A DNA stretch of 64,000 bases from an uncultured Acidobacteriota bacterium (GTDB taxonomy: Bacteria > Acidobacteriota > Thermoanaerobaculia > UBA5066). The stretch spans positions 736,001 to 800,000 of the forward strand of contig CAVZYA010000001.1 in assembly GCA_963779415.1 (NCBI GenBank), given 5' to 3'. Below the pieces are notes generated by a model, which was given only the letters and a program-made list of their open reading frames with translations, did not search any database and was not told where the DNA came from. A program made the position numbers and the translations under genes. This document shows, piece after piece, positions 1-64,000 of the stretch. Position 1 is the first letter of the stretch. Every line of letters starts with the position of its first letter.

Positions 1-14
1 AATCGCAACTCGGC

Positions 15-212
15 GCTGAGTTCCTCAACACATCAACAGTTCGCGAAAAAGCCCGGCAGGCCGAGCATCTTAAAGGTTTGGCCGTTGAGACCGTAGAAAT
101 ACTCAACTACGACCGGAATGAACTTCATCATCGCCATTGGCGTGTTGATACTCCAAGTTATTCCTTATGAATTACTTATGACATTTCGCCGCAGGTTGGC
201 TCAGGTAATGCA
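15..212 (+). promoter_or_regulatory. Putative sigma54 promoter with IHF-like site and candidate upstream activator sites
   Basis: TTGGCTCAGGTAATGCA at 196-212 has GG-N10-GC spacing. TATGAATTACTTA at 166-178 is one mismatch from IHF WATCAANNNNTTR. Related dyads GCTGAG-N3-CTCAAC (15-29) and GTAGAA-N3-CTCAAC (93-107). A sigma54 activator gene follows the operon. Confidence 0.6.
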
Positions 213-238
213 CTTACCGGGCTGCCATGAGAAACCCG

Positions 239-484
239 ATGACCTGCCCGTACCTGAAGGAAGTCGTAATGCTCTATTGCGACGCCTGCCCCTTCAAGAA
301 GATGGTCCCACTGGACCATCTGGTCTCGACGAGCCCCTGCCTGGCGCAGGACTTTCGATCTTGCCGGCATTTCATCGAGGCGATTGCAACGGCCGCTGCC
401 GCCGTGGCAGCCGCTGCGGGGAAGGAGCCTTCGAACCCGCGCTCCGCTCCCTTTACTCCGTCGAAGGAGGTGAACCCGTCATGA
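239..484 (+). CDS. Small Cys-rich protein (C-x10-C-x2-C-x16-C-x7-C), possibly metal or Fe-S binding
   Basis: MTCPYLKEVVMLYCDACPFKKM...CLAQDFRSC; GC3-rich codons; stop overlaps the next ATG (ATGA); alternative start at 227. Confidence 0.7.
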   Translation: MTCPYLKEVVMLYCDACPFKKMVPLDHLVSTSPCLAQDFRSCRHFIEAIATAAAAVAAAAGKEPSNPRSAPFTPSKEVNPS

Positions 485-588
485 TCGCCGCCTTTCCTCT
501 CGCGATTCTCGCGCTCCTGATGCTGGGCTTCCTCCACGTGGCCGCGCGCCCCCACAAGAGACACCTCACCCGCGGATACGCCGGGTGA
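481..588 (+). CDS. 35-aa single-TM microprotein
   Basis: Strong RBS AAGGAGGT upstream; MIAAFPLAILALLMLGFLHVAA hydrophobic helix then a basic tail; overlaps the upstream stop. Confidence 0.55.
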   Translation: MIAAFPLAILALLMLGFLHVAARPHKRHLTRGYAG

Positions 589-602
589 CAGGAGTGATCG
601 AG

Positions 603-1496
603 ATGTCTTTCGACCGACGACAGATCCTGAAACTCGCGGCGGCAGCCGGCGCGGCGGCCGCGTTGCCCGGCCCGGACGCCGAGGCGGCCCTCGCGCGTCC
701 GTCCAAGGACGCCCGCGCGGTCCTCGTCGACACGACGAACTGCGTCGGCTGCCGTACCTGCGAGATGGCCTGCGCGGAGGCCAACAAGCTTCCCGACCCT
801 GAGAGCGACGTGGACTTCGGATCGCTCCGGACGACGGGGCCAGACCAGTTCACCGTCGTCAACCAGGGGACCATGAAGAGCCCCGGCGGAGACGACCGGT
901 TCGCGAAGACCCAGTGCATGCACTGCGTCGAGCCGGCCTGTGCCTCGGGCTGCGTCGTCCGCGCCCTCGAGAAGACGCCGGGCGGCCCGGTCGTCTACCA
1001 CGCGGACCGTTGCCTCGGCTGCCGGTACTGCATGGTCGTCTGCCCGTTCGGAGTCCCGAAATACCAGTACTCGAAGGCCGCCCCGATCGTCCGGAAATGT
1101 ACGTTCTGCGCCGAGCGACAGGCGGAAGGGAAGCCCCCGGCGTGCGCGGAGGCCTGTCCCAACAACGCGCTCGTCTTCGGCAGGCGCGCCGACCTCCTCG
1201 AGGAGGCCCGGCGCCGCATCTGGGGAAACCCCGGAAAGTACGTTCCGAAGATCTACGGCGAGGAGGAAGCCGGCGGGACGAGCTGGCTCTACATCAGCGA
1301 CGTCCCGCTCGAGACGCTCCGCCTCCCGCAGGACGTCGTGAAGTCCACCTATCCCGAGATGGCGGACCGCGCTCTCTCGGCCGTCCCCTTCGTCATCACC
1401 CTCTGGCCCCCTCTCCTGATGGGGCTCTGGGCGGCGAGCAAGCGGAACAAGAAGCTGACGGCCACCGGGACGGCACGCGAGGGAGACCATGAGTGA
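603..1496 (+). CDS. Tat-exported 4Fe-4S protein, HybA/HmcB/NrfC-like
   Basis: DRRQILK twin-arginine leader; CVGCRTCEMAC, CMHCVEPACASGC, CLGCRYCMVVC, KCTFC...PACAEACP; YGEEEAGGTSWLY; C-terminal TM. Confidence 0.92.
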   Translation: MSFDRRQILKLAAAAGAAAALPGPDAEAALARPSKDARAVLVDTTNCVGCRTCEMACAEANKLPDPESDVDFGSLRTTGPDQFTVVNQGTMKSPGGDDRFAKTQCMHCVEPACASGCVVRALEKTPGGPVVYHADRCLGCRYCMVVCPFGVPKYQYSKAAPIVRKCTFCAERQAEGKPPACAEACPNNALVFGRRADLLEEARRRIWGNPGKYVPKIYGEEEAGGTSWLYISDVPLETLRLPQDVVKSTYPEMADRALSAVPFVITLWPPLLMGLWAASKRNKKLTATGTAREGDHE

Positions 1497-2718
1497 GAAC
1501 GTCGTCCCCGCGGGAACGGGCGGCTTCTCCGTCGTTCGCGAAAAGCTCCTCCTCGGCCTCACGCCGAGGGAGTACCTCCGGAGCCTCCTGACGCCCGCCA
1601 ACATCCTGATCACCGCGATTCTCGCGGCCGGGATCCCCTGCCTCGTCCTCCGCTTCGCTAAAGGGCTGGGCGCCGTCACGAATCTCTCGCAGTCCTACCC
1701 GTGGGGCCTCTGGGTCGCCTTCGACGTCATCAGCGGCGTCGCGCTGGCGGCCGGCGGCTACACGGTGGCCTGCGCCGTCTTCATCTTCGGCCAGAAGCTC
1801 TATCTCCCCGTCCTTAGGGCCGCGATCCTGACGGGCTTCCTCGGCTATGTCCTCGTCCTCGTCGGCCTCATCGTCGACCTCGGCCAGCCGTGGCGCCTCC
1901 CCTACCAGTTCTTCCTGACGCCCGGCACGACGGCGGTGATGTACGAGGTCGGCTGGTGCGTCTTCCTCTACCTGATCGTCCTCGCCCTCGAGTTCGCCCC
2001 GACGGCCCTGGAGTGGCTGGGCCTCGACAAGCTGCGCAGGATCCTCGGCCGGGTGACGATCGCCATCATCGTCCTCGGCGTCACTCTCTCGACGCTCCAC
2101 CAGTCCTCCCTCGGAGCCTTCTTCCTGATGGCCCCGGGCAAGCTCCACCCGCTCTGGTATTCGCCATACCTCCCCGTCTTCTTCTTCATCTCCAGCATCG
2201 CGGCGGGGATCGGGATGGTGATCTTCGAGAGCACGGTGTCGCACCGGGTCTTCCAGGACCGCCTCGAGCCGAAAGCGCACGTCGACATCGACGGCATCAC
2301 CCTCGGGCTCTCGCGGGCCGGCGCTCTCGTCCTCTTCGCCTACTTCTTCATCCGGCTGCAGGGCCTCGCCGGCTCGGGCCGCTGGGACCTCCTCGCGACG
2401 GGCTGGGGCGCCTGGTGGGGCCTCGAGATGTTCGGCTTCGTCCTCCTGCCGTCGCTCCTCTTCGCGAACGCCGTGCGTCTCGCCGACGTGAAGCTCGCCC
2501 GGATCGCGGCCGTCCTGACGGTTCTCGGCGTCCTCCTGAACCGCTTCAACGTCTCCCTCATCGCGTTCAACTGGACGCTCCCGAACCGCTACGTGCCGGC
2601 CGCCGCGGAAGTCCTGATCTCCCTGACGATCGTCACGATCGGCGTCGTCATCTTCCGCTGGATCGTCAACCGGATGCCGGTCCTCGCCGGGCACCTCGAC
2701 CAGCGCGGTTCGCACTGA
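1489..2718 (+). CDS. NrfD/PsrC-family quinone-interacting membrane subunit, HybB/HmcC-like
   Basis: YPWGLWVAFDV..GVALAAGG, DLGQPWR, LSTLHQSSLG, KLHPLW, LNRFNV; about 10 TM helices. Confidence 0.92.
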   Translation: MSENVVPAGTGGFSVVREKLLLGLTPREYLRSLLTPANILITAILAAGIPCLVLRFAKGLGAVTNLSQSYPWGLWVAFDVISGVALAAGGYTVACAVFIFGQKLYLPVLRAAILTGFLGYVLVLVGLIVDLGQPWRLPYQFFLTPGTTAVMYEVGWCVFLYLIVLALEFAPTALEWLGLDKLRRILGRVTIAIIVLGVTLSTLHQSSLGAFFLMAPGKLHPLWYSPYLPVFFFISSIAAGIGMVIFESTVSHRVFQDRLEPKAHVDIDGITLGLSRAGALVLFAYFFIRLQGLAGSGRWDLLATGWGAWWGLEMFGFVLLPSLLFANAVRLADVKLARIAAVLTVLGVLLNRFNVSLIAFNWTLPNRYVPAAAEVLISLTIVTIGVVIFRWIVNRMPVLAGHLDQRGSH

Positions 2719-2728
2719 GGAGGCCGCC

Positions 2729-3409
2729 ATGAACGAATACGAGCTTCTCAGCCCGCACGCGACGAAGGCGATCGAATACGGCATCGCCATCGCCTACCTC
2801 CTCCTCTTCATCCCCTACTGGCGCCTCCTGAACGCTCCGTCCCGCTCCCGGGCGGCTTCCGGGTCCTGGCGGTTCGCGGAGTGGTTCTACGTCCCCGAAG
2901 GCATCTTCCTGCACAAGGGGCACGCCTGGGCGCGCCCCGAGCCCCCCGGCGTCGCCGTGGGCCTCGACGATTTCGTGCACGACTTCATCGGGACGATCGA
3001 GGCCGTCGACCTTCCCACCCCCGGCCAGAGGATCAAGCAGGGGCGCAAGGCCTTCGGCATCCGAGCGGGCGGGAAGAGCTTCGAGCTCCGCGCCCCCGTG
3101 AGCGGAACGGTGACCGGCGTGAACGAACGGGCGCTCGCCGATCCCGGCGGGCTTCACGCCGATCCCTACGGCGCGGGCTGGCTCTTCCGCGTGAAGCCGG
3201 ACCGACTCGATCCGAACCTGAAATCTCTCTTCTCGCGAGGGGCCGCGCGGAGGTTCCTCGCCGAGGCGACGGAGTCCCTCTACCTCGCCTTCCATCCCGA
3301 CGCCCTCTCGCTCGCGCAGGACGGCGGCCTCCTCGTCCACGGGATCGCCCGCGAGCTCGACCCGGAGCACTGGGACGACCTCGTCCGGTCGAGCCTTCTC
3401 ACGCGCTGA
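2729..3409 (+). CDS. Membrane-anchored glycine cleavage H-like protein with degenerate lipoyl motif
   Basis: HKGHAWAR, VGLDDF, APVSGTVTGVN, DPYGAGWL; N-terminal TM (TKAIEY...YWRLL); C-terminal AQDGG. Confidence 0.85.
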   Translation: MNEYELLSPHATKAIEYGIAIAYLLLFIPYWRLLNAPSRSRAASGSWRFAEWFYVPEGIFLHKGHAWARPEPPGVAVGLDDFVHDFIGTIEAVDLPTPGQRIKQGRKAFGIRAGGKSFELRAPVSGTVTGVNERALADPGGLHADPYGAGWLFRVKPDRLDPNLKSLFSRGAARRFLAEATESLYLAFHPDALSLAQDGGLLVHGIARELDPEHWDDLVRSSLLTR

Positions 3410-3426
3410 AGAAAAGGAGCTCTGCC

Positions 3427-4176
3427 ATGTCGACCCTCATCGAAATCTTCCAGGACGCCGCGATCTTCCTCGGCGGTCTCTCCGTGAGGCTCCTTTTCTT
3501 CCTCGCCGTGCTGGCCGTCTTCCTGATTCCGGTCCTCGCGGTCTTCTACTCCATCGAGGGGATCAAGACCCTCCGGAAGCGGAGCGACGGCAGCACGGAA
3601 GTCATCGGCGGTGTCCGGATCATCCCCCGCCGCCGCTACGCCCCGGGCCACGTGTGGCTCGGACGGCGCCTCCTCGGCGGGCTCCGGGTCGGCCTCGACG
3701 ACCTGGCCCAGCGGCTCTTCCCGAACCTCTCGGCCGTGGAGCTTCCGAAGCCGGGGCGCCTTCTGCGGAAGGGCGAGCCGGCCATCTACCTCCGCTCCGA
3801 AGAGCGCGAGGCGTGGATCCCGTCGCCGATCACGGGCCTCGTCGTCGCCGTCAATCACGCCGTCGAGCGGATGCCGGGGCTTATGAACGCGTCACCGTAC
3901 GGCGGCGGCTGGCTCTTCGCGATGCGCCCTGCGACGATCAGCTATCGCGAGTTTCCCACCGGATCGTCGGCCCGGACCTGGTTCCGGGCCGAGGAGGACC
4001 GCCTCCGGCATACGCTCGAGCATGAGCTCGGCCTTGCCCCGGCCGACGGCGGCCAGCTGATCGATCACCCCGCCACGCTTCTCCCGAACGATCGCTGGGA
4101 GCACGTCGTCACGTCGTTCCTCGGCGGGACCATTCCGAAAGTGGCCGAAGAGGGCCCGGAGAAGAACCCCGCTTAA
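3427..4176 (+). CDS. Second membrane-anchored GcvH-like protein, no lipoyl lysine
   Basis: PGHVWL, VGLDDLAQ, SPITGLVVAVN, SPYGGGWL, PADGG; N-terminal hydrophobic segment; RBS AAGGAG. Confidence 0.85.
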   Translation: MSTLIEIFQDAAIFLGGLSVRLLFFLAVLAVFLIPVLAVFYSIEGIKTLRKRSDGSTEVIGGVRIIPRRRYAPGHVWLGRRLLGGLRVGLDDLAQRLFPNLSAVELPKPGRLLRKGEPAIYLRSEEREAWIPSPITGLVVAVNHAVERMPGLMNASPYGGGWLFAMRPATISYREFPTGSSARTWFRAEEDRLRHTLEHELGLAPADGGQLIDHPATLLPNDRWEHVVTSFLGGTIPKVAEEGPEKNPA

Positions 4177-4210
4177 GAGGCCTCGCTGCACCCGCACTCA
4201 AGTACGCCGA

Positions 4211-4248
4211 CGTCATCGGCCGCGGAAGTTACTTCCGGGCCGATGACG
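4211..4248. repeat. Near-perfect inverted repeat (hairpin or protein-binding dyad)
   Basis: CGTCATCGGCC(G)CGGAAGT-T-ACTTCCGGGCCGATGACG; no U-tract. Confidence 0.55.
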
Positions 4249-4331
4249 GTCTTGGGCCGGCGTCGGCTTTTCGCCCACGCGGAGAGCCGGGTTACCATAG
4301 ATGTACGCCTCGGGAACAAGATGCTCCTACG

Positions 4332-5321
<990 letters not shown>

Positions 5322-5511
5322 GGAACGCCCCCCGCTTCCCTCACCACGTAAACCGGAGCGCCGGCGAACGCCCGTCGATCAGCAGACTGTAGAAATGGGA
5401 CCTGACCCTACTGAACGCTGGTGCTCTTCCTCCCGTTCGGCGCGTCCGTCGGCTCGCGTAGGATCCGGACCGGAGCCTCGAGCGAAGAGGAGCCCGGGAG
5501 GAGCGACGGAG

Positions 5512-5931
5512 ATGAAGAGGAACGCGGCCGAAGGCACCACGTCTCCTTCCCGCCTGATCGACGCGAGGATCAGGGAGCTGGGCGACTGGCGAGGGGAGAT
5601 GCTCAGCCGGCTCCGGTCCCTGATCAGGGAGGCCGACCCCGACGGCGTCGAAGAATGGAAGTGGAACGTCCCGGTCTGGTCGCACGACGGGATCCTCTGC
5701 ACGGGCGAGACGCACAAGAGCGTCGTGAAGCTGACCTTCGCCAGGGGGGCGGCCCTCGAGGACCCGTCGCGCCTCTTCAACTCGAGTCTCGGGGGAAACA
5801 CCCGGCGGGCCATCGATTTCCGCGAGGGAGAGAAGATCGACGGGAAGGCCCTGAAGGCCCTGGTCCGCGCCGCCGTGGCGCTGAACGGCATCGTCAAGCC
5901 GCCCAGGAAAGCGAGTGCCCGAAGGGGATGA
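5512..5931 (+). CDS. DUF1801 (YdhG-like) protein
   Basis: LGDWRGE, EEWKW.VPVWSHDG, KLTFARGA.L.DP. Confidence 0.85.
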   Translation: MKRNAAEGTTSPSRLIDARIRELGDWRGEMLSRLRSLIREADPDGVEEWKWNVPVWSHDGILCTGETHKSVVKLTFARGAALEDPSRLFNSSLGGNTRRAIDFREGEKIDGKALKALVRAAVALNGIVKPPRKASARRG

Positions 5932-5938
5932 GGACGTC

Positions 5939-6304
5939 ATGAGGATCCACTACCTCGAGATCGTCACGCGGGAGGTCGACGCCGTGTGCGGGGCCTATGC
6001 AGCCGCGAACGGCGTCCGATTCGGCGAGCCGGACCCGCGGCTTGGCAACGCGCGGACGGCCGAGCTCTCGGGAGGCGGCCTCGTGGGAGTCCGGGCGCCG
6101 CTGCACGAGTCGGAGCAGCCGGTCGTCCGCTCCTACTGGCTGGTCGACGACATCGAGGCGGCGTTCGGCGCGGCCTTGAAGGCCGGCGCCGAGGTCGCCC
6201 ACCCTCCGCTGGAGATCCCGGGCCTCGGATGGTTCGCGATCTACGCAAGGGGCGGAATCCACCACGGGCTCTGGCAGCTCTCCCGTCGCGGCGGCGAGGC
6301 CTGA
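5939..6304 (+). CDS. VOC/glyoxalase-family protein
   Basis: IHYLEIVT, YWLVDDIEAA, HPPLEIPG.G.FAIY, GLWQ. Confidence 0.8.
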   Translation: MRIHYLEIVTREVDAVCGAYAAANGVRFGEPDPRLGNARTAELSGGGLVGVRAPLHESEQPVVRSYWLVDDIEAAFGAALKAGAEVAHPPLEIPGLGWFAIYARGGIHHGLWQLSRRGGEA

Positions 6305-6369
6305 CCCGGGCGCGGCTCGGCGAGGTTCGGATGCGCCACCGCCCGGCCGGTATCATCCCATCCAGACCG

Positions 6370-6918
6370 ATGCCGACCTTCGTCGCTCTTCTGCGCGGCG
6401 TGAACGTGGGGGGCGCCAAGCGCGTGCCGATGGCGGAGCTGAAGAAGCTGCTCGAGGGGCTCGGTTATTCGGACGTCGTGACGCTGCTGAACAGCGGCAA
6501 CGCGGTCTTCCGCACCGCCGGCTCCCCCTCCCGGCTCGCCGCGACGATCGCCGGGGAGATTGAGGCGAAGATGGACGTCGAGGTGCCGGTCGTCGTCAAG
6601 TCGGCCGGGGAGCTTTCGGTCATCGTCTCGGAGAATCCCATTTCCGTGCCGGACGCGGATCAGGCCCGGCTCCTCGTCGCCTTTGCCCGGAACGCGGCCG
6701 CGCTCTCGACCCTTCGGCCCATCGGGTCGCTCGTCGCCCCTCCCGAGCGATTCGCCCTCGGCGCGCACGCGGCGTACCTCTACTCCCCCTTCGGAAGCCT
6801 GAAGAGCGAAGCGGGAAAGGCACTGCTCGGGAGGGCCGGCCGGGCCGCCACGACGCGAAACTGGAAGACGGTCCTGAAACTCCAGGAGCTCGCGGACTCC
6901 ATCGGCGGACGCCGCTGA
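6370..6918 (+). CDS. DUF1697 family protein
   Basis: VALLRGVNVGG, TLLNSGN, TTRNWKTV. Confidence 0.85.
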   Translation: MPTFVALLRGVNVGGAKRVPMAELKKLLEGLGYSDVVTLLNSGNAVFRTAGSPSRLAATIAGEIEAKMDVEVPVVVKSAGELSVIVSENPISVPDADQARLLVAFARNAAALSTLRPIGSLVAPPERFALGAHAAYLYSPFGSLKSEAGKALLGRAGRAATTRNWKTVLKLQELADSIGGRR

Positions 6919-6949
6919 GCCGGGAGCGCGTCAGCGCCCCCTGACGGAA

Positions 6950-7090
6950 ACCCGCGAGGCCTCGCGGGTACCCGCGCGTACAAGCAGCGGCCTCGCCCCC
7001 CCTCCGCCGGCGCCCGCCTCCGATTCCCCGCGCCAATCGACGATTCATCGTACAGCTTCCGATTGATTTCGAGCTGGCCGGGCGATTGCG
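6950..7090 (+). promoter_or_regulatory. Putative sigma54 promoter of the hydrogenase operon with upstream perfect palindrome
   Basis: TGGCCGGGCGATTGCG at 7075-7090 (GG-N10-GC with TTGC); 20-bp perfect palindrome ACCCGCGAGGCCTCGCGGGT at 6950-6969. Confidence 0.55.
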
Positions 7091-7108
7091 AAGTGTTCCG
7101 CAGCCAAC

Positions 7109-7369
7109 ATGCACGAACCTTCCGATACCCAGACGCTTCTGCTCCGGGGCGAGGTGATCGAGGTCTCCCAGAGGTCCGGGCGCCGCACTCTGACCGTGGC
7201 CCTCGAGCCCCACAGCCTCGTCGCGTCGAACGGAGTCCCCGAGGACACCCATCTGGGCGATCACGTGCGCGTCGAGGCCGAGATCCGCGTCGTCAACGTC
7301 GCCCCCGAGCTGCCGCCGGACCGCCGGGACGCCGGGTGGCGACGGGGCCGAAAAGTCGAGGAGGAGTGA
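7109..7369 (+). CDS. Hypothetical small beta-rich (OB/TOBE-like) protein
   Basis: Starts just after the promoter; stop overlaps the small-subunit ATG (TGATG). Confidence 0.55.
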
Positions 7370-8506
7370 TGAGCGACAAGAGGCTGACCATCTGGGAGCA
7401 GGCCCGGCTGAGCGGCTACTCGCGGCGCGATTTCGTGCAGTTCTGCAGATGGATGGCGGCGGCCGCGGGCATCGAGCATGGCGCCCTCGGCGCCGTCGTG
7501 AAGGCGATGGAGACCAAGCCGCCGCCTGCCCGTCGTCTGGTTCCACTTCCAGGAATGCACCTGCTGCAGCGAGTCGTTCATCCGGTCGTCTCACCCGATC
7601 GTGGCGCGACATCGTCCTGGACAAGATCTCGCTCGACTACACCGAGACGCTGCAGGCCGCGGCCGGCGCACCAGGCCGAGGAGGCACTTCACGACACGAT
7701 GAAGAAGTACAAGGGGCAGTACCTGATGCTCGTCGAGGGGTCGGTCCCGACCGCCGACGGCGGCGTCTACTGCTGCATCGCGGGACGGACCGCACTCGAC
7801 ATCGTGAAGGAGGCGGCGGCCGACGCCAAGGCCATCGTCGCGTGGGGCAAGCTGCGCGTCGAACGGCTGCATCCAGGCCGCCAGCCCGAACCCGACGAGC
7901 GCCACGCCGGTCCACGAGATCATCATCGGGCAAGCCGATCATCAACGTCCCCGGCTGCCCGCCGATCGCCGAGGTGATGGCGGGGACGATCGTCCACCTC
8001 CTCGCCTTCGACCGCATCCCGCAGCTCGACGGCCTCGGCCGGCCGAAGGCGTTCTACTCGCGGCGGGTCCACGACACCTGCTACCGCCGGCCGAACTACG
8101 ACGCCGGGCTCTTCGTCGAGTCGTTCGACGACGAGAACGCCAGGCGCGGCTACTGCCTCTACAAGATGGGCTGCCGCGGCCCGGTGACCTACAACTCGTG
8201 CGGCGTCATCCGCTGGAACAACGGCGTCAGCTACCCGATCCAGTCGGGGCACGGCTGCATCGGCTGCAGCGAGGCGAAGTTCTGGGACAACGGCCCCTTC
8301 TACCGCCATCTCCCGAACTTCCCGGGCTTCGGCATCGAGACGACGGCCGACAAGGTCGGCATCGCCGTCGGGGCGGCCGCGGCCGTCGGGCATCGCGGCC
8401 CATGCCGTGACCACGAACGTCGGCAAGCGCAAGCAGATCCGCCAGGGCATCGAGAGGAGCGACCGGTCACCCGAAGACGTGACCGGTCCGCACAAGGGAG
8501 GACGCC

Positions 8507-8510
<4 letters not shown>
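7369..8510 (+). CDS. hyaA: [NiFe] hydrogenase small subunit, several frameshifts (probably sequencing errors); 3' end approximate
   Basis: SRRDFVQF Tat motif; read across frames: [46 protein letters not shown]; C-terminal TM. Confidence 0.9.
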
Positions 8511-10246
<1,736 letters not shown>

Positions 10247-10257
10247 GGGAGGCGCCC

Positions 10258-10945
10258 ATGAGGCAACGACGACGATCCGGCGCGTCTACGTCTGGGAGCT
10301 GCCGGTCCGCCTCTACCACTGGGTGAACGCGCTCTGCGTGGTCGTGCTCTGCGTCGACCGGCTACCTCATCGGCAGCCGCTCGCGATCCGAGCGCGCGCG
10401 CGAGGCGTCGTTCAGCTACTGGTTCGGCACCGTCCGGTTCATCCACTTCGTGGCCGCGTTCGTGTTCTTCTTCAACTTCGTCGTCCGCATCTACTGGGGC
10501 TTCGTCGGCAACCATGGTCACGCTGGCCAACTTCCTCCCCTTCCGCAGGCCCAGCGTCCGCGAGGCCGTCGAGGTGCTGAAGGTCGACATCCTCCAGGCC
10601 AACGCGTCGAAGCCGATCGAGTCGGTCGGGCACAACGCCGCTCGCCGGGTTCACCTACTTCCTGACCTTCCTGGCGTTCCTGTTCCAGAGTCGTGACGCG
10701 GGTTCGGCCTGTACGCCGCGATGAGCAAGTCGTGGCTGCCGCAGCCTGTTCGCCTGGATCGTGCCGCTGATGGGAGGCGATTTCGCGGTGCGGCAGTGGC
10801 ACCACATGACATGTGGTTCTTCATCGTCTTCGCGATGGTCCACGTCTACCTCGTCTTCTACCACGACTACGTCGAGGGGCGCGGCGTCATCTCGTCGATG
10901 GCGGGCGGGTGGAAGTTCGTCGAGAGGCCGGCGGAGAAGCCGTGA
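10258..10945 (+). CDS. hyaC: Hydrogenase cytochrome b subunit, frameshifted
   Basis: [56 protein letters not shown]. Confidence 0.88.
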
Positions 10946-11421
10946 GCGGGGACCGGCCGGCGGAGAGTGCCCGGCCGGTCCTGGTCCTGGGCGTCGGGAA
11001 CGTCCTTCTCGGCGACGAGGGGGCGGGTATTCACGCCGTGCGCCGGCTGGAGGAGGAAGAATGGCCGCCGCACGTGACCCTTCTCGACGGCGGAACGGGG
11101 GGCTTCCACCTCCTCTCGCTCTTCCAGGAGTACGAGCGAATCGTCCTCATCGATGCCACCATGGACGGCAAGCCCCCCGGCACCGTCCGGATCATCCGCC
11201 CCCGATTCGCCTCGGACTACCCGAAGACCCTCAGTGCCCACGACATCGGCCTGAAGGATCTCGTCGAGTCGGCCGCGCTGCTCGGCCACACCCCCGATGT
11301 CGTCCTGATCGTCGTCTCCGTCGAGACGCTTCCCGAGGGCCTCCGCGCCGAGCTGAGCCCCGAAGTCGCCGCCTCCCTCCCCCGCGTCGCGGAATTGGTG
11401 CGGGAGGTGGTGGAGACGTGA
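10942..11421 (+). CDS. hyaD: Hydrogenase maturation protease
   Basis: LVLGVGNVLLGDEGAG, LDGGTGG, LIDA, SAHDIGL. Confidence 0.9.
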   Translation: MSGDRPAESARPVLVLGVGNVLLGDEGAGIHAVRRLEEEEWPPHVTLLDGGTGGFHLLSLFQEYERIVLIDATMDGKPPGTVRIIRPRFASDYPKTLSAHDIGLKDLVESAALLGHTPDVVLIVVSVETLPEGLRAELSPEVAASLPRVAELVREVVET

Positions 11422-11440
11422 GAGTCTCCGAAGGACCAAA

Positions 11441-13987
11441 GTGACCACGGACATCTCGAAGGTGACGCTTTCTCCGGACCGATGGAAGGACGTGGAGAGG
11501 ATCTTCAGGTTGGCGGTCGCTCTCCCCGAGGCGAAGCGAGACTCTTTCCTTGACGAAGCCTGTGGCGCAGATACGGATCTCCGGACAGAGGTCGAGACGC
11601 TCCTCTCCCGTGGTGAATCTGCCGGCAAGGTTTTCGAGAAGCCGCCGTCGGGAGGTTCCGAGCCACTTCTCGAGGGAACGATTCCGGCCGGGGCCGAAGC
11701 CGGCGCCTACGTCATCCTTCGCATCCTCGGACGAGGAGGGATGGGGGAGGTCTACGAGGCCCGGGACAGCCGTCTCGGCCGAACGGTCGCCCTCAAGTTC
11801 CTCCCAAGCCGGTTCGCCGACGATTCCGACTCGCTGGGGCGATTCGAGCGTGAGGCCCGCGCGGCCTCGTCCCTCAATCACCCGAACATCTGCACGATCC
11901 ACGACGTCGGGACCTACGGGAACCGCCCCTTCTTCGTCATGGAGCGGCTCGAAGGGAGATCGCTGAAGGACCGCATCGGGGAAGGAGCCGTGCCGGTCGA
12001 CGAGGTGATCGACGTCGGCATCCAGATCGCCGACGCCCTCGCCGCGGCTCACGCCAGGGGAATCGTCCATCGTGACATCAAGCCCGCGAACATCTTCGTC
12101 ACCGATCATGGCGAGGCGAAGGTGCTCGATTTCGGCCTCGCCAAGCTGACGGCCGATCGGCCCGACGCCCCGGCCGTCCCGACGACGTCGTCGGAATCGG
12201 CATCCGTCCGCGACGAGACGCTCACCACCCCCGGCACGACGATGGGGACCATCGCCTACATGTCGCCGGAGCAGGCGGGCGGAATGCCGGTGGACGCACG
12301 GACGGATCTCTTCTCTCTGGGCGTCGTCCTTTACGAGATGGCGACCGGGAGACGGCCCTTTCGGGGCGAGAGCGCCGACCACGTCCTGAAGACCATTTCG
12401 ACCGAGGCCCCGCCTCGGCCGACGGCCTTGCGTCCGGAAGTGCCACAGGCGCTCGAGCGCGTCATCCTCAAAGCCCTCGAAAAGGACCCTCTCCGCCGGT
12501 ATCCGTCGGCCGCGGAGCTCGTGAACGCGCTCTCCGACCTGCGGAAGGCCCGGACCCTCAAGACGCGCCGGTGGGTCATCGGAGGCCTCGGAACGGCGGC
12601 GGCGGCACTCGTGGCCGGCACCTATCTCGGACGGAGGCTCATCTGGTCGCCCGGGAAAGTCATGGTGGCCGTCCTGCCGCTCGAGGATCTCGGGAAGGAT
12701 CCCGAGCAGTCCTACTTCGCCGAGGGTCTCCTCGACGAGATGATCTCGGTGCTCGGACGTCTCTACCCGGACCGGCTCGGCGTCATCGGGAGCGCCTCCG
12801 TCCGCCAGTACCAGGGGCCGAAGAAGCGCATCGACGAGATCGGGCGGGACCTCCACGTGGCGTACGTGGTGGACGGCAGCGTCCGGCGGGAGGGAAACCG
12901 CGTCCGGATCTCCGCGAAACTGATCCGCGTCAAGGACCAGGTGCAGATCTGGGCCGAGACCTACGACCGGGATCTGGACCAGATTCTCACAATGCAATCC
13001 GAGGTGGCCCAGTCCGTCGCTCAGGGGATCGAGCGCACCCTGAAGCCCAGCCCGCAGGTCCGGCTGGCGCTGGCGCGGCCCGTCAACCCGAAGGCCTACG
13101 AGGCGCATCTGCGCGGCGAGGACGAGCAGGCAATCGCCATCGATCCGGACTACGCGCAGGCGTACGCGGGGCTGGCCCGGACTCTCTACTTCCAGGGCCT
13201 GTTCGGAGCCGGCGCGCCGCGCGAGCTCTTCGAGAAGGTCCGGCGTGCCTCCCAGAGGGCCACCGAGCTCGACCCGACGCTGGCGGATGCCTACGCCTCC
13301 CTCGCCCTCGCCAAGCTGCACACGCAGTGGAACTGGCGCGGGGCCGAGGCGGACTTCCAGCACGCCATCCGGCTCGACCCCAGCGACTCCCACGTGCGGC
13401 ACGACTATGCGCATTTCCTCCTCTGCATGAACCGGACGCGGGAATCGGCCGAGGAGTGCAGACAGGCGGTGGAGCACGACCCCTTCGATTCGATGGGCAT
13501 AGGCTGTTTCGGCTGGCATGAGCTTCTGGCGGGAAATTTCCAGAAAGCGGCCGAGGAGTCTCGTCGCGCCCTGGCTCTCGACGCCTCCAACGTCTGGGCA
13601 CTCGTCGTCATGGGATGGGCCTACGAGCAGCTCGGCCGGTATCCGGAGGCCCTCTCGGCGTTCAAGACGGGGAAGGGGCTCTCGAAGCTGCGAACGGCGG
13701 CTCTCGCCCATCTCTTCGCCAGTTCCGGAAACCGTCCCGGCGCCGAGGAGCTTCTTTCCGACCTGCTCGAAAAGTCGAAGAACCAGTACGTTTCGGCCTA
13801 TGACATCGCCGTCGTCCACGAAGGTCTGGGCGATGCCGATCGGGCTTTCGACTGGCTGAACAAGGCCTACGAGGAGGAATCCGGCTTCATGCCGTACCTG
13901 AACGTCGACCCCCGCTTCAAGCCGCTGCACGCCGACCGGCGCTACCAGGACCTCCTTCGCCGCATGGGTCTGACACAATCGGCGTAG
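11441..13987 (+). CDS. Ser/Thr protein kinase with TolB-like and TPR regions
   Basis: GRGGMGEVY, VALK, HRDIKPAN, DFGLAK, YMSPEQ; VAVLP..FAEG; TPR-like helices. Confidence 0.93.
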   Translation: MTTDISKVTLSPDRWKDVERIFRLAVALPEAKRDSFLDEACGADTDLRTEVETLLSRGESAGKVFEKPPSGGSEPLLEGTIPAGAEAGAYVILRILGRGGMGEVYEARDSRLGRTVALKFLPSRFADDSDSLGRFEREARAASSLNHPNICTIHDVGTYGNRPFFVMERLEGRSLKDRIGEGAVPVDEVIDVGIQIADALAAAHARGIVHRDIKPANIFVTDHGEAKVLDFGLAKLTADRPDAPAVPTTSSESASVRDETLTTPGTTMGTIAYMSPEQAGGMPVDARTDLFSLGVVLYEMATGRRPFRGESADHVLKTISTEAPPRPTALRPEVPQALERVILKALEKDPLRRYPSAAELVNALSDLRKARTLKTRRWVIGGLGTAAAALVAGTYLGRRLIWSPGKVMVAVLPLEDLGKDPEQSYFAEGLLDEMISVLGRLYPDRLGVIGSASVRQYQGPKKRIDEIGRDLHVAYVVDGSVRREGNRVRISAKLIRVKDQVQIWAETYDRDLDQILTMQSEVAQSVAQGIERTLKPSPQVRLALARPVNPKAYEAHLRGEDEQAIAIDPDYAQAYAGLARTLYFQGLFGAGAPRELFEKVRRASQRATELDPTLADAYASLALAKLHTQWNWRGAEADFQHAIRLDPSDSHVRHDYAHFLLCMNRTRESAEECRQAVEHDPFDSMGIGCFGWHELLAGNFQKAAEESRRALALDASNVWALVVMGWAYEQLGRYPEALSAFKTGKGLSKLRTAALAHLFASSGNRPGAEELLSDLLEKSKNQYVSAYDIAVVHEGLGDADRAFDWLNKAYEEESGFMPYLNVDPRFKPLHADRRYQDLLRRMGLTQSA

Positions 13988-13990
13988 TCG

Positions 13991-14289
13991 ATGCACTACC
14001 TTCTCTTCTACGAGACATCCACGGACTACCTCGAGCGGCGGGGTGAATTCCGCGCGGAGCATCTCGCCCTCGCCTGGCAGGCCGTCGACCGCGGCGAGAT
14101 GGTCCTCGGGGGCGCGCTCGCCGATCCCGTCGACGGTGCCATCCTGCTCTTTCAGGGGGACTCGCCCGAGGTTGCCGAGCGTTTCGTCCGTCGGATCCGT
14201 ACGTGAAACACGGCCTCGTGAAGAAGTGGCGCGTCCGTCCCTGGACCACGGTGGTCGGCCCCGGCGCCACGAATCCCGTGAGGCCGTGA
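13991..14289 (+). CDS. YciI-like protein, one frameshift near 14190
   Basis: HYLLFY, RAEHL, LGGALADP; continues in another frame as DPYVKHGLVKKWRVRPWTTVVG. Confidence 0.8.
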
Positions 14290-14373
14290 TGCACGGTACG
14301 GAATCGCCGCCGCCCTTCTCCTCCACGCGGAGCCGGTACGGCGGTTCGTATCGGGATGCCGGCCAGGACGTCG

Positions 14374-15158
14374 GCCTAACGCGGACGGCACTAGGCAGAA
14401 ACTTCGTCGGCCTATTTCGAAACCTCATCGAGCCGGGAAATTCCTCTAAGAGGATGCACGAGAACGACGTGCCATCCGAATCAGACGACTTCGGCCCGCA
14501 GACAGGCCGATCGAACTTCCGCCTAAGCAGCCTCGCAAACGTCCGCCTACTTGTAGTTAGACGTACGAAGAAGACGCGATGCCTCGTAATCCCCTCCCGC
14601 CTCTTAGCCGACGCTGGCTCATCGTGGCCGCTCTCGGCACAGTCACGTCCTACCTCGTCGTCACCGTCGTAGGGAGCATCCTCACCCTCCTTCTCTATCC
14701 AGCGGTGCAGGGGATGTTGCAGTCGCCCAATGCGACAGTTCCGTTCATGGCCTTGATCGTGAACGGCTCCACGGTCGCAATCGCCCTCTGGTTCTTGGTG
14801 CTCGCCTCAGCGCGGGCCGAAGCGCCGTCGTCCTCTTCACTCGACGCGCTTCTCGCCCGAAACGTAGAGGTCCTGTCCGTAGCGAGCTTCGTTACTGTAG
14901 TCGCGTTCCTTCAGGTTGTCATCGGCCTCCTGACACACAGCTTTCACACCTTCCTTCTCCTGCCCTTCTCACACGCAACGCAGGTCGACATCTTTTCAAC
15001 CATTGCCACAGTCGCGCTCGGCATTGCCCTTCCGGCCATTCTGCTCGCTGGTCTGCTCACGCTGTCGGCTAGGTGGCAGGCGTCTCGGGGCTAGGCATAC
15101 GGGCGCCGCCAGACACCGAACCGGCGAAGCGTACCTCTAACAACGCGCTGCAGCGGAC
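14374..15158 (+). mobile_element. Possible degenerate integron gene cassette (attC-like ends)
   Basis: GCCTAAC (14374) and GTTAGAC core site (14556) enclose an imperfect hairpin; CTCTAACAACGCGCTGCAGCGGAC (15135-15158) after the ORF resembles an attC left arm; no integrase in the window. Confidence 0.4.
14579..15094 (+). CDS. Hypothetical 4-TM membrane protein with atypical codon usage
   Basis: 171-aa ORF with four hydrophobic segments and more A/T-ending codons than its neighbours. Confidence 0.6.
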   Translation: MPRNPLPPLSRRWLIVAALGTVTSYLVVTVVGSILTLLLYPAVQGMLQSPNATVPFMALIVNGSTVAIALWFLVLASARAEAPSSSSLDALLARNVEVLSVASFVTVVAFLQVVIGLLTHSFHTFLLLPFSHATQVDIFSTIATVALGIALPAILLAGLLTLSARWQASRG

Positions 15159-15387
15159 TTCCATGAGAAGGCCGGTCGAAGTCAAGAGGGCTTGGGTCTT
15201 TTGGTCGTCGTCCGGAGTGAGCGAGTTCGTCGCCAGGCTTCCATTCGCACTCGTGTGGGCTTGGTCTTCTGAGCCCGGTGCATGAGGGGGTCCTTCCCGG
15301 GCGGGCGCTGCAATCTCGCTGTCGGTTTACCGTGGCCGGCGTTGGCCGGTTGGGTCCGGAGTCCGCTACGCAGTCGCCCGGACGGGG

Positions 15388-15419
15388 CGCAATAGTGGGG
15401 TCACGCAATAGTGGGGTCA
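15388..15419 (+). repeat. Tandem 16-bp direct repeat CGCAATAGTGGGGTCA x2
   Basis: Directly visible; contains the GGGGTCA(G) motif that recurs in other intergenic regions. Confidence 0.7.
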
Positions 15420-15554
15420 GGCACCAAATTTCCATTATAGAAATTGAGGTTGGGCCGGGACTCCGGGGCCGGCGCGGACGATCCGGAGGAGCGCGGGGAA
15501 ACGCGATATCGTCAGGCGGGCCGAGAGGACGCGTCCTTCGCCCGGAGGATTCAG

Positions 15555-16016
15555 ATGCCGGAGATCCTCGACCGCCTCGTTCGCTTCAGCACCTTCATAC
15601 GCGCGACGCCGGACCGCGTCTTCGACGCCCTGGCGACGGCGGAGGGCCTCGACAAGTGGTTCACGTCGGGCTGCACGCTCGAGCCTCGGGCGGGCGGAAT
15701 CCTCGTCTTCCGGTGGAAGGACCACGGTCTCGACGGGTTCACCGGCGAATACCAGGGGTCGGTCGTCGAGTGGCAGCGCCCGACCCGCTTCGCCTTCCAG
15801 TGGCCGGTCGATCTGGGCAACTACCGGACGACCGTCACCGTCTCTTTTCGAGAAGAGTCGATACCTCATCTCGGGACCGGCACGGTCGTCAGCCTCGAGG
15901 AAGGCGTCTACGAAGACTCGGTTCAGGGACTTCAGGACATGTTCCGGCGGACGGCGGGATGGGCGGAGGTCCTGACGCTTCTCAAGCTCTGGGTCGAGCA
16001 CGGCGCGCGGTACTGA
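15555..16016 (+). CDS. SRPBCC/AHSA1-like protein
   Basis: IRATPDRVFDAL...LDKWF, C-terminal GW...L..LK..VE; RBS GGAGG. Confidence 0.8.
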   Translation: MPEILDRLVRFSTFIRATPDRVFDALATAEGLDKWFTSGCTLEPRAGGILVFRWKDHGLDGFTGEYQGSVVEWQRPTRFAFQWPVDLGNYRTTVTVSFREESIPHLGTGTVVSLEEGVYEDSVQGLQDMFRRTAGWAEVLTLLKLWVEHGARY

Positions 16017-17250
16017 CGGAAGGTTCGACCTCTTCAGAGACCCACATCCGGATCTGGTCGTAGACCTCGCGGCTGCCGAGAAGGTCGAGGTGCTTCAACC
16101 CGTAGAAAACGCGCTTGCGAGCCTTGGGAATCGGCAGATTCAGGGCCTCCTCGCGATGCTGGCCGAGCGCGCTCGTGACCGGCACGAGGCCGTCTCCCGC
16201 CAGTCGCTTCCTCTTCCCGCCGGGATCCGGTCTCTGGCTGGCCGCGATCGCATAGCACTTCACCCGGGGAGGCAGGGGGACGAACCGTCTCGGGTCGTGC
16301 GCATGCAGGCCGCGCCGCTTCATCCAGTCCTCGTCCAGCACGCTGCCGAACCGAAGATCCCTGATTCCGTCGCTCCGGATCGTCCCCAGGTTTGCCAGTG
16401 GCGCCGTATACGGGCTTACTTCCAGGAGGACCTCCGTCCAGTGCCCCGCCCGCTCGAACGGCGAGCCGTGGTGCGGCGTGCCGAGGAAGATCATCTTTTT
16501 CAGGCGGCGCACCCACTCGTGCCCCGCGAGCTTCCCGTAGTGGCAGGCGCTGCGCGCCACGAGACCCCCCATGCTGTGGGCGACGATGACCAGCTCGTCC
16601 ACCGGCTCCGGCCACTCACGAACCAGGCTCTCCATCAGCTCGGAGCATTCGCGCCCATTCGTGGAGACGTGCCGGCCGCTGTTGTAACGGAGATAGACCG
16701 GCGTGTAGCCCAGATCGCCGGCCAGCGAAGCACCGTGGTCGTGTCCCTCGCGCTGCCATCCCCGATCGTTCCAGCAGAGCCCATGCATCAGGACGACGAT
16801 CTTGCGGCCCGGCGCGGCGATCGTGGACTCGAGCGCCCGCCGGTCCAGCCGCAGGGTCTGCCCGTCCAGCCGAAAGCTCATCGCGATAGCCAGAGGGTTT
16901 TCGGTCGCGGCCAGGTGGTCTCCGACGACGCCGTTCAACGCGGCCAGAAGCGCGTCACGCCGCGGCGACGAGGGGGCCTCGTCGTCCCGCTGCGCGACCG
17001 GCGCGAACGCGGTCTCGAGTCCGAAGCCCACAAGGCGCGTGATCCCGTGAATGCTCCGGTAGACGAGGCCGGGAATCCCGCCGAGCGGCTTCGGGCGCCT
17101 TTCGCCCACGATCGGCGAGAGGCGGAGGATGTTGCCGTGCATGTTCTCGACGATTTCCGCGACTCCCGTCACGGCGGTGACGGCCAGCCGGCCGACACCG
17201 CGTGCGTCGGATGCGTGTCCGGAGATCGATCGCCGGTGACGGCCGCTCAC
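15982..17250 (-). CDS. Alpha/beta hydrolase, PGAP1/lipase-like; start approximate
   Basis: LMHGLC, RYNSG, AHSMGG nucleophile elbow, LGTPHHGS, GDGLVP, HLDLL. Confidence 0.85.
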   Translation of the reverse strand: MSGRHRRSISGHASDARGVGRLAVTAVTGVAEIVENMHGNILRLSPIVGERRPKPLGGIPGLVYRSIHGITRLVGFGLETAFAPVAQRDDEAPSSPRRDALLAALNGVVGDHLAATENPLAIAMSFRLDGQTLRLDRRALESTIAAPGRKIVVLMHGLCWNDRGWQREGHDHGASLAGDLGYTPVYLRYNSGRHVSTNGRECSELMESLVREWPEPVDELVIVAHSMGGLVARSACHYGKLAGHEWVRRLKKMIFLGTPHHGSPFERAGHWTEVLLEVSPYTAPLANLGTIRSDGIRDLRFGSVLDEDWMKRRGLHAHDPRRFVPLPPRVKCYAIAASQRPDPGGKRKRLAGDGLVPVTSALGQHREEALNLPIPKARKRVFYGLKHLDLLGSREVYDQIRMWVSEEVEPSVSTARRARPRA

Positions 17251-17338
17251 TCTGGAGACGGACCATATCAGCCTCGCCACGTCGATATCCAATGGCCACG
17301 CACCGCGAACCGGGAGAGAATTCGCGGCGGGGGGATTC

Positions 17339-18223
17339 ATGAGAACCGCTCTCGCCAGCCTCGTCCTGCTCGTGTCCACGTCTCTCGCCCAGGCGGCCGA
17401 CATGCTCGTCACGCCCGCCTGGCTGCTCGAGCACAAGGGGGACACGAACCTCGTCCTCCTGCACGTCGGGGTGAAGGCCGAATTCGAGGCCGGCCACCTT
17501 CCGGGCGCTCAGCTCGTCAATCCGCAAGACCTTTCGATCCCGCGGGCTGAAGGCGCCCTCATCCTGCAGCTCCTTCCTCCGGAGGCCCTCCGCGCGAAGC
17601 TCGAGAGCCTCGGCATCGGCGACGACTCGCGCGTCGTGATCTACTTCGGCAAGGACTGGGTCTCCCCCGCCACCCGCGTCTACTTCAGCCTCGACGCCGC
17701 GGGACTCGGAGACCGAACGTCGCTCCTCGACGGCGGCATGCCAGCCTGGAAGAAGGCGGGCGGCCCGGTGACAGTCGAAGCTTCGCCCCCCCGCCCGGCC
17801 GGAAAGATCTCCGCGGCTCCGCGGCGCGAACTGGTGGCCGAGCTCGACATGGTCAAGACCAGCCTCGGCAAGGCAGGAGTCGTCATCGTCGACTCGCGGA
17901 ACACCGAGTTCTTCGACGGCAGCAGCGCGGGTTCCATGCCCCGCGCCGGCCGGATCCCCGGCGCCAGGAGCCTGCCGTTCGACACCCTCGTCACCGACGA
18001 CAACCTGATGAAGAGCGATGCCAGGACGGCCGAGCTCTTCAAGGCGATCGGGATCAAGCCCGGTGACATCGTCATTAGCTACTGCCACGTCGGCCAGCAG
18101 GCCACCCTCGTCTACTTCGCGGCCAAGCGGCTCGGATACGTCGCCCGGATGTACGACGGCTCGTGGGACGAGTGGAGCCGGAAGAGCGACCTGCCGGTTG
18201 AAAAAGGTCCTGCGGGAAAGTAA
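17339..18223 (+). CDS. Exported two-domain rhodanese/sulfurtransferase
   Basis: Signal peptide; GHLPGA, LLDGGM..W, GRIPGA, active loop YCHVGQQA, YDGSWDEW. Confidence 0.9.
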   Translation: MRTALASLVLLVSTSLAQAADMLVTPAWLLEHKGDTNLVLLHVGVKAEFEAGHLPGAQLVNPQDLSIPRAEGALILQLLPPEALRAKLESLGIGDDSRVVIYFGKDWVSPATRVYFSLDAAGLGDRTSLLDGGMPAWKKAGGPVTVEASPPRPAGKISAAPRRELVAELDMVKTSLGKAGVVIVDSRNTEFFDGSSAGSMPRAGRIPGARSLPFDTLVTDDNLMKSDARTAELFKAIGIKPGDIVISYCHVGQQATLVYFAAKRLGYVARMYDGSWDEWSRKSDLPVEKGPAGK

Positions 18224-18244
18224 CGGAGAGCGGCGAGACGCCGC

Positions 18245-20927
18245 TTATTCCTTCACCGGCTTGACCTCGATCGTGGGTTTCGGCTCGTACCGCTTCAGGA
18301 AGTCGTCGAAGCTCTTCTGCTGGGCGGCCTTGAAAGCCGTCCGCAGCTGGATCACTTCCAGCGCCTGCGCCAGCATCCGCGGGCCACCCGCGTACTTCGG
18401 GGCCTTCTCCCTGAAGAAGGCTTCGGCCTCACCGCGGTGCGCCTCATCGCTGAAGTTGGTGGCGAGCCACGGAAAGTCCGCGGGCGCATCTCGCGGCAGC
18501 CGCTCGGCCAGCCGGTCGAAGTTCGCCACGAGAAACGCCCACGCCTGGGAAAACGTCTCGCGGCCGAACCCCTCCGCCCAGAGGATGTCGATCGACTCCC
18601 GCGCGTCGAAGTCGGTCGAAAGCGTCAAGGCGAGCGCCGCGGAGACGACGGACGGGGCGCGGAATTGTCCGAGGGCGTCGAGAAGGATCCTCCTCTCCCG
18701 GCGGTCCGAGGCCTTTTTCGCCTCCGCCACGTACGCCTGGAACAACGCCATGTCCCCATTTCGTGCGGCGACGCCCAGGACGCCGGAAACCATCAGCGGG
18801 TCGACGGCGCTCCGGTCCTTCAGCCAGGCCTTCACCAGGCGCATGGCCTCCGCCACGAGAGCCGGGTCGTCTCCCTCGTCCGCCACGAATGGCACGAGCC
18901 GTCGTCGCAGGAGCTGCGTGTCGTCGTCCTCCCCGGCCTTTCGCGTCCAGCCCAACGTCCGTGCCCGTGTGCCGAAGACGTCGCTCACGAACCGCCGGTA
19001 CGACGGCCTCGCCGCCTCCGAAACGAGGAGGTCGCCCGGCCTCTCGACAATTCCCTGCACGATCTCGACGACGGGACGGGACGGGTCGCTCGCGAAGACG
19101 GGGACGAGCGCGAGAGCCGTCGCGATGGACAGGTCTCCACTGCGAACGAGGTTGGCCACGTCCGAAAGCGTCGAGACGCGCTCGTCGGCCGTCAGGTGCT
19201 TCCCGCCGCCCTCGAGGAGCTTTTCCAGGAGGTCCCCCCTGTAGAGGACCCGGTAGTACCCGTTCCCGGCATTCGCCTGGACGCGGGCCGGGCACGCTCC
19301 CGCGAGCTCGAGCGCGCCGGACGCCTCCGTCAGAAGCGTGCATGTCGTCGCGGCGCCGGGATCACCCGTCCGAGCGCAGACCGGGACCTGCCATGTCTCC
19401 CGCGTCGAACCCGGGGAGCCCGTCGGCAGGTAGCGCTTCTGGGAAAGAGCCAGCTTCGGCGCGCCGCTTCCACAGACGAGGTCGGCCGTCACGAGCGGAA
19501 CGCCCGGCTGGTCGAGGAACGACCGGAACGCCGGGACGACGGCGGGAGTCTTCGTCGCCTCCGCGACCGACGCGACGAAGTCGTCCGCGGTCGCGCTCCC
19601 CCATGCGTGGGAGATCAGGTAGTGCCGGACTCCCTTCCGGAAGCCCTCCTCGCCGACCCATGCCTCGAACATCCCGATGACGGCACCGCCCTTCTGGTAC
19701 GTGATCGTGTCGAAGGCATTCGCAATGTCGTCGTTCCCCGCGATCGGCTGGCGGATTCGCCGCGCCGTCGCGAGCGAGTCCGCCGACATCGCATACGATC
19801 CGGTCGACGGCGCGCTCGGCCGCCTCGTTCCACTCGGGTCTCCAGCGGGCCAGAGTCTTCGAGGCCATCCACGTCGCGAACGCCTCGTTCAGCCAGATGT
19901 CGTCCCACCACGCCGTCGTCACGTAATCCCCGAACCACATGTGGGCCGTCTCGTGCGCGCAGACGCTCGCGTACGCCCGGCGGAAGGCGATCGTCTCGTC
20001 GGCGCTCTTCGCGAGGATCAGGTTCGATGAGTACGTCACGAGCCCCGGGTGCTCCATCGCGCCCCCTCCCTTCGGGACGGCGAGGTGGTCGAGCTTCTCG
20101 TACGGGTACGGGATGTCGAAGTACGCCTCCAGCTGATCGAGAAGCGGCCCCGTCGACTCCACGGCCCAGCGCGCGTCGGCGGCGCGCCTTTTCGGGACGA
20201 TCATCCGGATCGGGGTCTTGTTCCGGCCCGCGGTTCCGGCGTTCACGACGTCGAACGGCCCCACGCCGAACGCCACGAGATAGCTCGGGAGCGGCTTCGT
20301 CGGAGCGAAGACGAACGTCCGTCCGCCGTCCTCTCCGGGGGCCTCGGACACGACCGCAGTGTTCGAGACGGCGATCGCCCCCTTCGGCACATGGATCGTC
20401 AGCTGCCAGGGGGTCTTGAAGGCCGGCTCGTCGAAGCACGGGAACGCGCGGCGCGCGTCGATCGCCTCGAACTGGGTGAAGACGTACCAGTCGCTCCCCT
20501 CTTTTTCCCGGAAGACCGCCTCGGCGCCCTTGCTCTCGATCCGTCCCTCGTACGTCAGCGACACGTCGTATTCGCCGGGGGGGAGTTTCTTCTCGAACTG
20601 AAGGCGGATGAACTCCTTCCCCTCGGCCGACGCTTCCGCCTTGATCGCCCCCTTCGGGCCGCCCGCCGCGACGGCGGACGCCGCCTCGACCGTCAGCTCC
20701 TTCCCGTTCAGCCAGAGCGTGCCGGATTCCTCCTTCAGAGAGACGCGGATCTCCACCTTGCCCCGGAACGTCTCCCTGGCCGGGTCGATCCACAGCTCCA
20801 CGCCGTACCGGGTCGGAGCGGCGCCGGAGGGAAGCCGGAGCGTGGGTGGGGCCGGCGCGTCGGCCAGAGTCAGCGATGCAGGAAGCGCGAGGACGAGCGC
20901 TGCAAGCCGGATCGCCGATCTCTTCAT
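18245..20927 (-). CDS. Secreted M1 family aminopeptidase, one frameshift near 19790
   Basis: TQFE...ARRAFPCFDEP, GAMEH, HETAH-x18-E (WLNEAFA), FD.ITY.KG; signal peptide. Confidence 0.92.
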
Positions 20928-21078
20928 GCCCCGTCTCCTCTCCCTGTCATCTCTTGTTTGCACGATATCAGTCTGACTCCGGGCGTGCCGATCAGAACCG
21001 GCTCCCCTCGCCTTCTCCTGCCCTAGAATCGCGGCAGAAATTCCGTCCCGGAAATTCGCCTCGCAATGGAGGGAGATC

Positions 21079-21309
21079 ATGCCGAAGGCATCCGCGTCGG
21101 TCCGCCCCCGCACTCAGCGCACCAGCCGCCTTTCGCGCGACCTGATCGTCGACCTCGCCACCGCCCGCGCCGCCCTCCGAAACGCGCAGGCCCTGGCCCG
21201 CAAGCTGAAGAAAGCCGGAGCGGGTGAGGCCGCCTCGCAGCTCGCCGGCGAGCTGATCGCCCACCTCGAGACGGCTGCGAAGGCGCTCTCTCGGACAGGC
21301 CGCTCTTAG
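21079..21309 (+). CDS. Hypothetical small basic helical protein
   Basis: RBS GGAGGGAG; host-like codon usage. Confidence 0.55.
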   Translation: MPKASASVRPRTQRTSRLSRDLIVDLATARAALRNAQALARKLKKAGAGEAASQLAGELIAHLETAAKALSRTGRS

Positions 21310-21348
21310 CCCTCGTCGCGCAAGGCCTTCGCGCGAAGTCCCGTTCTC

Positions 21349-21357
21349 TGCTATACT
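21349..21357 (+). promoter_or_regulatory. Extended -10 element for the RNA-binding protein gene
   Basis: TGcTATACT about 135 bp upstream of the ATG; -35 weak. Confidence 0.45.
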
Positions 21358-21490
21358 TTCTCCGTTCGACTTCTTCTAGCTGACGGAGCGGACCAGGAAC
21401 CGAAAGGTCCCCGTCGACCTTCCCCCCGTACCTTCCCACCCTCTCCCACACTGCTCTCGTCCCTCGGGCGAGCGTTTAACGAAGGAACCC

Positions 21491-21781
<291 letters not shown>

Positions 21782-21831
21782 CTCGCAAGCCGGCCGGAGA
21801 CGGCCGGCACCATTACGGAAGTCATCTTCCG

Positions 21832-21861
21832 GGGCCGGGTTCACCCCCGGCCCTTTTCTTT
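21832..21861 (+). terminator. Rho-independent terminator
   Basis: GGGCCGGG-ttcacc-CCCGGCCC followed by TTTTCTTT. Confidence 0.8.
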
Positions 21862-21950
21862 TCTCGCTTCTCGTCGGACTTCTGGCGCCGGAAAGGACGG
21901 CCACCGTCCGAAGGGGGCGTGGCGAGAGAGCGGTCTCCTCCGGAGCGCCC

Positions 21951-22772
21951 ATGACGCTAGAGTTGGAAGCGGTGAGCGAGGTGAAGGCCGACGTCGGAAG
22001 CTTCGAGGTGCCGGGACGGCGGCTGGAATACCGGTGGATCGGGCCGGGACCGGGCGAGGCACCGACGATCGTCTTCCTGCACGAGGCGCTGGGGAGCGTC
22101 TCGACGTGGCGCGACTTCCCTGCCCGGCTGGCCGCCGAGAGCGAATGCAGCGCGCTGGTCTACAGCCGGACGGGGCATGGCGGCTCGGGGGCGCTTTCGG
22201 GGCTCCGGTCCGAGCGCTACCTTCACGAGGAAGCGCTGGAAGTTCTGCCGGCCGTCCTCGCGCATTTCCAGCTTTCGGACGTCGTCCTCTTCGGCCACAG
22301 CGACGGGGCGTCGATTGCGATCATCTTTGCCGGGGCAAAGCCGGAATCCGTACGTGGGCTGATCCTCGAGGCGCCCCACGTCTTCGTCGAGGAGGCCGCC
22401 CTCGGCGGGATCCTGCAAGCCATCGAGGCCTACGAGACGACGACGCTCCGCGAGAAGCTGTCTCGCCACCACGGCGAAGGGACCGACGCGCTCTTCCGCG
22501 CGTGGGCCGAGATCTGGCGCCGCCCCTCCTTCCGCGGCTGGAACATCGAAGAGTACCTCCCCTTCATCACCTGCCCCGTTCTCGTCGTTCAGGGGGAGGA
22601 CGACCAGTACGGAACGCTCCGGCAGGTGGAGAAGGTCGTCTCGCAGGTGCGAGGGCCGGCCCGGCCACTGATCGTGCCGAGGTGCGGCCACGCGCCACAT
22701 GCGGAGCGGCGGGACGAGGTTCTGGACGCCGCGGCCGGCTTCGTCGCCGCGATCTGCCGCCGTCCGGTCTGA
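21951..22772 (+). CDS. Alpha/beta hydrolase
   Basis: FLHEALGS...W, GHSDGAS, QGEDDQYG, CGHAPH. Confidence 0.88.
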   Translation: MTLELEAVSEVKADVGSFEVPGRRLEYRWIGPGPGEAPTIVFLHEALGSVSTWRDFPARLAAESECSALVYSRTGHGGSGALSGLRSERYLHEEALEVLPAVLAHFQLSDVVLFGHSDGASIAIIFAGAKPESVRGLILEAPHVFVEEAALGGILQAIEAYETTTLREKLSRHHGEGTDALFRAWAEIWRRPSFRGWNIEEYLPFITCPVLVVQGEDDQYGTLRQVEKVVSQVRGPARPLIVPRCGHAPHAERRDEVLDAAAGFVAAICRRPV

Positions 22773-22806
22773 GATCCCCTGCCGCCGTCGGGTACCATCC
22801 CGCGAC

Positions 22807-23310
22807 ATGAGACGTTCCTCCCGATTCGTTCCCGCCCTCATCGCTCTCGTCGCCCTCGGCTCCGGCTGCAAGGGAGCCGGAAAGAGTCCGGCCGCCCTCG
22901 CTGCCGCCGATCCGGCCAGGAAGGCCGCGGTGGAAGCCGCCCTGCAGAAGTACGGCGATCTCGTGGCGAAGATGGACGACGAAGGGATCTCAGAGATGTT
23001 CACGATGAACGGCGAGATGGGGAGCACCGACGGGAAGCCGCTCGTCGGCCGCGCGGCGATCCTTCGCCAACTCGGAAGGCTGCACGACTTCAAGGTCCAG
23101 TCGGAGATCCTCACGTCCGAGTCGGTCACGTTCGAAGGGACGGACGCGTTTCAGAAAGGGACCTACCGGCAGACCGTCCTGACTCCGAAGGGAAACACGC
23201 TCGAGGTCTCCGGGAAGCTCGAAGCGGTCTGGACGCTCGAGGGCGACGGCGTCTGGAGGCTCAAGAAGATGATCTCCATTCCCGACTACGCCGAGAAGCC
23301 GAAGGGCTGA
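22807..23310 (+). CDS. NTF2-like (DUF4440/SnoaL) lipoprotein
   Basis: Lipobox-like LGSGC; VGRAAI, DGVWRL. Confidence 0.7.
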   Translation: MRRSSRFVPALIALVALGSGCKGAGKSPAALAAADPARKAAVEAALQKYGDLVAKMDDEGISEMFTMNGEMGSTDGKPLVGRAAILRQLGRLHDFKVQSEILTSESVTFEGTDAFQKGTYRQTVLTPKGNTLEVSGKLEAVWTLEGDGVWRLKKMISIPDYAEKPKG

Positions 23311-23317
23311 CCTCGAG

Positions 23318-23689
23318 ATGCACGAGACGGGGATCGCGATGGAGATCTACGCGATCTCGCGCCGCACGGCCGACGCGAACGGCGGGGGCCGCCTGATGTC
23401 CGTGAAGGTGATCGTAGGCGAGCTTTCCGCCATCGAGCCGGATCTCCTGGCCTTCGCCTGGGAGGCGGTCACCGCGGGCGGGGCCGACGCCGCGGCGCGG
23501 ATCGACGTGGAGTGGCGTCCGGCCCGGCAGATCTGCGCCGACTGCGGCGAGATCGCCGAGCGGGCCTCCGGGACCTGGCTGCGGCTCTGCCCGCAGTGCG
23601 GCGGGGGGCTGAAGATCGAGGGGGGCGACGAGCTGGACGTGCGTGACGTGACCTTCGAGGATGCCGGCGACGGAGGGGGGACCCGATGA
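23318..23689 (+). CDS. hypA: Hydrogenase nickel metallochaperone HypA
   Basis: MHE N-terminus, VGELS, CADC and CPQC, GDEL. Confidence 0.93.
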   Translation: MHETGIAMEIYAISRRTADANGGGRLMSVKVIVGELSAIEPDLLAFAWEAVTAGGADAAARIDVEWRPARQICADCGEIAERASGTWLRLCPQCGGGLKIEGGDELDVRDVTFEDAGDGGGTR

Positions 23690-24354
23690 CGCAGATCGAC
23701 GTGAAGCAGAAGGTGCTCTCCGCGAACATGGAGGCGGCCGCCGGGCTGCGGACGGGATTCGCCGCGAGCCGGACGTTGGTCGTGAATCTGATCTCGTCCC
23801 CCGGCTCGGGGAAGACGACCTTCTTGGAAAGGACGGTTGCGGACCTGAAGGGGCGCCTCCGCCTCGGCGGTCTGGAGGGGGACATCGCGACGGAGCGCGA
23901 TGCCGAGCGGCTGAGGCGACAGGGAATCCCGGCGCGGCAGATCCTGACCGGCGGCTCCTGCCACCTCGACGCGCGGCAGGTGCGCCAGGCGCTGGAGGAG
24001 GAGAAGGGGGCGCTGTCGGGGCTCGACATCCTCTTCATCGAGAACGTCGGAAACCTGATCTGTCCGACGAGTTACGACCTCGGAGAGGACTTCAAGGCCG
24101 TTCTCCTTTCGGTCACCGAGGGAGACGACAAGCCCTTCAAGTACCCCGGCATCTTCTCGAAGGCGTCCGTGGCCGTCGTGACGAAGATGGACCTCCTCCC
24201 CCACGTCGACTTCGACCTCGCGGCGGTCCGGCAGCAGATCCGGACGCTGAATTCGAACGGGAAGATCCTCGAGACCTCCGCGAAGACGGGCGCAGGGATG
24301 GATGGCTGGTACGGGCTGCTGGCGGAGGAGCTTCGAAAGAAGCGCGGCGGTTGA
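23686..24354 (+). CDS. hypB: Hydrogenase nickel incorporation GTPase HypB
   Basis: SSPGSGKTT, CHLDA, ENVGNLICP, EGDDKPFKYP, TKMDL. Confidence 0.95.
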   Translation: MTQIDVKQKVLSANMEAAAGLRTGFAASRTLVVNLISSPGSGKTTFLERTVADLKGRLRLGGLEGDIATERDAERLRRQGIPARQILTGGSCHLDARQVRQALEEEKGALSGLDILFIENVGNLICPTSYDLGEDFKAVLLSVTEGDDKPFKYPGIFSKASVAVVTKMDLLPHVDFDLAAVRQQIRTLNSNGKILETSAKTGAGMDGWYGLLAEELRKKRGG

Positions 24355-24413
24355 TTGCCGGAGTCGATTGACGAGACGTAGACTTCCGCCAGGCTAGGCC
24401 TGAGGAGATCGCC

Positions 24414-26641
24414 ATGGAGACCGTGGCCCTGACGGGACGCACCCTCGGGCACTACGTTGTCCTGGAATCCCTCGGCGAGGGCGGCATGGGCGCCGTCTAC
24501 AAGGCAAGGGACAAGCGGCTCGGCCGGCTCGTCGCCCTCAAGGTCATGCGCCCCGACTGGACGAGCGATGCCGACCGGAGGCAGCGCTTCGTCCGGGAAG
24601 CCCGCACCGCCTCCGCGCTCAACCATCCCAACATCCTCGTCATTTACGAGATCGACGCGGAGGACGGTCTCGACTACATCGCCATGGAGTTCGTCCCGGG
24701 CGGGACGCTCGCCGACCTTCTCGTCTCCGGGCCCCTGCCTGCCGATCGCGCGCTGCGCCTGGCCGCCCAGATCGCCGAAGCCCTCTCCGCCGCGCACGCC
24801 GCCGGCATCGTCCACCGGGATCTCAAGCCGTCGAACATCATGCTGTCGGCCGAGGATCGCGTGAAGGTCGTCGACTTCGGACTTGCCAAGCTGGTCGGAT
24901 CCGCCTTGCCCACGGTGGAAGCGCCCGAGGCGGTCACGGCGACCGGCGCGATCCTGGGCACGGCACCTTACATGTCGCCCGAGCAGGCCGCGGGGCGCGC
25001 CGTCGACGCGCGCAGCGATCTCTTCAGCCTCGGCACGATCCTCTACGAGATGCTGGCGGGCCGCCGGCCCTTCGATGCCGACTCCTGCGCGGGCACGCTC
25101 GCGGCGATCCTCCGGGACGCCCCTCCGCCGATCGCCGGCGTCGCCCCGCCGGTTGCGCGGCTCGTCGAGCGCTGCCTCCGCAAGGACGTCGCCCGGCGCT
25201 TTCAGTCGGCCTCCGAACTGAAAGCGGCCCTCGAGGCCTGTGCCGCTCCCTCTTCGGACCGGGAAAGACCCTCCGTCGCGGTGCTGCCATTCACCAACAT
25301 GACCGGTACGAAGGAGGACGATTACCTCTGTGAGGGACTGGCCGAGGAGGTCATCAATGCCCTGACCCGCGATTCCCGGACTCCGCGTGATCGCCCGGAC
25401 CTCGGCGTTCGCCGTCGGCCGGCTGGGGCTCGACATCCGGGAGATCGGCGCACGGCTCGATGTCGAAAGCGTCCTCGAGGGGAGCGTGCGCCGGGAGGGG
25501 CGCCGGGTACGCGTGACGGCCCAGCTGGTGACCACGAGCGACGGCGGCCATCTCTGGAGCGAGCGCTACGATCGTGAGCTGACGGACGTCCTGGCCCTCG
25601 AGGACGAGATCGCCGCGGCGATCGCCGCGCGGCTGCGTCTGGACCTGGCGCGTGAGCACGCGCGAGCGACTGACGCCCGTCGTCGACGCCGAGGCGCACG
25701 CGGCCTATCTCGAAGGGCGCTACTTCTTCGCACGGGGTGCTCCGGAGGCCCTGATGCAGGCGATGGCGTGCTACGGGCAGGCGATCGCCAAAGATCCCGA
25801 CTTTGCGCTCGCCTTCGACTCGTTGGCGGAGCTGCACTGGTATCTCGGTTTTTTCGGCAACGTTCCTCCGCGCGAGGCCTTCTCGCAGAGCACCTGGCAC
25901 GCCCTGCGCGCCCTGGAGCTGGACGACGGGCTCGCCCAGACTCACGCTCTTCTCGGGATGCTCCGGAAGGAACTCGACTACAACTGGCCCGAGGTCGATC
26001 GCGAGCTGGCCCGGGCGCTCGAGCTGAACCCGGAGTCGCCGCTCGTCCGCCTGCGCTACGCCATCAGCGGACTCCTGCCGCACGGCCGCGTCGATGAAGC
26101 GGTGACCGAACTCGACGGCGTGCTCCGGGCCGATCCGCTCTCTCTCCTCGTCCGCTGGTGGCTGGCCGTGATGACGTACCTTGCCCGCCGGTTCGACCGG
26201 ACGATCGAAGAGGGCCGGCACATGATCGCGCTCGACCCGAACCATTTCCTCGGTCACTGGGCGCTCGGGATAGGTCTCGAAGAATCCGGCGCGAAGGCCG
26301 ACGCCGTCGCCGCGATGGAGAAAGCGCACGAGCTGTCCGGTGGGATACCGTTCACTCTCGGTTTCCTCGGGTACGTCTACGGACGCGCCGGACGACGCGA
26401 AGAGACACGTCGCGTGCTCGAGCGTGCCGAGCAACTCTCGAAAGCGGGCTATCTGCCCGCCTCGACCCTTGCCATGTGCCGCATCGGGCTCGACGACTGG
26501 GATCGAGCCTTCGAATGGATGGACAGGGCCATCGAGACGCGCGACCCGATCATCATGCCGATCAAGACCTTTCCGTTCCTGGACCCGGTCCGGAGCGACG
26601 CCCGCTACCGGGCTCTCCTCGACAAGATGCACCTCGTCTAG
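24414..26641 (+). CDS. Ser/Thr kinase with TolB-like and TPR regions, frameshifts near 25370 and 25655
   Basis: GEGGMGAVY, HRDLKPSN, DFGLAK, YMSPEQ, SVAVLPF; IARTSAF..LEGSVR and TPRs continue in successive frames. Confidence 0.88.
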
Positions 26642-27801
26642 CCGACGAGCATCTTCCGGACCAGCCTTCCGATCTCGACGCAGCATGTCAGGCCCGGCGA
26701 GTCGATGCCGAGGAGCTGGACGAGGTTCGGGTGCTTCTCGTCGCGGAAGACGATCCAGTCGCTTGCGCCTTTCAGGTGGACCATGATCCCGGCGTAGTCG
26801 AGCTGGACGTCGGAGAGTTCGAGCGCGGGCATGTAGCGCCTCGCGCGACCGACGATGAACTCCGCCGGGTATCGGCCCGTCTCGTAATCGTCGAGCGACG
26901 GCGCCACCCGGAACTCCGGCCCGACGGTGAAGAGATCTCCCGTGACCGTGGCCCCGCCGGGACCCATGCCGAACGTCGGCGTCAGGTGTGCGCCCACCAT
27001 GAGCGGCCGCTCGTCGCCGAGGTCGAGCCGCTCCGGGACCGGATAGACGTTCCGGCCGGAGAGCCAGAGTTCCGGACGGTGCCGGCGGTTCATCCGGCAG
27101 TACTCGCCACGGAGCGGGACGACGGTCACGTCGAGCGACGGGTCCGCCATCCGCCCCACCTCGTCGCAACGGAGGCCCGCCGCGTTGACGACGGCCCCGG
27201 CTTCGAACGTCTCCTCCGAAGCCGCGCCTCCCCGGCGCCGCCCCGTCACCTCGAAGACGCCGCCCTGCGGCCGGACGGCCGTCACCTCGAAATCCATCAG
27301 CACCGACGCCCCCTTCTTCTCCGCGAGACGGGCGAGCGTTCCGACGAGCTGTGGCGCGTCGACGATCCCGGTCGTCGGGATCAGGAGCGACGCCTCGACC
27401 GAAAGGGCCGGCTCCAGCGCCGCCGTCTCCCGGCGCGTGAGCATTCGCACCCCGGGGACGCCGTTTGCAGCCGCCCGGCCCCGCACTTCCTCGAGCACCG
27501 GCAGCTCTTCCTTCGATGGCGCCACGACGAGCTTGCCGGTCCTTTCGCAAGGGATGGCGTGCGCGCTCGCCAGCTCGTACATCCGGGCGTTCGCCTCGAC
27601 GCAGAGCCGCGCCTTCAAGCTCCCTTCGGCGTAGTAGATCCCGGCGTGGACGACGCCGCTGCTCCGGCCGGACTGCTCCTCGCCGAGTCGCGGGTTTTTC
27701 TCGAGGAGAAAGACGCTGCCGACTCCGGCTTCGGCCAGCTGCCACGCGACGGCGCATCCGACCGCGCCCCCTCCGACGACGACCGCTTCTACTCGATCCA
27801 T
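26638..27801 (-). CDS. FAD-dependent oxidoreductase, L-2-hydroxyglutarate oxidase-like
   Basis: VGGGAVG, SGRSSGVVHAGIYY, VNAAGL, GIDSPGLT. Confidence 0.85.
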   Translation of the reverse strand: MDRVEAVVVGGGAVGCAVAWQLAEAGVGSVFLLEKNPRLGEEQSGRSSGVVHAGIYYAEGSLKARLCVEANARMYELASAHAIPCERTGKLVVAPSKEELPVLEEVRGRAAANGVPGVRMLTRRETAALEPALSVEASLLIPTTGIVDAPQLVGTLARLAEKKGASVLMDFEVTAVRPQGGVFEVTGRRRGGAASEETFEAGAVVNAAGLRCDEVGRMADPSLDVTVVPLRGEYCRMNRRHRPELWLSGRNVYPVPERLDLGDERPLMVGAHLTPTFGMGPGGATVTGDLFTVGPEFRVAPSLDDYETGRYPAEFIVGRARRYMPALELSDVQLDYAGIMVHLKGASDWIVFRDEKHPNLVQLLGIDSPGLTCCVEIGRLVRKMLVG

Positions 27802-27807
27802 CGTCCG

Positions 27808-29172
27808 TTACCGGGGAGCCGGATGAGCGAGGGCCGCCACCGCCGCGTCGACCGTGACGGCGTCGACGACCCCGGCCGCCCCGTAGAGGACCGGCAGGAC
27901 CTTTTCCGGCGGATAGCGCTTCCGGAGCGCCGCGACCTTCTCCGTCCCGAACCGGTAGGCTGGAAGGTACATCCGGCCGAGGAGCGGGTGGCGCCCCCAC
28001 GCGCCGGAGAGCTTGTCGGCTCGCTCGGGCGAGACGAGGAAGTCGTTCCGGAGGACCGCCGCGACGTCTGCCTGCGGCTTCTTCTCGTGCCACGTCAGGT
28101 AGGACGACTGGTTCTTGGCGTCGTCCTGCAGGAGGGCGAGGAGAAGGCCAATGACGAGGTCCTTGTCGGGGATCTCCGAGAGATCCGTCACGCCGTACGC
28201 CATCAGGAGGGCGTTGTTGGCGATCCCCTCGGCGAGGGCTGCGTACCGAGTGTTCATCGTCAGGACCGTCGCCTCGAAGCCGACGCGGCGCCGCACCCAG
28301 AGGTTCTGGAGAAATGCGAAGGTCGTGACGTGCCCCGGGACGACCTCGTGGCTGACGAGCTGGTGAAACTCGGGGACCGAGATCTGGAGCGACGCGTTCA
28401 GTTCGTACGTCGCCTCGTACTCGGGCGAGCCGTCCGGCTTCCGCGCCCGTCCGAGATAGTTCATCGAGCCGGAGAACCAGGCGTTCTCGATCGGAAAGAA
28501 AGAAACATTCGCGAGGGGAACGACGAATAGCTCAGAAGGCAGATAGGGCAACAGGTTCTTCCGAGCCAGTGCCTCCAGCTCCCGAATGACTTCGGCGGCG
28601 AGAGACGGTATTGATCTTCCTTCGACGATCTTCTTCTTCCGCCACGCGTCGACCGCGGCGAGAAGGCCGGCGCGGTCTTTCGAGGGGTGCCCCGCGGCGA
28701 CGAGAAGGTCCGCCAGGAGCCGGCGCTTCTCTTCGGGGCGCGACGGCTCGGGAGGGCGGTCCGTCATGGCGTGGACGCACCGGTCGTACGGGACCGGCGC
28801 CCCGCGCCCGAGGAGCTCCATCGCCAGGTCCCACATCACGTCGAAGCAGAGGGCGAGACCGGAGAGATACGCGCCACGGAGGCCTCCGATTCTCTTTCCC
28901 TCGGCCGCGACGGCGTCGATCGAGCGCTTCACCTCCACCTCGGCGAGGTAGGCGTCGACGGAGGCCGTGTCGGGCTCCTTGGCCGTGACGCCGCCGCTCT
29001 CGCGAATCCGCGCCGCCGCCGGGTGTGTGTAGGCGAGCGGAAGCTTCTCGTCGGAGAACCAGCAGTCGGCGATGAAACGGCCGGTTCCGGAGGGGTTCAG
29101 AACGTCGCCGCCCCAGAGGGTGTCGGTGCCGAGGACGGCCTGCGCGACGTCGTGGTCGAGACCTGTCAGCAT
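27808..29172 (-). CDS. Hypothetical protein with zincin-like HExxPGH motif (DUF885-like)
   Basis: SHEVVPGH followed downstream by AEGIA; RBS GGAGG. Confidence 0.7.
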   Translation of the reverse strand: MLTGLDHDVAQAVLGTDTLWGGDVLNPSGTGRFIADCWFSDEKLPLAYTHPAAARIRESGGVTAKEPDTASVDAYLAEVEVKRSIDAVAAEGKRIGGLRGAYLSGLALCFDVMWDLAMELLGRGAPVPYDRCVHAMTDRPPEPSRPEEKRRLLADLLVAAGHPSKDRAGLLAAVDAWRKKKIVEGRSIPSLAAEVIRELEALARKNLLPYLPSELFVVPLANVSFFPIENAWFSGSMNYLGRARKPDGSPEYEATYELNASLQISVPEFHQLVSHEVVPGHVTTFAFLQNLWVRRRVGFEATVLTMNTRYAALAEGIANNALLMAYGVTDLSEIPDKDLVIGLLLALLQDDAKNQSSYLTWHEKKPQADVAAVLRNDFLVSPERADKLSGAWGRHPLLGRMYLPAYRFGTEKVAALRKRYPPEKVLPVLYGAAGVVDAVTVDAAVAALAHPAPR

Positions 29173-29270
29173 GGGCGCCTCCCGACGAAGTATCGCGCTT
29201 CCCCGTTCCTTGCGTTCGCGGAAGGGCGCCCGTAAGCTGCCGAGGTTCGCCATAACAAAACCATTCGGAG

Positions 29271-31316
29271 GTGCCCTCCGTGGAGACGACCCGCCGGACC
29301 CTGCCCGAGAACGCCTACCGCGCCCTGAAGCCGGGAGAGACGTACAGCCCGATCGTTCCGGCCGACAAGCCGGTCCCCGAGTTCACGGGGCGCTCGCTCG
29401 TCATCGGCCTCCTGATGGCGGCCGTCTTTTCCGCCGCCGCGGCGTTCCTCGGCCTGAAGGTGGGCCAGGTCTTCGAGGCGGCCATCCCGATCTCGATCCT
29501 GGCCGTCGGCCTCGGTTACGCCTTCAAGCGCAGGTCGACGATCCTCGAAAACGTCATCATCCAGTCGGTCGGCGCGGCTTCGGGCCTCGTCGTGGCAGGT
29601 TCGATCTTCACGCTTCCCGCCCTCTTCATCCTCGGACTCGACGTCGACCTCGTGAAGCTGTTTCTCGTGGCGCTTCTCGGCGGGACGATCGGCATCCTCT
29701 TCCTCGTTCCGCTACGGCGTTACTTCGTGAAGGAGATGCACGGCGAGTTCCCGTTCCCCGAGGCGACGGCCACGACCGAGGTGCTCGTCGCGGGCGAGGC
29801 GGGAGGCCAGCAGGCGCGCGTCCTTGCTGCCGCAGCCGCCGTCGGCGGGATCTTCGACTTTTTGATCATCCATCTCGAGGCGTTTGCCGAGGTCTTCACC
29901 TCGCGGTCGCTCCCCTACCTCAAGGAGCTGGCCGACAAGGCGAAGATCGTCTTCAAGCTCGACGTTCTCGCCTCGGTCGTGGGTCTCGGTTACATCATCG
30001 GTCTCCGATACTCGGCCATCATCTGCGCGGGGTCGTTCGTCTCCTGGTTCCTCCTCGTCCCGGTCGTCGCGCACTTCGGGGCGCAGCTTCAGTCCAGCGT
30101 CCCGCCGGCCGCCCCGGGGATGCTCATCGGCTCGATGACGGCCGAGGCGGTCTTCCGGACATACGTGAGGCACATCGGGATCGGCGGCATCGCTGCGGCC
30201 GGGATCATGGGGATCCTCCGGAGCTGGCGGATCATCGCGAAAGCCTTCGGCATGGGCTTCAAGGAGCTGCTCGGCGGGAAGAAGGGCGCCGCCGCGCCGG
30301 CCACCGAGCGGACCGACCGGGACATCTCGATGGGGCTCGTCCTGGCCGGCATCATCGTCGTCGCGATCGCCGCGTGGGTCTTCTTCCGCTTCAGCGTCCT
30401 CTCGGGCTCGCCGGGAGCCTCCACCCAGTCGCTCATCGCGCTGGCCGTCGTCATCGTGATCTCGTTCCTCTTCACGACGGTCGCCGCGCGGGCAATCGCC
30501 GTCGTCGGGACGAACCCCGTTTCAGGGATGACCCTGATGACGCTCATCCTGACGTCGGTCTTCCTCGTGGCCGCGGGCCTCACCGGAAGGGCGGGGATGC
30601 TGGCGGCTCTCCTGATCGGCGGCGTCGTCTGCACGGCGCTCTCGATGGCGGGGGGCCTCGTGACCGACCTGAAGATCGGCTACTGGATCGGCGCGACGCC
30701 GGCCGTCCAGGAACGGTCGAAATTCCTCGGGACGATCGTGGCGGCGCTGACGGTCGGAGCGGTGATCCTTCTCCTCAATCAGGCTTACGGCTTCGCGCCG
30801 TCGGCCGCCCACCCGGAGAGCGAGGTCCTCGTCGCCCCGCAGGCCAATGCCATGGCCGCCGTCATCAAGACCCTGATGTCGAACGAGCCGGTGCCGTGGC
30901 TTCTCTACGGCGTCGGCGCCCTCGTCGCCCTGACGATGCAGATGATCGGCGTGCCGTCCCTGGCCTTCGCCCTCGGGATGTACATTCCGCAGGAGCTGAA
31001 CACGCCGCTTTTGATCGGGGGCCTCGTCGCCCACTTCGTCGCGAAGTCGGCGGGGAAGGACGAAAAGCTCGCGACGGCCCGCGGCCAGCGAGGCACCCTC
31101 ATCGCCTCGGGCTTCATCGCCGGCGGCGCCATCATGGGGGTCGTCGCGGCGCTCCTGAAGTTCCTGAAGACGAAGATGAGCCTCGGCCCGCTCGCGTTCG
31201 GCTTCGACAACGGGCAGGGCGCGGGCGCCGAGCTTCTCGCCCTCGGCCTCTACCTCCTCCTTCTCGTCTACATGTACTGGGATTCGAAGAGGGTGAAAGA
31301 GGGGACCCCGCCCTGA
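29271..31316 (+). CDS. OPT family oligopeptide transporter
   Basis: LKVGQVFEAAIP, ENVIIQ, FPEA, NPVSG, DLKIGYW, APQA; many TM helices. Confidence 0.92.
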   Translation: MPSVETTRRTLPENAYRALKPGETYSPIVPADKPVPEFTGRSLVIGLLMAAVFSAAAAFLGLKVGQVFEAAIPISILAVGLGYAFKRRSTILENVIIQSVGAASGLVVAGSIFTLPALFILGLDVDLVKLFLVALLGGTIGILFLVPLRRYFVKEMHGEFPFPEATATTEVLVAGEAGGQQARVLAAAAAVGGIFDFLIIHLEAFAEVFTSRSLPYLKELADKAKIVFKLDVLASVVGLGYIIGLRYSAIICAGSFVSWFLLVPVVAHFGAQLQSSVPPAAPGMLIGSMTAEAVFRTYVRHIGIGGIAAAGIMGILRSWRIIAKAFGMGFKELLGGKKGAAAPATERTDRDISMGLVLAGIIVVAIAAWVFFRFSVLSGSPGASTQSLIALAVVIVISFLFTTVAARAIAVVGTNPVSGMTLMTLILTSVFLVAAGLTGRAGMLAALLIGGVVCTALSMAGGLVTDLKIGYWIGATPAVQERSKFLGTIVAALTVGAVILLLNQAYGFAPSAAHPESEVLVAPQANAMAAVIKTLMSNEPVPWLLYGVGALVALTMQMIGVPSLAFALGMYIPQELNTPLLIGGLVAHFVAKSAGKDEKLATARGQRGTLIASGFIAGGAIMGVVAALLKFLKTKMSLGPLAFGFDNGQGAGAELLALGLYLLLLVYMYWDSKRVKEGTPP

Positions 31317-31467
31317 CCAGGCTGAAATACTCCAGAATCCGAGCCTTGCCCTTTCCGCTCTGACCCTGTCCGACCCCGACGCACACCTATAATCCCGGCG
31401 CACCACGACGAACACCGTGGTGCCGGGGCGGACCGTTCGGGGCCCCGAGCAAGTGAGGAGGAGCCGC

Positions 31468-31905
31468 ATGAAGACCAAGGAGAAACAGGAAAAGCTCGTC
31501 GAGATCCTGAAGGCCTGGCAGCACGTCGAGAACGAGAGCGTGGCGCAGACGGCGGGCATCATCGACAAAACGCGCAACCCGGTGATCCGCCTCGTCATGG
31601 AGATCATCCAGCGCGACTCCGCGATGCACCATCGCGTCCAGGACTTCGTCATCGGGACCCTCGAGAAGGAGGCCGTGGACCTGACACCGGACGATCTGGC
31701 GAAAGTGTGGGGAGCGATCGAGGCACACATCGCGGCCGAGAAGAAGACCGAAGAGTTGATCGCCGCGGCCCGGAAGTCGCTCGCCGGAACCCGGAACGTG
31801 GTGCAGCAGTACTTTCTCTCCTACCTCGAGCACGACGAGAAGAAACATGACCGGCTGCTCGAGGACCTCGCCCTGATCAAGCAGGGAATCTACAAGAGCG
31901 CCTGA
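31468..31905 (+). CDS. Ferritin-like four-helix-bundle protein
   Basis: Two-fold pattern E...DSAMH and E...DEKKH; RBS GAGGAGG; TATAAT at 31388. Confidence 0.7.
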   Translation: MKTKEKQEKLVEILKAWQHVENESVAQTAGIIDKTRNPVIRLVMEIIQRDSAMHHRVQDFVIGTLEKEAVDLTPDDLAKVWGAIEAHIAAEKKTEELIAAARKSLAGTRNVVQQYFLSYLEHDEKKHDRLLEDLALIKQGIYKSA

Positions 31906-32025
31906 GGGGCGCCGGCCGGCGAGCGGCCGGCGGGGTCAAGGCCGGACTCCGCGGTAACCTCGCTTCATGGGCATCATCCGATCGGGCGAGAATCGGCCCC
32001 GGGCAGATGAAGTCCCGGGTCGGCG

Positions 32026-32640
32026 ATGCTTTCTGACGTCCTTCTCGGAGGCGGTCTCGCGTTCGCGGCCGTGGTCCAGCCCGGGCCGCTTCAGGCGTTT
32101 CTCGTCACCCGCGCCGCGACGGATGGCTGGAGACGGACGCTGCCCGCCGCGTTCTCTCCCCTGCTGAGTGACGGTCCCATCGCCCTCCTCACCCTCCTCG
32201 TCCTCGGACGGCTTCCGCCGCTCGGCCAGCATCTTCTCGGGGTCGCCGGCGGCGTCCTCCTCCTCACCCTCGCGTGGATGTCCTTTCGCGCGATTCGGAC
32301 CCCCGTCGCGCCCGCCGAACCGGACCGGCGCGCGATCCCGCGGACGCTCCTGCAAGCGGCAACGGTCAACCTCCTGAACCCCAATCCCTACCTGGCGTGG
32401 GCCCTCATCCTCGGGCCCGCCGCCGTGACGGCCTGGCACGAGCACCCCGCTCACGCCGCAGCTCTCGTCGGCGCCTTCTACGGCGCGATGGTCGTAGGTC
32501 TCGCGGGCGTCATCGTCCTCGCCAGTAGCGCCCGCAGCCTCCCTCCCCACGCACAGCGGGCCGTCGCTCTCGCTTCCACCGTCGTCCTCGCTCTCCTCGG
32601 CATCTATCAGCTCTTCTCCGGCCTCGCGGCACTCGCATAG
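32026..32640 (+). CDS. LysE family transporter
   Basis: QPGP near the N-terminus, NLLNP, about 6 TM helices. Confidence 0.85.
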   Translation: MLSDVLLGGGLAFAAVVQPGPLQAFLVTRAATDGWRRTLPAAFSPLLSDGPIALLTLLVLGRLPPLGQHLLGVAGGVLLLTLAWMSFRAIRTPVAPAEPDRRAIPRTLLQAATVNLLNPNPYLAWALILGPAAVTAWHEHPAHAAALVGAFYGAMVVGLAGVIVLASSARSLPPHAQRAVALASTVVLALLGIYQLFSGLAALA

Positions 32641-32659
32641 ATCCGGGATCCCGTCCTCC

Positions 32660-34756
32660 TCAACGCACCCGAAGCCAACGCGCCCCGTTGTCCAGACGCT
32701 CCACGGGCTCGGTGTGGCTCGACAGGAATTCGTAAAGAGCCGACCGACGGAGCTCGACCTCCGAACGTGCCGGGTCTCGAAACAGGACGAGCAGCCCCCG
32801 GCTCCGTCCCAGCGTCGCGATGAGCCTCTCCTCGACGCCCTCTCTCTCGAGGCAGTACCAGAGCCGCGGATTGACGTAGGTCCCATCCGGCGTGGAGGTT
32901 CCGGTCAACGCATAGAGGTTATCCGTGGGAACCGCGAAATTGAAGAAGCGTCCTCCCGGGGGAATCCGCCTCGCAACGGCCGCGACGAGATCCCTGCTGG
33001 ACGGGTCGTCCCAATAAAGAGTCGTCGTGGAGAACGGCAACCTCACGAGTGCCGCAGACGGAGCCGCCAGGATGACGAAGGCGCCTGCCAGAGCCGCGCT
33101 CCCTGAAGCGTGCTGGATCGCCGCTCCCCTCCCGTGGAACACCTTCCCGGTGAAAGTCCGTCCGGCGGCTCTCCCTGCCAGGAGCCCCAGCACTCCCGAG
33201 AGCGCCACCGGAGGGAGCGCGCGGCCGCTCGCCACTCCGGCCGCAATGCCGGCCACGGCAACGAGGATGGCGGGTGAGCGCAGCCACTTTCCGAGCCGCG
33301 CTGCGCCATCCAGCAGGATCGCCGAGAGGGTGATCAGGAGAGTGCACGTAACGGCCGGGACGTTTCCGTCGGAAGCCGACCCCCAAGGCCCCGCCACACC
33401 CGGATTCAACGGGTGGACATTCACCAGGCCTGGCCCCCTCGCCAGGACGACCAATGCCAGGACCACGGCTCCGATGGCGACGTGTCGGCGCCAACCCTCC
33501 ATGCGCGGCCGCTCGGCGTAGAGAACTCCAGCAAGGGCGGCCGGAGCCAGAAGTGAGAAAAGCGGTCTTGCGTCGTCCATCCACGCCGCGAGAGCCATCC
33601 CCGAGACCAGTATTCCCACGGCCCGGGCCAATCCGCCCCCGGAGAGATGGAATAGGGTGAGCGTGACGGTTGTCGAGAGAGCCGCGACGAAGATCAGACG
33701 CGTCGGAAACCCGCCAAGAGCGGGAATTGCTTGAAGGAGTACCGCCGAAAGGTGAGCGGCCAGGAGAAGAAGGCCTGCCGCCAGTCGCCATTCGAAGACG
33801 CCGTGCCGCCTCCGCGCCATGCGCAGGGCAGTCGAAGCCACGAGGATGGAGCGCGTGGCCAGCAGCGCCAGGAGTCCGATCGCCGAGGCGAGATGCGGGA
33901 CTCCCCAGCGGGGCCATGCCATTCCAATCGCGGAGAGCGCCATCCAGATCGCGGGCGATCTCGACGGTCTGGAGAGCGGAACGCTGTTTCTGATGAGGCC
34001 GACGGCGGGCAGGACGGCAAAGAGAAGCAAACCATCGATCATCGTCGGGAGATCGACCCCCCTGCCGATGTCCCGCGCGAACCCGCCGAAGAGCGGGATC
34101 AGGAATGTCCACCGGAAATGAGCCGTCGTGCGGAACCACGCTCCCCAACCCAGGAGGAAGGCGAGATAGGGAAGCGCGCCGATGGCAGCGACGAGCAGAC
34201 CGCCACGAAGACGGCGACGCCCTCCCGATCCCAGCGTCCAGGCCACGGCTGCCAGAAGCATCCAGGCCGCCGTCTGCTTGACCAGGATCGCGAGCCCCAG
34301 GGGGACAGCCGCCAGAACGAGACTCTGGTCGCGCCCTTCCTTCTCGTACTTTTCGAGTGCCAGAGCCGCGCCGAGCACCAGGGGGACGATGAACGGATCC
34401 GGCCAGAGGGTAGGTCCGTCCGTCGCGAGGCTCAGGAGGATGAAGAGCGGGACGCCGATCAAAAGGCCGATCGCGCCCGCCGTGACCCTCCGTCTTCCGG
34501 GGCGAACGCCCGCCACCAGGAGCACGCCCGTGGCCGCCATCGAGGTGCCGACGATTCCCTTGAAGAGAAGCGACGAGAAGCCGAACACCTTTCCCCCAAA
34601 TGCGATCATGAGAATCAGCAGGGGCGTGTGGGGAAAGAAGATCGAGTCATAGAGACGTGCTCCGCGCGTCACGAAGTACGCGGGAACGACGATCTCCGGC
34701 CAGGCATGGATCGGGAATACGAAAGCAGCCGCCCCCGCGATGACGCCACCAAGCAT
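32660..34756 (-). CDS. Polytopic membrane protein, probable GT-C-fold glycosyltransferase; start uncertain
   Basis: LYD..F.PHTP, LGLAILVKQ, many TM helices, soluble C-terminal domain. Confidence 0.6.
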   Translation of the reverse strand: MLGGVIAGAAAFVFPIHAWPEIVVPAYFVTRGARLYDSIFFPHTPLLILMIAFGGKVFGFSSLLFKGIVGTSMAATGVLLVAGVRPGRRRVTAGAIGLLIGVPLFILLSLATDGPTLWPDPFIVPLVLGAALALEKYEKEGRDQSLVLAAVPLGLAILVKQTAAWMLLAAVAWTLGSGGRRRLRGGLLVAAIGALPYLAFLLGWGAWFRTTAHFRWTFLIPLFGGFARDIGRGVDLPTMIDGLLLFAVLPAVGLIRNSVPLSRPSRSPAIWMALSAIGMAWPRWGVPHLASAIGLLALLATRSILVASTALRMARRRHGVFEWRLAAGLLLLAAHLSAVLLQAIPALGGFPTRLIFVAALSTTVTLTLFHLSGGGLARAVGILVSGMALAAWMDDARPLFSLLAPAALAGVLYAERPRMEGWRRHVAIGAVVLALVVLARGPGLVNVHPLNPGVAGPWGSASDGNVPAVTCTLLITLSAILLDGAARLGKWLRSPAILVAVAGIAAGVASGRALPPVALSGVLGLLAGRAAGRTFTGKVFHGRGAAIQHASGSAALAGAFVILAAPSAALVRLPFSTTTLYWDDPSSRDLVAAVARRIPPGGRFFNFAVPTDNLYALTGTSTPDGTYVNPRLWYCLEREGVEERLIATLGRSRGLLVLFRDPARSEVELRRSALYEFLSSHTEPVERLDNGARWLRVR

Positions 34757-34823
34757 GATCAGTAGGCTGAAGGGTGATGGTCGAAAGCGTGCGGGGTCAG
34801 GGCTCGGATCTCTTCTCGCGGGC

Positions 34824-35874
34824 TCAGCAGATCCGCGGGAGCTGTTCGCCGGTGAGGAGGTCCACGATCCGGAGGCCGCCGATCCGGCTTCGCATGACGA
34901 CCTTGCCGGTGTGGTCCGGGACGACGTCTCCGATTCGTGCGGCTTTCGCACCCAGAGGATGGCGCCGGAGGGCCGTCAGGGCGGCGTCGGCGGCTTCGGG
35001 CGCGACGATGACGAGGCACTTCCCCTCGTTCGCCACGTAAAGCGGATCGAGGCCGAGGATCTCGCAGGCGCCCCGGACGTCCTCGCTGACCGGGATGCTC
35101 GTCTCTTCGAGCCGGATCCCCACCTTCGCCTGGACGGCGATCTCGTTCAGCGTCGAAGCGACGCCCCCGCGGGTCGGGTCGCGGAGGACGTGGACCTTCT
35201 CCCCCGCCGCCGCGAGGAGCCCTTCGACAAGACCGTCGAGGGGCGCGCTGTCGGAGACCAGCTCCGTGTCGAACTTCAGCCCTTCGCGGACCGACATGAT
35301 GGCGATTCCATGGACGGCGATTTCGCCCGAGACGAGGACGACGTCCCCCGCCCGGGCCCGGCGCGGCGAGATCTCGATCCCTTCGCGGACGAGGCCGATT
35401 CCGGTCACGTTGACGAAGACGCCGTCCCCTTTTCCGCGGTCGACGACTTTCGTGTCGCCCGTGACGATCGGAACGCCGACGCCTTTCGCCGCGTTTCGCA
35501 TCGAGTCGACGATCCGCCGGAGGTCGTCCATCGGAAGACCTTCCTCGAGGATCAGCCCGGCGGAGAGCGCCAGCGGCTTCGCGCCGCACATGGCGAGGTC
35601 GTTGACAGTCCCGTAGACAGCGAGCGACCCGATGTCGCCGCCGGGGAAGAAGAGCGGCTTGACGACGAAGGAATCGGTCGAGAAGGCGAGCTTCTTCCCG
35701 CCGACGTCGAGGACGGCCCCGTCGTGCAGCTCGCGAAGGAGGGCGTTGTCGAACGACGGCACGAAGAGCTGGTCGATGAGCCGCTGAGTCAGCCGGCCGC
35801 CGCCGCCGTGCGCCAGGAGGACATGCGGATAGTCCGAGAGTCGGGACCGGGCAGGAGAGGTCGAAGTCGCTCAC
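34824..35874 (-). CDS. hypE: Carbamoyl dehydratase HypE, frameshift near 35840
   Basis: [35 protein letters not shown]-terminal PRIC. Confidence 0.95.
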
Positions 35875-36961
35875 ACCGCATCTCCCGTAGTTGTAGTAAG
35901 CCGCGCAGGCCCCTTCCGAGGAGACCATCGGCGCGCCGAGGGGCTTCTCCGGCGTGCATTGCGTCCCGAACGCGGCGCAGGCGCTCGGCTTCTTGAGGCC
36001 CCGGAGGATCTCCCCCGCGATGCAGATCGAGGGCTCTTCGGCCGTGATCGTCCCGACGTCGAAGCGCTTCACGGCGTCGTGACCGGCGTATTCGTCCCTC
36101 AGCCGCCATCCGCTCTTCGGGATGACGCCGATGCCGCGCCACGGCGCGGTCGCAGACCTCGAAGACCTCGGCGAGCGTCTCCTGCGCCCTCACGTTCCCG
36201 TCGCGCGTGACGGAGCGGGCGTACTGGTTCTCGACGCCGACGCGCCCCTCTTCGAGGGCTTTGAGGGTGAGCTGGATGCCGTGCATCAGGTCGAGCGGCT
36301 CGAAACCGGTCACGACGACCGGGATCCGGTACTTCTCGGCGATCGGCTCGTACTCGCGGTAGCCCATGACGGTGCAGACGTGGCCGGCCGCGAGGAACCC
36401 CTGCACGCGGTTCGTCGGGGAGCCGAGGATCGCTTCCATCGCGGGGGGGACGAGGACGTGGGAGACGAGGAGGGAGAAGTTCGGGACCCCCGCCTTCTTC
36501 GCCTGCCAGACGGCCATGGCGTTGGCCGGGGCCGTCGTCTCGAAGCCGACGGCGAAGAAGACGACTTCCTTTTCCGGGTTCTTCCGCGCGATCTCCAGCG
36601 CGTCGAGCGGCGAGTAGACCATCCGGACGTCGCCCCCCGAGGCCTTGACCGAAAGAAGATCGCTCTTCGAGCCGGGGACGCGGAGCATGTCGCCGAACGA
36701 CGTGAAGACGACGCCGGGCCGTCGGGCGATGGCGATCGCGCGGTCGATCATCTCGAGCGGCGTCACGCAGACCGGGCAGCCGGGGCCGTGGACCATCGTG
36801 ACGAACGGCGGGAGCATCTCGTCGATCCCGAACCGGATCAGCGTGTGCGTCTGCCCGCCGCAGATCTCCATCAGCGTCCAGGGGCGGGAGACGAGGCCGC
36901 GGATCGACGCGGCGAACTTCCGGACCGATTCACCGTCCCGGTACTCGTCGACGAAGCGCAC
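35871..36961 (-). CDS. hypD: Hydrogenase formation protein HypD, frameshift near 36140
   Basis: [35 protein letters not shown]. Confidence 0.95.
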
Positions 36962-36974
36962 GCGAGAGACTCCG

Positions 36975-37238
36975 TCAGCCCTTCGTTTCCGCCGGCGGGT
37001 TGAGGTCGGCGAGGTCCCCCATCTCCTGAAGAGTCCGGAAGACCTCCTTCGCCGACTCCTCGTCCAGCTTCGAGATGGCAAAGCCGACGTGGACGAGGAC
37101 CCAGTCCCCGGCCTCCGCCTCCGGCGTGTACATCAGGCAGACCTCCTTCGAGATCCCGCCGAACTTCACGACGCCCATCGTCATCCCGAGGTCGTTCCGC
37201 TCGACGCGGACGATCTGTCCCGGCACGCCCAGGCACAT
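36975..37238 (-). CDS. hypC: Hydrogenase chaperone HypC
   Basis: [14 protein letters not shown]. Confidence 0.95.
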
Positions 37239-37253
37239 ACGTGGTCCCCCCGC

Positions 37254-39650
37254 TCAGACCAGAATAGCGCGTCCGGAGGCAATCCGCGCCGCCGCCACGG
37301 CTGCCTGCCCGAGGCAGATGCCGCCGTCGTTCGGCGGGACCTCGCGGTGGAGAAGGACGTCGAATCCTTCGCGACGGAGGGCCGCCGCGGTTCGCTCGGT
37401 CAGGAGCCTGTTCTGGAAGCAGCCGCCGGTCAGCGCGACACGCGGACAGCCGACGCGGCGGGCCACCTCCACGATCGCCGCGGCGAGCGCGTTGTGAAAA
37501 CGCGCGGCAAGCCGCGCGATCGGAACGCCGGCTGCGTGCTCGGCGAGGAGGGCCGAGACGAGGGGAGCCCAGTCGAGAAGGATCTTTGAGGGGGAAGCTG
37601 ACGCATCTACCGTCGGTGCGGTACCTGGCGCGCAGTCACGAAACGCGAGGAGACCGATTTCCTCGAGGGGTAATTCAAGAGACCCCGTGCCGACCTCTCC
37701 GGGGTCGGCGAGCCATTCGAGCTGCATGGCCGCCTGCCCTTCGAAGGAGCATCTCTGTGCCACGCCGAGAAGCGAAGCGACGGCGTCGAAGAGCCGGCCG
37801 GCGGATGACGTCACCGGGGAATTGAGGTTTCTTTCCAGCATCGATGAGAGGACTCGCTTCTCGGCCGCAGAAAACGCTCCCGAGGTCGCACCTGCTCCTT
37901 CTTTCTTACCTTCCAAGAAATCCCCCGTCGTTCCCCTTCCCCCTCTCTCTCTTTCTTCTTCAACCGCCATCTCCCAGAGGATCCCCGCCGCGCTGCGGCG
38001 TGGCTCGCGGACGGCGGCTTCGCCGCCGGGGAGGCGGAACGGCTTGAGATGCGCGACGCGCTCGTACCCGTTCGCATCGCCGAGAAGGAACTCGCCTCCC
38101 CAGACCGTCCCGTCCGTGCCGTAGCCCGTCCCGTCCCACGTGACGCCGAGGGCCGGGCCGTCGACGCCGTTCTCGGCGAGGCAGGAGGCGAGGTGGGCAT
38201 GGTGGTGCTGGACGGGGATCGTCGGGAGCCCCGACGCGAGCGCCCACTTCGTCGAGAGGTAGTCGGGGTGGAGGTCGTGCGCGACCGCCGACGGCGTCAC
38301 CTCGTAAAGGCGCGCCAGATCCCCGATCACCCGTTCGAACGCCGCGAGCGCCTGCGGCGTCTCGAGGTCGCCGATGTGCTGCGAAATGAAAGCCTGCCGT
38401 CCCACGGCGAGCGCCACGGCGTTCTTCAGGTGGGCGCCGACGGCGAGGAGCGGCGGCACCTCGTGCGGCAGGCGGACCGGGAGCGGCGCGAAGCCTCGTG
38501 CCCGGCGCAGGAGCCGCGGGACGCCGTCCACGATCCGCGCTACGCTGTCGTCCATGTGCCTCTCGATGGGGCGGTCGTGGACGAGGAAGAGGTCCGCCAT
38601 CCCGCCGAGGCGGACGAGCGCTTCTCTCTCGTCCGTGCAGATCGGCTCGTCGGAGAGGTTTCCACTGGTGGCGACGATCGGAAACTCGAGCGTGTCGAGC
38701 ATCAGGTGGTGGAGCGGCGTCGCAGGAAGCATCAGGCCGAGGTTCGGGTTCCCCGGCGCCACGTTCTGGGCCACTCCGTTTCCTTCCCGCGCCGGGAGAA
38801 GAACGATGGGCCGCTCCGGCGACTCAAGAAGGAGCGCCGCCTCCTCCGAGACCTCGCAGAGTCTCCTCGCAGCGGGAATGTCGCGGACCATCAGGGCGAG
38901 AGGCTTTTCGTACCGCTGCTTCCGCTCGCGTAGAAGCGCGACGGCGGCCCCGTTTTGCGCGTCGCATGTCAGGTGGAAGCCGCCGAGCCCCTTCACGGCC
39001 GCGATCCGGCCCTTCGAGAGAGCCTCGCCGCAGGCGAGCAGGGCGTCGTCCTGGGTCGCGAGGACGTCACCGGACGGTGCCCAGAGTTCGAGATGAGGCC
39101 CGCAGCTATCGCACGCGTTCGGCTGGGCATGAAAGCGCCGGTCGCGCGGGCTCTCGTATTCGGCACGGCAATCCGCGCAGAGCGCGAAGCCCGCCATCGT
39201 CGTGTTCGGCCTGTCGTACGGCAGCGCCCGGAGGATCGTGAAGCGCGGCCCGCAGTTCGTGCAGTTCGTGAAGGGATAGCGGTGCCGGCGGCTCGACGCG
39301 TCCCGCACCTCGGAAAGACAGACGCCGCACGTCGCGATATCCGGCAGGACGAGAACGCTCTTCGCCCCATTCTCGTGGCTGAACCGGATCTCGAAGGCCG
39401 ACGCCCCTTCAGGGGGGACCTCCCGGTCGCGGACCGAGGTGATCCGGGCGCGAGGAGGGGGATCTTCCTCCAGCCGCTCCCGGAACCGGCCGACGGCGGC
39501 GGCGTCCCCCTCCACCTCGAGGAAAACGCCGCGCCCGTCGTTCCGGACCCAGCCACCGAGCCCCCCGTCCGCCGCGAGGCGGTAGACGAACGGCCGAAAG
39601 CCGACCCCCTGGACGGCCCCCTCGATCTCGACCCGAAGCCTCGTCCGCAC
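37254..39650 (-). CDS. hypF: Carbamoyltransferase HypF
   Basis: VQGVGFRP, CTNCGPR, RFHAQPNAC, HDLHPDY, QHHHAH, PPNDGG. Confidence 0.96.
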   Translation of the reverse strand: MRTRLRVEIEGAVQGVGFRPFVYRLAADGGLGGWVRNDGRGVFLEVEGDAAAVGRFRERLEEDPPPRARITSVRDREVPPEGASAFEIRFSHENGAKSVLVLPDIATCGVCLSEVRDASSRRHRYPFTNCTNCGPRFTILRALPYDRPNTTMAGFALCADCRAEYESPRDRRFHAQPNACDSCGPHLELWAPSGDVLATQDDALLACGEALSKGRIAAVKGLGGFHLTCDAQNGAAVALLRERKQRYEKPLALMVRDIPAARRLCEVSEEAALLLESPERPIVLLPAREGNGVAQNVAPGNPNLGLMLPATPLHHLMLDTLEFPIVATSGNLSDEPICTDEREALVRLGGMADLFLVHDRPIERHMDDSVARIVDGVPRLLRRARGFAPLPVRLPHEVPPLLAVGAHLKNAVALAVGRQAFISQHIGDLETPQALAAFERVIGDLARLYEVTPSAVAHDLHPDYLSTKWALASGLPTIPVQHHHAHLASCLAENGVDGPALGVTWDGTGYGTDGTVWGGEFLLGDANGYERVAHLKPFRLPGGEAAVREPRRSAAGILWEMAVEEERERGGRGTTGDFLEGKKEGAGATSGAFSAAEKRVLSSMLERNLNSPVTSSAGRLFDAVASLLGVAQRCSFEGQAAMQLEWLADPGEVGTGSLELPLEEIGLLAFRDCAPGTAPTVDASASPSKILLDWAPLVSALLAEHAAGVPIARLAARFHNALAAAIVEVARRVGCPRVALTGGCFQNRLLTERTAAALRREGFDVLLHREVPPNDGGICLGQAAVAAARIASGRAILV

Positions 39651-39708
39651 CGGAGAGGAGATTACCCGGCGCCGCCGGAGCCCGCGTCCGGGGCCGGAAG
39701 GTCCTGGA

Positions 39709-42700
39709 TCAGGCGGGCGGCTTCCCGCGGCCGATCGAGATGTAGAAGCGGCCGCCGACGAGCGCCGGGTCTCCAGGGTATCCGAGCGCCTTGAAGTCGA
39801 GCCGCTCCTTCACCTCGGGGTATACCTTCCGCCGGTGCTCGGGGAGGTCCATCTGCTGGGCCTTCTGGTGACAGCGCGTGCAGGTGATCGCCTCGGCCTG
39901 GTGGCAGTCGGCGCAGCCGAGCGCCTTCTTCGCCGGGACGACCTCGTGGTGGATCCCGGAGTACATCTTCGTCTCGACGAAGCCGTACTCGCCGGAGTAG
40001 GGGACCCCCGCCTTCTTCATCCCGTCCGTGATCGCCTTCGACAGGTCGAAGTGTGTCCAGAAGCCGTCCCGGAGCTCCGAGATGGCGAGGACGTTGTTCC
40101 CCTTGTCGTACGGGAGGACGGCGGTGTGGAGCTTGAAGGGGAAGATGCGCGCGTCGGGCGTCCGCTTCTCGCCGACCGGGGCGTTCAGGGCGACCGGCTT
40201 GGACGGGTCGATCTTCTCGCCGACGAGCGACGCCGAGCGCGTGCCGTCGTACCAGAGATAGACGGGAAGGACGTCCTTGCCCCACGTGAGGGCGCCGAGC
40301 TTCTTGTCGTAGACGGGCCGCCCGTACGCGTCGGTCTTCTCGGGGCGGTCTTGTCCGGCCACGGAGAAGTCCGCGCCGCACGAGGGTCGGCGCGACGTGG
40401 GCGAAGGAGGGGATGTGGCACGTCTCGCACGCGACGGCCCGGACGTGGTCGTCGAGATGCCGGGAGAGGGGCCCGGCGACGCCGTGGGGCGTCAGGCCGT
40501 GGCACTTCTCGCAGCGGACGCGCCCCTCGACGGCCGGCGCTGAGAAGGACATCCCGGCGATCCGGTGGGCCGTCGTCGTGTGGCAGTCCTGACACCTCAT
40601 GTTCAGGGTGCCCATGTGCATGTCGAGGCCTTCGGCGTTCGAGGCGAGGTCCGGCTCGAGGTCGCCGTGGGCCGCGTTCGGAGCGCCGCCGACCCCGAAA
40701 TGGCACGAGCCGCACTCGCGACGTCCGGGACGTCCGATCTTCCGGGCGAGCGCCGCGAAATCGGTCGACGGGTCCGGCTGCCCCGCGCGGCCCACCACCT
40801 TCCTGTACGTCCCGGTCGAGTCGTGGCAGACGAGGCAGTCAATATTCGCCGGGTCCTTGAAGTCGAAGGTCCCGTCCATCCGGCCGTAGCCGATGTGGGT
40901 GACGGCGCTCTGCGGGGCCGTCGGGGCAATCGTGATGTAGTAGCTGTTGATCATCGAGGCGAGGGCCACCTCGGCGCGGTGTTCCTGCCCGACGATGGTG
41001 GGGGACCGCCCCTTCCAGAGCCAGTGGGCCGTCGAGAGGATGTCCTGTCCGACTTTCGCGTGGCACGTCAGGCACTCGCGCGTCACGTCCTGCGGCCCCG
41101 GCTTCTCCTTGAAGACGACGAGCGCGGCGTGGTTCGGTGTCAGGGGATGATGACAGCCGGCGCAGTCCGTCGGGGCCGTCGTCGGCTTGGGCTGCCGCTC
41201 GTGGCAGCCGATGCACTGCCGGTGGTAGGCCCCCTTCAGCCCGATGCGGGAGGGGGCGTCGGCCTCGTTCGGCAGTCCGTGGCAATGCATGCAGCTCTGG
41301 GGGGGACGGTCGGCCATGTTGTCGTGGCAGGCTGAGCAGGGGCCGCCGAGCTTCACGTCCATCGAGGCGTGAATCTCCTTGATGTCGGTCCCCACGCGGT
41401 CCTCGGTCGAGCTCGCGTGGCGGTGGTGGCAGACCCCGCAGTCCCCGTTGACCAGCTCGTCGTGGATCCGGTGGGCGAACGGGACGGGCTCGTAGTCGTC
41501 CCCCTGGGCCTTGAGGACCGCGGCGTCGAGGAGGTAGAAGTTCTTGTAGCCCGACGGACGGTGCGGGTACGCGGGACCCTTCTCGCTCGCCCGCGCCGGG
41601 GGCTTCGCCGCCGTGACCCGCTGGACCTCCTTCACGGTCAGCTCGCTCGCCTGGATCGCCTCTCTGTGGACGACGACGTAGAGGGCGACGAACCCGAAGA
41701 CGGAGGCGAGGGCGAGGCCGCGGACAACCCAGGTCCAGAACGGGGAGACCGCCTCGGCCCCCTCGTGCGCGAGCGGGGACGGAGCCTTCTCCTCGGCGGC
41801 GGCGCTCCCCGGCAGGATCGGGAAGAAGGTGACCATGAACCGGTAGCAGAAGAAGATCGAGCAGACGATCGCGATCGTCATCGAGATCTCGCCGACCGAC
41901 GGGAAGTAGGCCTTCTGCGAGAACGGCGGCTCGTAGGCGACGAGGAAGACGTTGAACCGGTTCAGGATGACGCCGAAGATGACGAGGCAGGCGCTGAAGA
42001 AGAGCCAGCCGGCGGAACGGCGGACCCCCTCGTTCATCAGGAGGACGAGCGGCGCCACGACCCCGAGGAGGAGCTCGACGGCGAGGGCGACCGTCGCGCC
42101 CGGGTGCGACACGAAGTCGAGCTGCCGGTGCCGGACGACGAGGTCGCCGATCTTGACGACCGCGTAGGCGCCGAGGAACCAGGGGATGAAGCGGGAGAGG
42201 GGCGCCAGAAGGTCCATCTCCGGCTTCCGGCCGAAGCTCGTGCTCGAGTAGATCGACTCGAGGATGACCATCGGGTACCCGACCGCCATCGCCGACATCA
42301 GGAAGAGGAGCGGGAGGATCGGCGTGTCCCAGATCGGGTTCAGCTTCGTGTGGGCGATCATCATCAGCGTCCCGAGGGACGACTGGTGCATGCACGAGAG
42401 GACGACGCCCGCGACGATGAAGACGGGGAGGATGATCCTGATCCAGGAGTGGATCGTCAGGATCGGCTTCTTGATCTTCCGGAGGACGCGGGCCCCCCAC
42501 TCGTCCCCCTCGGCCCGGGCCCGGAGGCCCTCGAGGACCGCCGGGCTCGTCTCGATCGCGAGGACCATGAGGTAGGCCATGACGCACATGCCCACCTCGA
42601 AGAGGACCGAGTTGCCCTGCCAGTTGAAGAGCGGGCGCCAGATGTTCCACCAGCGGCCGAGGTCGAACATGAGCGCGATGGCGACCCACAGGTAGCCGAG

Positions 42701-42994
42701 GAAGGCCGTCAGGATCGCCGGGCGGAGAAGCGGCTTGAACTTCTTCTTCCCGAAGATGTCGACGAGGGCGGCCGTCGTGAAGCCGCCCGCCGCGAGCGCG
42801 ACGCCGCAGGCGACGTCGAAGGAGATCCAGATCCCCCACGTGTTGATGTCGTCGAGGTTCGTGACGAACCTCAGCCCGAGGAGGAGCCGGGTGATGCCGA
42901 ACGCGTAGCCGACCGCCATGAAGACGAGGATGGCGATCGTGCCCGCCGTGAAGAACGGCTTCGATAGGCGCTGGGGGCGCTCGTGCGGGCTCAC
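39709..42994 (-). CDS. Fusion of NrfD/HybB-like membrane domain, cytochrome c3-like region and octaheme tetrathionate reductase-like domain (13 CxxCH), frameshift near 40375
   Basis: WGIWISFDV..GVALAAGG, MHQSSLG, LNRFNV; then CGVCH, CSACH, CMHCH, CIGCH, CAGCH, CLTCH, CLVCH, CGSCH, CQDCH, CEKCH, CETCH and, after the shift, CADCH, CTRCH; OTR-like IFPFKLH and LDFKALGY.GDP. Confidence 0.88.
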
Positions 42995-43965
42995 GCGGCA
43001 CCTCCCTCACCGCCGGAGGCGGGAGGCGTCGGTCCGGCGGCTCCGGGCGGCGCGCCGCCCCCTTCGGCCTTCCGGTTGTTCATCCACATGATGCCGGCGA
43101 GCAGGCCGTAGAGGGCGATCGGGATCGCCCCGAACCTGAAGATCCCGTGCTGGATCGCCTCGGTCCGGAGGGCCGGCGCCTCCGTCGTCAGCTTCAGGAG
43201 GCCGATCTCCTCGGGCGGGCGGCCGGTCAGGTAGATCCAGGAAGTGCCGCCCACCTCGTGCTCTCCGTAGACGTGCGGGACGTACCGGTCGGGGCGCTTC
43301 TCGAGTCGGTCCTTCGCCATCGCCATGAGCTCGACCCGCGTCCCGAAGACGAGCGCCTCCGTGGGACAGGAGGCGGCGCAGGCCGGGTTCGCCCCGGTCC
43401 CCTTGGCGCGGTCGGTGCAGAACTCGCACTTGCGCACCTTCGGGGTGAGCGCGACGCCGAACTGGTAGGCGGGGACCTCGAACGGGCAGGCGATCTGGCA
43501 GTAGCGGCAGCCGACGCAGATCGTCGGGTCGTAGACGACGGCTCCGTCCTTCGACTTCGTCAGGGCGCCGACGATGCAAGCCGAGACGCACGACGGGATC
43601 AGGCAGTGCATGCACTGGACCTTGCAGTTGGTCTCGGCGCTCGCGGCCTGGTCGGGCGACGGGCTCCCGGGGAACCTGTTCACGACCGTGAAGGCGTTCT
43701 CCGTCGGGCGCCGGAACGTCCGGAGCCCGTCCCGGTTCTCGAAGGAGTCGGCGGTCCGGGGGAGGTGGTTCCGCCGGTTGCAGGCCTCCTCGCACTTGCG
43801 GCACCCGATGCAGAGGGTCGTGTCGACGAGGACGGCCGCGTAGTCCGGGGCGGGTTCGGCCTTCCCCCTGGCGTCCTTCTCCTCCGGGGCGGCCAGCGCC
43901 GCCGTAGCGGCCACGGTCGAGGTCGTCAGCCCGAGGTTCAGCAGGGCCCGTCGGCTCAATGTCAT
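42991..43965 (-). CDS. Tat-exported 4Fe-4S protein, HybA/HmcB-like
   Basis: SRRALL; CIGCRKCEEAC, CMHC...CVSAC, CVGCRYCQIACP, KCEFC; YGEHEVGGTSW; C-terminal TM. Confidence 0.92.
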   Translation of the reverse strand: MTLSRRALLNLGLTTSTVAATAALAAPEEKDARGKAEPAPDYAAVLVDTTLCIGCRKCEEACNRRNHLPRTADSFENRDGLRTFRRPTENAFTVVNRFPGSPSPDQAASAETNCKVQCMHCLIPSCVSACIVGALTKSKDGAVVYDPTICVGCRYCQIACPFEVPAYQFGVALTPKVRKCEFCTDRAKGTGANPACAASCPTEALVFGTRVELMAMAKDRLEKRPDRYVPHVYGEHEVGGTSWIYLTGRPPEEIGLLKLTTEAPALRTEAIQHGIFRFGAIPIALYGLLAGIMWMNNRKAEGGGAPPGAAGPTPPASGGEGGAA

Positions 43966-44185
43966 CGATCTCTCACTTCAGGCTCGTCGCGAGGGGAGCG
44001 GCCGGAGGGGACGACGCGCGCCCACCTTCCGGGATCCGGGTACTCTCCGCCCATCTCACACCTCGCCAATCCCGGAACCGACTCTAGGTTCGTGGTCTGC
44101 GGCGCGCCATGAGCCAAACGCCTCAACTCGCCCGGCGGCGGGCGGGATTACGCGCGGGGGGCCGTCGGGAAGATCTGGAAGGCCG

Positions 44186-45046
44186 TTACTTCTTCGCCTT
44201 CCACTCCGCCAGGGCCTTCTCGAAGGCCTCCAGGTTCGGCTTGTCGGGAGAGGCCTTTCCGAGGGCCACGGCCTCCTCGCCGGCCTTGATCGCCTCGGCG
44301 GTCTTCCCTTCCGCCGCGAGCATCCGGGCCATCTGGGCCGTGTTCGCGTAGCCCTTCTTCGCGGCCACGGAGCGCTCGACGTCCTTCATCGCCTCACCCG
44401 GGTCGCCGAGCTTCTCGCTCGCGAAATACCGCCCCACCGCGAGCGGCGTCTCCCAGTCGTCCGCCTTCGCCCCGGCGACCGCCGCGCGCCCCTTCGAGAG
44501 GACCAACGCTTTGGTGTCGACCTTGAAGTGCACCGGGACCCGCAACTTGTCCCAGATCAGGGAGAGGTCCGCCCCGTCGTTCGAGACGTTCCGGAAGACG
44601 ATCGTGAAGGTCTCCACCGATTCCGGGAAGGCCACCGGCTTGACGGCGACGCGGAGGGCGTCCTTCTTCTCGTCGTACTCGGTCTTGTACCAGAGGTCGA
44701 GGTCCTTGTTGAAGGCGACCGTCCACGACTCCTTGCCGGGGATCGTGACGATGCTGTAGGTACCGGCCGCGAGCTTTTTCCCCTCGACCTCGATGTCGTC
44801 CGGGAAGGAGAGCGTCGTGGCGCGGTTCGCGCCCGTTCGCCACGGCTTGTCGTACGGGACGAGGCCGCCCCAGATCACCCGCCCCTTCACGCCGGGACGG
44901 CTGTAGGAGACGCTGAATTCCGTGACGCCGATTCTCTGCGTCACCGTGGCCTTCGGGCTCGGCATCGGGGCCTCGAACTGGGCGGCGAGGGGCGCCGCGG
45001 AGAGAGCGAGGGCCAGTGCCGCGGAGAGGAGAGCCGGTTTCTTCAT
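44186..45046 (-). CDS. DUF2911 family secreted protein with TPR-like tail
   Basis: Signal peptide; PSP, YSRPGVKGR.IWG.LVPY, WRTGAN. Confidence 0.87.
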   Translation of the reverse strand: MKKPALLSAALALALSAAPLAAQFEAPMPSPKATVTQRIGVTEFSVSYSRPGVKGRVIWGGLVPYDKPWRTGANRATTLSFPDDIEVEGKKLAAGTYSIVTIPGKESWTVAFNKDLDLWYKTEYDEKKDALRVAVKPVAFPESVETFTIVFRNVSNDGADLSLIWDKLRVPVHFKVDTKALVLSKGRAAVAGAKADDWETPLAVGRYFASEKLGDPGEAMKDVERSVAAKKGYANTAQMARMLAAEGKTAEAIKAGEEAVALGKASPDKPNLEAFEKALAEWKAKK

Positions 45047-45133
45047 CGAATCGCTCCTTTCATCTTTCGGGAGTGGGGAGGCTATCGCAGAACCGGCCGG
45101 GACGCCTCCGCCGAACTCACGTAAGATCCCATT

Positions 45134-45155
45134 ACGGAACTGACCAGTCCGTTCC
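45134..45155. promoter_or_regulatory. Candidate TetR operator
   Basis: Imperfect dyad ACGG(A)ACTG-AC-CAGT-CCGT just upstream of the tetR gene. Confidence 0.5.
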
Positions 45156-45166
45156 ATTATTCAGAG

Positions 45167-45754
45167 ATGTCCCGAAGCCGAACGGAAAAGAAAAGGACGG
45201 AGATCCTGAAGGCCGCCTCGGACGTCTTCGCCCGGAAGGCCTTTCACGAGGTCCGGACGGACGAGATCGCCGAGGAAGCCGGCGTCGGGAAGGGGACCCT
45301 CTACCGGTACTTCCCGACGAAGGACGACCTCTACTACGCTTCGGTCCTCTCCGGATTCGACGAGCTGGACCAGGTCCTCGAGAGTCTCCGGAACCGGGCC
45401 GACTCGCCGGCCGAGACGGTGGAGCGGCTCGCCCGCGAGGTTCTCCGGATCTTCTGGTCCCGCCCCTCGTTCTCCATGGTGCTGCACAGCCATGCGCGAC
45501 GCTTCCGGGTCCGGGAGCGGGAGATGCACCGCCGGCGCGAGGGCCTCGTCCGGTTTGTGCGGGAGACGGTGGCTCGCGGCGCTTCGCGGGGCGACTTCCG
45601 GCCGGTGGATCCCCGAATCGCCGCCGAAATGTTCCTCGGCATGGTCCGGGGCGCGATCATCCACCGGAGTGCCGCGGACACCCCCGCCGCGCTCGTGAAG
45701 ACCCTCACCGGAACCTTCGTCAACGGAATTTCCCGGAGGAAGGAGGCCTCATGA
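45167..45754 (+). CDS. TetR/AcrR family regulator
   Basis: IAEEAGVGKGTLYRYF. Confidence 0.93.
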   Translation: MSRSRTEKKRTEILKAASDVFARKAFHEVRTDEIAEEAGVGKGTLYRYFPTKDDLYYASVLSGFDELDQVLESLRNRADSPAETVERLAREVLRIFWSRPSFSMVLHSHARRFRVREREMHRRREGLVRFVRETVARGASRGDFRPVDPRIAAEMFLGMVRGAIIHRSAADTPAALVKTLTGTFVNGISRRKEAS

Positions 45755-47193
45755 GGCCGCGTCCCCTGCTTCTCGCCGCTCTCTCCGCTCTGGCCGCTCT
45801 GGTGACGGGATGCGTGGAGAGCCGTCCGGGAGCCTTCGTGGACGCCTCGACGCCGCCGGCCCCCGAGAAGCAGAGCGCCGCGCCGATGCCGCCGGCGCCC
45901 CCCCAGACGGCGCCCCTGCTTCCGCCGGGCCTGGCCGAGGGCGGGAACCTTCCAAAGACGATCACTCCGGTCGAGGCCGTCGGCCTCGCCCTCAGGAACA
46001 ACCCCGCCACGAGGCAGTCCTGGTTCCAGGCACGGGCCGCCGCCGCGGAGGTCGGGAGCAAGCGGGCGGAGTACTACCCGAGCGTGGAGCTTGACGGTTC
46101 CTGGATCCGGCAGAAGGGGGCGTTCCTGAACGGGCAGACCGTCTACTACCAGACGACGTACGGCCCCACCGCCCTCTTGAACTGGCTCCTCTTCGACTTC
46201 GGGGGACGCGCCGCGGACGTGGCGGAGGCCCAGGCGCTCCTCGCGGAGGCGAATGCGGCACACGACGCCGTCCTGAACGACGTCATCCTTCAGGTGCTGC
46301 AGGCGTACTACGGTTACGAGGGAGCCAAGTCGCTCCTCTCGGCGCAGGAGGCCAGCCTGAAGCAGGCCGAGGAGAACCTTCGCGCGGCGGAGGAACGGCA
46401 TCGGGCCGGAGTCGCGACGATCGCCGACGTCCTTCAGGCGCGGACGACCGCGTCGCAGCAGCGCCTCGCCTACGACACCGTGCAGGGCCAGATCGCCGTG
46501 ATCCGCGGCGCGCTCGCCACGTCGCTCGGCGTCCCGGCCAACACGCCGATCGAGGCCGGCGAGCTGCCGGAGAACCTCGACCTCGACCGTGTCACGAAGA
46601 CGGTCGACGATCTGATCGCCCAGGCGGAGAAGCAGCGCCCGGACCTCGCCGCCGCGCGCTCGGCGGCGATCGCGGCGGAGCGTCACGTCGCCTCCCTCCG
46701 ATCGAACCTCTATCCGACCCTCGGCGGCGCGGCGAGCGGAGGCCGAACCTACTTCGGCGGCGCGGGGGCCGGTGCCTCCACGGACATCTACACCGTCGGC
46801 GTCCTCCTCCGGATTCCGGTTTTCACCGGGTTCCAGAGTCAATACGATCTCCGGAAGGCCGAAGAGGAGCGGGGGGCCGCGGACGCCGGTGCGCTGAGCG
46901 TCGAGCAGCTCGTGATCCAGCAGGTCTGGGCCAGCTACTACAGCGTGAAGACGGCGGCGCAGCGGACCCGGACGGCCCGGGACCTCCTCGCGAGCGCGCG
47001 CGAGTCGGCGGACGTCACGCGCGGGCGTTACACCGCCGGCGTCGGAAGCATCCTCGACCTCCTGACCGCCGAGAGCGCCCTCGCCTCGGCCCGCGCACAG
47101 GAGGTCGGAGCCCGCGCCGAGTTCCTCTTCGCGCTCGCCCAGCTCGCCCATGACGTCGGCTCGATAGAGCCGGTCGTAAAGGAAGCTCCATGA
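45751..47193 (+). CDS. TolC family outer-membrane efflux lipoprotein
   Basis: Lipobox VTGC; ALRNNP, YYPSV, LFDFG, RYTAGVG..LDLL. Confidence 0.9.
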   Translation: MRPRPLLLAALSALAALVTGCVESRPGAFVDASTPPAPEKQSAAPMPPAPPQTAPLLPPGLAEGGNLPKTITPVEAVGLALRNNPATRQSWFQARAAAAEVGSKRAEYYPSVELDGSWIRQKGAFLNGQTVYYQTTYGPTALLNWLLFDFGGRAADVAEAQALLAEANAAHDAVLNDVILQVLQAYYGYEGAKSLLSAQEASLKQAEENLRAAEERHRAGVATIADVLQARTTASQQRLAYDTVQGQIAVIRGALATSLGVPANTPIEAGELPENLDLDRVTKTVDDLIAQAEKQRPDLAAARSAAIAAERHVASLRSNLYPTLGGAASGGRTYFGGAGAGASTDIYTVGVLLRIPVFTGFQSQYDLRKAEEERGAADAGALSVEQLVIQQVWASYYSVKTAAQRTRTARDLLASARESADVTRGRYTAGVGSILDLLTAESALASARAQEVGARAEFLFALAQLAHDVGSIEPVVKEAP

Positions 47194-48323
47194 GAACAAG
47201 CCGTCTGGCCGTCTCGCTCCTCCCGATCGCCTTCCTCGCCGGCTGCGGCGGAAAGAAGGCCGGCGGCCCGCCGCCCTCCGTCCCGGTGCGTGTCGGCGAC
47301 GTCAAGCGCCTCGCGGTCCCGTTCAACATCTCGGCCATCGGGCACGTCGAGCCCTATTCCACCGTCGCCGTGAAGCCACGCGTCGGCGGCGAGATCACCC
47401 AGGTCGGCTTCCGGGAGGGAGACGACGTGGCGGCCGGTGCGCTCCTCTTCGTCATCGATCCGAGGCCGTTCCAGGCGGCTCTCGACGAGTCGAAAGCGAA
47501 CCTCGCCCGCGACCGCGCGCGCCTGACGGAAGCCGAGCAGACGCTCAAGCGCTATCAGGACCTGATCAAGAAGGAATACATCACGCAGGAGCAGTTCGAC
47601 CAGGCCCGGGCAAACGACGAGGCCCTTCGCGCGACGACGCAGGCCGACGAGGCGGCGATCGAGACCGCCCGTCTCAACCTCGACTACTGCCGGATCACGG
47701 CTCCCGTTCCCGGCCGCACCGGAAGCCTCCTCGTCCATGCCGGGAACGTCGTCAAGGCCAACGACGACAAGCCCCTCGTCGTCATCAACCAGGTCGAGCC
47801 CGTCTACGTCTCCTTCGCGATCCCCGAGGGTAACTTCGGCGAGGTGAAGCAGCGCGCGGCCGGGGCCCATCTGCAGGTCGTCGCCACGCCGCAGGGGAGC
47901 AAGACCGAGACCGGCGAGCTGACGTTCCTCGACAACGCGGTGGACGCCACGACGGGGACGATCACGCTGAAGGCGTCGTTCCCGAATCGCGACCGCGCCC
48001 TCTGGCCCGGCCAGTACGTGAACACCTCCCTCACGCTGAAGGTCGACGAGGACGCCGTCGTCGCGCCCGTCGACGCCATCCAGACCGGGCAGACCGGAAC
48101 GTATGTCTACCTCGTCAAGCCCGACCAGACCGTCGAGATCCGGAACGTCGCCGTCCACCGGAACTGGCGCTCCTGGGCCCTGATCACGTCGGGCCTCGCC
48201 CCGGGCGACCGCGTCGTGACGGACGGCCAGCTCCGGCTCTCGCCGGGCGCCCGGATCACGGAGAAGACCGACGCGACGCCGGTCCCCACGGCCGCGCCGA
48301 AGAGCGCCGAGGCCGCCCGATGA
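47190..48323 (+). CDS. RND efflux periplasmic adaptor, MdtA-like
   Basis: Lipobox LAGC; IDPRPFQA, ITAPVPG, DNAVD.TTGT, LWPGQ. Confidence 0.92.
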   Translation: MRTSRLAVSLLPIAFLAGCGGKKAGGPPPSVPVRVGDVKRLAVPFNISAIGHVEPYSTVAVKPRVGGEITQVGFREGDDVAAGALLFVIDPRPFQAALDESKANLARDRARLTEAEQTLKRYQDLIKKEYITQEQFDQARANDEALRATTQADEAAIETARLNLDYCRITAPVPGRTGSLLVHAGNVVKANDDKPLVVINQVEPVYVSFAIPEGNFGEVKQRAAGAHLQVVATPQGSKTETGELTFLDNAVDATTGTITLKASFPNRDRALWPGQYVNTSLTLKVDEDAVVAPVDAIQTGQTGTYVYLVKPDQTVEIRNVAVHRNWRSWALITSGLAPGDRVVTDGQLRLSPGARITEKTDATPVPTAAPKSAEAAR

Positions 48324-51300
48324 ACATTTCCGCGCTCTTCATCCGTCGCCCCGTCGCCACGACCCTCGTCATGCTGGCGATTCTCTTCTTCGGAATCGTC
48401 GGCTACCGGCTTCTTCCCGTCTCCGACCTTCCCAACGTGGATTTCCCCACGATCCAGGTCACCGCCGGACTCCCCGGCGCGAGCCCGGAGACGATCGCCT
48501 CGGCGATCGCCACGCCCCTCGAGCGGCAGTTCACGACGATCGCGGGCCTCGACAACATGAACTCCACGAGCGTTCTGGGGGTGACGCAGATCACCCTTCA
48601 GTTCAACCTGAGCCGCAGCCTCGACGGGGCCGCCCAGGACGTGCAGGCGGCCATCGGCGCGGCGTCGCGACAGCTCCCGCCGGGAATGCCCAGCCCCCCC
48701 ACCTACCAGAAGGTGAATCCCGCGGACCAGCCAATCCTCTACCTGGCCCTCACCTCGCCCACGCTCCCCCTTTCGACGACCGACGAGTACGCCGAGACGA
48801 TGATCGCGGAGAAGATCTCCACGGTCTCCGGCGTCGCGCAGGTCCAGGTCTTCGGCGCCCAGAAGTTCGCCGTCCGCGTCCAGCTCGACCCGCGAGCCCT
48901 CGCCTCGCGCGGCATCGGAATCGACGAGGCCTCGGCGGCCGTGGCGGCCGCGAACGTGAACATCCCGACCGGGACCCTCTGGGGGCCCACGACGGCCTAC
49001 ACGGTCCTGGCCACCGGCCAGCTCACGGAGGCGGCCGGCTTCGGCCCCCTCATCGTGGCGTACCGGAACGGCTCGCCCGTCCGCGTCCGGGACATCGGAC
49101 GGGCGATCGACAGCGTCGAGAACGACAAGACGGCCGCCTGGTACGTCGACAAGGAAGGCTCCACCCGCGGAGTCGTCCTCGCGATCCAGAAGCAGCCGGG
49201 CGAGAACACCGTGGAGGTCGCCTCGAACATCCGGAAGCTGATCCCCTCCTTCGAGGCGCTCCTTCCCGGATCGGCGAGGCTGAGCATCCTCTTCGACCGG
49301 TCGGAGTCGATCCGCGACTCCGTCTCCGACGTGAAGTTCACGCTCTGGCTGACCCTCGCCCTCGTCGTCATGGTCATCTTCCTCTTTCTCCGGAACCTCT
49401 CGGCCACCGTCATCCCGTCCCTGGCGCTGCCTCTCTCCATCGCCGGGACTTTCGCCGCGATGTACGCCCTCGGCTACAGCATGGACAACCTGTCGCTGAT
49501 GGCGCTGACCCTCTCGGTCGGGTTCGTCGTGGACGACGCCATCGTCGTCCTCGAGAACATCGTCCGGCACATCGAGATGGGCGAAGAGCCTTTCCAGGCC
49601 GCCCTGAACGGCACGAAGGAGATCGGCTTCACGATCGTCTCGATGACACTCTCGCTGACGGCCGTCTTCATCCCTCTTCTCTTCATGGGAGGGATCATCG
49701 GCCGGCTTTTCCGGGAGTTCGCCGTCACGATCACGGTGGCGGTCCTCGTCTCCGGCTTCGTCTCCCTGACGCTCACGCCGATGCTCTGCGCCCGCTATCT
49801 CAAGCCACACGGCGAGCGTGGGCGGGGCCGGTTCTACGAGGCGTCCGAAGGCGTCTTCAACGCCGCGCTCGGTTTCTACCAGCGGGGCCTGAGGTGGGCT
49901 CTTTCGAGAAAGCGCCTCATGATGGCCTTTTCGGCAGCCGTTCTCCTCGCCACGATCTTCCTCTTCCGCATCGTCCCGAAGGGCTTCATCCCGAGCACCG
50001 ACACGGGCCAGGTCTTCTCGCCGACCGAAGCCGCGCAGGGGATCTCCTTCGAGGCGATGGTGGAGCACCAGAAGGCCGCGGCCGCGATCGTCCAGGCCGA
50101 CCCGAACGTGGACGGCTTCATGTCGAGCTGCGGCACCCGGGGCAACATGGCCCAGGGCGGCAACACGGGGATGATCTTCATGCGCCTGAAGCCGCGCAGA
50201 GAGCGGAAGCTCGGGGTCGACCAGATCGTCCAGGAGCTGCGCGTCAAGTTCGCGCAGATCCCCGGCCTCCGGGTCTATCCGCAGAACCTGCCGCCGATCC
50301 GGCTCGGCGGGGTCCTCACCCGCGCCCAGTACCAGTTCACCCTCCAGGCTCCCGACACGAAGGATCTCTACGTGTCGGCGCCGCTCCTCGAGCAGAAGAT
50401 GCGCGGGATTCCCGGCCTGCAGGACGTCAACAGCGACCTCCAGCTCCGCAACCCGACGGCCTACCTGACGATCGAGCGGGACCGCGCGTCTGCGCTCGGA
50501 GTGACCCCCGACGCGATCGAGAACGCCCTCTATACGGCCTACGGCTCCCGCCAGATCTCCACGATCTACACGCCGAACAACGAGTACCAGGTCATCATGG
50601 AGCTGCTTCCGCAGTTCCAGCGCGACCCGTCGGCCTTCCAGCTCCTCTACATCCGCTCGACGAAGGGCGATCTCGTGCCGCTCTCGGCCGTCACGAAGTT
50701 CGAGCGGACGGTCGGGCCGCTCGCGGTCAACCATGCCGGCCAGCTTCCCGCCGTGACGATCTCCTTCAACCTCGCCCCGGGTGTCTCGCTCGGCGAGGCG
50801 GTCGGGGCCATCACCAGGATCGCGCGCGAAATGCTCCCCGCGACGATCCAGACGAGCTTCCAGGGGACGGCGCAGGCTTTCGAGGCCTCGCAGAAGGGAC
50901 TGGGCCTTCTCCTCCTCGTCGCGATCCTCGTCATCTACATGGTGCTCGGGATCCTCTACGAGAACTTCCTCCACCCGCTGACGATCCTGTCGGCGCTCCC
51001 CTTCGCCGGCTTCGGCGCCCTCCTGACGCTCCTCATCTTCAAGACGGAGCTCTCCATCTACGCCTTCGTCGGGGTCATCCTTCTCGTGGGCCTCGTCAAG
51101 AAGAACGGCATCATGATGGTGGACTTCGCGGTCGAGGGGCGGCGGGCCGGGAAGAGCCCCGAGGAGGCCATCTTCGAAGCCTGCGTCGTCCGCTTCCGGC
51201 CCATCATGATGACGACGATGTCGGCGCTCATGGGAACGCTTCCCATCGCCCTCGGCTTCGGCGCGGGGGCCGAGTCGCGCCGGCCCCTCGGCCTCGCGGT

Positions 51301-51463
51301 CGTCGGCGGCCTCCTCTTCTCGCAGATGATCACCCTTTACGTCACGCCGGTCTTCTACGTCTACATGGAGGCGCTTCGCGAGCGCCTCGACCGGCGCAAG
51401 GGGAGGAAGGCCGAGACACTGGCACCCGTCGAGCCGATCGCGGCGAGAGGCGCCGGGCACTGA
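48320..51463 (+). CDS. RND efflux permease, MdtB/MdtC-like
   Basis: FIRRPVAT, GFVVDDAIVV.EN, GLVKKNGI, RFRPIMMT. Confidence 0.95.
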   Translation: MNISALFIRRPVATTLVMLAILFFGIVGYRLLPVSDLPNVDFPTIQVTAGLPGASPETIASAIATPLERQFTTIAGLDNMNSTSVLGVTQITLQFNLSRSLDGAAQDVQAAIGAASRQLPPGMPSPPTYQKVNPADQPILYLALTSPTLPLSTTDEYAETMIAEKISTVSGVAQVQVFGAQKFAVRVQLDPRALASRGIGIDEASAAVAAANVNIPTGTLWGPTTAYTVLATGQLTEAAGFGPLIVAYRNGSPVRVRDIGRAIDSVENDKTAAWYVDKEGSTRGVVLAIQKQPGENTVEVASNIRKLIPSFEALLPGSARLSILFDRSESIRDSVSDVKFTLWLTLALVVMVIFLFLRNLSATVIPSLALPLSIAGTFAAMYALGYSMDNLSLMALTLSVGFVVDDAIVVLENIVRHIEMGEEPFQAALNGTKEIGFTIVSMTLSLTAVFIPLLFMGGIIGRLFREFAVTITVAVLVSGFVSLTLTPMLCARYLKPHGERGRGRFYEASEGVFNAALGFYQRGLRWALSRKRLMMAFSAAVLLATIFLFRIVPKGFIPSTDTGQVFSPTEAAQGISFEAMVEHQKAAAAIVQADPNVDGFMSSCGTRGNMAQGGNTGMIFMRLKPRRERKLGVDQIVQELRVKFAQIPGLRVYPQNLPPIRLGGVLTRAQYQFTLQAPDTKDLYVSAPLLEQKMRGIPGLQDVNSDLQLRNPTAYLTIERDRASALGVTPDAIENALYTAYGSRQISTIYTPNNEYQVIMELLPQFQRDPSAFQLLYIRSTKGDLVPLSAVTKFERTVGPLAVNHAGQLPAVTISFNLAPGVSLGEAVGAITRIAREMLPATIQTSFQGTAQAFEASQKGLGLLLLVAILVIYMVLGILYENFLHPLTILSALPFAGFGALLTLLIFKTELSIYAFVGVILLVGLVKKNGIMMVDFAVEGRRAGKSPEEAIFEACVVRFRPIMMTTMSALMGTLPIALGFGAGAESRRPLGLAVVGGLLFSQMITLYVTPVFYVYMEALRERLDRRKGRKAETLAPVEPIAARGAGH

Positions 51464-51555
51464 CACGCCGGCCGCATCCGGTCTGCCCGACCTCACATGG
51501 TGGTTGAACGAGGTCTGACCCCCGGGACTCGACGAAAGCCGTCTGCCGGCCGGCC

Positions 51556-53106
51556 GTGAGCAAAGCCGAGATCGACCGGGGGATCATCACGGTGGCCACG
51601 ATGCTTGCTTCCATGATGCAGGCGGTCGACACGTCGGTGGCCAACGTGGCGCTCCCCCACATGCAGGGGACCTTTTCGGCGGGGGTCGACGAGATCACCT
51701 GGGTCATCACCTCCTATCTCGTGGCCAACGCCATCGTGGTCCCCATCACGGGATGGCTGGGCAACTTTTTCGGCCGGCGGCGCATCTACCTGCTGAGCGT
51801 CGTCGTCTTCACGCTGGCTTCCCTGGGCAGCGGGGCGGCCCCCAACCTCGTCTTCATGGTCGCCATGCGCGTCCTGCAGGGGCTCTCCGGCGGCATCATC
51901 GTCCCGATGAGCCAGGCCATCCTGCTGGAGGCCTTCCCGCCGACGGAGCGCGGGCGGGCTCTCTCCTACTTCGGCGTCGGGGTCGTCTTCGGCCCGATCC
52001 TCGGCCCGATCCTCGGCGGCTGGATCACGGACAACTGGGGCTGGCGCTGGATCTTCTACATCAACATCCCGCTCGGGCTCGTCGCGGTGCTTCTCGCCCT
52101 GCTTTTCGTGCGCGACCCGGCCTACATCCGGAAGCCCGAGGGGAGCGTGGACCTCTGGAGCCTCCTCTTCATCGCGCTCGGCCTCGGCGGGCTGGAGGTC
52201 GTGCTGAGCCGGGGGGAGCGGCTCGATTGGCTCAAGAGCCACTTCATCCAGGTCACGGCCCTCGTCGCCCTTCTCGGCATCGCCCTCTTCGTCTGGCGCT
52301 CCTTCACCCACGAACATCCGCTCGTGGACCTCTCCGTCCTGAAGAACAAGGAGTTCGCGGCCGGCGTCTCCTTCTCCTTCTTCCAATACTTCGTCCTCTA
52401 CGCCACCCTGATCCTGCTCCCCCTTTACGCACAGAACGTCCTCGGCTATTCCGCCACCTGGGCCGGTCTCGTCCTCGCCCCGGGCGGAGCGGCTTCGCTC
52501 CTGGCCATCCTCCTGGCGGGCCGGATCGTTCACCGCATCGACGTCCGCTGGATCCTGCTGGCGGGCCTCGCGTTCACGTGGGTCTCCATGAAGATGCTCT
52601 GCGTGATCGACCTGAACACGACCTTCGGCTACCTCGCGACGGGCCGATTCACGCTGGGCCTGGGCGCCGGCTTCCTCTTCATCTCCCTGACCGCCGCCGC
52701 CTACAGCACCATGCCCGCGGAGCGGATGGGCCAGGCCACGGGCCTCTACAACCTCGTGCGCAACGAGGCCGGATCCATCGGCATCGCCGTGGCCTCCACC
52801 CTCCTGGCCAGCCGCGCCCAGGTCCACCAGGCGCGCCTCGTGGAATCGTCCAACCTCTTCAACCCCCTCTTCCGCGACCAGCTTCACCGGATGGAGCGGC
52901 TGCTGCAGGCCGTCTCGGGGCTGGATCTCCATTCCTCGAAGTCCCTCGCCCTCGGCCTTCTCTTCGGCCGGGTCCGCGTCCAGGCGTCCGTGATGGCCTA
53001 CGTCGACGTCTTCGCCATGATGACCTGGGCCCTCCTCCTCTTCCTGCCCCTCATCCCCTTCCTGAGGTCCAGAGGGGCCAGAGGCCTCTCCACCGTCGCC
53101 GAGTGA
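51556..53106 (+). CDS. DHA2 (EmrB/QacA) MFS transporter
   Basis: D.SVANVALP, WVITSYL, GP.LGG, WRWIFYINIP. Confidence 0.92.
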   Translation: MSKAEIDRGIITVATMLASMMQAVDTSVANVALPHMQGTFSAGVDEITWVITSYLVANAIVVPITGWLGNFFGRRRIYLLSVVVFTLASLGSGAAPNLVFMVAMRVLQGLSGGIIVPMSQAILLEAFPPTERGRALSYFGVGVVFGPILGPILGGWITDNWGWRWIFYINIPLGLVAVLLALLFVRDPAYIRKPEGSVDLWSLLFIALGLGGLEVVLSRGERLDWLKSHFIQVTALVALLGIALFVWRSFTHEHPLVDLSVLKNKEFAAGVSFSFFQYFVLYATLILLPLYAQNVLGYSATWAGLVLAPGGAASLLAILLAGRIVHRIDVRWILLAGLAFTWVSMKMLCVIDLNTTFGYLATGRFTLGLGAGFLFISLTAAAYSTMPAERMGQATGLYNLVRNEAGSIGIAVASTLLASRAQVHQARLVESSNLFNPLFRDQLHRMERLLQAVSGLDLHSSKSLALGLLFGRVRVQASVMAYVDVFAMMTWALLLFLPLIPFLRSRGARGLSTVAE

Positions 53107-53290
53107 AACCTCTCCGCGCGAATACTCAAATCGCTCCCTGGCATTCATCCGCTGGTGCGCGGTGTCACTCCGGGGCCTGCGAACTTCCCGTTCGGGTACC
53201 ACCAGATCGGAGCCACGTACCCACAATGATCCGACGTTGGTATCGGGTCGTAACGATGGGCAATGGCTCTCCGACGAACGCGACCGGGCT

Positions 53291-55036
53291 TCATCGCAAG
53301 CGCAGAGCAAATATCGCGGCGACGACCATGAGAAGACTGAGCAGACCCAGTGCCCATGGCTGCAATGTGGGAATGCTCGCCGGCGGCGCAACGCCGGCAA
53401 CCGTAACGCTCGCCGAGGCCGGGCTGCCCGTACCGCCTTCAACCGAGGTCACCGTACTGGTCGAATTGTTCTGCGTTCCCGGGGCGCTGCCGGTCACGTT
53501 TACGCTGAAGGTGCACGAGGCGGTCGCCGCAAGTGTTGCGCCCGTCAAGCTGGCGGAACCCGACCCGGCGGTCGCCGTGATCGTGCCGCCGCCGCAGCTC
53601 CCGGTGAGACCGTTCGGGGTCGAGACGACGAGGCCTGCCGGGAGGGAGTCGGTGAAGCCGACGCCGGTCAACGCCGTGGATCCGTTGGGATTGCTGATCG
53701 TGAAGCTGAGCGATGTCGACCCGCCTAGCGGAATGCTCGCCGCGCCAAAGGACTTCGCGATCGTCGGCGGGGCGATCGCAACCACGGAGAGACTCGCCGT
53801 CGCCGTGTTGCCCGTTCCCCCTTCGACCGAGGTCACCGCTCCGGTCGTGTTCGTCTTCGTTCCCGGCGTCGTGCCGGTCACGTTGACGCTGAAGGTGCAC
53901 GAGGCGCTTCCTGTGAGGGTCGCCCCCGTGAGACTGGCGGCGCCCGACCCTGCGGTTGCCGTGATCGTCCCGCCACCGCAGCTACCGGTGAGCCCGTTCG
54001 GCGTCGAGATCACGAGGCCTGCCGGAAACGTGTCGGTGAACCCGACGCCGGTCAGGCCGCTGCCGACATTGGGATTGCTGATCGTGAAAGTGAGCGAGGT
54101 CGACCCGTTCAGGGGGATGCTCGCCGCACCGAACGACTTCCCGATCGTCGGCGGCGCCGTCGGAGCAGCGAAACCGCGCACCTCAAAGACCTGGTTGCTG
54201 CCGCCGAACGTCGAAAAGAAGAAGTCGCCGGTCACCGGGTCGATGGCCGCACCCTCGGCCCCGGTCAAGCCGGAGATGAAGGTCTGCCGCGACGCGGGAA
54301 CGGGATTGCCGTTCGCATCGATGGGGTAGCTCCCGACGCTACCGCTGCCATATTCCGAGACGAGCATGCTCTGGCTGGAGAAGAGCGGGGAGCCGAGCGG
54401 GACGTAGATGAACCCCTCCGGGCCGCACGTCGAACTGCACGTGTTCAACGTCGTCTCCAGCGTGGCGCTGCCGAGATTGAAGCCCCCGCTGCCGTCCGAG
54501 GTCAGCGGGACGGTATAGAACCCGTTGCCGCTGTAGCTGACGACCTTAAACTGGCCGGCCCCGTCGTGGCCGGCGGGAACGAAGTTCGCAGCGCCCACCG
54601 AGGACGCGATTCCGAGCGCCGTGAGCCCGACCGTCTTGTAATCGCTGGCATAGGTCGGCGGCAGTACTTCACCCATGTTGTTTACGGGGTATTCGGTGTA
54701 GAACAAAACGCCCCCCGGGCCGAACGCGATGCCGCCGTCGTTATAGGTGCCGAAACCCAGAGCCGTGGCCGCACCCAGGGAGACGACGTGATTGCCGGCG
54801 CCCCGGGTCACGGTCACCGAGTAAAAGAGCCCTGTGGAACCGTTGGCGGCGCCGCCGATCCAGATCGTGTTCGCATCCTTGAAAATCAGGCCTCCGTAAT
54901 CCGTCGGGAGTCCCGTGATCGAGCCGAGGTTCGTGATGGAGTAGGTTCCTGAATAGAAGGGATCCACCGTTTGAGCATTCGCGGCTTGCGACAGGCAGAC
55001 CAGCAGCAGTGGGTACAGGAGCCTCTGAGATTTCAT
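53291..55036 (-). CDS. Secreted Thr/Gly/Ser-rich surface protein with two tandem beta-rich repeats and an IPTL-CTERM sorting signal
   Basis: Signal peptide; two repeats of about 125 aa starting PPTIxKSFGAASIPL; C-terminal IPTLQPWAL + TM + RLR. Confidence 0.85.
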   Translation of the reverse strand: MKSQRLLYPLLLVCLSQAANAQTVDPFYSGTYSITNLGSITGLPTDYGGLIFKDANTIWIGGAANGSTGLFYSVTVTRGAGNHVVSLGAATALGFGTYNDGGIAFGPGGVLFYTEYPVNNMGEVLPPTYASDYKTVGLTALGIASSVGAANFVPAGHDGAGQFKVVSYSGNGFYTVPLTSDGSGGFNLGSATLETTLNTCSSTCGPEGFIYVPLGSPLFSSQSMLVSEYGSGSVGSYPIDANGNPVPASRQTFISGLTGAEGAAIDPVTGDFFFSTFGGSNQVFEVRGFAAPTAPPTIGKSFGAASIPLNGSTSLTFTISNPNVGSGLTGVGFTDTFPAGLVISTPNGLTGSCGGGTITATAGSGAASLTGATLTGSASCTFSVNVTGTTPGTKTNTTGAVTSVEGGTGNTATASLSVVAIAPPTIAKSFGAASIPLGGSTSLSFTISNPNGSTALTGVGFTDSLPAGLVVSTPNGLTGSCGGGTITATAGSGSASLTGATLAATASCTFSVNVTGSAPGTQNNSTSTVTSVEGGTGSPASASVTVAGVAPPASIPTLQPWALGLLSLLMVVAAIFALRLR

Positions 55037-55175
55037 ACGGTCTCTCTCCCTTCTGGGAATGGAATCTGAAAACGAAGGCCTCCGGGGAGTCAACTTGATC
55101 GCGATTGTACCTGTAAGGGAGCAGGAGCCAGCGGCTCGCGTCTCATGTATCCCATTACATTACAGGGACACGCTT

Positions 55176-57083
55176 CTACGCGAGGAAGGCCGTGACGAGG
55201 CGGTTCGCGACGAAAGCCCCGGTGTAGGCGAGGAGGGTCATCCAGGCGAACTGGATCGCCGGCCAGCGCCATCCTCCCGTCTCCCGCTTCACGACGGCGA
55301 TCGTGGAGATGCACTGCATCGCGAAGGCGAAGAAGACGAGGAGGGCCACCGCGCCCCCGGGGGTCAGGTCGTGCCTCAGAGCCGACTGCAGCCCCGCCGA
55401 GTGGGACTCCCCTGCCAGACCGTAGAGGGTGCCGAGAGTCCCGACGATGACCTCGCGCGCCGCGAGGGACGTCACGAGGCCGATGGCGATCTTCCAGTCG
55501 AACCCGAGAGGCCTGACGAGCGGCTCGAGGGCGCGCCCGAAGGTCCCCGTCACGCTGTCGGCGATCGCCGGGGGCTTCCCCCCCGAAAACGGGAGGTTCG
55601 AGAGGATCCAGAGCCCGACCGAGACCGCGAGGATCACGGTCCCCGCCCGCCAGAGGAAGATCTTCGCCCGGTCGTAGAGCCGGAGGCCGATCTGCCGGAG
55701 CGTCGGCCAGCGGTACGGCGGCATCTCCATCAGGAACGGAGTCCCCTCGCTCCGGAGGATCGAGGACTTCAGAAGCCGGGCCGTCACGAATGCCGCGGCG
55801 AACCCGAGGAGGTAGAGGCCGAGAAGCGCCGCGGCCCGCGTCCCCAGGAAGAAGCCGAGGAGCGGCCTCTCGGGGATGAAGGCCGCGATGATGAGCGTGT
55901 AGACGGGAAGCCGCGCCGAGCAGGTCATGAAGGGGGCGATGAGGATCGTCGCGATCCGGTCGCGCCGGTTTTCGATCGTCCGTGTCGCGAGGACCGCCGG
56001 AACGGCGCAGGCATAGGCCGAAAGGAGCGGCAGGAACGACTTTCCCTGGAGCCCCGCCCTCGACATCGTCCGGTCCGCGATGAGCGCGGCGCGGGCGAGG
56101 TAGCCCGAGTCCTCGAGCAGGCCGATGAAGAGGAAGAGAAGGAGAATCTGCGGCAGGAAGACGACGACCGAACCGACGCCTCCCAGGACTCCGCCCACGA
56201 CCAGCTCCCTGAGGAGCGAAGGCGGGAGGGCGGAGCCGATCCACGAGCCGCACGCGGAGACTCCCCGGTCGATCAGGTCCATCATCGGCCGGGCCACCGT
56301 GAAGATCGTCTGGAAGACCGCGATGACGACGAGGGCGAAGATCGAAGGTCCCGCGACCGGATGGAGGAAGACGTCATCCAGACGGCGCGTCCAGACCGGA
56401 GGCGCGGGGGGCGAGTAGCCCGCCTTGTCGCCGAGACGCCCGGCCCACTGCCGGCATTTCGGGACGTCCTGAAGGGACGGCAGGTCCAGGGACGCCGGGA
56501 TGCCCAGCTCCCCGCCGAGGAACTCGAGGACCGGCTCCAGCCCCTCGCCGCGCGACGCGGAGACGAGCGCGACCGGCGCCCCGAGCTGCGAGGCGAGAGC
56601 CTCCGGGTCGAGGTCGCCGCCGCGCGCGTGGAGCTCGTCGGCCATGTTGAGAACGACGATCGTCGGGAGGCCCAGCGCGAGAACCGAAGCCGCGAGGACG
56701 AGGTGCCGCTTCAGGTTCGTCGCGTCGAGGATCAGAAGGACCGCGTCGGGCCGGGGCGTCCCTTCCATCGTCCCCGCGAGGACGTCGTACGTCACCCGCT
56801 CGTCCTCGGAGCGCGCCACGAGGCTGTAGACACCCGGAAGGTCGATCAGGACGATGTCCCGGCCGGAGGCGATCCGCGCGAGGCCCCGGCGTTCCTCCAC
56901 GGTCACGCCGGGGAAGTTCGCCACCTTCTGGCGAAGCCCCGTGAGCCGGTTGAAGAGGGTCGATTTTCCGGAGTTCGGCGGGCCGACCAGCGCGACGAAG
57001 CGGTGCGGATCGTGCGCGGCCGGCGGGGCCGGCGGCACGCCGAGCCCTCCAGCCGGCGTCTCCCGAACCTGAAGCTCGCTCAC
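55176..57083 (-). CDS. feoB: Ferrous iron transporter FeoB
   Basis: GPPNSGKS, VANFPGVTVE, DLPG, NMAD, LEDSGY, CSARLP, QC.ST. Confidence 0.95.
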   Translation of the reverse strand: MSELQVRETPAGGLGVPPAPPAAHDPHRFVALVGPPNSGKSTLFNRLTGLRQKVANFPGVTVEERRGLARIASGRDIVLIDLPGVYSLVARSEDERVTYDVLAGTMEGTPRPDAVLLILDATNLKRHLVLAASVLALGLPTIVVLNMADELHARGGDLDPEALASQLGAPVALVSASRGEGLEPVLEFLGGELGIPASLDLPSLQDVPKCRQWAGRLGDKAGYSPPAPPVWTRRLDDVFLHPVAGPSIFALVVIAVFQTIFTVARPMMDLIDRGVSACGSWIGSALPPSLLRELVVGGVLGGVGSVVVFLPQILLLFLFIGLLEDSGYLARAALIADRTMSRAGLQGKSFLPLLSAYACAVPAVLATRTIENRRDRIATILIAPFMTCSARLPVYTLIIAAFIPERPLLGFFLGTRAAALLGLYLLGFAAAFVTARLLKSSILRSEGTPFLMEMPPYRWPTLRQIGLRLYDRAKIFLWRAGTVILAVSVGLWILSNLPFSGGKPPAIADSVTGTFGRALEPLVRPLGFDWKIAIGLVTSLAAREVIVGTLGTLYGLAGESHSAGLQSALRHDLTPGGAVALLVFFAFAMQCISTIAVVKRETGGWRWPAIQFAWMTLLAYTGAFVANRLVTAFLA

Positions 57084-57343
57084 GCCGCTGCCGCCGCGCG
57101 AAGGCGGACCCGGGCCGCCGTCGACTTGCGGAGCGCGAACTCGGAGCCGTCCACGCGGAAGACGCGAGGGTCGCCTCCGGGCGCCGAGGGCCCCGCGACG
57201 ACGCGGGCCCCCGGGACGAAGCCGAGCTCCATCAGCCGGCGTGCGTCCGGCTCCGCGAGGTCGAAGGCCTCGACCATCCCCTCTTCCCCGCGCCGGAGGT
57301 CCGCGAGGGTCTGCGGGGCGATCTTCTTGAGACGGCGTCTCAT
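57080..57343 (-). CDS. feoA: FeoA
   Basis: RRLMELGF.PG, APGGDP, ALR; directly upstream of feoB. Confidence 0.9.
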   Translation of the reverse strand: MRRRLKKIAPQTLADLRRGEEGMVEAFDLAEPDARRLMELGFVPGARVVAGPSAPGGDPRVFRVDGSEFALRKSTAARVRLRAAAAA

Positions 57344-57453
57344 CAGACCCCATTATGGGACAAACCCGGCCTCTTGGCGACTGATGCAGATGTTCCACCT
57401 CGAAGACGACCTCTTCCGGCGCCCAGCGAGGCCCGGGGGGTAGAGTTCCCCCG

Positions 57454-58569
57454 ATGGAAGCGCTCCGGCGCCTCGCCCTCGCGGCCGCCCTCCTTCTCCC
57501 GGCGCCCCTCCCGGCCGCGGACGGTCCCGACGTCGTCCTCTACCTCGTCGGGGACGCGGGAAGGAAGGTGGCCGAGTCGTCCCTCGTCTTCCGGCCGCTC
57601 GCGGCCGAGGCGGCCCGCGACGCTCCCCGGAGCGTGGTGGTGATCCTCGGCGACAACGTCTACCCGGCCGGCCTCCCGGCTCCCGGAAGCCCGGACCGCT
57701 CGGAGATGGAGTCGCGCCTCGAATCGCAGCTCGTCGCCGCCCGCGCCGCCGGCCGCGGCCTCGTCGTCCCTGGAAACCACGACTGGGCACACTGGACGGC
57801 GGACGGCTGGAACGGGATCCGGAGGGAGGAGGCGTTCGTCCGCGAGCACGGCGGTGCCACCGTCACCTTCGCTCCGCCGGGGGGATGCCCCGGGCCCGTC
57901 GTCCTCGACGTCGGCAGCAAGGTGCGGCTGATCGTTCTCGACACCCAGTGGTGGCTCCACGAGTACGAGAAGCCGGAGGGCCCCTCGTCCCCGTGTGCCG
58001 AGAAGAGCGAAGAGGATGTCGTCACGGCGCTCCGGGAGGCGCTCTGGACCGCGGGATCGAGGCGGACGGTCGTCCTCGCGCACCATCCGCTCGAGGGGGG
58101 CGGCCTCTCCGGCTCGCACTTCACCTGGCAGGACCACATCTTCCCGCTCACCCCCTTCGTCCCCTGGCTCTGGCTCCCGCTGCCGGTTTTCGGCTCCCTG
58201 ACGGTCGCCGGGCGGATCGCGTTCGCCAACCAGCAGTTCGAAATGGCCCCGAAGTACCGGAACCTGGAGGAAAAGATGACCCGGGCCTTCGACCCGGTTC
58301 CCCCCTTCATCTGGGCGGCGGGGCACGACCACAGCCTGCAGGTCATCCGCCTTCCGGAGAAGAGCCGGATCTGGAACCTCGTCAGCGGGGCGGGCGGAGG
58401 CACGAAGAGCGTGACCCCGGTCCGGAAGATCGACGGGACGATCTTCTGCCGCAGCGTGCCGGGCTACATGAAGATCGTCTTCGAGAAGAGCGGCCGCGTG
58501 CGCCTCGCCGTCGTCGCAATCCCGGCCCCCGGGAAGAGCGAGACGATCTTCGCCGCTCCCCTCGACTGA
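57454..58569 (+). CDS. Secreted metallophosphoesterase
   Basis: GDAG, GDNVY, GNHDW, HHP, GHDH. Confidence 0.88.
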   Translation: MEALRRLALAAALLLPAPLPAADGPDVVLYLVGDAGRKVAESSLVFRPLAAEAARDAPRSVVVILGDNVYPAGLPAPGSPDRSEMESRLESQLVAARAAGRGLVVPGNHDWAHWTADGWNGIRREEAFVREHGGATVTFAPPGGCPGPVVLDVGSKVRLIVLDTQWWLHEYEKPEGPSSPCAEKSEEDVVTALREALWTAGSRRTVVLAHHPLEGGGLSGSHFTWQDHIFPLTPFVPWLWLPLPVFGSLTVAGRIAFANQQFEMAPKYRNLEEKMTRAFDPVPPFIWAAGHDHSLQVIRLPEKSRIWNLVSGAGGGTKSVTPVRKIDGTIFCRSVPGYMKIVFEKSGRVRLAVVAIPAPGKSETIFAAPLD

Positions 58570-58614
58570 GCCGCCGGAACGGCCCCCCGTGACAAGCTCC
58601 GCGCGGGAGGAGCC

Positions 58615-59184
58615 ATGCGCCATCTCGTGAAGTACTTCGTCCGCGGGCTGATCGTCTTCGTCCCCGCCGCCGTCTCCCTCCTCGTCCTCTGGAGCGTCTT
58701 CGTGAAGCTGGACGGGATTCTCGGGATCCCCTTCCCCGGCGCGGGCCTTCTCGCGACGATCGCTCTCGTGACGCTCGTCGGCTTCCTCGCCTCGAACTTC
58801 GTCACCCGGCGCGCCTTCGAGGTCCTGGACCGCGTCTTCCAGCGCGTCCCCCTCGTGAAGCTCGTCTACGGCGCCGTCCGCGACGTCGTGAACGCCTTCG
58901 TCGGCGAGAAGCGGGGGTTCGACCGGCCGGTCTCCTTCTCGCTCGGAGGCGCCGACGCGCCGAAGCTCCTCGGCTTCGCGACGCGGGAGTCCCTCGAAGC
59001 CGTCGGCCTCGAGGGGCACGTGGCCGTCTACGTCCCGCAGTCCTATGCATTCGCCGGGCACGTCTTCCTCGTTCCGCGCGCGCAGGTCTCGCCGCTTGCC
59101 GTCGCCAGCGCCGACGCGATGGCCTTCATCGTCTCGGGCGGAGTCTCCGGGCTCGGGGTGGTGCCCTCCCCGACGCGCGGCTAG
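58615..59184 (+). CDS. DUF502 membrane protein
   Basis: F.RGL, RVPLVK.VY, VYVPQS, FIVSGG. Confidence 0.85.
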   Translation: MRHLVKYFVRGLIVFVPAAVSLLVLWSVFVKLDGILGIPFPGAGLLATIALVTLVGFLASNFVTRRAFEVLDRVFQRVPLVKLVYGAVRDVVNAFVGEKRGFDRPVSFSLGGADAPKLLGFATRESLEAVGLEGHVAVYVPQSYAFAGHVFLVPRAQVSPLAVASADAMAFIVSGGVSGLGVVPSPTRG

Positions 59185-59217
59185 ACTCCCCCCCTGGAAA
59201 GCGAAGGACACGACGCG

Positions 59218-60306
59218 ATGGGGACGATGATCGTCACGGGAGGGGCCGGCTTCATCGGCTCGAACTTCGTCCGGATGGCGCTTGCACGGACCGGCGACAG
59301 GGTCGTCGTCTTCGACAAGCTGACGTACGCCGGAAACCTCGAGAGCCTCGCGGAGGTCGCCTCCCACCCCCGTTATGCCTTCGTCCGGGGCGACATCGCC
59401 CACCGCGATTCCGTCCGGACCCTCTTCCGCGAAACGGCCCCGACCTCCGTCGTCAACTTCGCCGCGGAGAGCCACGTCGACCGATCCATCGACGACCCCG
59501 GCGCCTTCGTCCGGACGAACATCGGCGGGACGTACGAGCTCCTGGAAGCGGCGCGCGGGTTTCTCGCTTCCGCTCCGGACGAAGAGCGCCGGAGCTTCCG
59601 GTTCCTCCACGTCTCCACCGACGAGGTCTACGGCTCTCTCGGCCCGACGGGCGCCTTCACGGAGGAGACGCCGTACGCCCCGAACTCCCCGTATGCCGCC
59701 TCGAAGGCGGCCGCCGACCACCTCGTCCGGGCCTGGCGCGAGACGTACGGCCTTCCGACGCTGATCACGAACTGCTCGAACAACTACGGGCCGTTCCAGT
59801 TTCCCGAGAAGCTGATCCCCCTGATGCTCCTCAACGCTGTCGAGGCAAAGCCGCTTCCGATCTACGGCGACGGCGGAAACGTACGCGACTGGCTCTATGT
59901 CGAGGACCACTGCGAAGGGATCCTCTCGGTCCTGTCGCGAGGCGAGCCGGGAGGCCGGTACAACATCGGCGGGCACGGCGAGCGGACGAACCTCGAGCTC
60001 GTCGACCTCCTCTGCGCCCTTCTCGAACAGCAGCGGCCGGCGCGCGACAACCCCGCCCTCCGCGCGAAGGGCCTGACCTCCTACAAAGAACTCAAGAGCT
60101 TCGTGAAGGACCGCCCAGGGCACGACCGCCGCTACGCGATCGACTCCTCGAAGATCCGGCGCGAACTGGGCTGGGCGCCCGGGCACGACCTCGCCTCCGG
60201 CCTCGCCGCCACGGTCGGCTGGTACCTCGCGAATGCCGCCTGGTGCGACTCCGTGCAGTCCGGCCGCTACAAGCGCGAGCGGCTGGGGCTGGCGACGGCG
60301 GGCTGA
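59218..60306 (+). CDS. rfbB: dTDP-glucose 4,6-dehydratase
   Basis: TGGAGFIG, DKLTYAGN, AAESHVDRSI, STDEVYG, YAASK, DRPGHDRRY. Confidence 0.96.
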   Translation: MGTMIVTGGAGFIGSNFVRMALARTGDRVVVFDKLTYAGNLESLAEVASHPRYAFVRGDIAHRDSVRTLFRETAPTSVVNFAAESHVDRSIDDPGAFVRTNIGGTYELLEAARGFLASAPDEERRSFRFLHVSTDEVYGSLGPTGAFTEETPYAPNSPYAASKAAADHLVRAWRETYGLPTLITNCSNNYGPFQFPEKLIPLMLLNAVEAKPLPIYGDGGNVRDWLYVEDHCEGILSVLSRGEPGGRYNIGGHGERTNLELVDLLCALLEQQRPARDNPALRAKGLTSYKELKSFVKDRPGHDRRYAIDSSKIRRELGWAPGHDLASGLAATVGWYLANAAWCDSVQSGRYKRERLGLATAG

Positions 60307-61618
60307 TGCACGGGAACGCCCGCAAGGAGATTCTGGCCGCCGTTCTGCTTCTCCTGGCCGGGTTCCTCATCCGGCTGGCTCTCTCGAGCCGGACGGCGCC
60401 CACCGGGGACAGCCTCCGGTTCCTCTCCCAGGCCGAGGACCTCGCGGCCGGCTCCACGTTCCTGGTTCCGGGGGACCTCTTCTCGGCCGTCCCTCCCGGC
60501 TACCCGCTCTTCCTCCGGGCGGCGGGCTGGATGAGGCCCGGAGTGGAGTTCCTTCTCCGCGTTCAGCTCCTCCTCTCGGTCCTGACGCTTCTCCTCGTCT
60601 GGCTCGCCGCCCGGCGCCTGTCCCGTACGGGAGCCCTCGTGGCGCTGGCCCTTCTCGCCTTCAACCCCTGGCTCGCGCGTCAGCAGGCCCTCGTCATGTC
60701 GGAGACGCTCGGAGCCTTTCTGGTAGCGGTGACGGTCCTGCTCTGGCCCGCGCCCGGGCGCTCGCTCTCGTCCCTCTCGGCTTTCGCCCTCGGCGCGCTG
60801 GCCGTGGGATCATCTCTCGTGGCACCGGCAGCCGCCTTCGTGGCCGTTCCCGTTCTGGGGGTCCTCGCCTGGCAGAGCCGCCGCGACGCCGCCGTGGTGG
60901 GCCTGATCGCTGCCGGAATGATCCTGGTCCTCGCTCCCTGGCAGATCTACCTCTTGAGAAGGACCGGCCGCGTGGAGCCCTTCCTCCTCCACCCCATACT
61001 CTCCCGAAAAACGGGGCTCCAGCTCTGGCTCCGGACCTGGTCCACCACGCCCGATGACAAAGGGGTCTGGTGGAGCGAGGAGACGCGCCGCGACCTTCCC
61101 GAGCGGCTCCTCGGAGAAGGTCCGGACCGGAATCTCATCCAAAAGGCGCTGGAGGAGGCCCCGTACGCCTACGCCGGATACGTCATCGGCAGCGGCTACG
61201 ACGAGACCTTCCGCGAGGCAGCGAGAGAGAGAAAGCCGAGCATCCGGTCCTCTACTGGATCGGTCTCCCGCTCGCAAGGTCCGTCACGCTCTGGCTGGAC
61301 TATCGATCGATGATCGGGATACCGGAGTACCTCCGACGAGCCGGGGGCTTCTTCCATCTCTCGTACTGGGGGACCCACATCGCCTTCTGGAGCGTGAATC
61401 TCCTGACGCTCGGGCTCCTCGGCTGGGGGACCTTACGGGCCGTCCGGTCGAAGGACGCTCTCCTCCTCGCCGTCTTCGCCGGGGCCGTTCTCTATTCCCT
61501 CGCGAGCGCGGCCACGGCCATGGGCGAGTTCCGGAGGAACCTGACGATCGAGCCCGCCCTCGCCCTTCTGGTCTGCGCCCCACCGGTGAGCGGGCGCCCG
61601 CAGGAGCCGGCCTCGTGA
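60306..61618 (+). CDS. Polytopic membrane protein, probable GT-C glycosyltransferase, frameshift near 61230
   Basis: GDS..F, PPGYPLF, MSETL, PW..Y, C-terminal E.R; two overlapping ORFs. Confidence 0.65.
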
Positions 61619-62424
61619 CGGCCTTCGAGTTCTTCCTCTTCTCGACCGACCCGGCGACAGTCTCGAGCCACACCGAGGCCGGCGTCGACGGATTCATCGT
61701 CGACTGGGAGAGCAAGGGGAAGGAGACGCGGCAGTCCGGCGCGGACACGGAGATCAACCACGACACGTCCGAAGATCTCCGGCGGGTGCGGGCCGCGACG
61801 AAGGCCCGCCTCCTGTGCCGCCTGAATCAGCCCGGCCCCTGGACGCCCGGAGAGATCGAGGAGGCCGTCGCCGGCGGGGCCGACGAGCTCCTCCTCCCGA
61901 TGGTGCGGAATCCGAAGGAGGTCCTCGAGGCGATTCGGCTCGCGTCGGGGCGATGTGGCGTCGGCATTCTCGTCGAGACCCTCGATGCCGTCCGCTGCGC
62001 ACACGAGCTGGCCCGCCTCCCGCTCAGCCGCGTCTACGTCGGCCTGAACGATCTCTCCATCGAACGGGGGTCGCGATCGATCTTCGAGTCCCTCACGGAC
62101 GGCCTCGTCGACGGGATTCGGCCGCATTTCACGGTCCCGTTCGGCCTCGCGGGGCTGACCCTTCCGGAGTGCGGGAGGCCGATTCCGTGCCGCCTCCTGA
62201 TCGGCGAGCTGGCCCGACTCTCGTGCCGCTTCAGCTTTCTGCGCCGGTCGTGGCGGCGCGACACGGCCGGACGCGACCCCCGGGTCGAGGTTCCCCGGGT
62301 CAGGGCCGCGATCGAATGCGCCGGAAGGCGGAGCGCAACGGAGATCTCCCGGGATCGCGCGGAGCTGCTCGAGACCGTCGAGGCTGTCGCAGCCGGTGAC
62401 GCGGATCCGAGAGCGATCCCTTGA
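61615..62424 (+). CDS. HpcH/HpaI aldolase / citrate lyase-like TIM-barrel protein
   Basis: VDWE..GK..RQ...DT, LLPM, LVET, YVGLNDL. Confidence 0.75.
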   Translation: MTAFEFFLFSTDPATVSSHTEAGVDGFIVDWESKGKETRQSGADTEINHDTSEDLRRVRAATKARLLCRLNQPGPWTPGEIEEAVAGGADELLLPMVRNPKEVLEAIRLASGRCGVGILVETLDAVRCAHELARLPLSRVYVGLNDLSIERGSRSIFESLTDGLVDGIRPHFTVPFGLAGLTLPECGRPIPCRLLIGELARLSCRFSFLRRSWRRDTAGRDPRVEVPRVRAAIECAGRRSATEISRDRAELLETVEAVAAGDADPRAIP

Positions 62425-63137
62425 CGGGGCCCGGAACGAGTGGCGCCCCTGGAGTGAGGGCGGAGGTCAGCGTCGTACTCCCCGTCTACCGCAACCGGAC
62501 GACGCTGGACGAGCTGCACCGGAAGCTCTCGGCGGCGCTCTCCGGGACGTCCCTGCCGTACGAGCTGATCTTCGTCGACGACGCCTGCCCCGAGGGGTCC
62601 GGTGCCGGGCTCGCCGAGCTCGCGGCGCGCGACTCGCGCGTCCGCGCGATCTCCCTTCCGCGGAACGTCGGACAGCAGCGGGCGGCGTGGCTCGGCCTTT
62701 CGGCCGCGAGCGGCGCCTGGACCGTCGTCATGGACGCGGACCTGCAGGACCCGCCCGAGGCGATTCCGACGCTCCTCTCGGCCGCGGCGCCCGGTGTCGA
62801 CGCCGTCCTCGCGGCCTGGACGGGACGCTACGAAGGGAAGGGACGCCTTCTCACCTCCCGGCTCTTCAAGATCCTTCGCGAGAAGCTGACCGGATATCCG
62901 CGGGACGCCGGGATGTTTTTCGCCCTTCGCCGGCCTCTCGTCGAGGAGATCCTGCGTCACGACGTTCCCCATCCCTTCCTCCCCTCCCTCATCGCCCTTT
63001 CGGGACGACGCTTCGTCACGGTTCCCATCGAGCGGGCGGCCCGCCCCAGCGGCGAATCGGCCTACTCGAAGAGCGCTCTTCTCCTCCGGGCCGCGCGGGA
63101 GATCGCCTACATCATCCGCAGAAGATGGAGCGGGTGA
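62421..63137 (+). CDS. Glycosyltransferase family 2 (DPM1/GtrB-like)
   Basis: SVVLPVY, FVDDA, RNVGQ, MDADLQDPPE. Confidence 0.9.
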   Translation: MTGPGTSGAPGVRAEVSVVLPVYRNRTTLDELHRKLSAALSGTSLPYELIFVDDACPEGSGAGLAELAARDSRVRAISLPRNVGQQRAAWLGLSAASGAWTVVMDADLQDPPEAIPTLLSAAAPGVDAVLAAWTGRYEGKGRLLTSRLFKILREKLTGYPRDAGMFFALRRPLVEEILRHDVPHPFLPSLIALSGRRFVTVPIERAARPSGESAYSKSALLLRAAREIAYIIRRRWSG

Positions 63138-63246
63138 TGGGGATCGAACGAGGGGGCACAACGAGGGAACGAGAACCACTCGAGAAAGGATGCGTCGCGT
63201 CCGCCCTCGTTCCTCCGTTCCCCGGTGCTACCATCCGCCCGGCGCA

Positions 63247-63789
63247 ATGGATCCCGAGTCGAACGCCGCCTCCGGTCCCCCAGGCCCGGATTCCCTCACG
63301 TTCGAGGCGCTCTACGACGAGCTGCACGCGCTCGCGCACCGGCAGATCCGGCGAGCGCGCCCCGGCGAAACCCTGCGCACGACGGCGCTCCTCCACGAGG
63401 CGTACCTCAAGCTCGCTCGCGGCACCTCCGTTAAGGATCGCACGCACTTCTTCTCTCTCGCGGCCCGTGCCATGCGACAGGTTCTCGTCGACCACGCGCG
63501 TAATCACGCGGCATTGAAGCGTGGCGCCGGGCGCCAGATCGCGACGCTCGGGGAGGTCGCATCCGAGGTCGAAACCGATGCCACCGAGCTGATGGCGATC
63601 GACGCCGCCCTCGAGAAGCTGCAGGGCGCGAACAAGCGTCTGGCGCGCGTCGTCGAGCTGCGCTTCTTCGGGGGCCTTTCGGTCGAGGAGACGGCGGAGG
63701 TGCTCGACGCATCGACCGCCACGGTCAAGCGTGACTGGCGGGCGGCGCGGGCGTTCCTGCTGGCGACGCTCTCCCCTCCTCCGCCGTGA
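63247..63789 (+). CDS. ECF sigma factor of the kinase-associated (ECF43-like) type
   Basis: YDEL..LA, TTALLHEAYLKL, MRQVLVDHAR, VVELRFFGGL, TVKRDW. Confidence 0.9.
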   Translation: MDPESNAASGPPGPDSLTFEALYDELHALAHRQIRRARPGETLRTTALLHEAYLKLARGTSVKDRTHFFSLAARAMRQVLVDHARNHAALKRGAGRQIATLGEVASEVETDATELMAIDAALEKLQGANKRLARVVELRFFGGLSVEETAEVLDASTATVKRDWRAARAFLLATLSPPPP

Positions 63790-64000
63790 AACCCGACGGA
63801 ACCTGGAGCCGCGCGCTCGAGATCTTCCAGGACGTCGCCGATCTCGAGCCCCGGAGCGCGACCTCCGCGTCGCGGCGGCGTGCGGCGGGGACGAGGTGCT
63901 CCGCCGGCAGGTCGCCGATCTTCTCGCAGCCGATTCGGAGACCCACTCCTCTTTCGACCGAAGCGCCGCAGGGCGCTTCCCGAGCCTGCTCGAAGATGGC
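63786..64000 (+). CDS. N-terminus of a Ser/Thr kinase (partial, runs off the window, one frameshift)
   Basis: W.RA.EIF...ACGGDEVLRRQV..LL resembles the N-terminal extension of the kinase at 11441; start overlaps the ECF stop. Confidence 0.65.
   Translation, partial: MKPDGTWSRALEIFQDVADLEPRSATSASRRRAAGTRCSAGRSPIFSQPIRRPTPLSTEAPQGASRACSKM

Follow-up and report, generated by a model that had tools for sequence, protein, structure and literature searches.

Two adjacent genes on the minus strand of the window (the whole stretch of 64,000 nucleotides that was analysed), spanning positions 43965..39709, appear on balance to encode a self-contained module that would carry electrons from quinol to a periplasmic acceptor, in the manner of Nrf, Hmc and ACIII, with the window copy itself probably serving as a conduit. 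The first encodes a Tat-exported FeS protein and the second, at 42994..39709, is one gene for a 1094-residue NrfD/multihaem protein, in which a membrane domain, a five-haem c3/HmcA-like module and an OTR-like domain follow one another in a single chain, broken by one frameshift (Table 1). A compact two-gene quinone-to-periplasm unit had been proposed in a preliminary description of this DNA, an idea that fits the topology of the fusion and its conserved HybB quinone-site and channel residues.

Table 1. Positions of the module, of its domains and of other genes discussed in the text (aa, residues of the fusion protein unless a length is given).
Feature	Position	Strand	Details
Tat-exported 4x[4Fe-4S] protein, HmcB/HybA-like	42991..43965	-	SRRALL signal, C-terminal TM anchor; partner subunit
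Fusion, frame A	42994..40373	-	874 aa
Fusion, frame B	40371..39712, stop 39711-39709	-	220 aa
Frameshift	40371..40372	-	one surplus G (GG pair), absent from intact homologues
NrfD-family domain, HybB/HmcC type, presumed quinone/quinol site	41810..42994	-	aa 1-395, 10 TM helices
Eleventh TM helix, cytoplasm to periplasm	41666..41734	-	aa 421-443, hydropathy peak 2.12
Five-haem c3/HmcA-like module	41135..41497	-	aa ~500-620; CxxCH at aa 519, 553, 568, 594, 611
OTR-like domain, part 1	40373..41101	-	aa 632-874; CxxCH at aa 641, 720, 761, 801, 828, 856
Site of OTR's second CxxCH	40883..40912	-	reads QSAVTHIGYG; both cysteines gone, His kept (alignment to 1sp3_A)
OTR-like domain, part 2, and stop codon	39709..40371	-	aa 875-1094; CADCH at aa 1027, CTRCH at aa 1038
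hypF	37254..39650	-	TIGR00143, 783 bits; 58 nt 3′ of the fusion; a neighbour, not conserved with the module
[NiFe] hydrogenase subunit genes	7414-11379	+	~30 kb from the fusion, other strand
Unfused HmcB/HmcC-like pair	474-2718		far nearer the window's hydrogenase genes; HmcC copy 499.3 bits

That frames A and B belong to a single gene with one probable error frameshift, as had been suggested, is borne out by a break of a single base that homologues read through. The homologue P0003 (95% identical) runs ...PTLVRR-DFSVAG... across the break in one frame, and against the intact orthologue of locus L001 (90% nucleotide identity) the sole coding indels are one of 3 nucleotides and a 1-nucleotide insertion at ~40373, the frame switching between residues 875 and 878 of that orthologue. 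The OTR model TIGR04315 is matched over its positions 14-257 at residues 632-867 of frame A and over positions 265-430 in frame B, which indicates a single OTR-like domain across the break. An error of assembly is the likeliest source of the surplus G, ahead of an inactivation that occurred very recently. Were the base genuine, the organism would make a truncated fusion protein without its last 220 residues; such a pseudogene, which we judge decidedly unlikely, would accord with the frameshift being present in the sequence as given and with the earlier loss of a haem site in the same lineage (see below), readable as relaxed selection. Against it, the change is a lone 1-nucleotide one in a reading frame otherwise intact; identity to the L001 orthologue is not lower 3′ of the break (91.4%) than 5′ of it (88.6%), and GC3 of frame B is 0.93; the haem-site loss is common to P0003, P0093 and L001, of which P0003 and L001 have complete, uninterrupted ORFs; and at least four other genes of the window, including those for hydrogenase subunits and hypD, have frame changes, which is consistent with the indel errors expected of assembly.

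The N-terminal part of the fusion proved to be a full NrfD domain with an extra transmembrane helix, as first described. It matches Pfam NrfD (PF03916) at residues 50-351 (E 2e-19; 70.8 bits, past the gathering cut-off of 25.8), and ten hydrophobic segments precede residue 395, as in the HybB type with its 10 TM helices. Among NCBIfam models, that of HybB, the hydrogenase-2 membrane subunit (NF008133), gives 320.1 bits over residues 6-395, under its cut-off of 450, and that of HmcC (NF045714) 277.6 bits over residues 18-394, under its cut-off of 550, while the NrfD equivalog, whose cut-off is 347.6, gives 29.7 bits. In a 5-sequence alignment, HybB residues D58, R89, Y99, D109, E133, Y141, E148, E155, H184, S186, S187, K198, E291 and R329 (E. 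coli numbering) are invariant, the list of quinone-site and channel residues being that of Calisto and Pereira (2021; PMC8076601). The best membrane fold matches of the P0003 model are to ActC of ACIII (TM 0.65-0.71, with ~16% sequence identity), and the PsrC fold is matched as well. The AF2 model has a helix at residues 418-463, in the region of the eleventh hydrophobic segment; the ten plus one segments, taken with K/R-rich loops at residues 82-93 and 155-183, predict an N-terminus inside and a cytochrome part outside. Over the latter the model is poor (mean pLDDT 60.8, pTM 0.45, pLDDT <50 for residues 463-620) and uninformative on haem packing.

Thirteen CxxCH motifs, five in the c3/HmcA-like module and eight in the OTR-like domain, make up the remainder, and since all 13 are invariant across 38 aligned homologues the pattern is not chance. 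The c3-like region with five motifs, noted earlier, is recognisable from their positions (residues 519-611) and from a match to the C-terminus of NCBIfam HmcA at residues 553-616 (E 6e-16), whose 58 bits do not reach the HmcA cut-off of 400; the C-terminal domain of HmcA in the PDB (1h29_A) aligns with residues 540-616 of P0003 (~77 residues, E 9.5e-18). A Pfam search of the window's protein found no match to the class III cytochrome family PF02085 at E ≤0.01, a family that databases list for many homologues of the fusion. For the OTR-like domain, TIGR04315, with a cut-off of 375, yields 235.1 bits for frame A and 173.8 bits for frame B, the two pieces being scored separately, and Pfam Cytochrome_cB is matched in frame B (E 1e-51). 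Residues 635-1033 of P0003 align with residues 16-417 of OTR (1sp3_A, E 3e-100), and Foldseek matches the P0003 model to 1sp3 (E 1e-24, TM 0.75, 36% identity). Alignment to 1sp3_A pairs seven CxxCH of the fusion with seven of OTR's eight, leaving OTR's second unmatched, and makes CTRCH (residue 1038) a family-specific extra motif in an insertion past the last OTR motif, so that the count of seven CxxCH plus an extra CTRCH given at the outset is exact.

The gene that precedes the fusion (43965..42991), rightly taken for one encoding a Tat-exported 4Fe-4S protein, specifies a twin-arginine signal (SRRALL), four cysteine-cluster motifs and a hydrophobic C-terminal stretch. Its product matches Pfam Fer4_11 (E 2.5e-18) and falls short of the cut-offs of both HmcB (302.2 bits where 420 are required) and HybA (250.7 bits where 263 are required). 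The stop codon of this gene overlaps the start of the fusion gene (GTGA), and an FeS homologue lies directly 5′ of the fusion in all 76 loci with at least 700 nucleotides of upstream sequence.

The fusion is genuine, common and under selection. Full-length fusions (≥1000 residues, with NrfD and cytochrome domains) account for 112 of the 120 listed homologues, the best match being 95% identical, with four full-length fused representatives at the 50%-identity level (P0061, P0123, P0124 and P0125), and they occur in Acidobacteriota, Myxococcota and Desulfobacterota. The architecture is thus not rare, and many public database entries hold it under automatic names; no paper describing it was found in the literature, and the module, a two-gene respiratory unit comprising the fusion and its FeS partner, is widespread but unstudied. 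The database entry for P0093 has 800 residues. The statement in the preliminary description that these modules are separate proteins elsewhere holds even within the same family, where split genes occur in the orders FeS, NrfD (398 residues) and a 712-residue 13-motif cytochrome (Desulfatibacillum alkenivorans, L054, and also L036) or FeS, NrfD (400 residues), a five-haem protein (238 residues) and an OTR-like protein (400 residues; L063 and L076); its use of Ohc as an example does not stand, for reasons given below. Other members have an FeS-NrfD fusion of ~728 residues followed by a cytochrome (L067 and others), or NrfD and c3-like fusions of ~620-730 residues. The split-form cytochrome of L054 has a hydrophobic N-terminus comparable to the eleventh TM helix. 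A PAS/sigma-54 activator family (cluster 2) is found in 18 of 80 related loci, usually on the opposite strand.

In the mechanism we propose, the FeS protein, with its four clusters and anchored by a C-terminal helix, would dock on the periplasmic face of NrfD, as its homology suggests, and the 10-helix HybB/HmcC-type NrfD domain would bind quinol or quinone. This domain is predicted to end in the cytoplasm and the eleventh helix to return the chain outward, to a periplasmic part that would comprise the five-haem c3/HmcA-like wire and then the OTR-like domain. Electrons from menaquinol at the NrfD site would thus pass through the FeS clusters, the five-haem wire and the OTR-like haems and on to either an acceptor in the periplasm or a partner cytochrome, possibly with proton movement via the conserved HybB-type channel residues, so that the scheme by which NrfABCD of E. 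coli and ACIII work would be compressed into two genes.

E. coli NrfABCD combines the quinol dehydrogenase NrfD, a periplasmic four-cluster FeS protein, a five-haem transfer cytochrome and a catalytic multihaem protein of the NrfA/HAO/OTR kind, which is the same chain of parts as in the module. Its four proteins are separate and its NrfD has 8 helices, whereas the module has NrfD, wire and end domain in one chain, and the window copy is missing the site aligned to OTR's second haem motif. The OTR of Shewanella oneidensis (PDB 1SP3) is a soluble protein of ~440 residues, whereas the OTR-like domain is the C-terminal part of a membrane protein, with a ninth CxxCH added by an insertion and, in the window's lineage, without OTR's second CxxCH. 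ACIII likewise combines a quinol-oxidising NrfD-like subunit of 10 helices with an FeS subunit and with a five-haem cytochrome held by a TM anchor (ActA; PMC8076601), but also has ActF (a second NrfD-like subunit), ActD/ActE and a molybdopterin-like part of ActB, none of them encoded in the module. Hmc and Nhc (HmcABC..., NhcABCD) resemble it in joining a c3-type multihaem cytochrome with HmcB-type FeS and HmcC-type NrfD proteins; their subunits, however, are individual proteins, with HmcA carrying 16 haems but lacking an OTR domain and with additional cytoplasmic subunits in Hmc; no HmcDEF-like genes were recognised beside the FeS-fusion pair. HybB, Hmc and Qrc homologues, moreover, operate towards quinone reduction, opposite to the direction proposed for the module. 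Desulfovibrio Ohc (OhcBAC) also groups an octahaem cytochrome with an FeS protein and a membrane subunit, and has a divergently transcribed sigma-54 activator gene (PMC4641369), yet is a poor comparator because its membrane subunit, OhcC, contains haem b according to its description (PMC4641369), whereas the membrane part of the module is an NrfD domain. In Melioribacter roseus (Mros1571-1572) and Ignavibacteria relatives, homologous FeS and NrfD genes stand in the same order before a 13-motif cytochrome (L058, L030), which differs in being a separate gene for ~385 residues with a signal peptide and without an OTR-like domain; the NrfCD-type cluster of Melioribacter has been proposed to act as a quinol:acceptor reductase that supplies multihaem cytochromes of the periplasm (PMC3534657).

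Whether the module ends in an enzyme turns on one haem site. Of OTR's eight motifs, the second, which we take to be that of the catalytic haem, with Lys56 as ligand, reads AVTH in the window's protein, a loss on which the preliminary description does not remark. Most relatives have C..CH.GYG at this site, and 87 of the 112 full-length ones carry 14 motifs; among the 25 proteins with 13 motifs, the pattern used did not locate the second-motif site in 14. Both cysteines of the site are lost in the window, P0003, P0093 and L001, all four of which also have the nearby cysteine of the NNYC stretch replaced, and the window and P0003 sequences nest within a 14-motif clade (support 98-100, from FastTree alone). 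The 14-motif relatives, which keep the site, are probably quinol-dependent reductases; having lost both cysteines, the window copy more likely conducts electrons to some other redox partner than acts as an OTR-type enzyme. That it should instead be a quinol-dependent terminal reductase (for tetrathionate, nitrite, hydroxylamine or a sulfur intermediate), acting through a non-thioether or other haem, seems to us unlikely. Its strong homology to OTR would suit such a role, as would the His of the lost motif, which is invariant in the 38 aligned homologues, so that, despite the cysteine loss, a haem may still bind non-covalently or the active site may lie elsewhere. The replaced cysteines of the site and of the NNYC stretch argue otherwise, and no conserved Lys is found where OTR's GKK stretch aligns, in an alignment that is gapped there. 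The catalytic haem of OTR is described as Lys-ligated though attached through CxxCH (PMC13562315). Also in favour of a reductase, Desulfobacterota fusions lie beside genes for TusA, a molybdopterin oxidoreductase, an FeS protein and a NarJ-like chaperone, and genes of a Thermoanaerobaculia MAG annotated as otr, which may or may not be of the fused kind, rose 36-fold in expression when sediment microcosms received tetrathionate (PMC8528874); the forward primer of that study, on the other hand, matched none of the 80 related loci.

A broader reading, which we offer tentatively and with considerable doubt, is that the FeS protein and NrfD-wire-OTR chain constitute an unrecognised class of quinol-dependent multihaem reductases, whose catalytic haem site would have been lost at least twice independently, once recently in the Thermoanaerobaculia lineage of the window. 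If so, what had been an enzyme would, with each loss, have become a dedicated electron outlet of the inner membrane, for instance to extracellular or periplasmic acceptors, alongside CbcL-like genes as in L001, where two multihaem-c/cytochrome-b561 fusion genes flank the pair.

The fusion is followed on the same strand by hypF, as reported before, and then by hypC, hypD and hypE; the 58-nucleotide gap before hypF contains no terminator-like site, so that co-transcription with the hyp genes is possible in the window. The link to H2 metabolism once drawn from this arrangement is unsupported, and the hyp neighbours look like an accidental, local juxtaposition. It is very unlikely, in our view, that the pair anchors a periplasmic [NiFe] hydrogenase to the membrane and takes up its electrons, being co-expressed with hypFCDE and passing H2-derived electrons through haems and FeS clusters to quinone. 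Such a role could draw on the NrfD and FeS parts scoring highest on the HybB, HybA, HmcC and HmcB models, on the closeness of hypF, on the [NiFe] hydrogenase subunit and hypA/hypB genes in the window, and on Hmc-type complexes of sulfate reducers being described as accepting electrons from periplasmic H2 oxidation (PMC4287179). All four equivalog scores, however, are under their cut-offs, and hyp genes lie within 10 kb of the module in just one of 80 related loci (L001), where a ~3-kb gene (944 residues) on the opposite strand separates fusion and hypF. None of the 80 loci had a match to a hydrogenase large subunit, the query being a 182-residue fragment, and the hydrogenase genes of the window are far from the fusion, on the other strand and much closer to the unfused HmcB/HmcC-like pair. 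The hydrogenase small and large subunit genes contain at least four frame changes and hypD contains one, and the pepN gene of the window is split.

The fusion gene occupies two reading frames (see the table). The first, frame A, matches the Pfam family NrfD at aa 50-351 (E 2e-19) and the NCBIfam models HybB (aa 6-395) and HmcC (aa 18-394), then the C-terminal end of HmcA at aa 553-616 and, with aa 632-867, positions 14-257 of TIGR04315, the model for OTR, the octahaem tetrathionate reductase of Shewanella oneidensis; frame B covers positions 265-430 of that model and matches Pfam Cytochrome_cB (E 1e-51). Since the TIGR04315 matches continue from frame A into frame B, a single OTR-like domain lies across the break. 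The database homologue P0003 (1094 aa, 95% identical) reads ...PTLVRRDFSVAG... through the break site, where the window has one surplus G within the GG pair at 40371/40372. Measured against the intact orthologue (90% nucleotide identity) in L001, a locus from a Thermoanaerobaculia MAG that is syntenic with the window across about 20 kb, the two coding regions show one indel of 3 nt and this 1-nt insertion, with no others. Protein identity to L001 is 88.6% ahead of the break and 91.4% beyond it, and the second frame has a GC3 of 0.93. The synteny with L001 makes its class the probable origin of the window. Read-through yields a product of 1094 residues whose 13 CxxCH motifs fall into a group of five (aa 519-611) and one of eight (aa 641-1038), so that the preliminary description of a fusion with one frameshift and 13 haem motifs was borne out in every particular of frames, domain matches and motif count.

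Features of the window and of related loci, and alternative gene arrangements in the family
Feature	Coordinates	Strand	Description
Fusion gene, frame A	start GTG at 42994	minus	874 sensible codons, nonsense beyond
Fusion gene, frame B	40371 to stop 39711-39709	minus	resumes reading after frame A
FeS partner gene	43965..42991	minus	twin-arginine signal, four Cys-cluster motifs, C-terminal hydrophobic anchor
Unfused pair	474-5321	plus	second HmcB-like/HmcC-like pair, then GcvH-like protein and sigma-54 activator
[NiFe] hydrogenase locus	7414-11379	plus	HybO-like small subunit, HybC-like large subunit, HybD-like protease
Ser/Thr protein kinase genes (two)	11357-13987, 24372-26641	plus	adjoin hydrogenase and hypA/hypB genes
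Repeat	15389-15419	minus	15-mer TGACCCCACTATTGC twice, 16 nt apart
pepN (aminopeptidase N-like)	18248-21113	minus	two overlapping ORFs matching consecutive parts of the pepN model; probable frameshift
Cytochrome fusion gene in L001	L001:5088-8933	plus	multihaem cytochrome c domains and cytochrome b561 (Ni_hydr_CYTB) membrane domain
Cytochrome fusion gene in L001	L001:13334-16168	minus	multihaem cytochrome c domains and cytochrome b561 (Ni_hydr_CYTB) membrane domain
FeS-NrfD single polypeptides	L034:9029-11239, L067:9017-11203		also in L061 and L070
Response-regulator/GcvH fusion	L058:17884-19038		Melioribacter locus, few kb from related NrfCD genes
Split arrangement			FeS / NrfD 398 aa / 712-aa cytochrome with hydrophobic N-terminus and 13 motifs: Desulfatibacillum alkenivorans DSM 16219 (L054), L036
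Split arrangement			FeS / NrfD 400 aa / five-haem 238 aa / OTR-like ~400 aa: L063, L076
FeS-NrfD fusion			~728-730 aa, then cytochrome: L067 and others
Split arrangement			FeS / NrfD ~415 aa / separate ~385-aa 13-motif cytochrome without OTR part: Melioribacter roseus, Ignavibacteria
NrfD and c3-like fusions			~620-730 aa: 50%-identity cluster representatives

A programmed frameshift is ruled out, the homologues all being single-frame and the window off by one inserted base. Breaks recur elsewhere in the window. The minus-strand hypD gene has one of the same type, a frame change at about 36144-36146 relative to the L001 orthologue, which is intact (the change falls at aa 327/328, and identity is 88-91% on either side); the hydrogenase subunit genes (7414-10215) have the small subunit in two frames and the large one in at least three, and matches to E. 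coli hydrogenase proteins jump frames, which means that the genes of this locus are broken several times in the assembly; pepN is probably interrupted as well. So many breaks, with equal conservation on either side of each, speak for indel errors of assembly, and it is to such an error that the sequence points in the fusion gene; that the extra G is instead a real, very recent mutation is less likely.

The join proposed in the preliminary description is a genuine and common fusion. When 8000 candidates were scored against the first 869 residues, 976 proteins had E <= 0.001, and among the 120 matches listed 112 have at least 1000 aa and both NrfD and cytochrome domains. Among 50%-identity cluster representatives, an exhaustive HMMER search brought up 3459 proteins (E <= 0.001), of which four are full-length fused forms (P0061, P0123, P0124 and P0125). 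Relatives are encoded by 596 stretches in species-representative genomes; in the best 80 of these, on which the locus counts rest, full-length fusions come from Acidobacteriota (Thermoanaerobaculia, Holophagae, Polarisedimenticolia and Aminicenantes-labelled bins), Myxococcota and Desulfobacterota, including the cultured Desulfocarbo indianensis. The family is abundant in members of these three phyla from soils, sediments and reactors. The sources name its proteins "Ni/Fe-hydrogenase cytochrome b subunit" in some cases and "octaheme c-type cytochrome (tetrathionate reductase family)" in others. Both names are misleading, and metabolic reconstructions would be wrong whether they took the fusion for a hydrogenase subunit or for a soluble Otr. 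Annotations of environmental genomes often present octahaem cytochromes of the OTR type as soluble reductases of tetrathionate or nitrite, with the electron donor usually left open; in the fusion the donor module is within the same polypeptide, and one route from the quinone pool is made explicit.

The constant companion of the fusion is the FeS gene, whose best matches, HmcB and HybA, are both under cut-off and whose stop overlaps the fusion start as GTGA. A homologue lies directly upstream of the fusion on the same strand in all 76 loci whose upstream sequence extends to 700 nt or more (the remaining four of the 80 comprise three with almost no upstream sequence and one with a partial match). 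The components are also found in other combinations (see the table), and exchange between fused and split forms is a usual sign of parts acting as one complex. The FeS-NrfD polypeptides represent the opposite fusion choice inside the same family; behind them lies a separate gene for a multihaem cytochrome in L061 and L067, and none was recognised in L034 and L070.

In the hydropathy profile of the fusion, ten hydrophobic segments lie within the first 394 residues, and an eleventh spans aa 421-443. Loops rich in K/R at aa 82-93 and 155-183 indicate a cytoplasmic N-terminus, from which the ten segments would return the end of the NrfD domain to the cytoplasm; the eleventh helix would then place the cytochrome part in the periplasm, where c-type haem attachment requires it to be. 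The AF2 model of P0003 (mean pLDDT 60.8, pTM 0.45) is confident mainly in the membrane domain and usable for that domain and parts of the OTR-like domain only; it has a long helix at aa 418-463, and aa 463-620 are unreliable. The solved structures that match it best are OTR (1SP3; E 1e-24, TM 0.75), the ActC subunits of alternative complex III (ACIII), which oxidise quinol (TM 0.65-0.71), and PsrC (TM 0.63). Sequence comparison aligns P0003 aa 635-1033 with OTR residues 16-417 (E 3e-100) and aa 540-616 with the last c3-like domain of HmcA (about E 1e-17). The E. coli HybB residues D58, R89, Y99, D109, E133, Y141, E148, E155, H184, S186, S187, K198, E291 and R329 are kept in the fusion, and are among those that the NrfD review lists for the quinone site and putative proton half-channels (Calisto & Pereira 2021, PMC8076601).

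Domain order, topology, HybB-type residues and the constant FeS partner support the earlier reading of a compact quinone-to-periplasm module, and these features, like the periplasmic haem domains and the OTR homology, are observed or well supported. Quinol would be oxidised at the NrfD domain, electrons would pass by way of four FeS clusters to the five-haem wire and on to the OTR-like haems, and these would deliver them to a periplasmic substrate or partner. The proposed chain follows the same logic as E. coli NrfABCD and ACIII; among the relatives, HybB, Hmc and Qrc operate in the direction of quinone reduction. For Ohc, the membrane subunit is described as a haem-b protein (PMC4641369), and a split NrfCD relative in Melioribacter as a quinol:acceptor reductase (PMC3534657).

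The repeated loss of a haem site also deserves notice. We take the catalytic haem of OTR to be its second haem, with Lys56 as ligand. In the alignment, the place of the second CxxCH of OTR (CTSCH) is taken by QSAVTH in the window and by QSAATH in P0003, both cysteines being gone, and in the NNYC stretch ahead of the lost site Cys has become Tyr in the window; L001 also lacks the second-motif site, and Desulfobacterota forms keep PRCTSCH. The 13 CxxCH motifs themselves are invariant in an alignment of 38 homologues (54-77% identical to P0003). Among the matches listed, the 112 full-length homologues have either 14 motifs (87) or 13 (25); in the 13-motif proteins the second-motif site was located and found without both cysteines in 10, the H-x-G-Y-G landmark was not matched by the pattern used in 14, and in P0045 the second-motif site is kept and another motif is missing. 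In a FastTree phylogeny the window and P0003 pair with support 100, nested among 14-motif rows (sister P0004, then P0006 and P0007, support 98-100). Another 23 rows, in a deep group apart from them, likewise show the 13-motif state, and the minimum number of changes between the two states on this tree is four. PMC13562315 gives the catalytic haem of OTR a normal CxxCH attachment and, as ligand, a lysine of a neighbouring helix; the homologues have no conserved Lys at the position aligning with the GKK stretch of OTR. The OTR-like domain has a ninth motif, CTRCH (aa 1038), within an insertion past the last motif of OTR; this motif is invariant in the family. The end domain of the 14-motif relatives may be a reductase, and for the window's copy a pure electron transfer role appears more likely because the thioether site is missing. 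The fused and split series, with 14-, 13- and 12-motif forms, offers a comparative set for asking how a multihaem enzyme with a catalytic function turns into a wire, a question that cultured carriers, D. indianensis (fused) and D. alkenivorans (split), make testable.

Besides the FeS gene, no neighbour is conserved family-wide in the 80 loci. The preliminary description had linked the fusion to H2 metabolism through hypFCDE, a link that the family does not uphold: conserved hyp synteny was sought in the 80 loci and hyp genes were found in one (L001), and a 182-aa fragment of the hydrogenase large subunit matched in none. In L001 a 944-aa multihaem-c/cytochrome-b561 gene stands on the opposite strand between the fusion and hypF, and a second such gene lies upstream of the FeS gene; the two are in keeping with a cluster of outlets from the quinone pool. 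The window has neither of them at the corresponding places. An activator family with PAS and sigma-54 domains (cluster 2), mostly on the opposite strand, is present in 18 of the 80 loci. No sigma-54 promoter was matched upstream of the FeS gene (43966-44200), the whole window giving 26 matches against 31.5 expected by chance; a sigma-70 scan gave no sites, and terminator-like sites were at chance level. Extra genes in Desulfobacterota form a recurrent cluster (L028, L039, L046, L055, L060 and L062, some of which miss some genes) that reaches from about 1.5 kb upstream of the fusion to 7 kb beyond it and comprises a divergent PAS/sigma-54 activator, TusA, FeS, the fusion, a monohaem cytochrome c, a 730-aa molybdopterin oxidoreductase, a second FeS protein (213 aa) and a NarJ-like chaperone. 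The cluster is a hint that the phylum uses the fusion in a pathway for sulfur compounds.

The family is, then, widespread, automatically mis-named and uncharacterised. No description of the fusion was found in a literature search whose coverage excludes the likeliest sources (Pereira et al. 2011; Duarte et al. 2021), and the words "fused" and "fusion" are absent from the NrfD review (Calisto & Pereira 2021, PMC8076601). A tetrathionate-induced otr has been reported in a Thermoanaerobaculia MAG, its protein being called periplasmic (Flieder et al. 2021, PMC8528874); the forward primer given there matches in none of the 80 loci, and no link to the fusion could be made.

Elsewhere in the window, the HmcC-like gene of the unfused pair scores 499 bits, near the equivalog cut-off of 550, and any cytochrome partner of that pair would precede the window start. 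The 15-mer repeat was a by-product of pattern scanning. One of the two kinase genes has TPR repeats, and the other is followed by a TPR protein.
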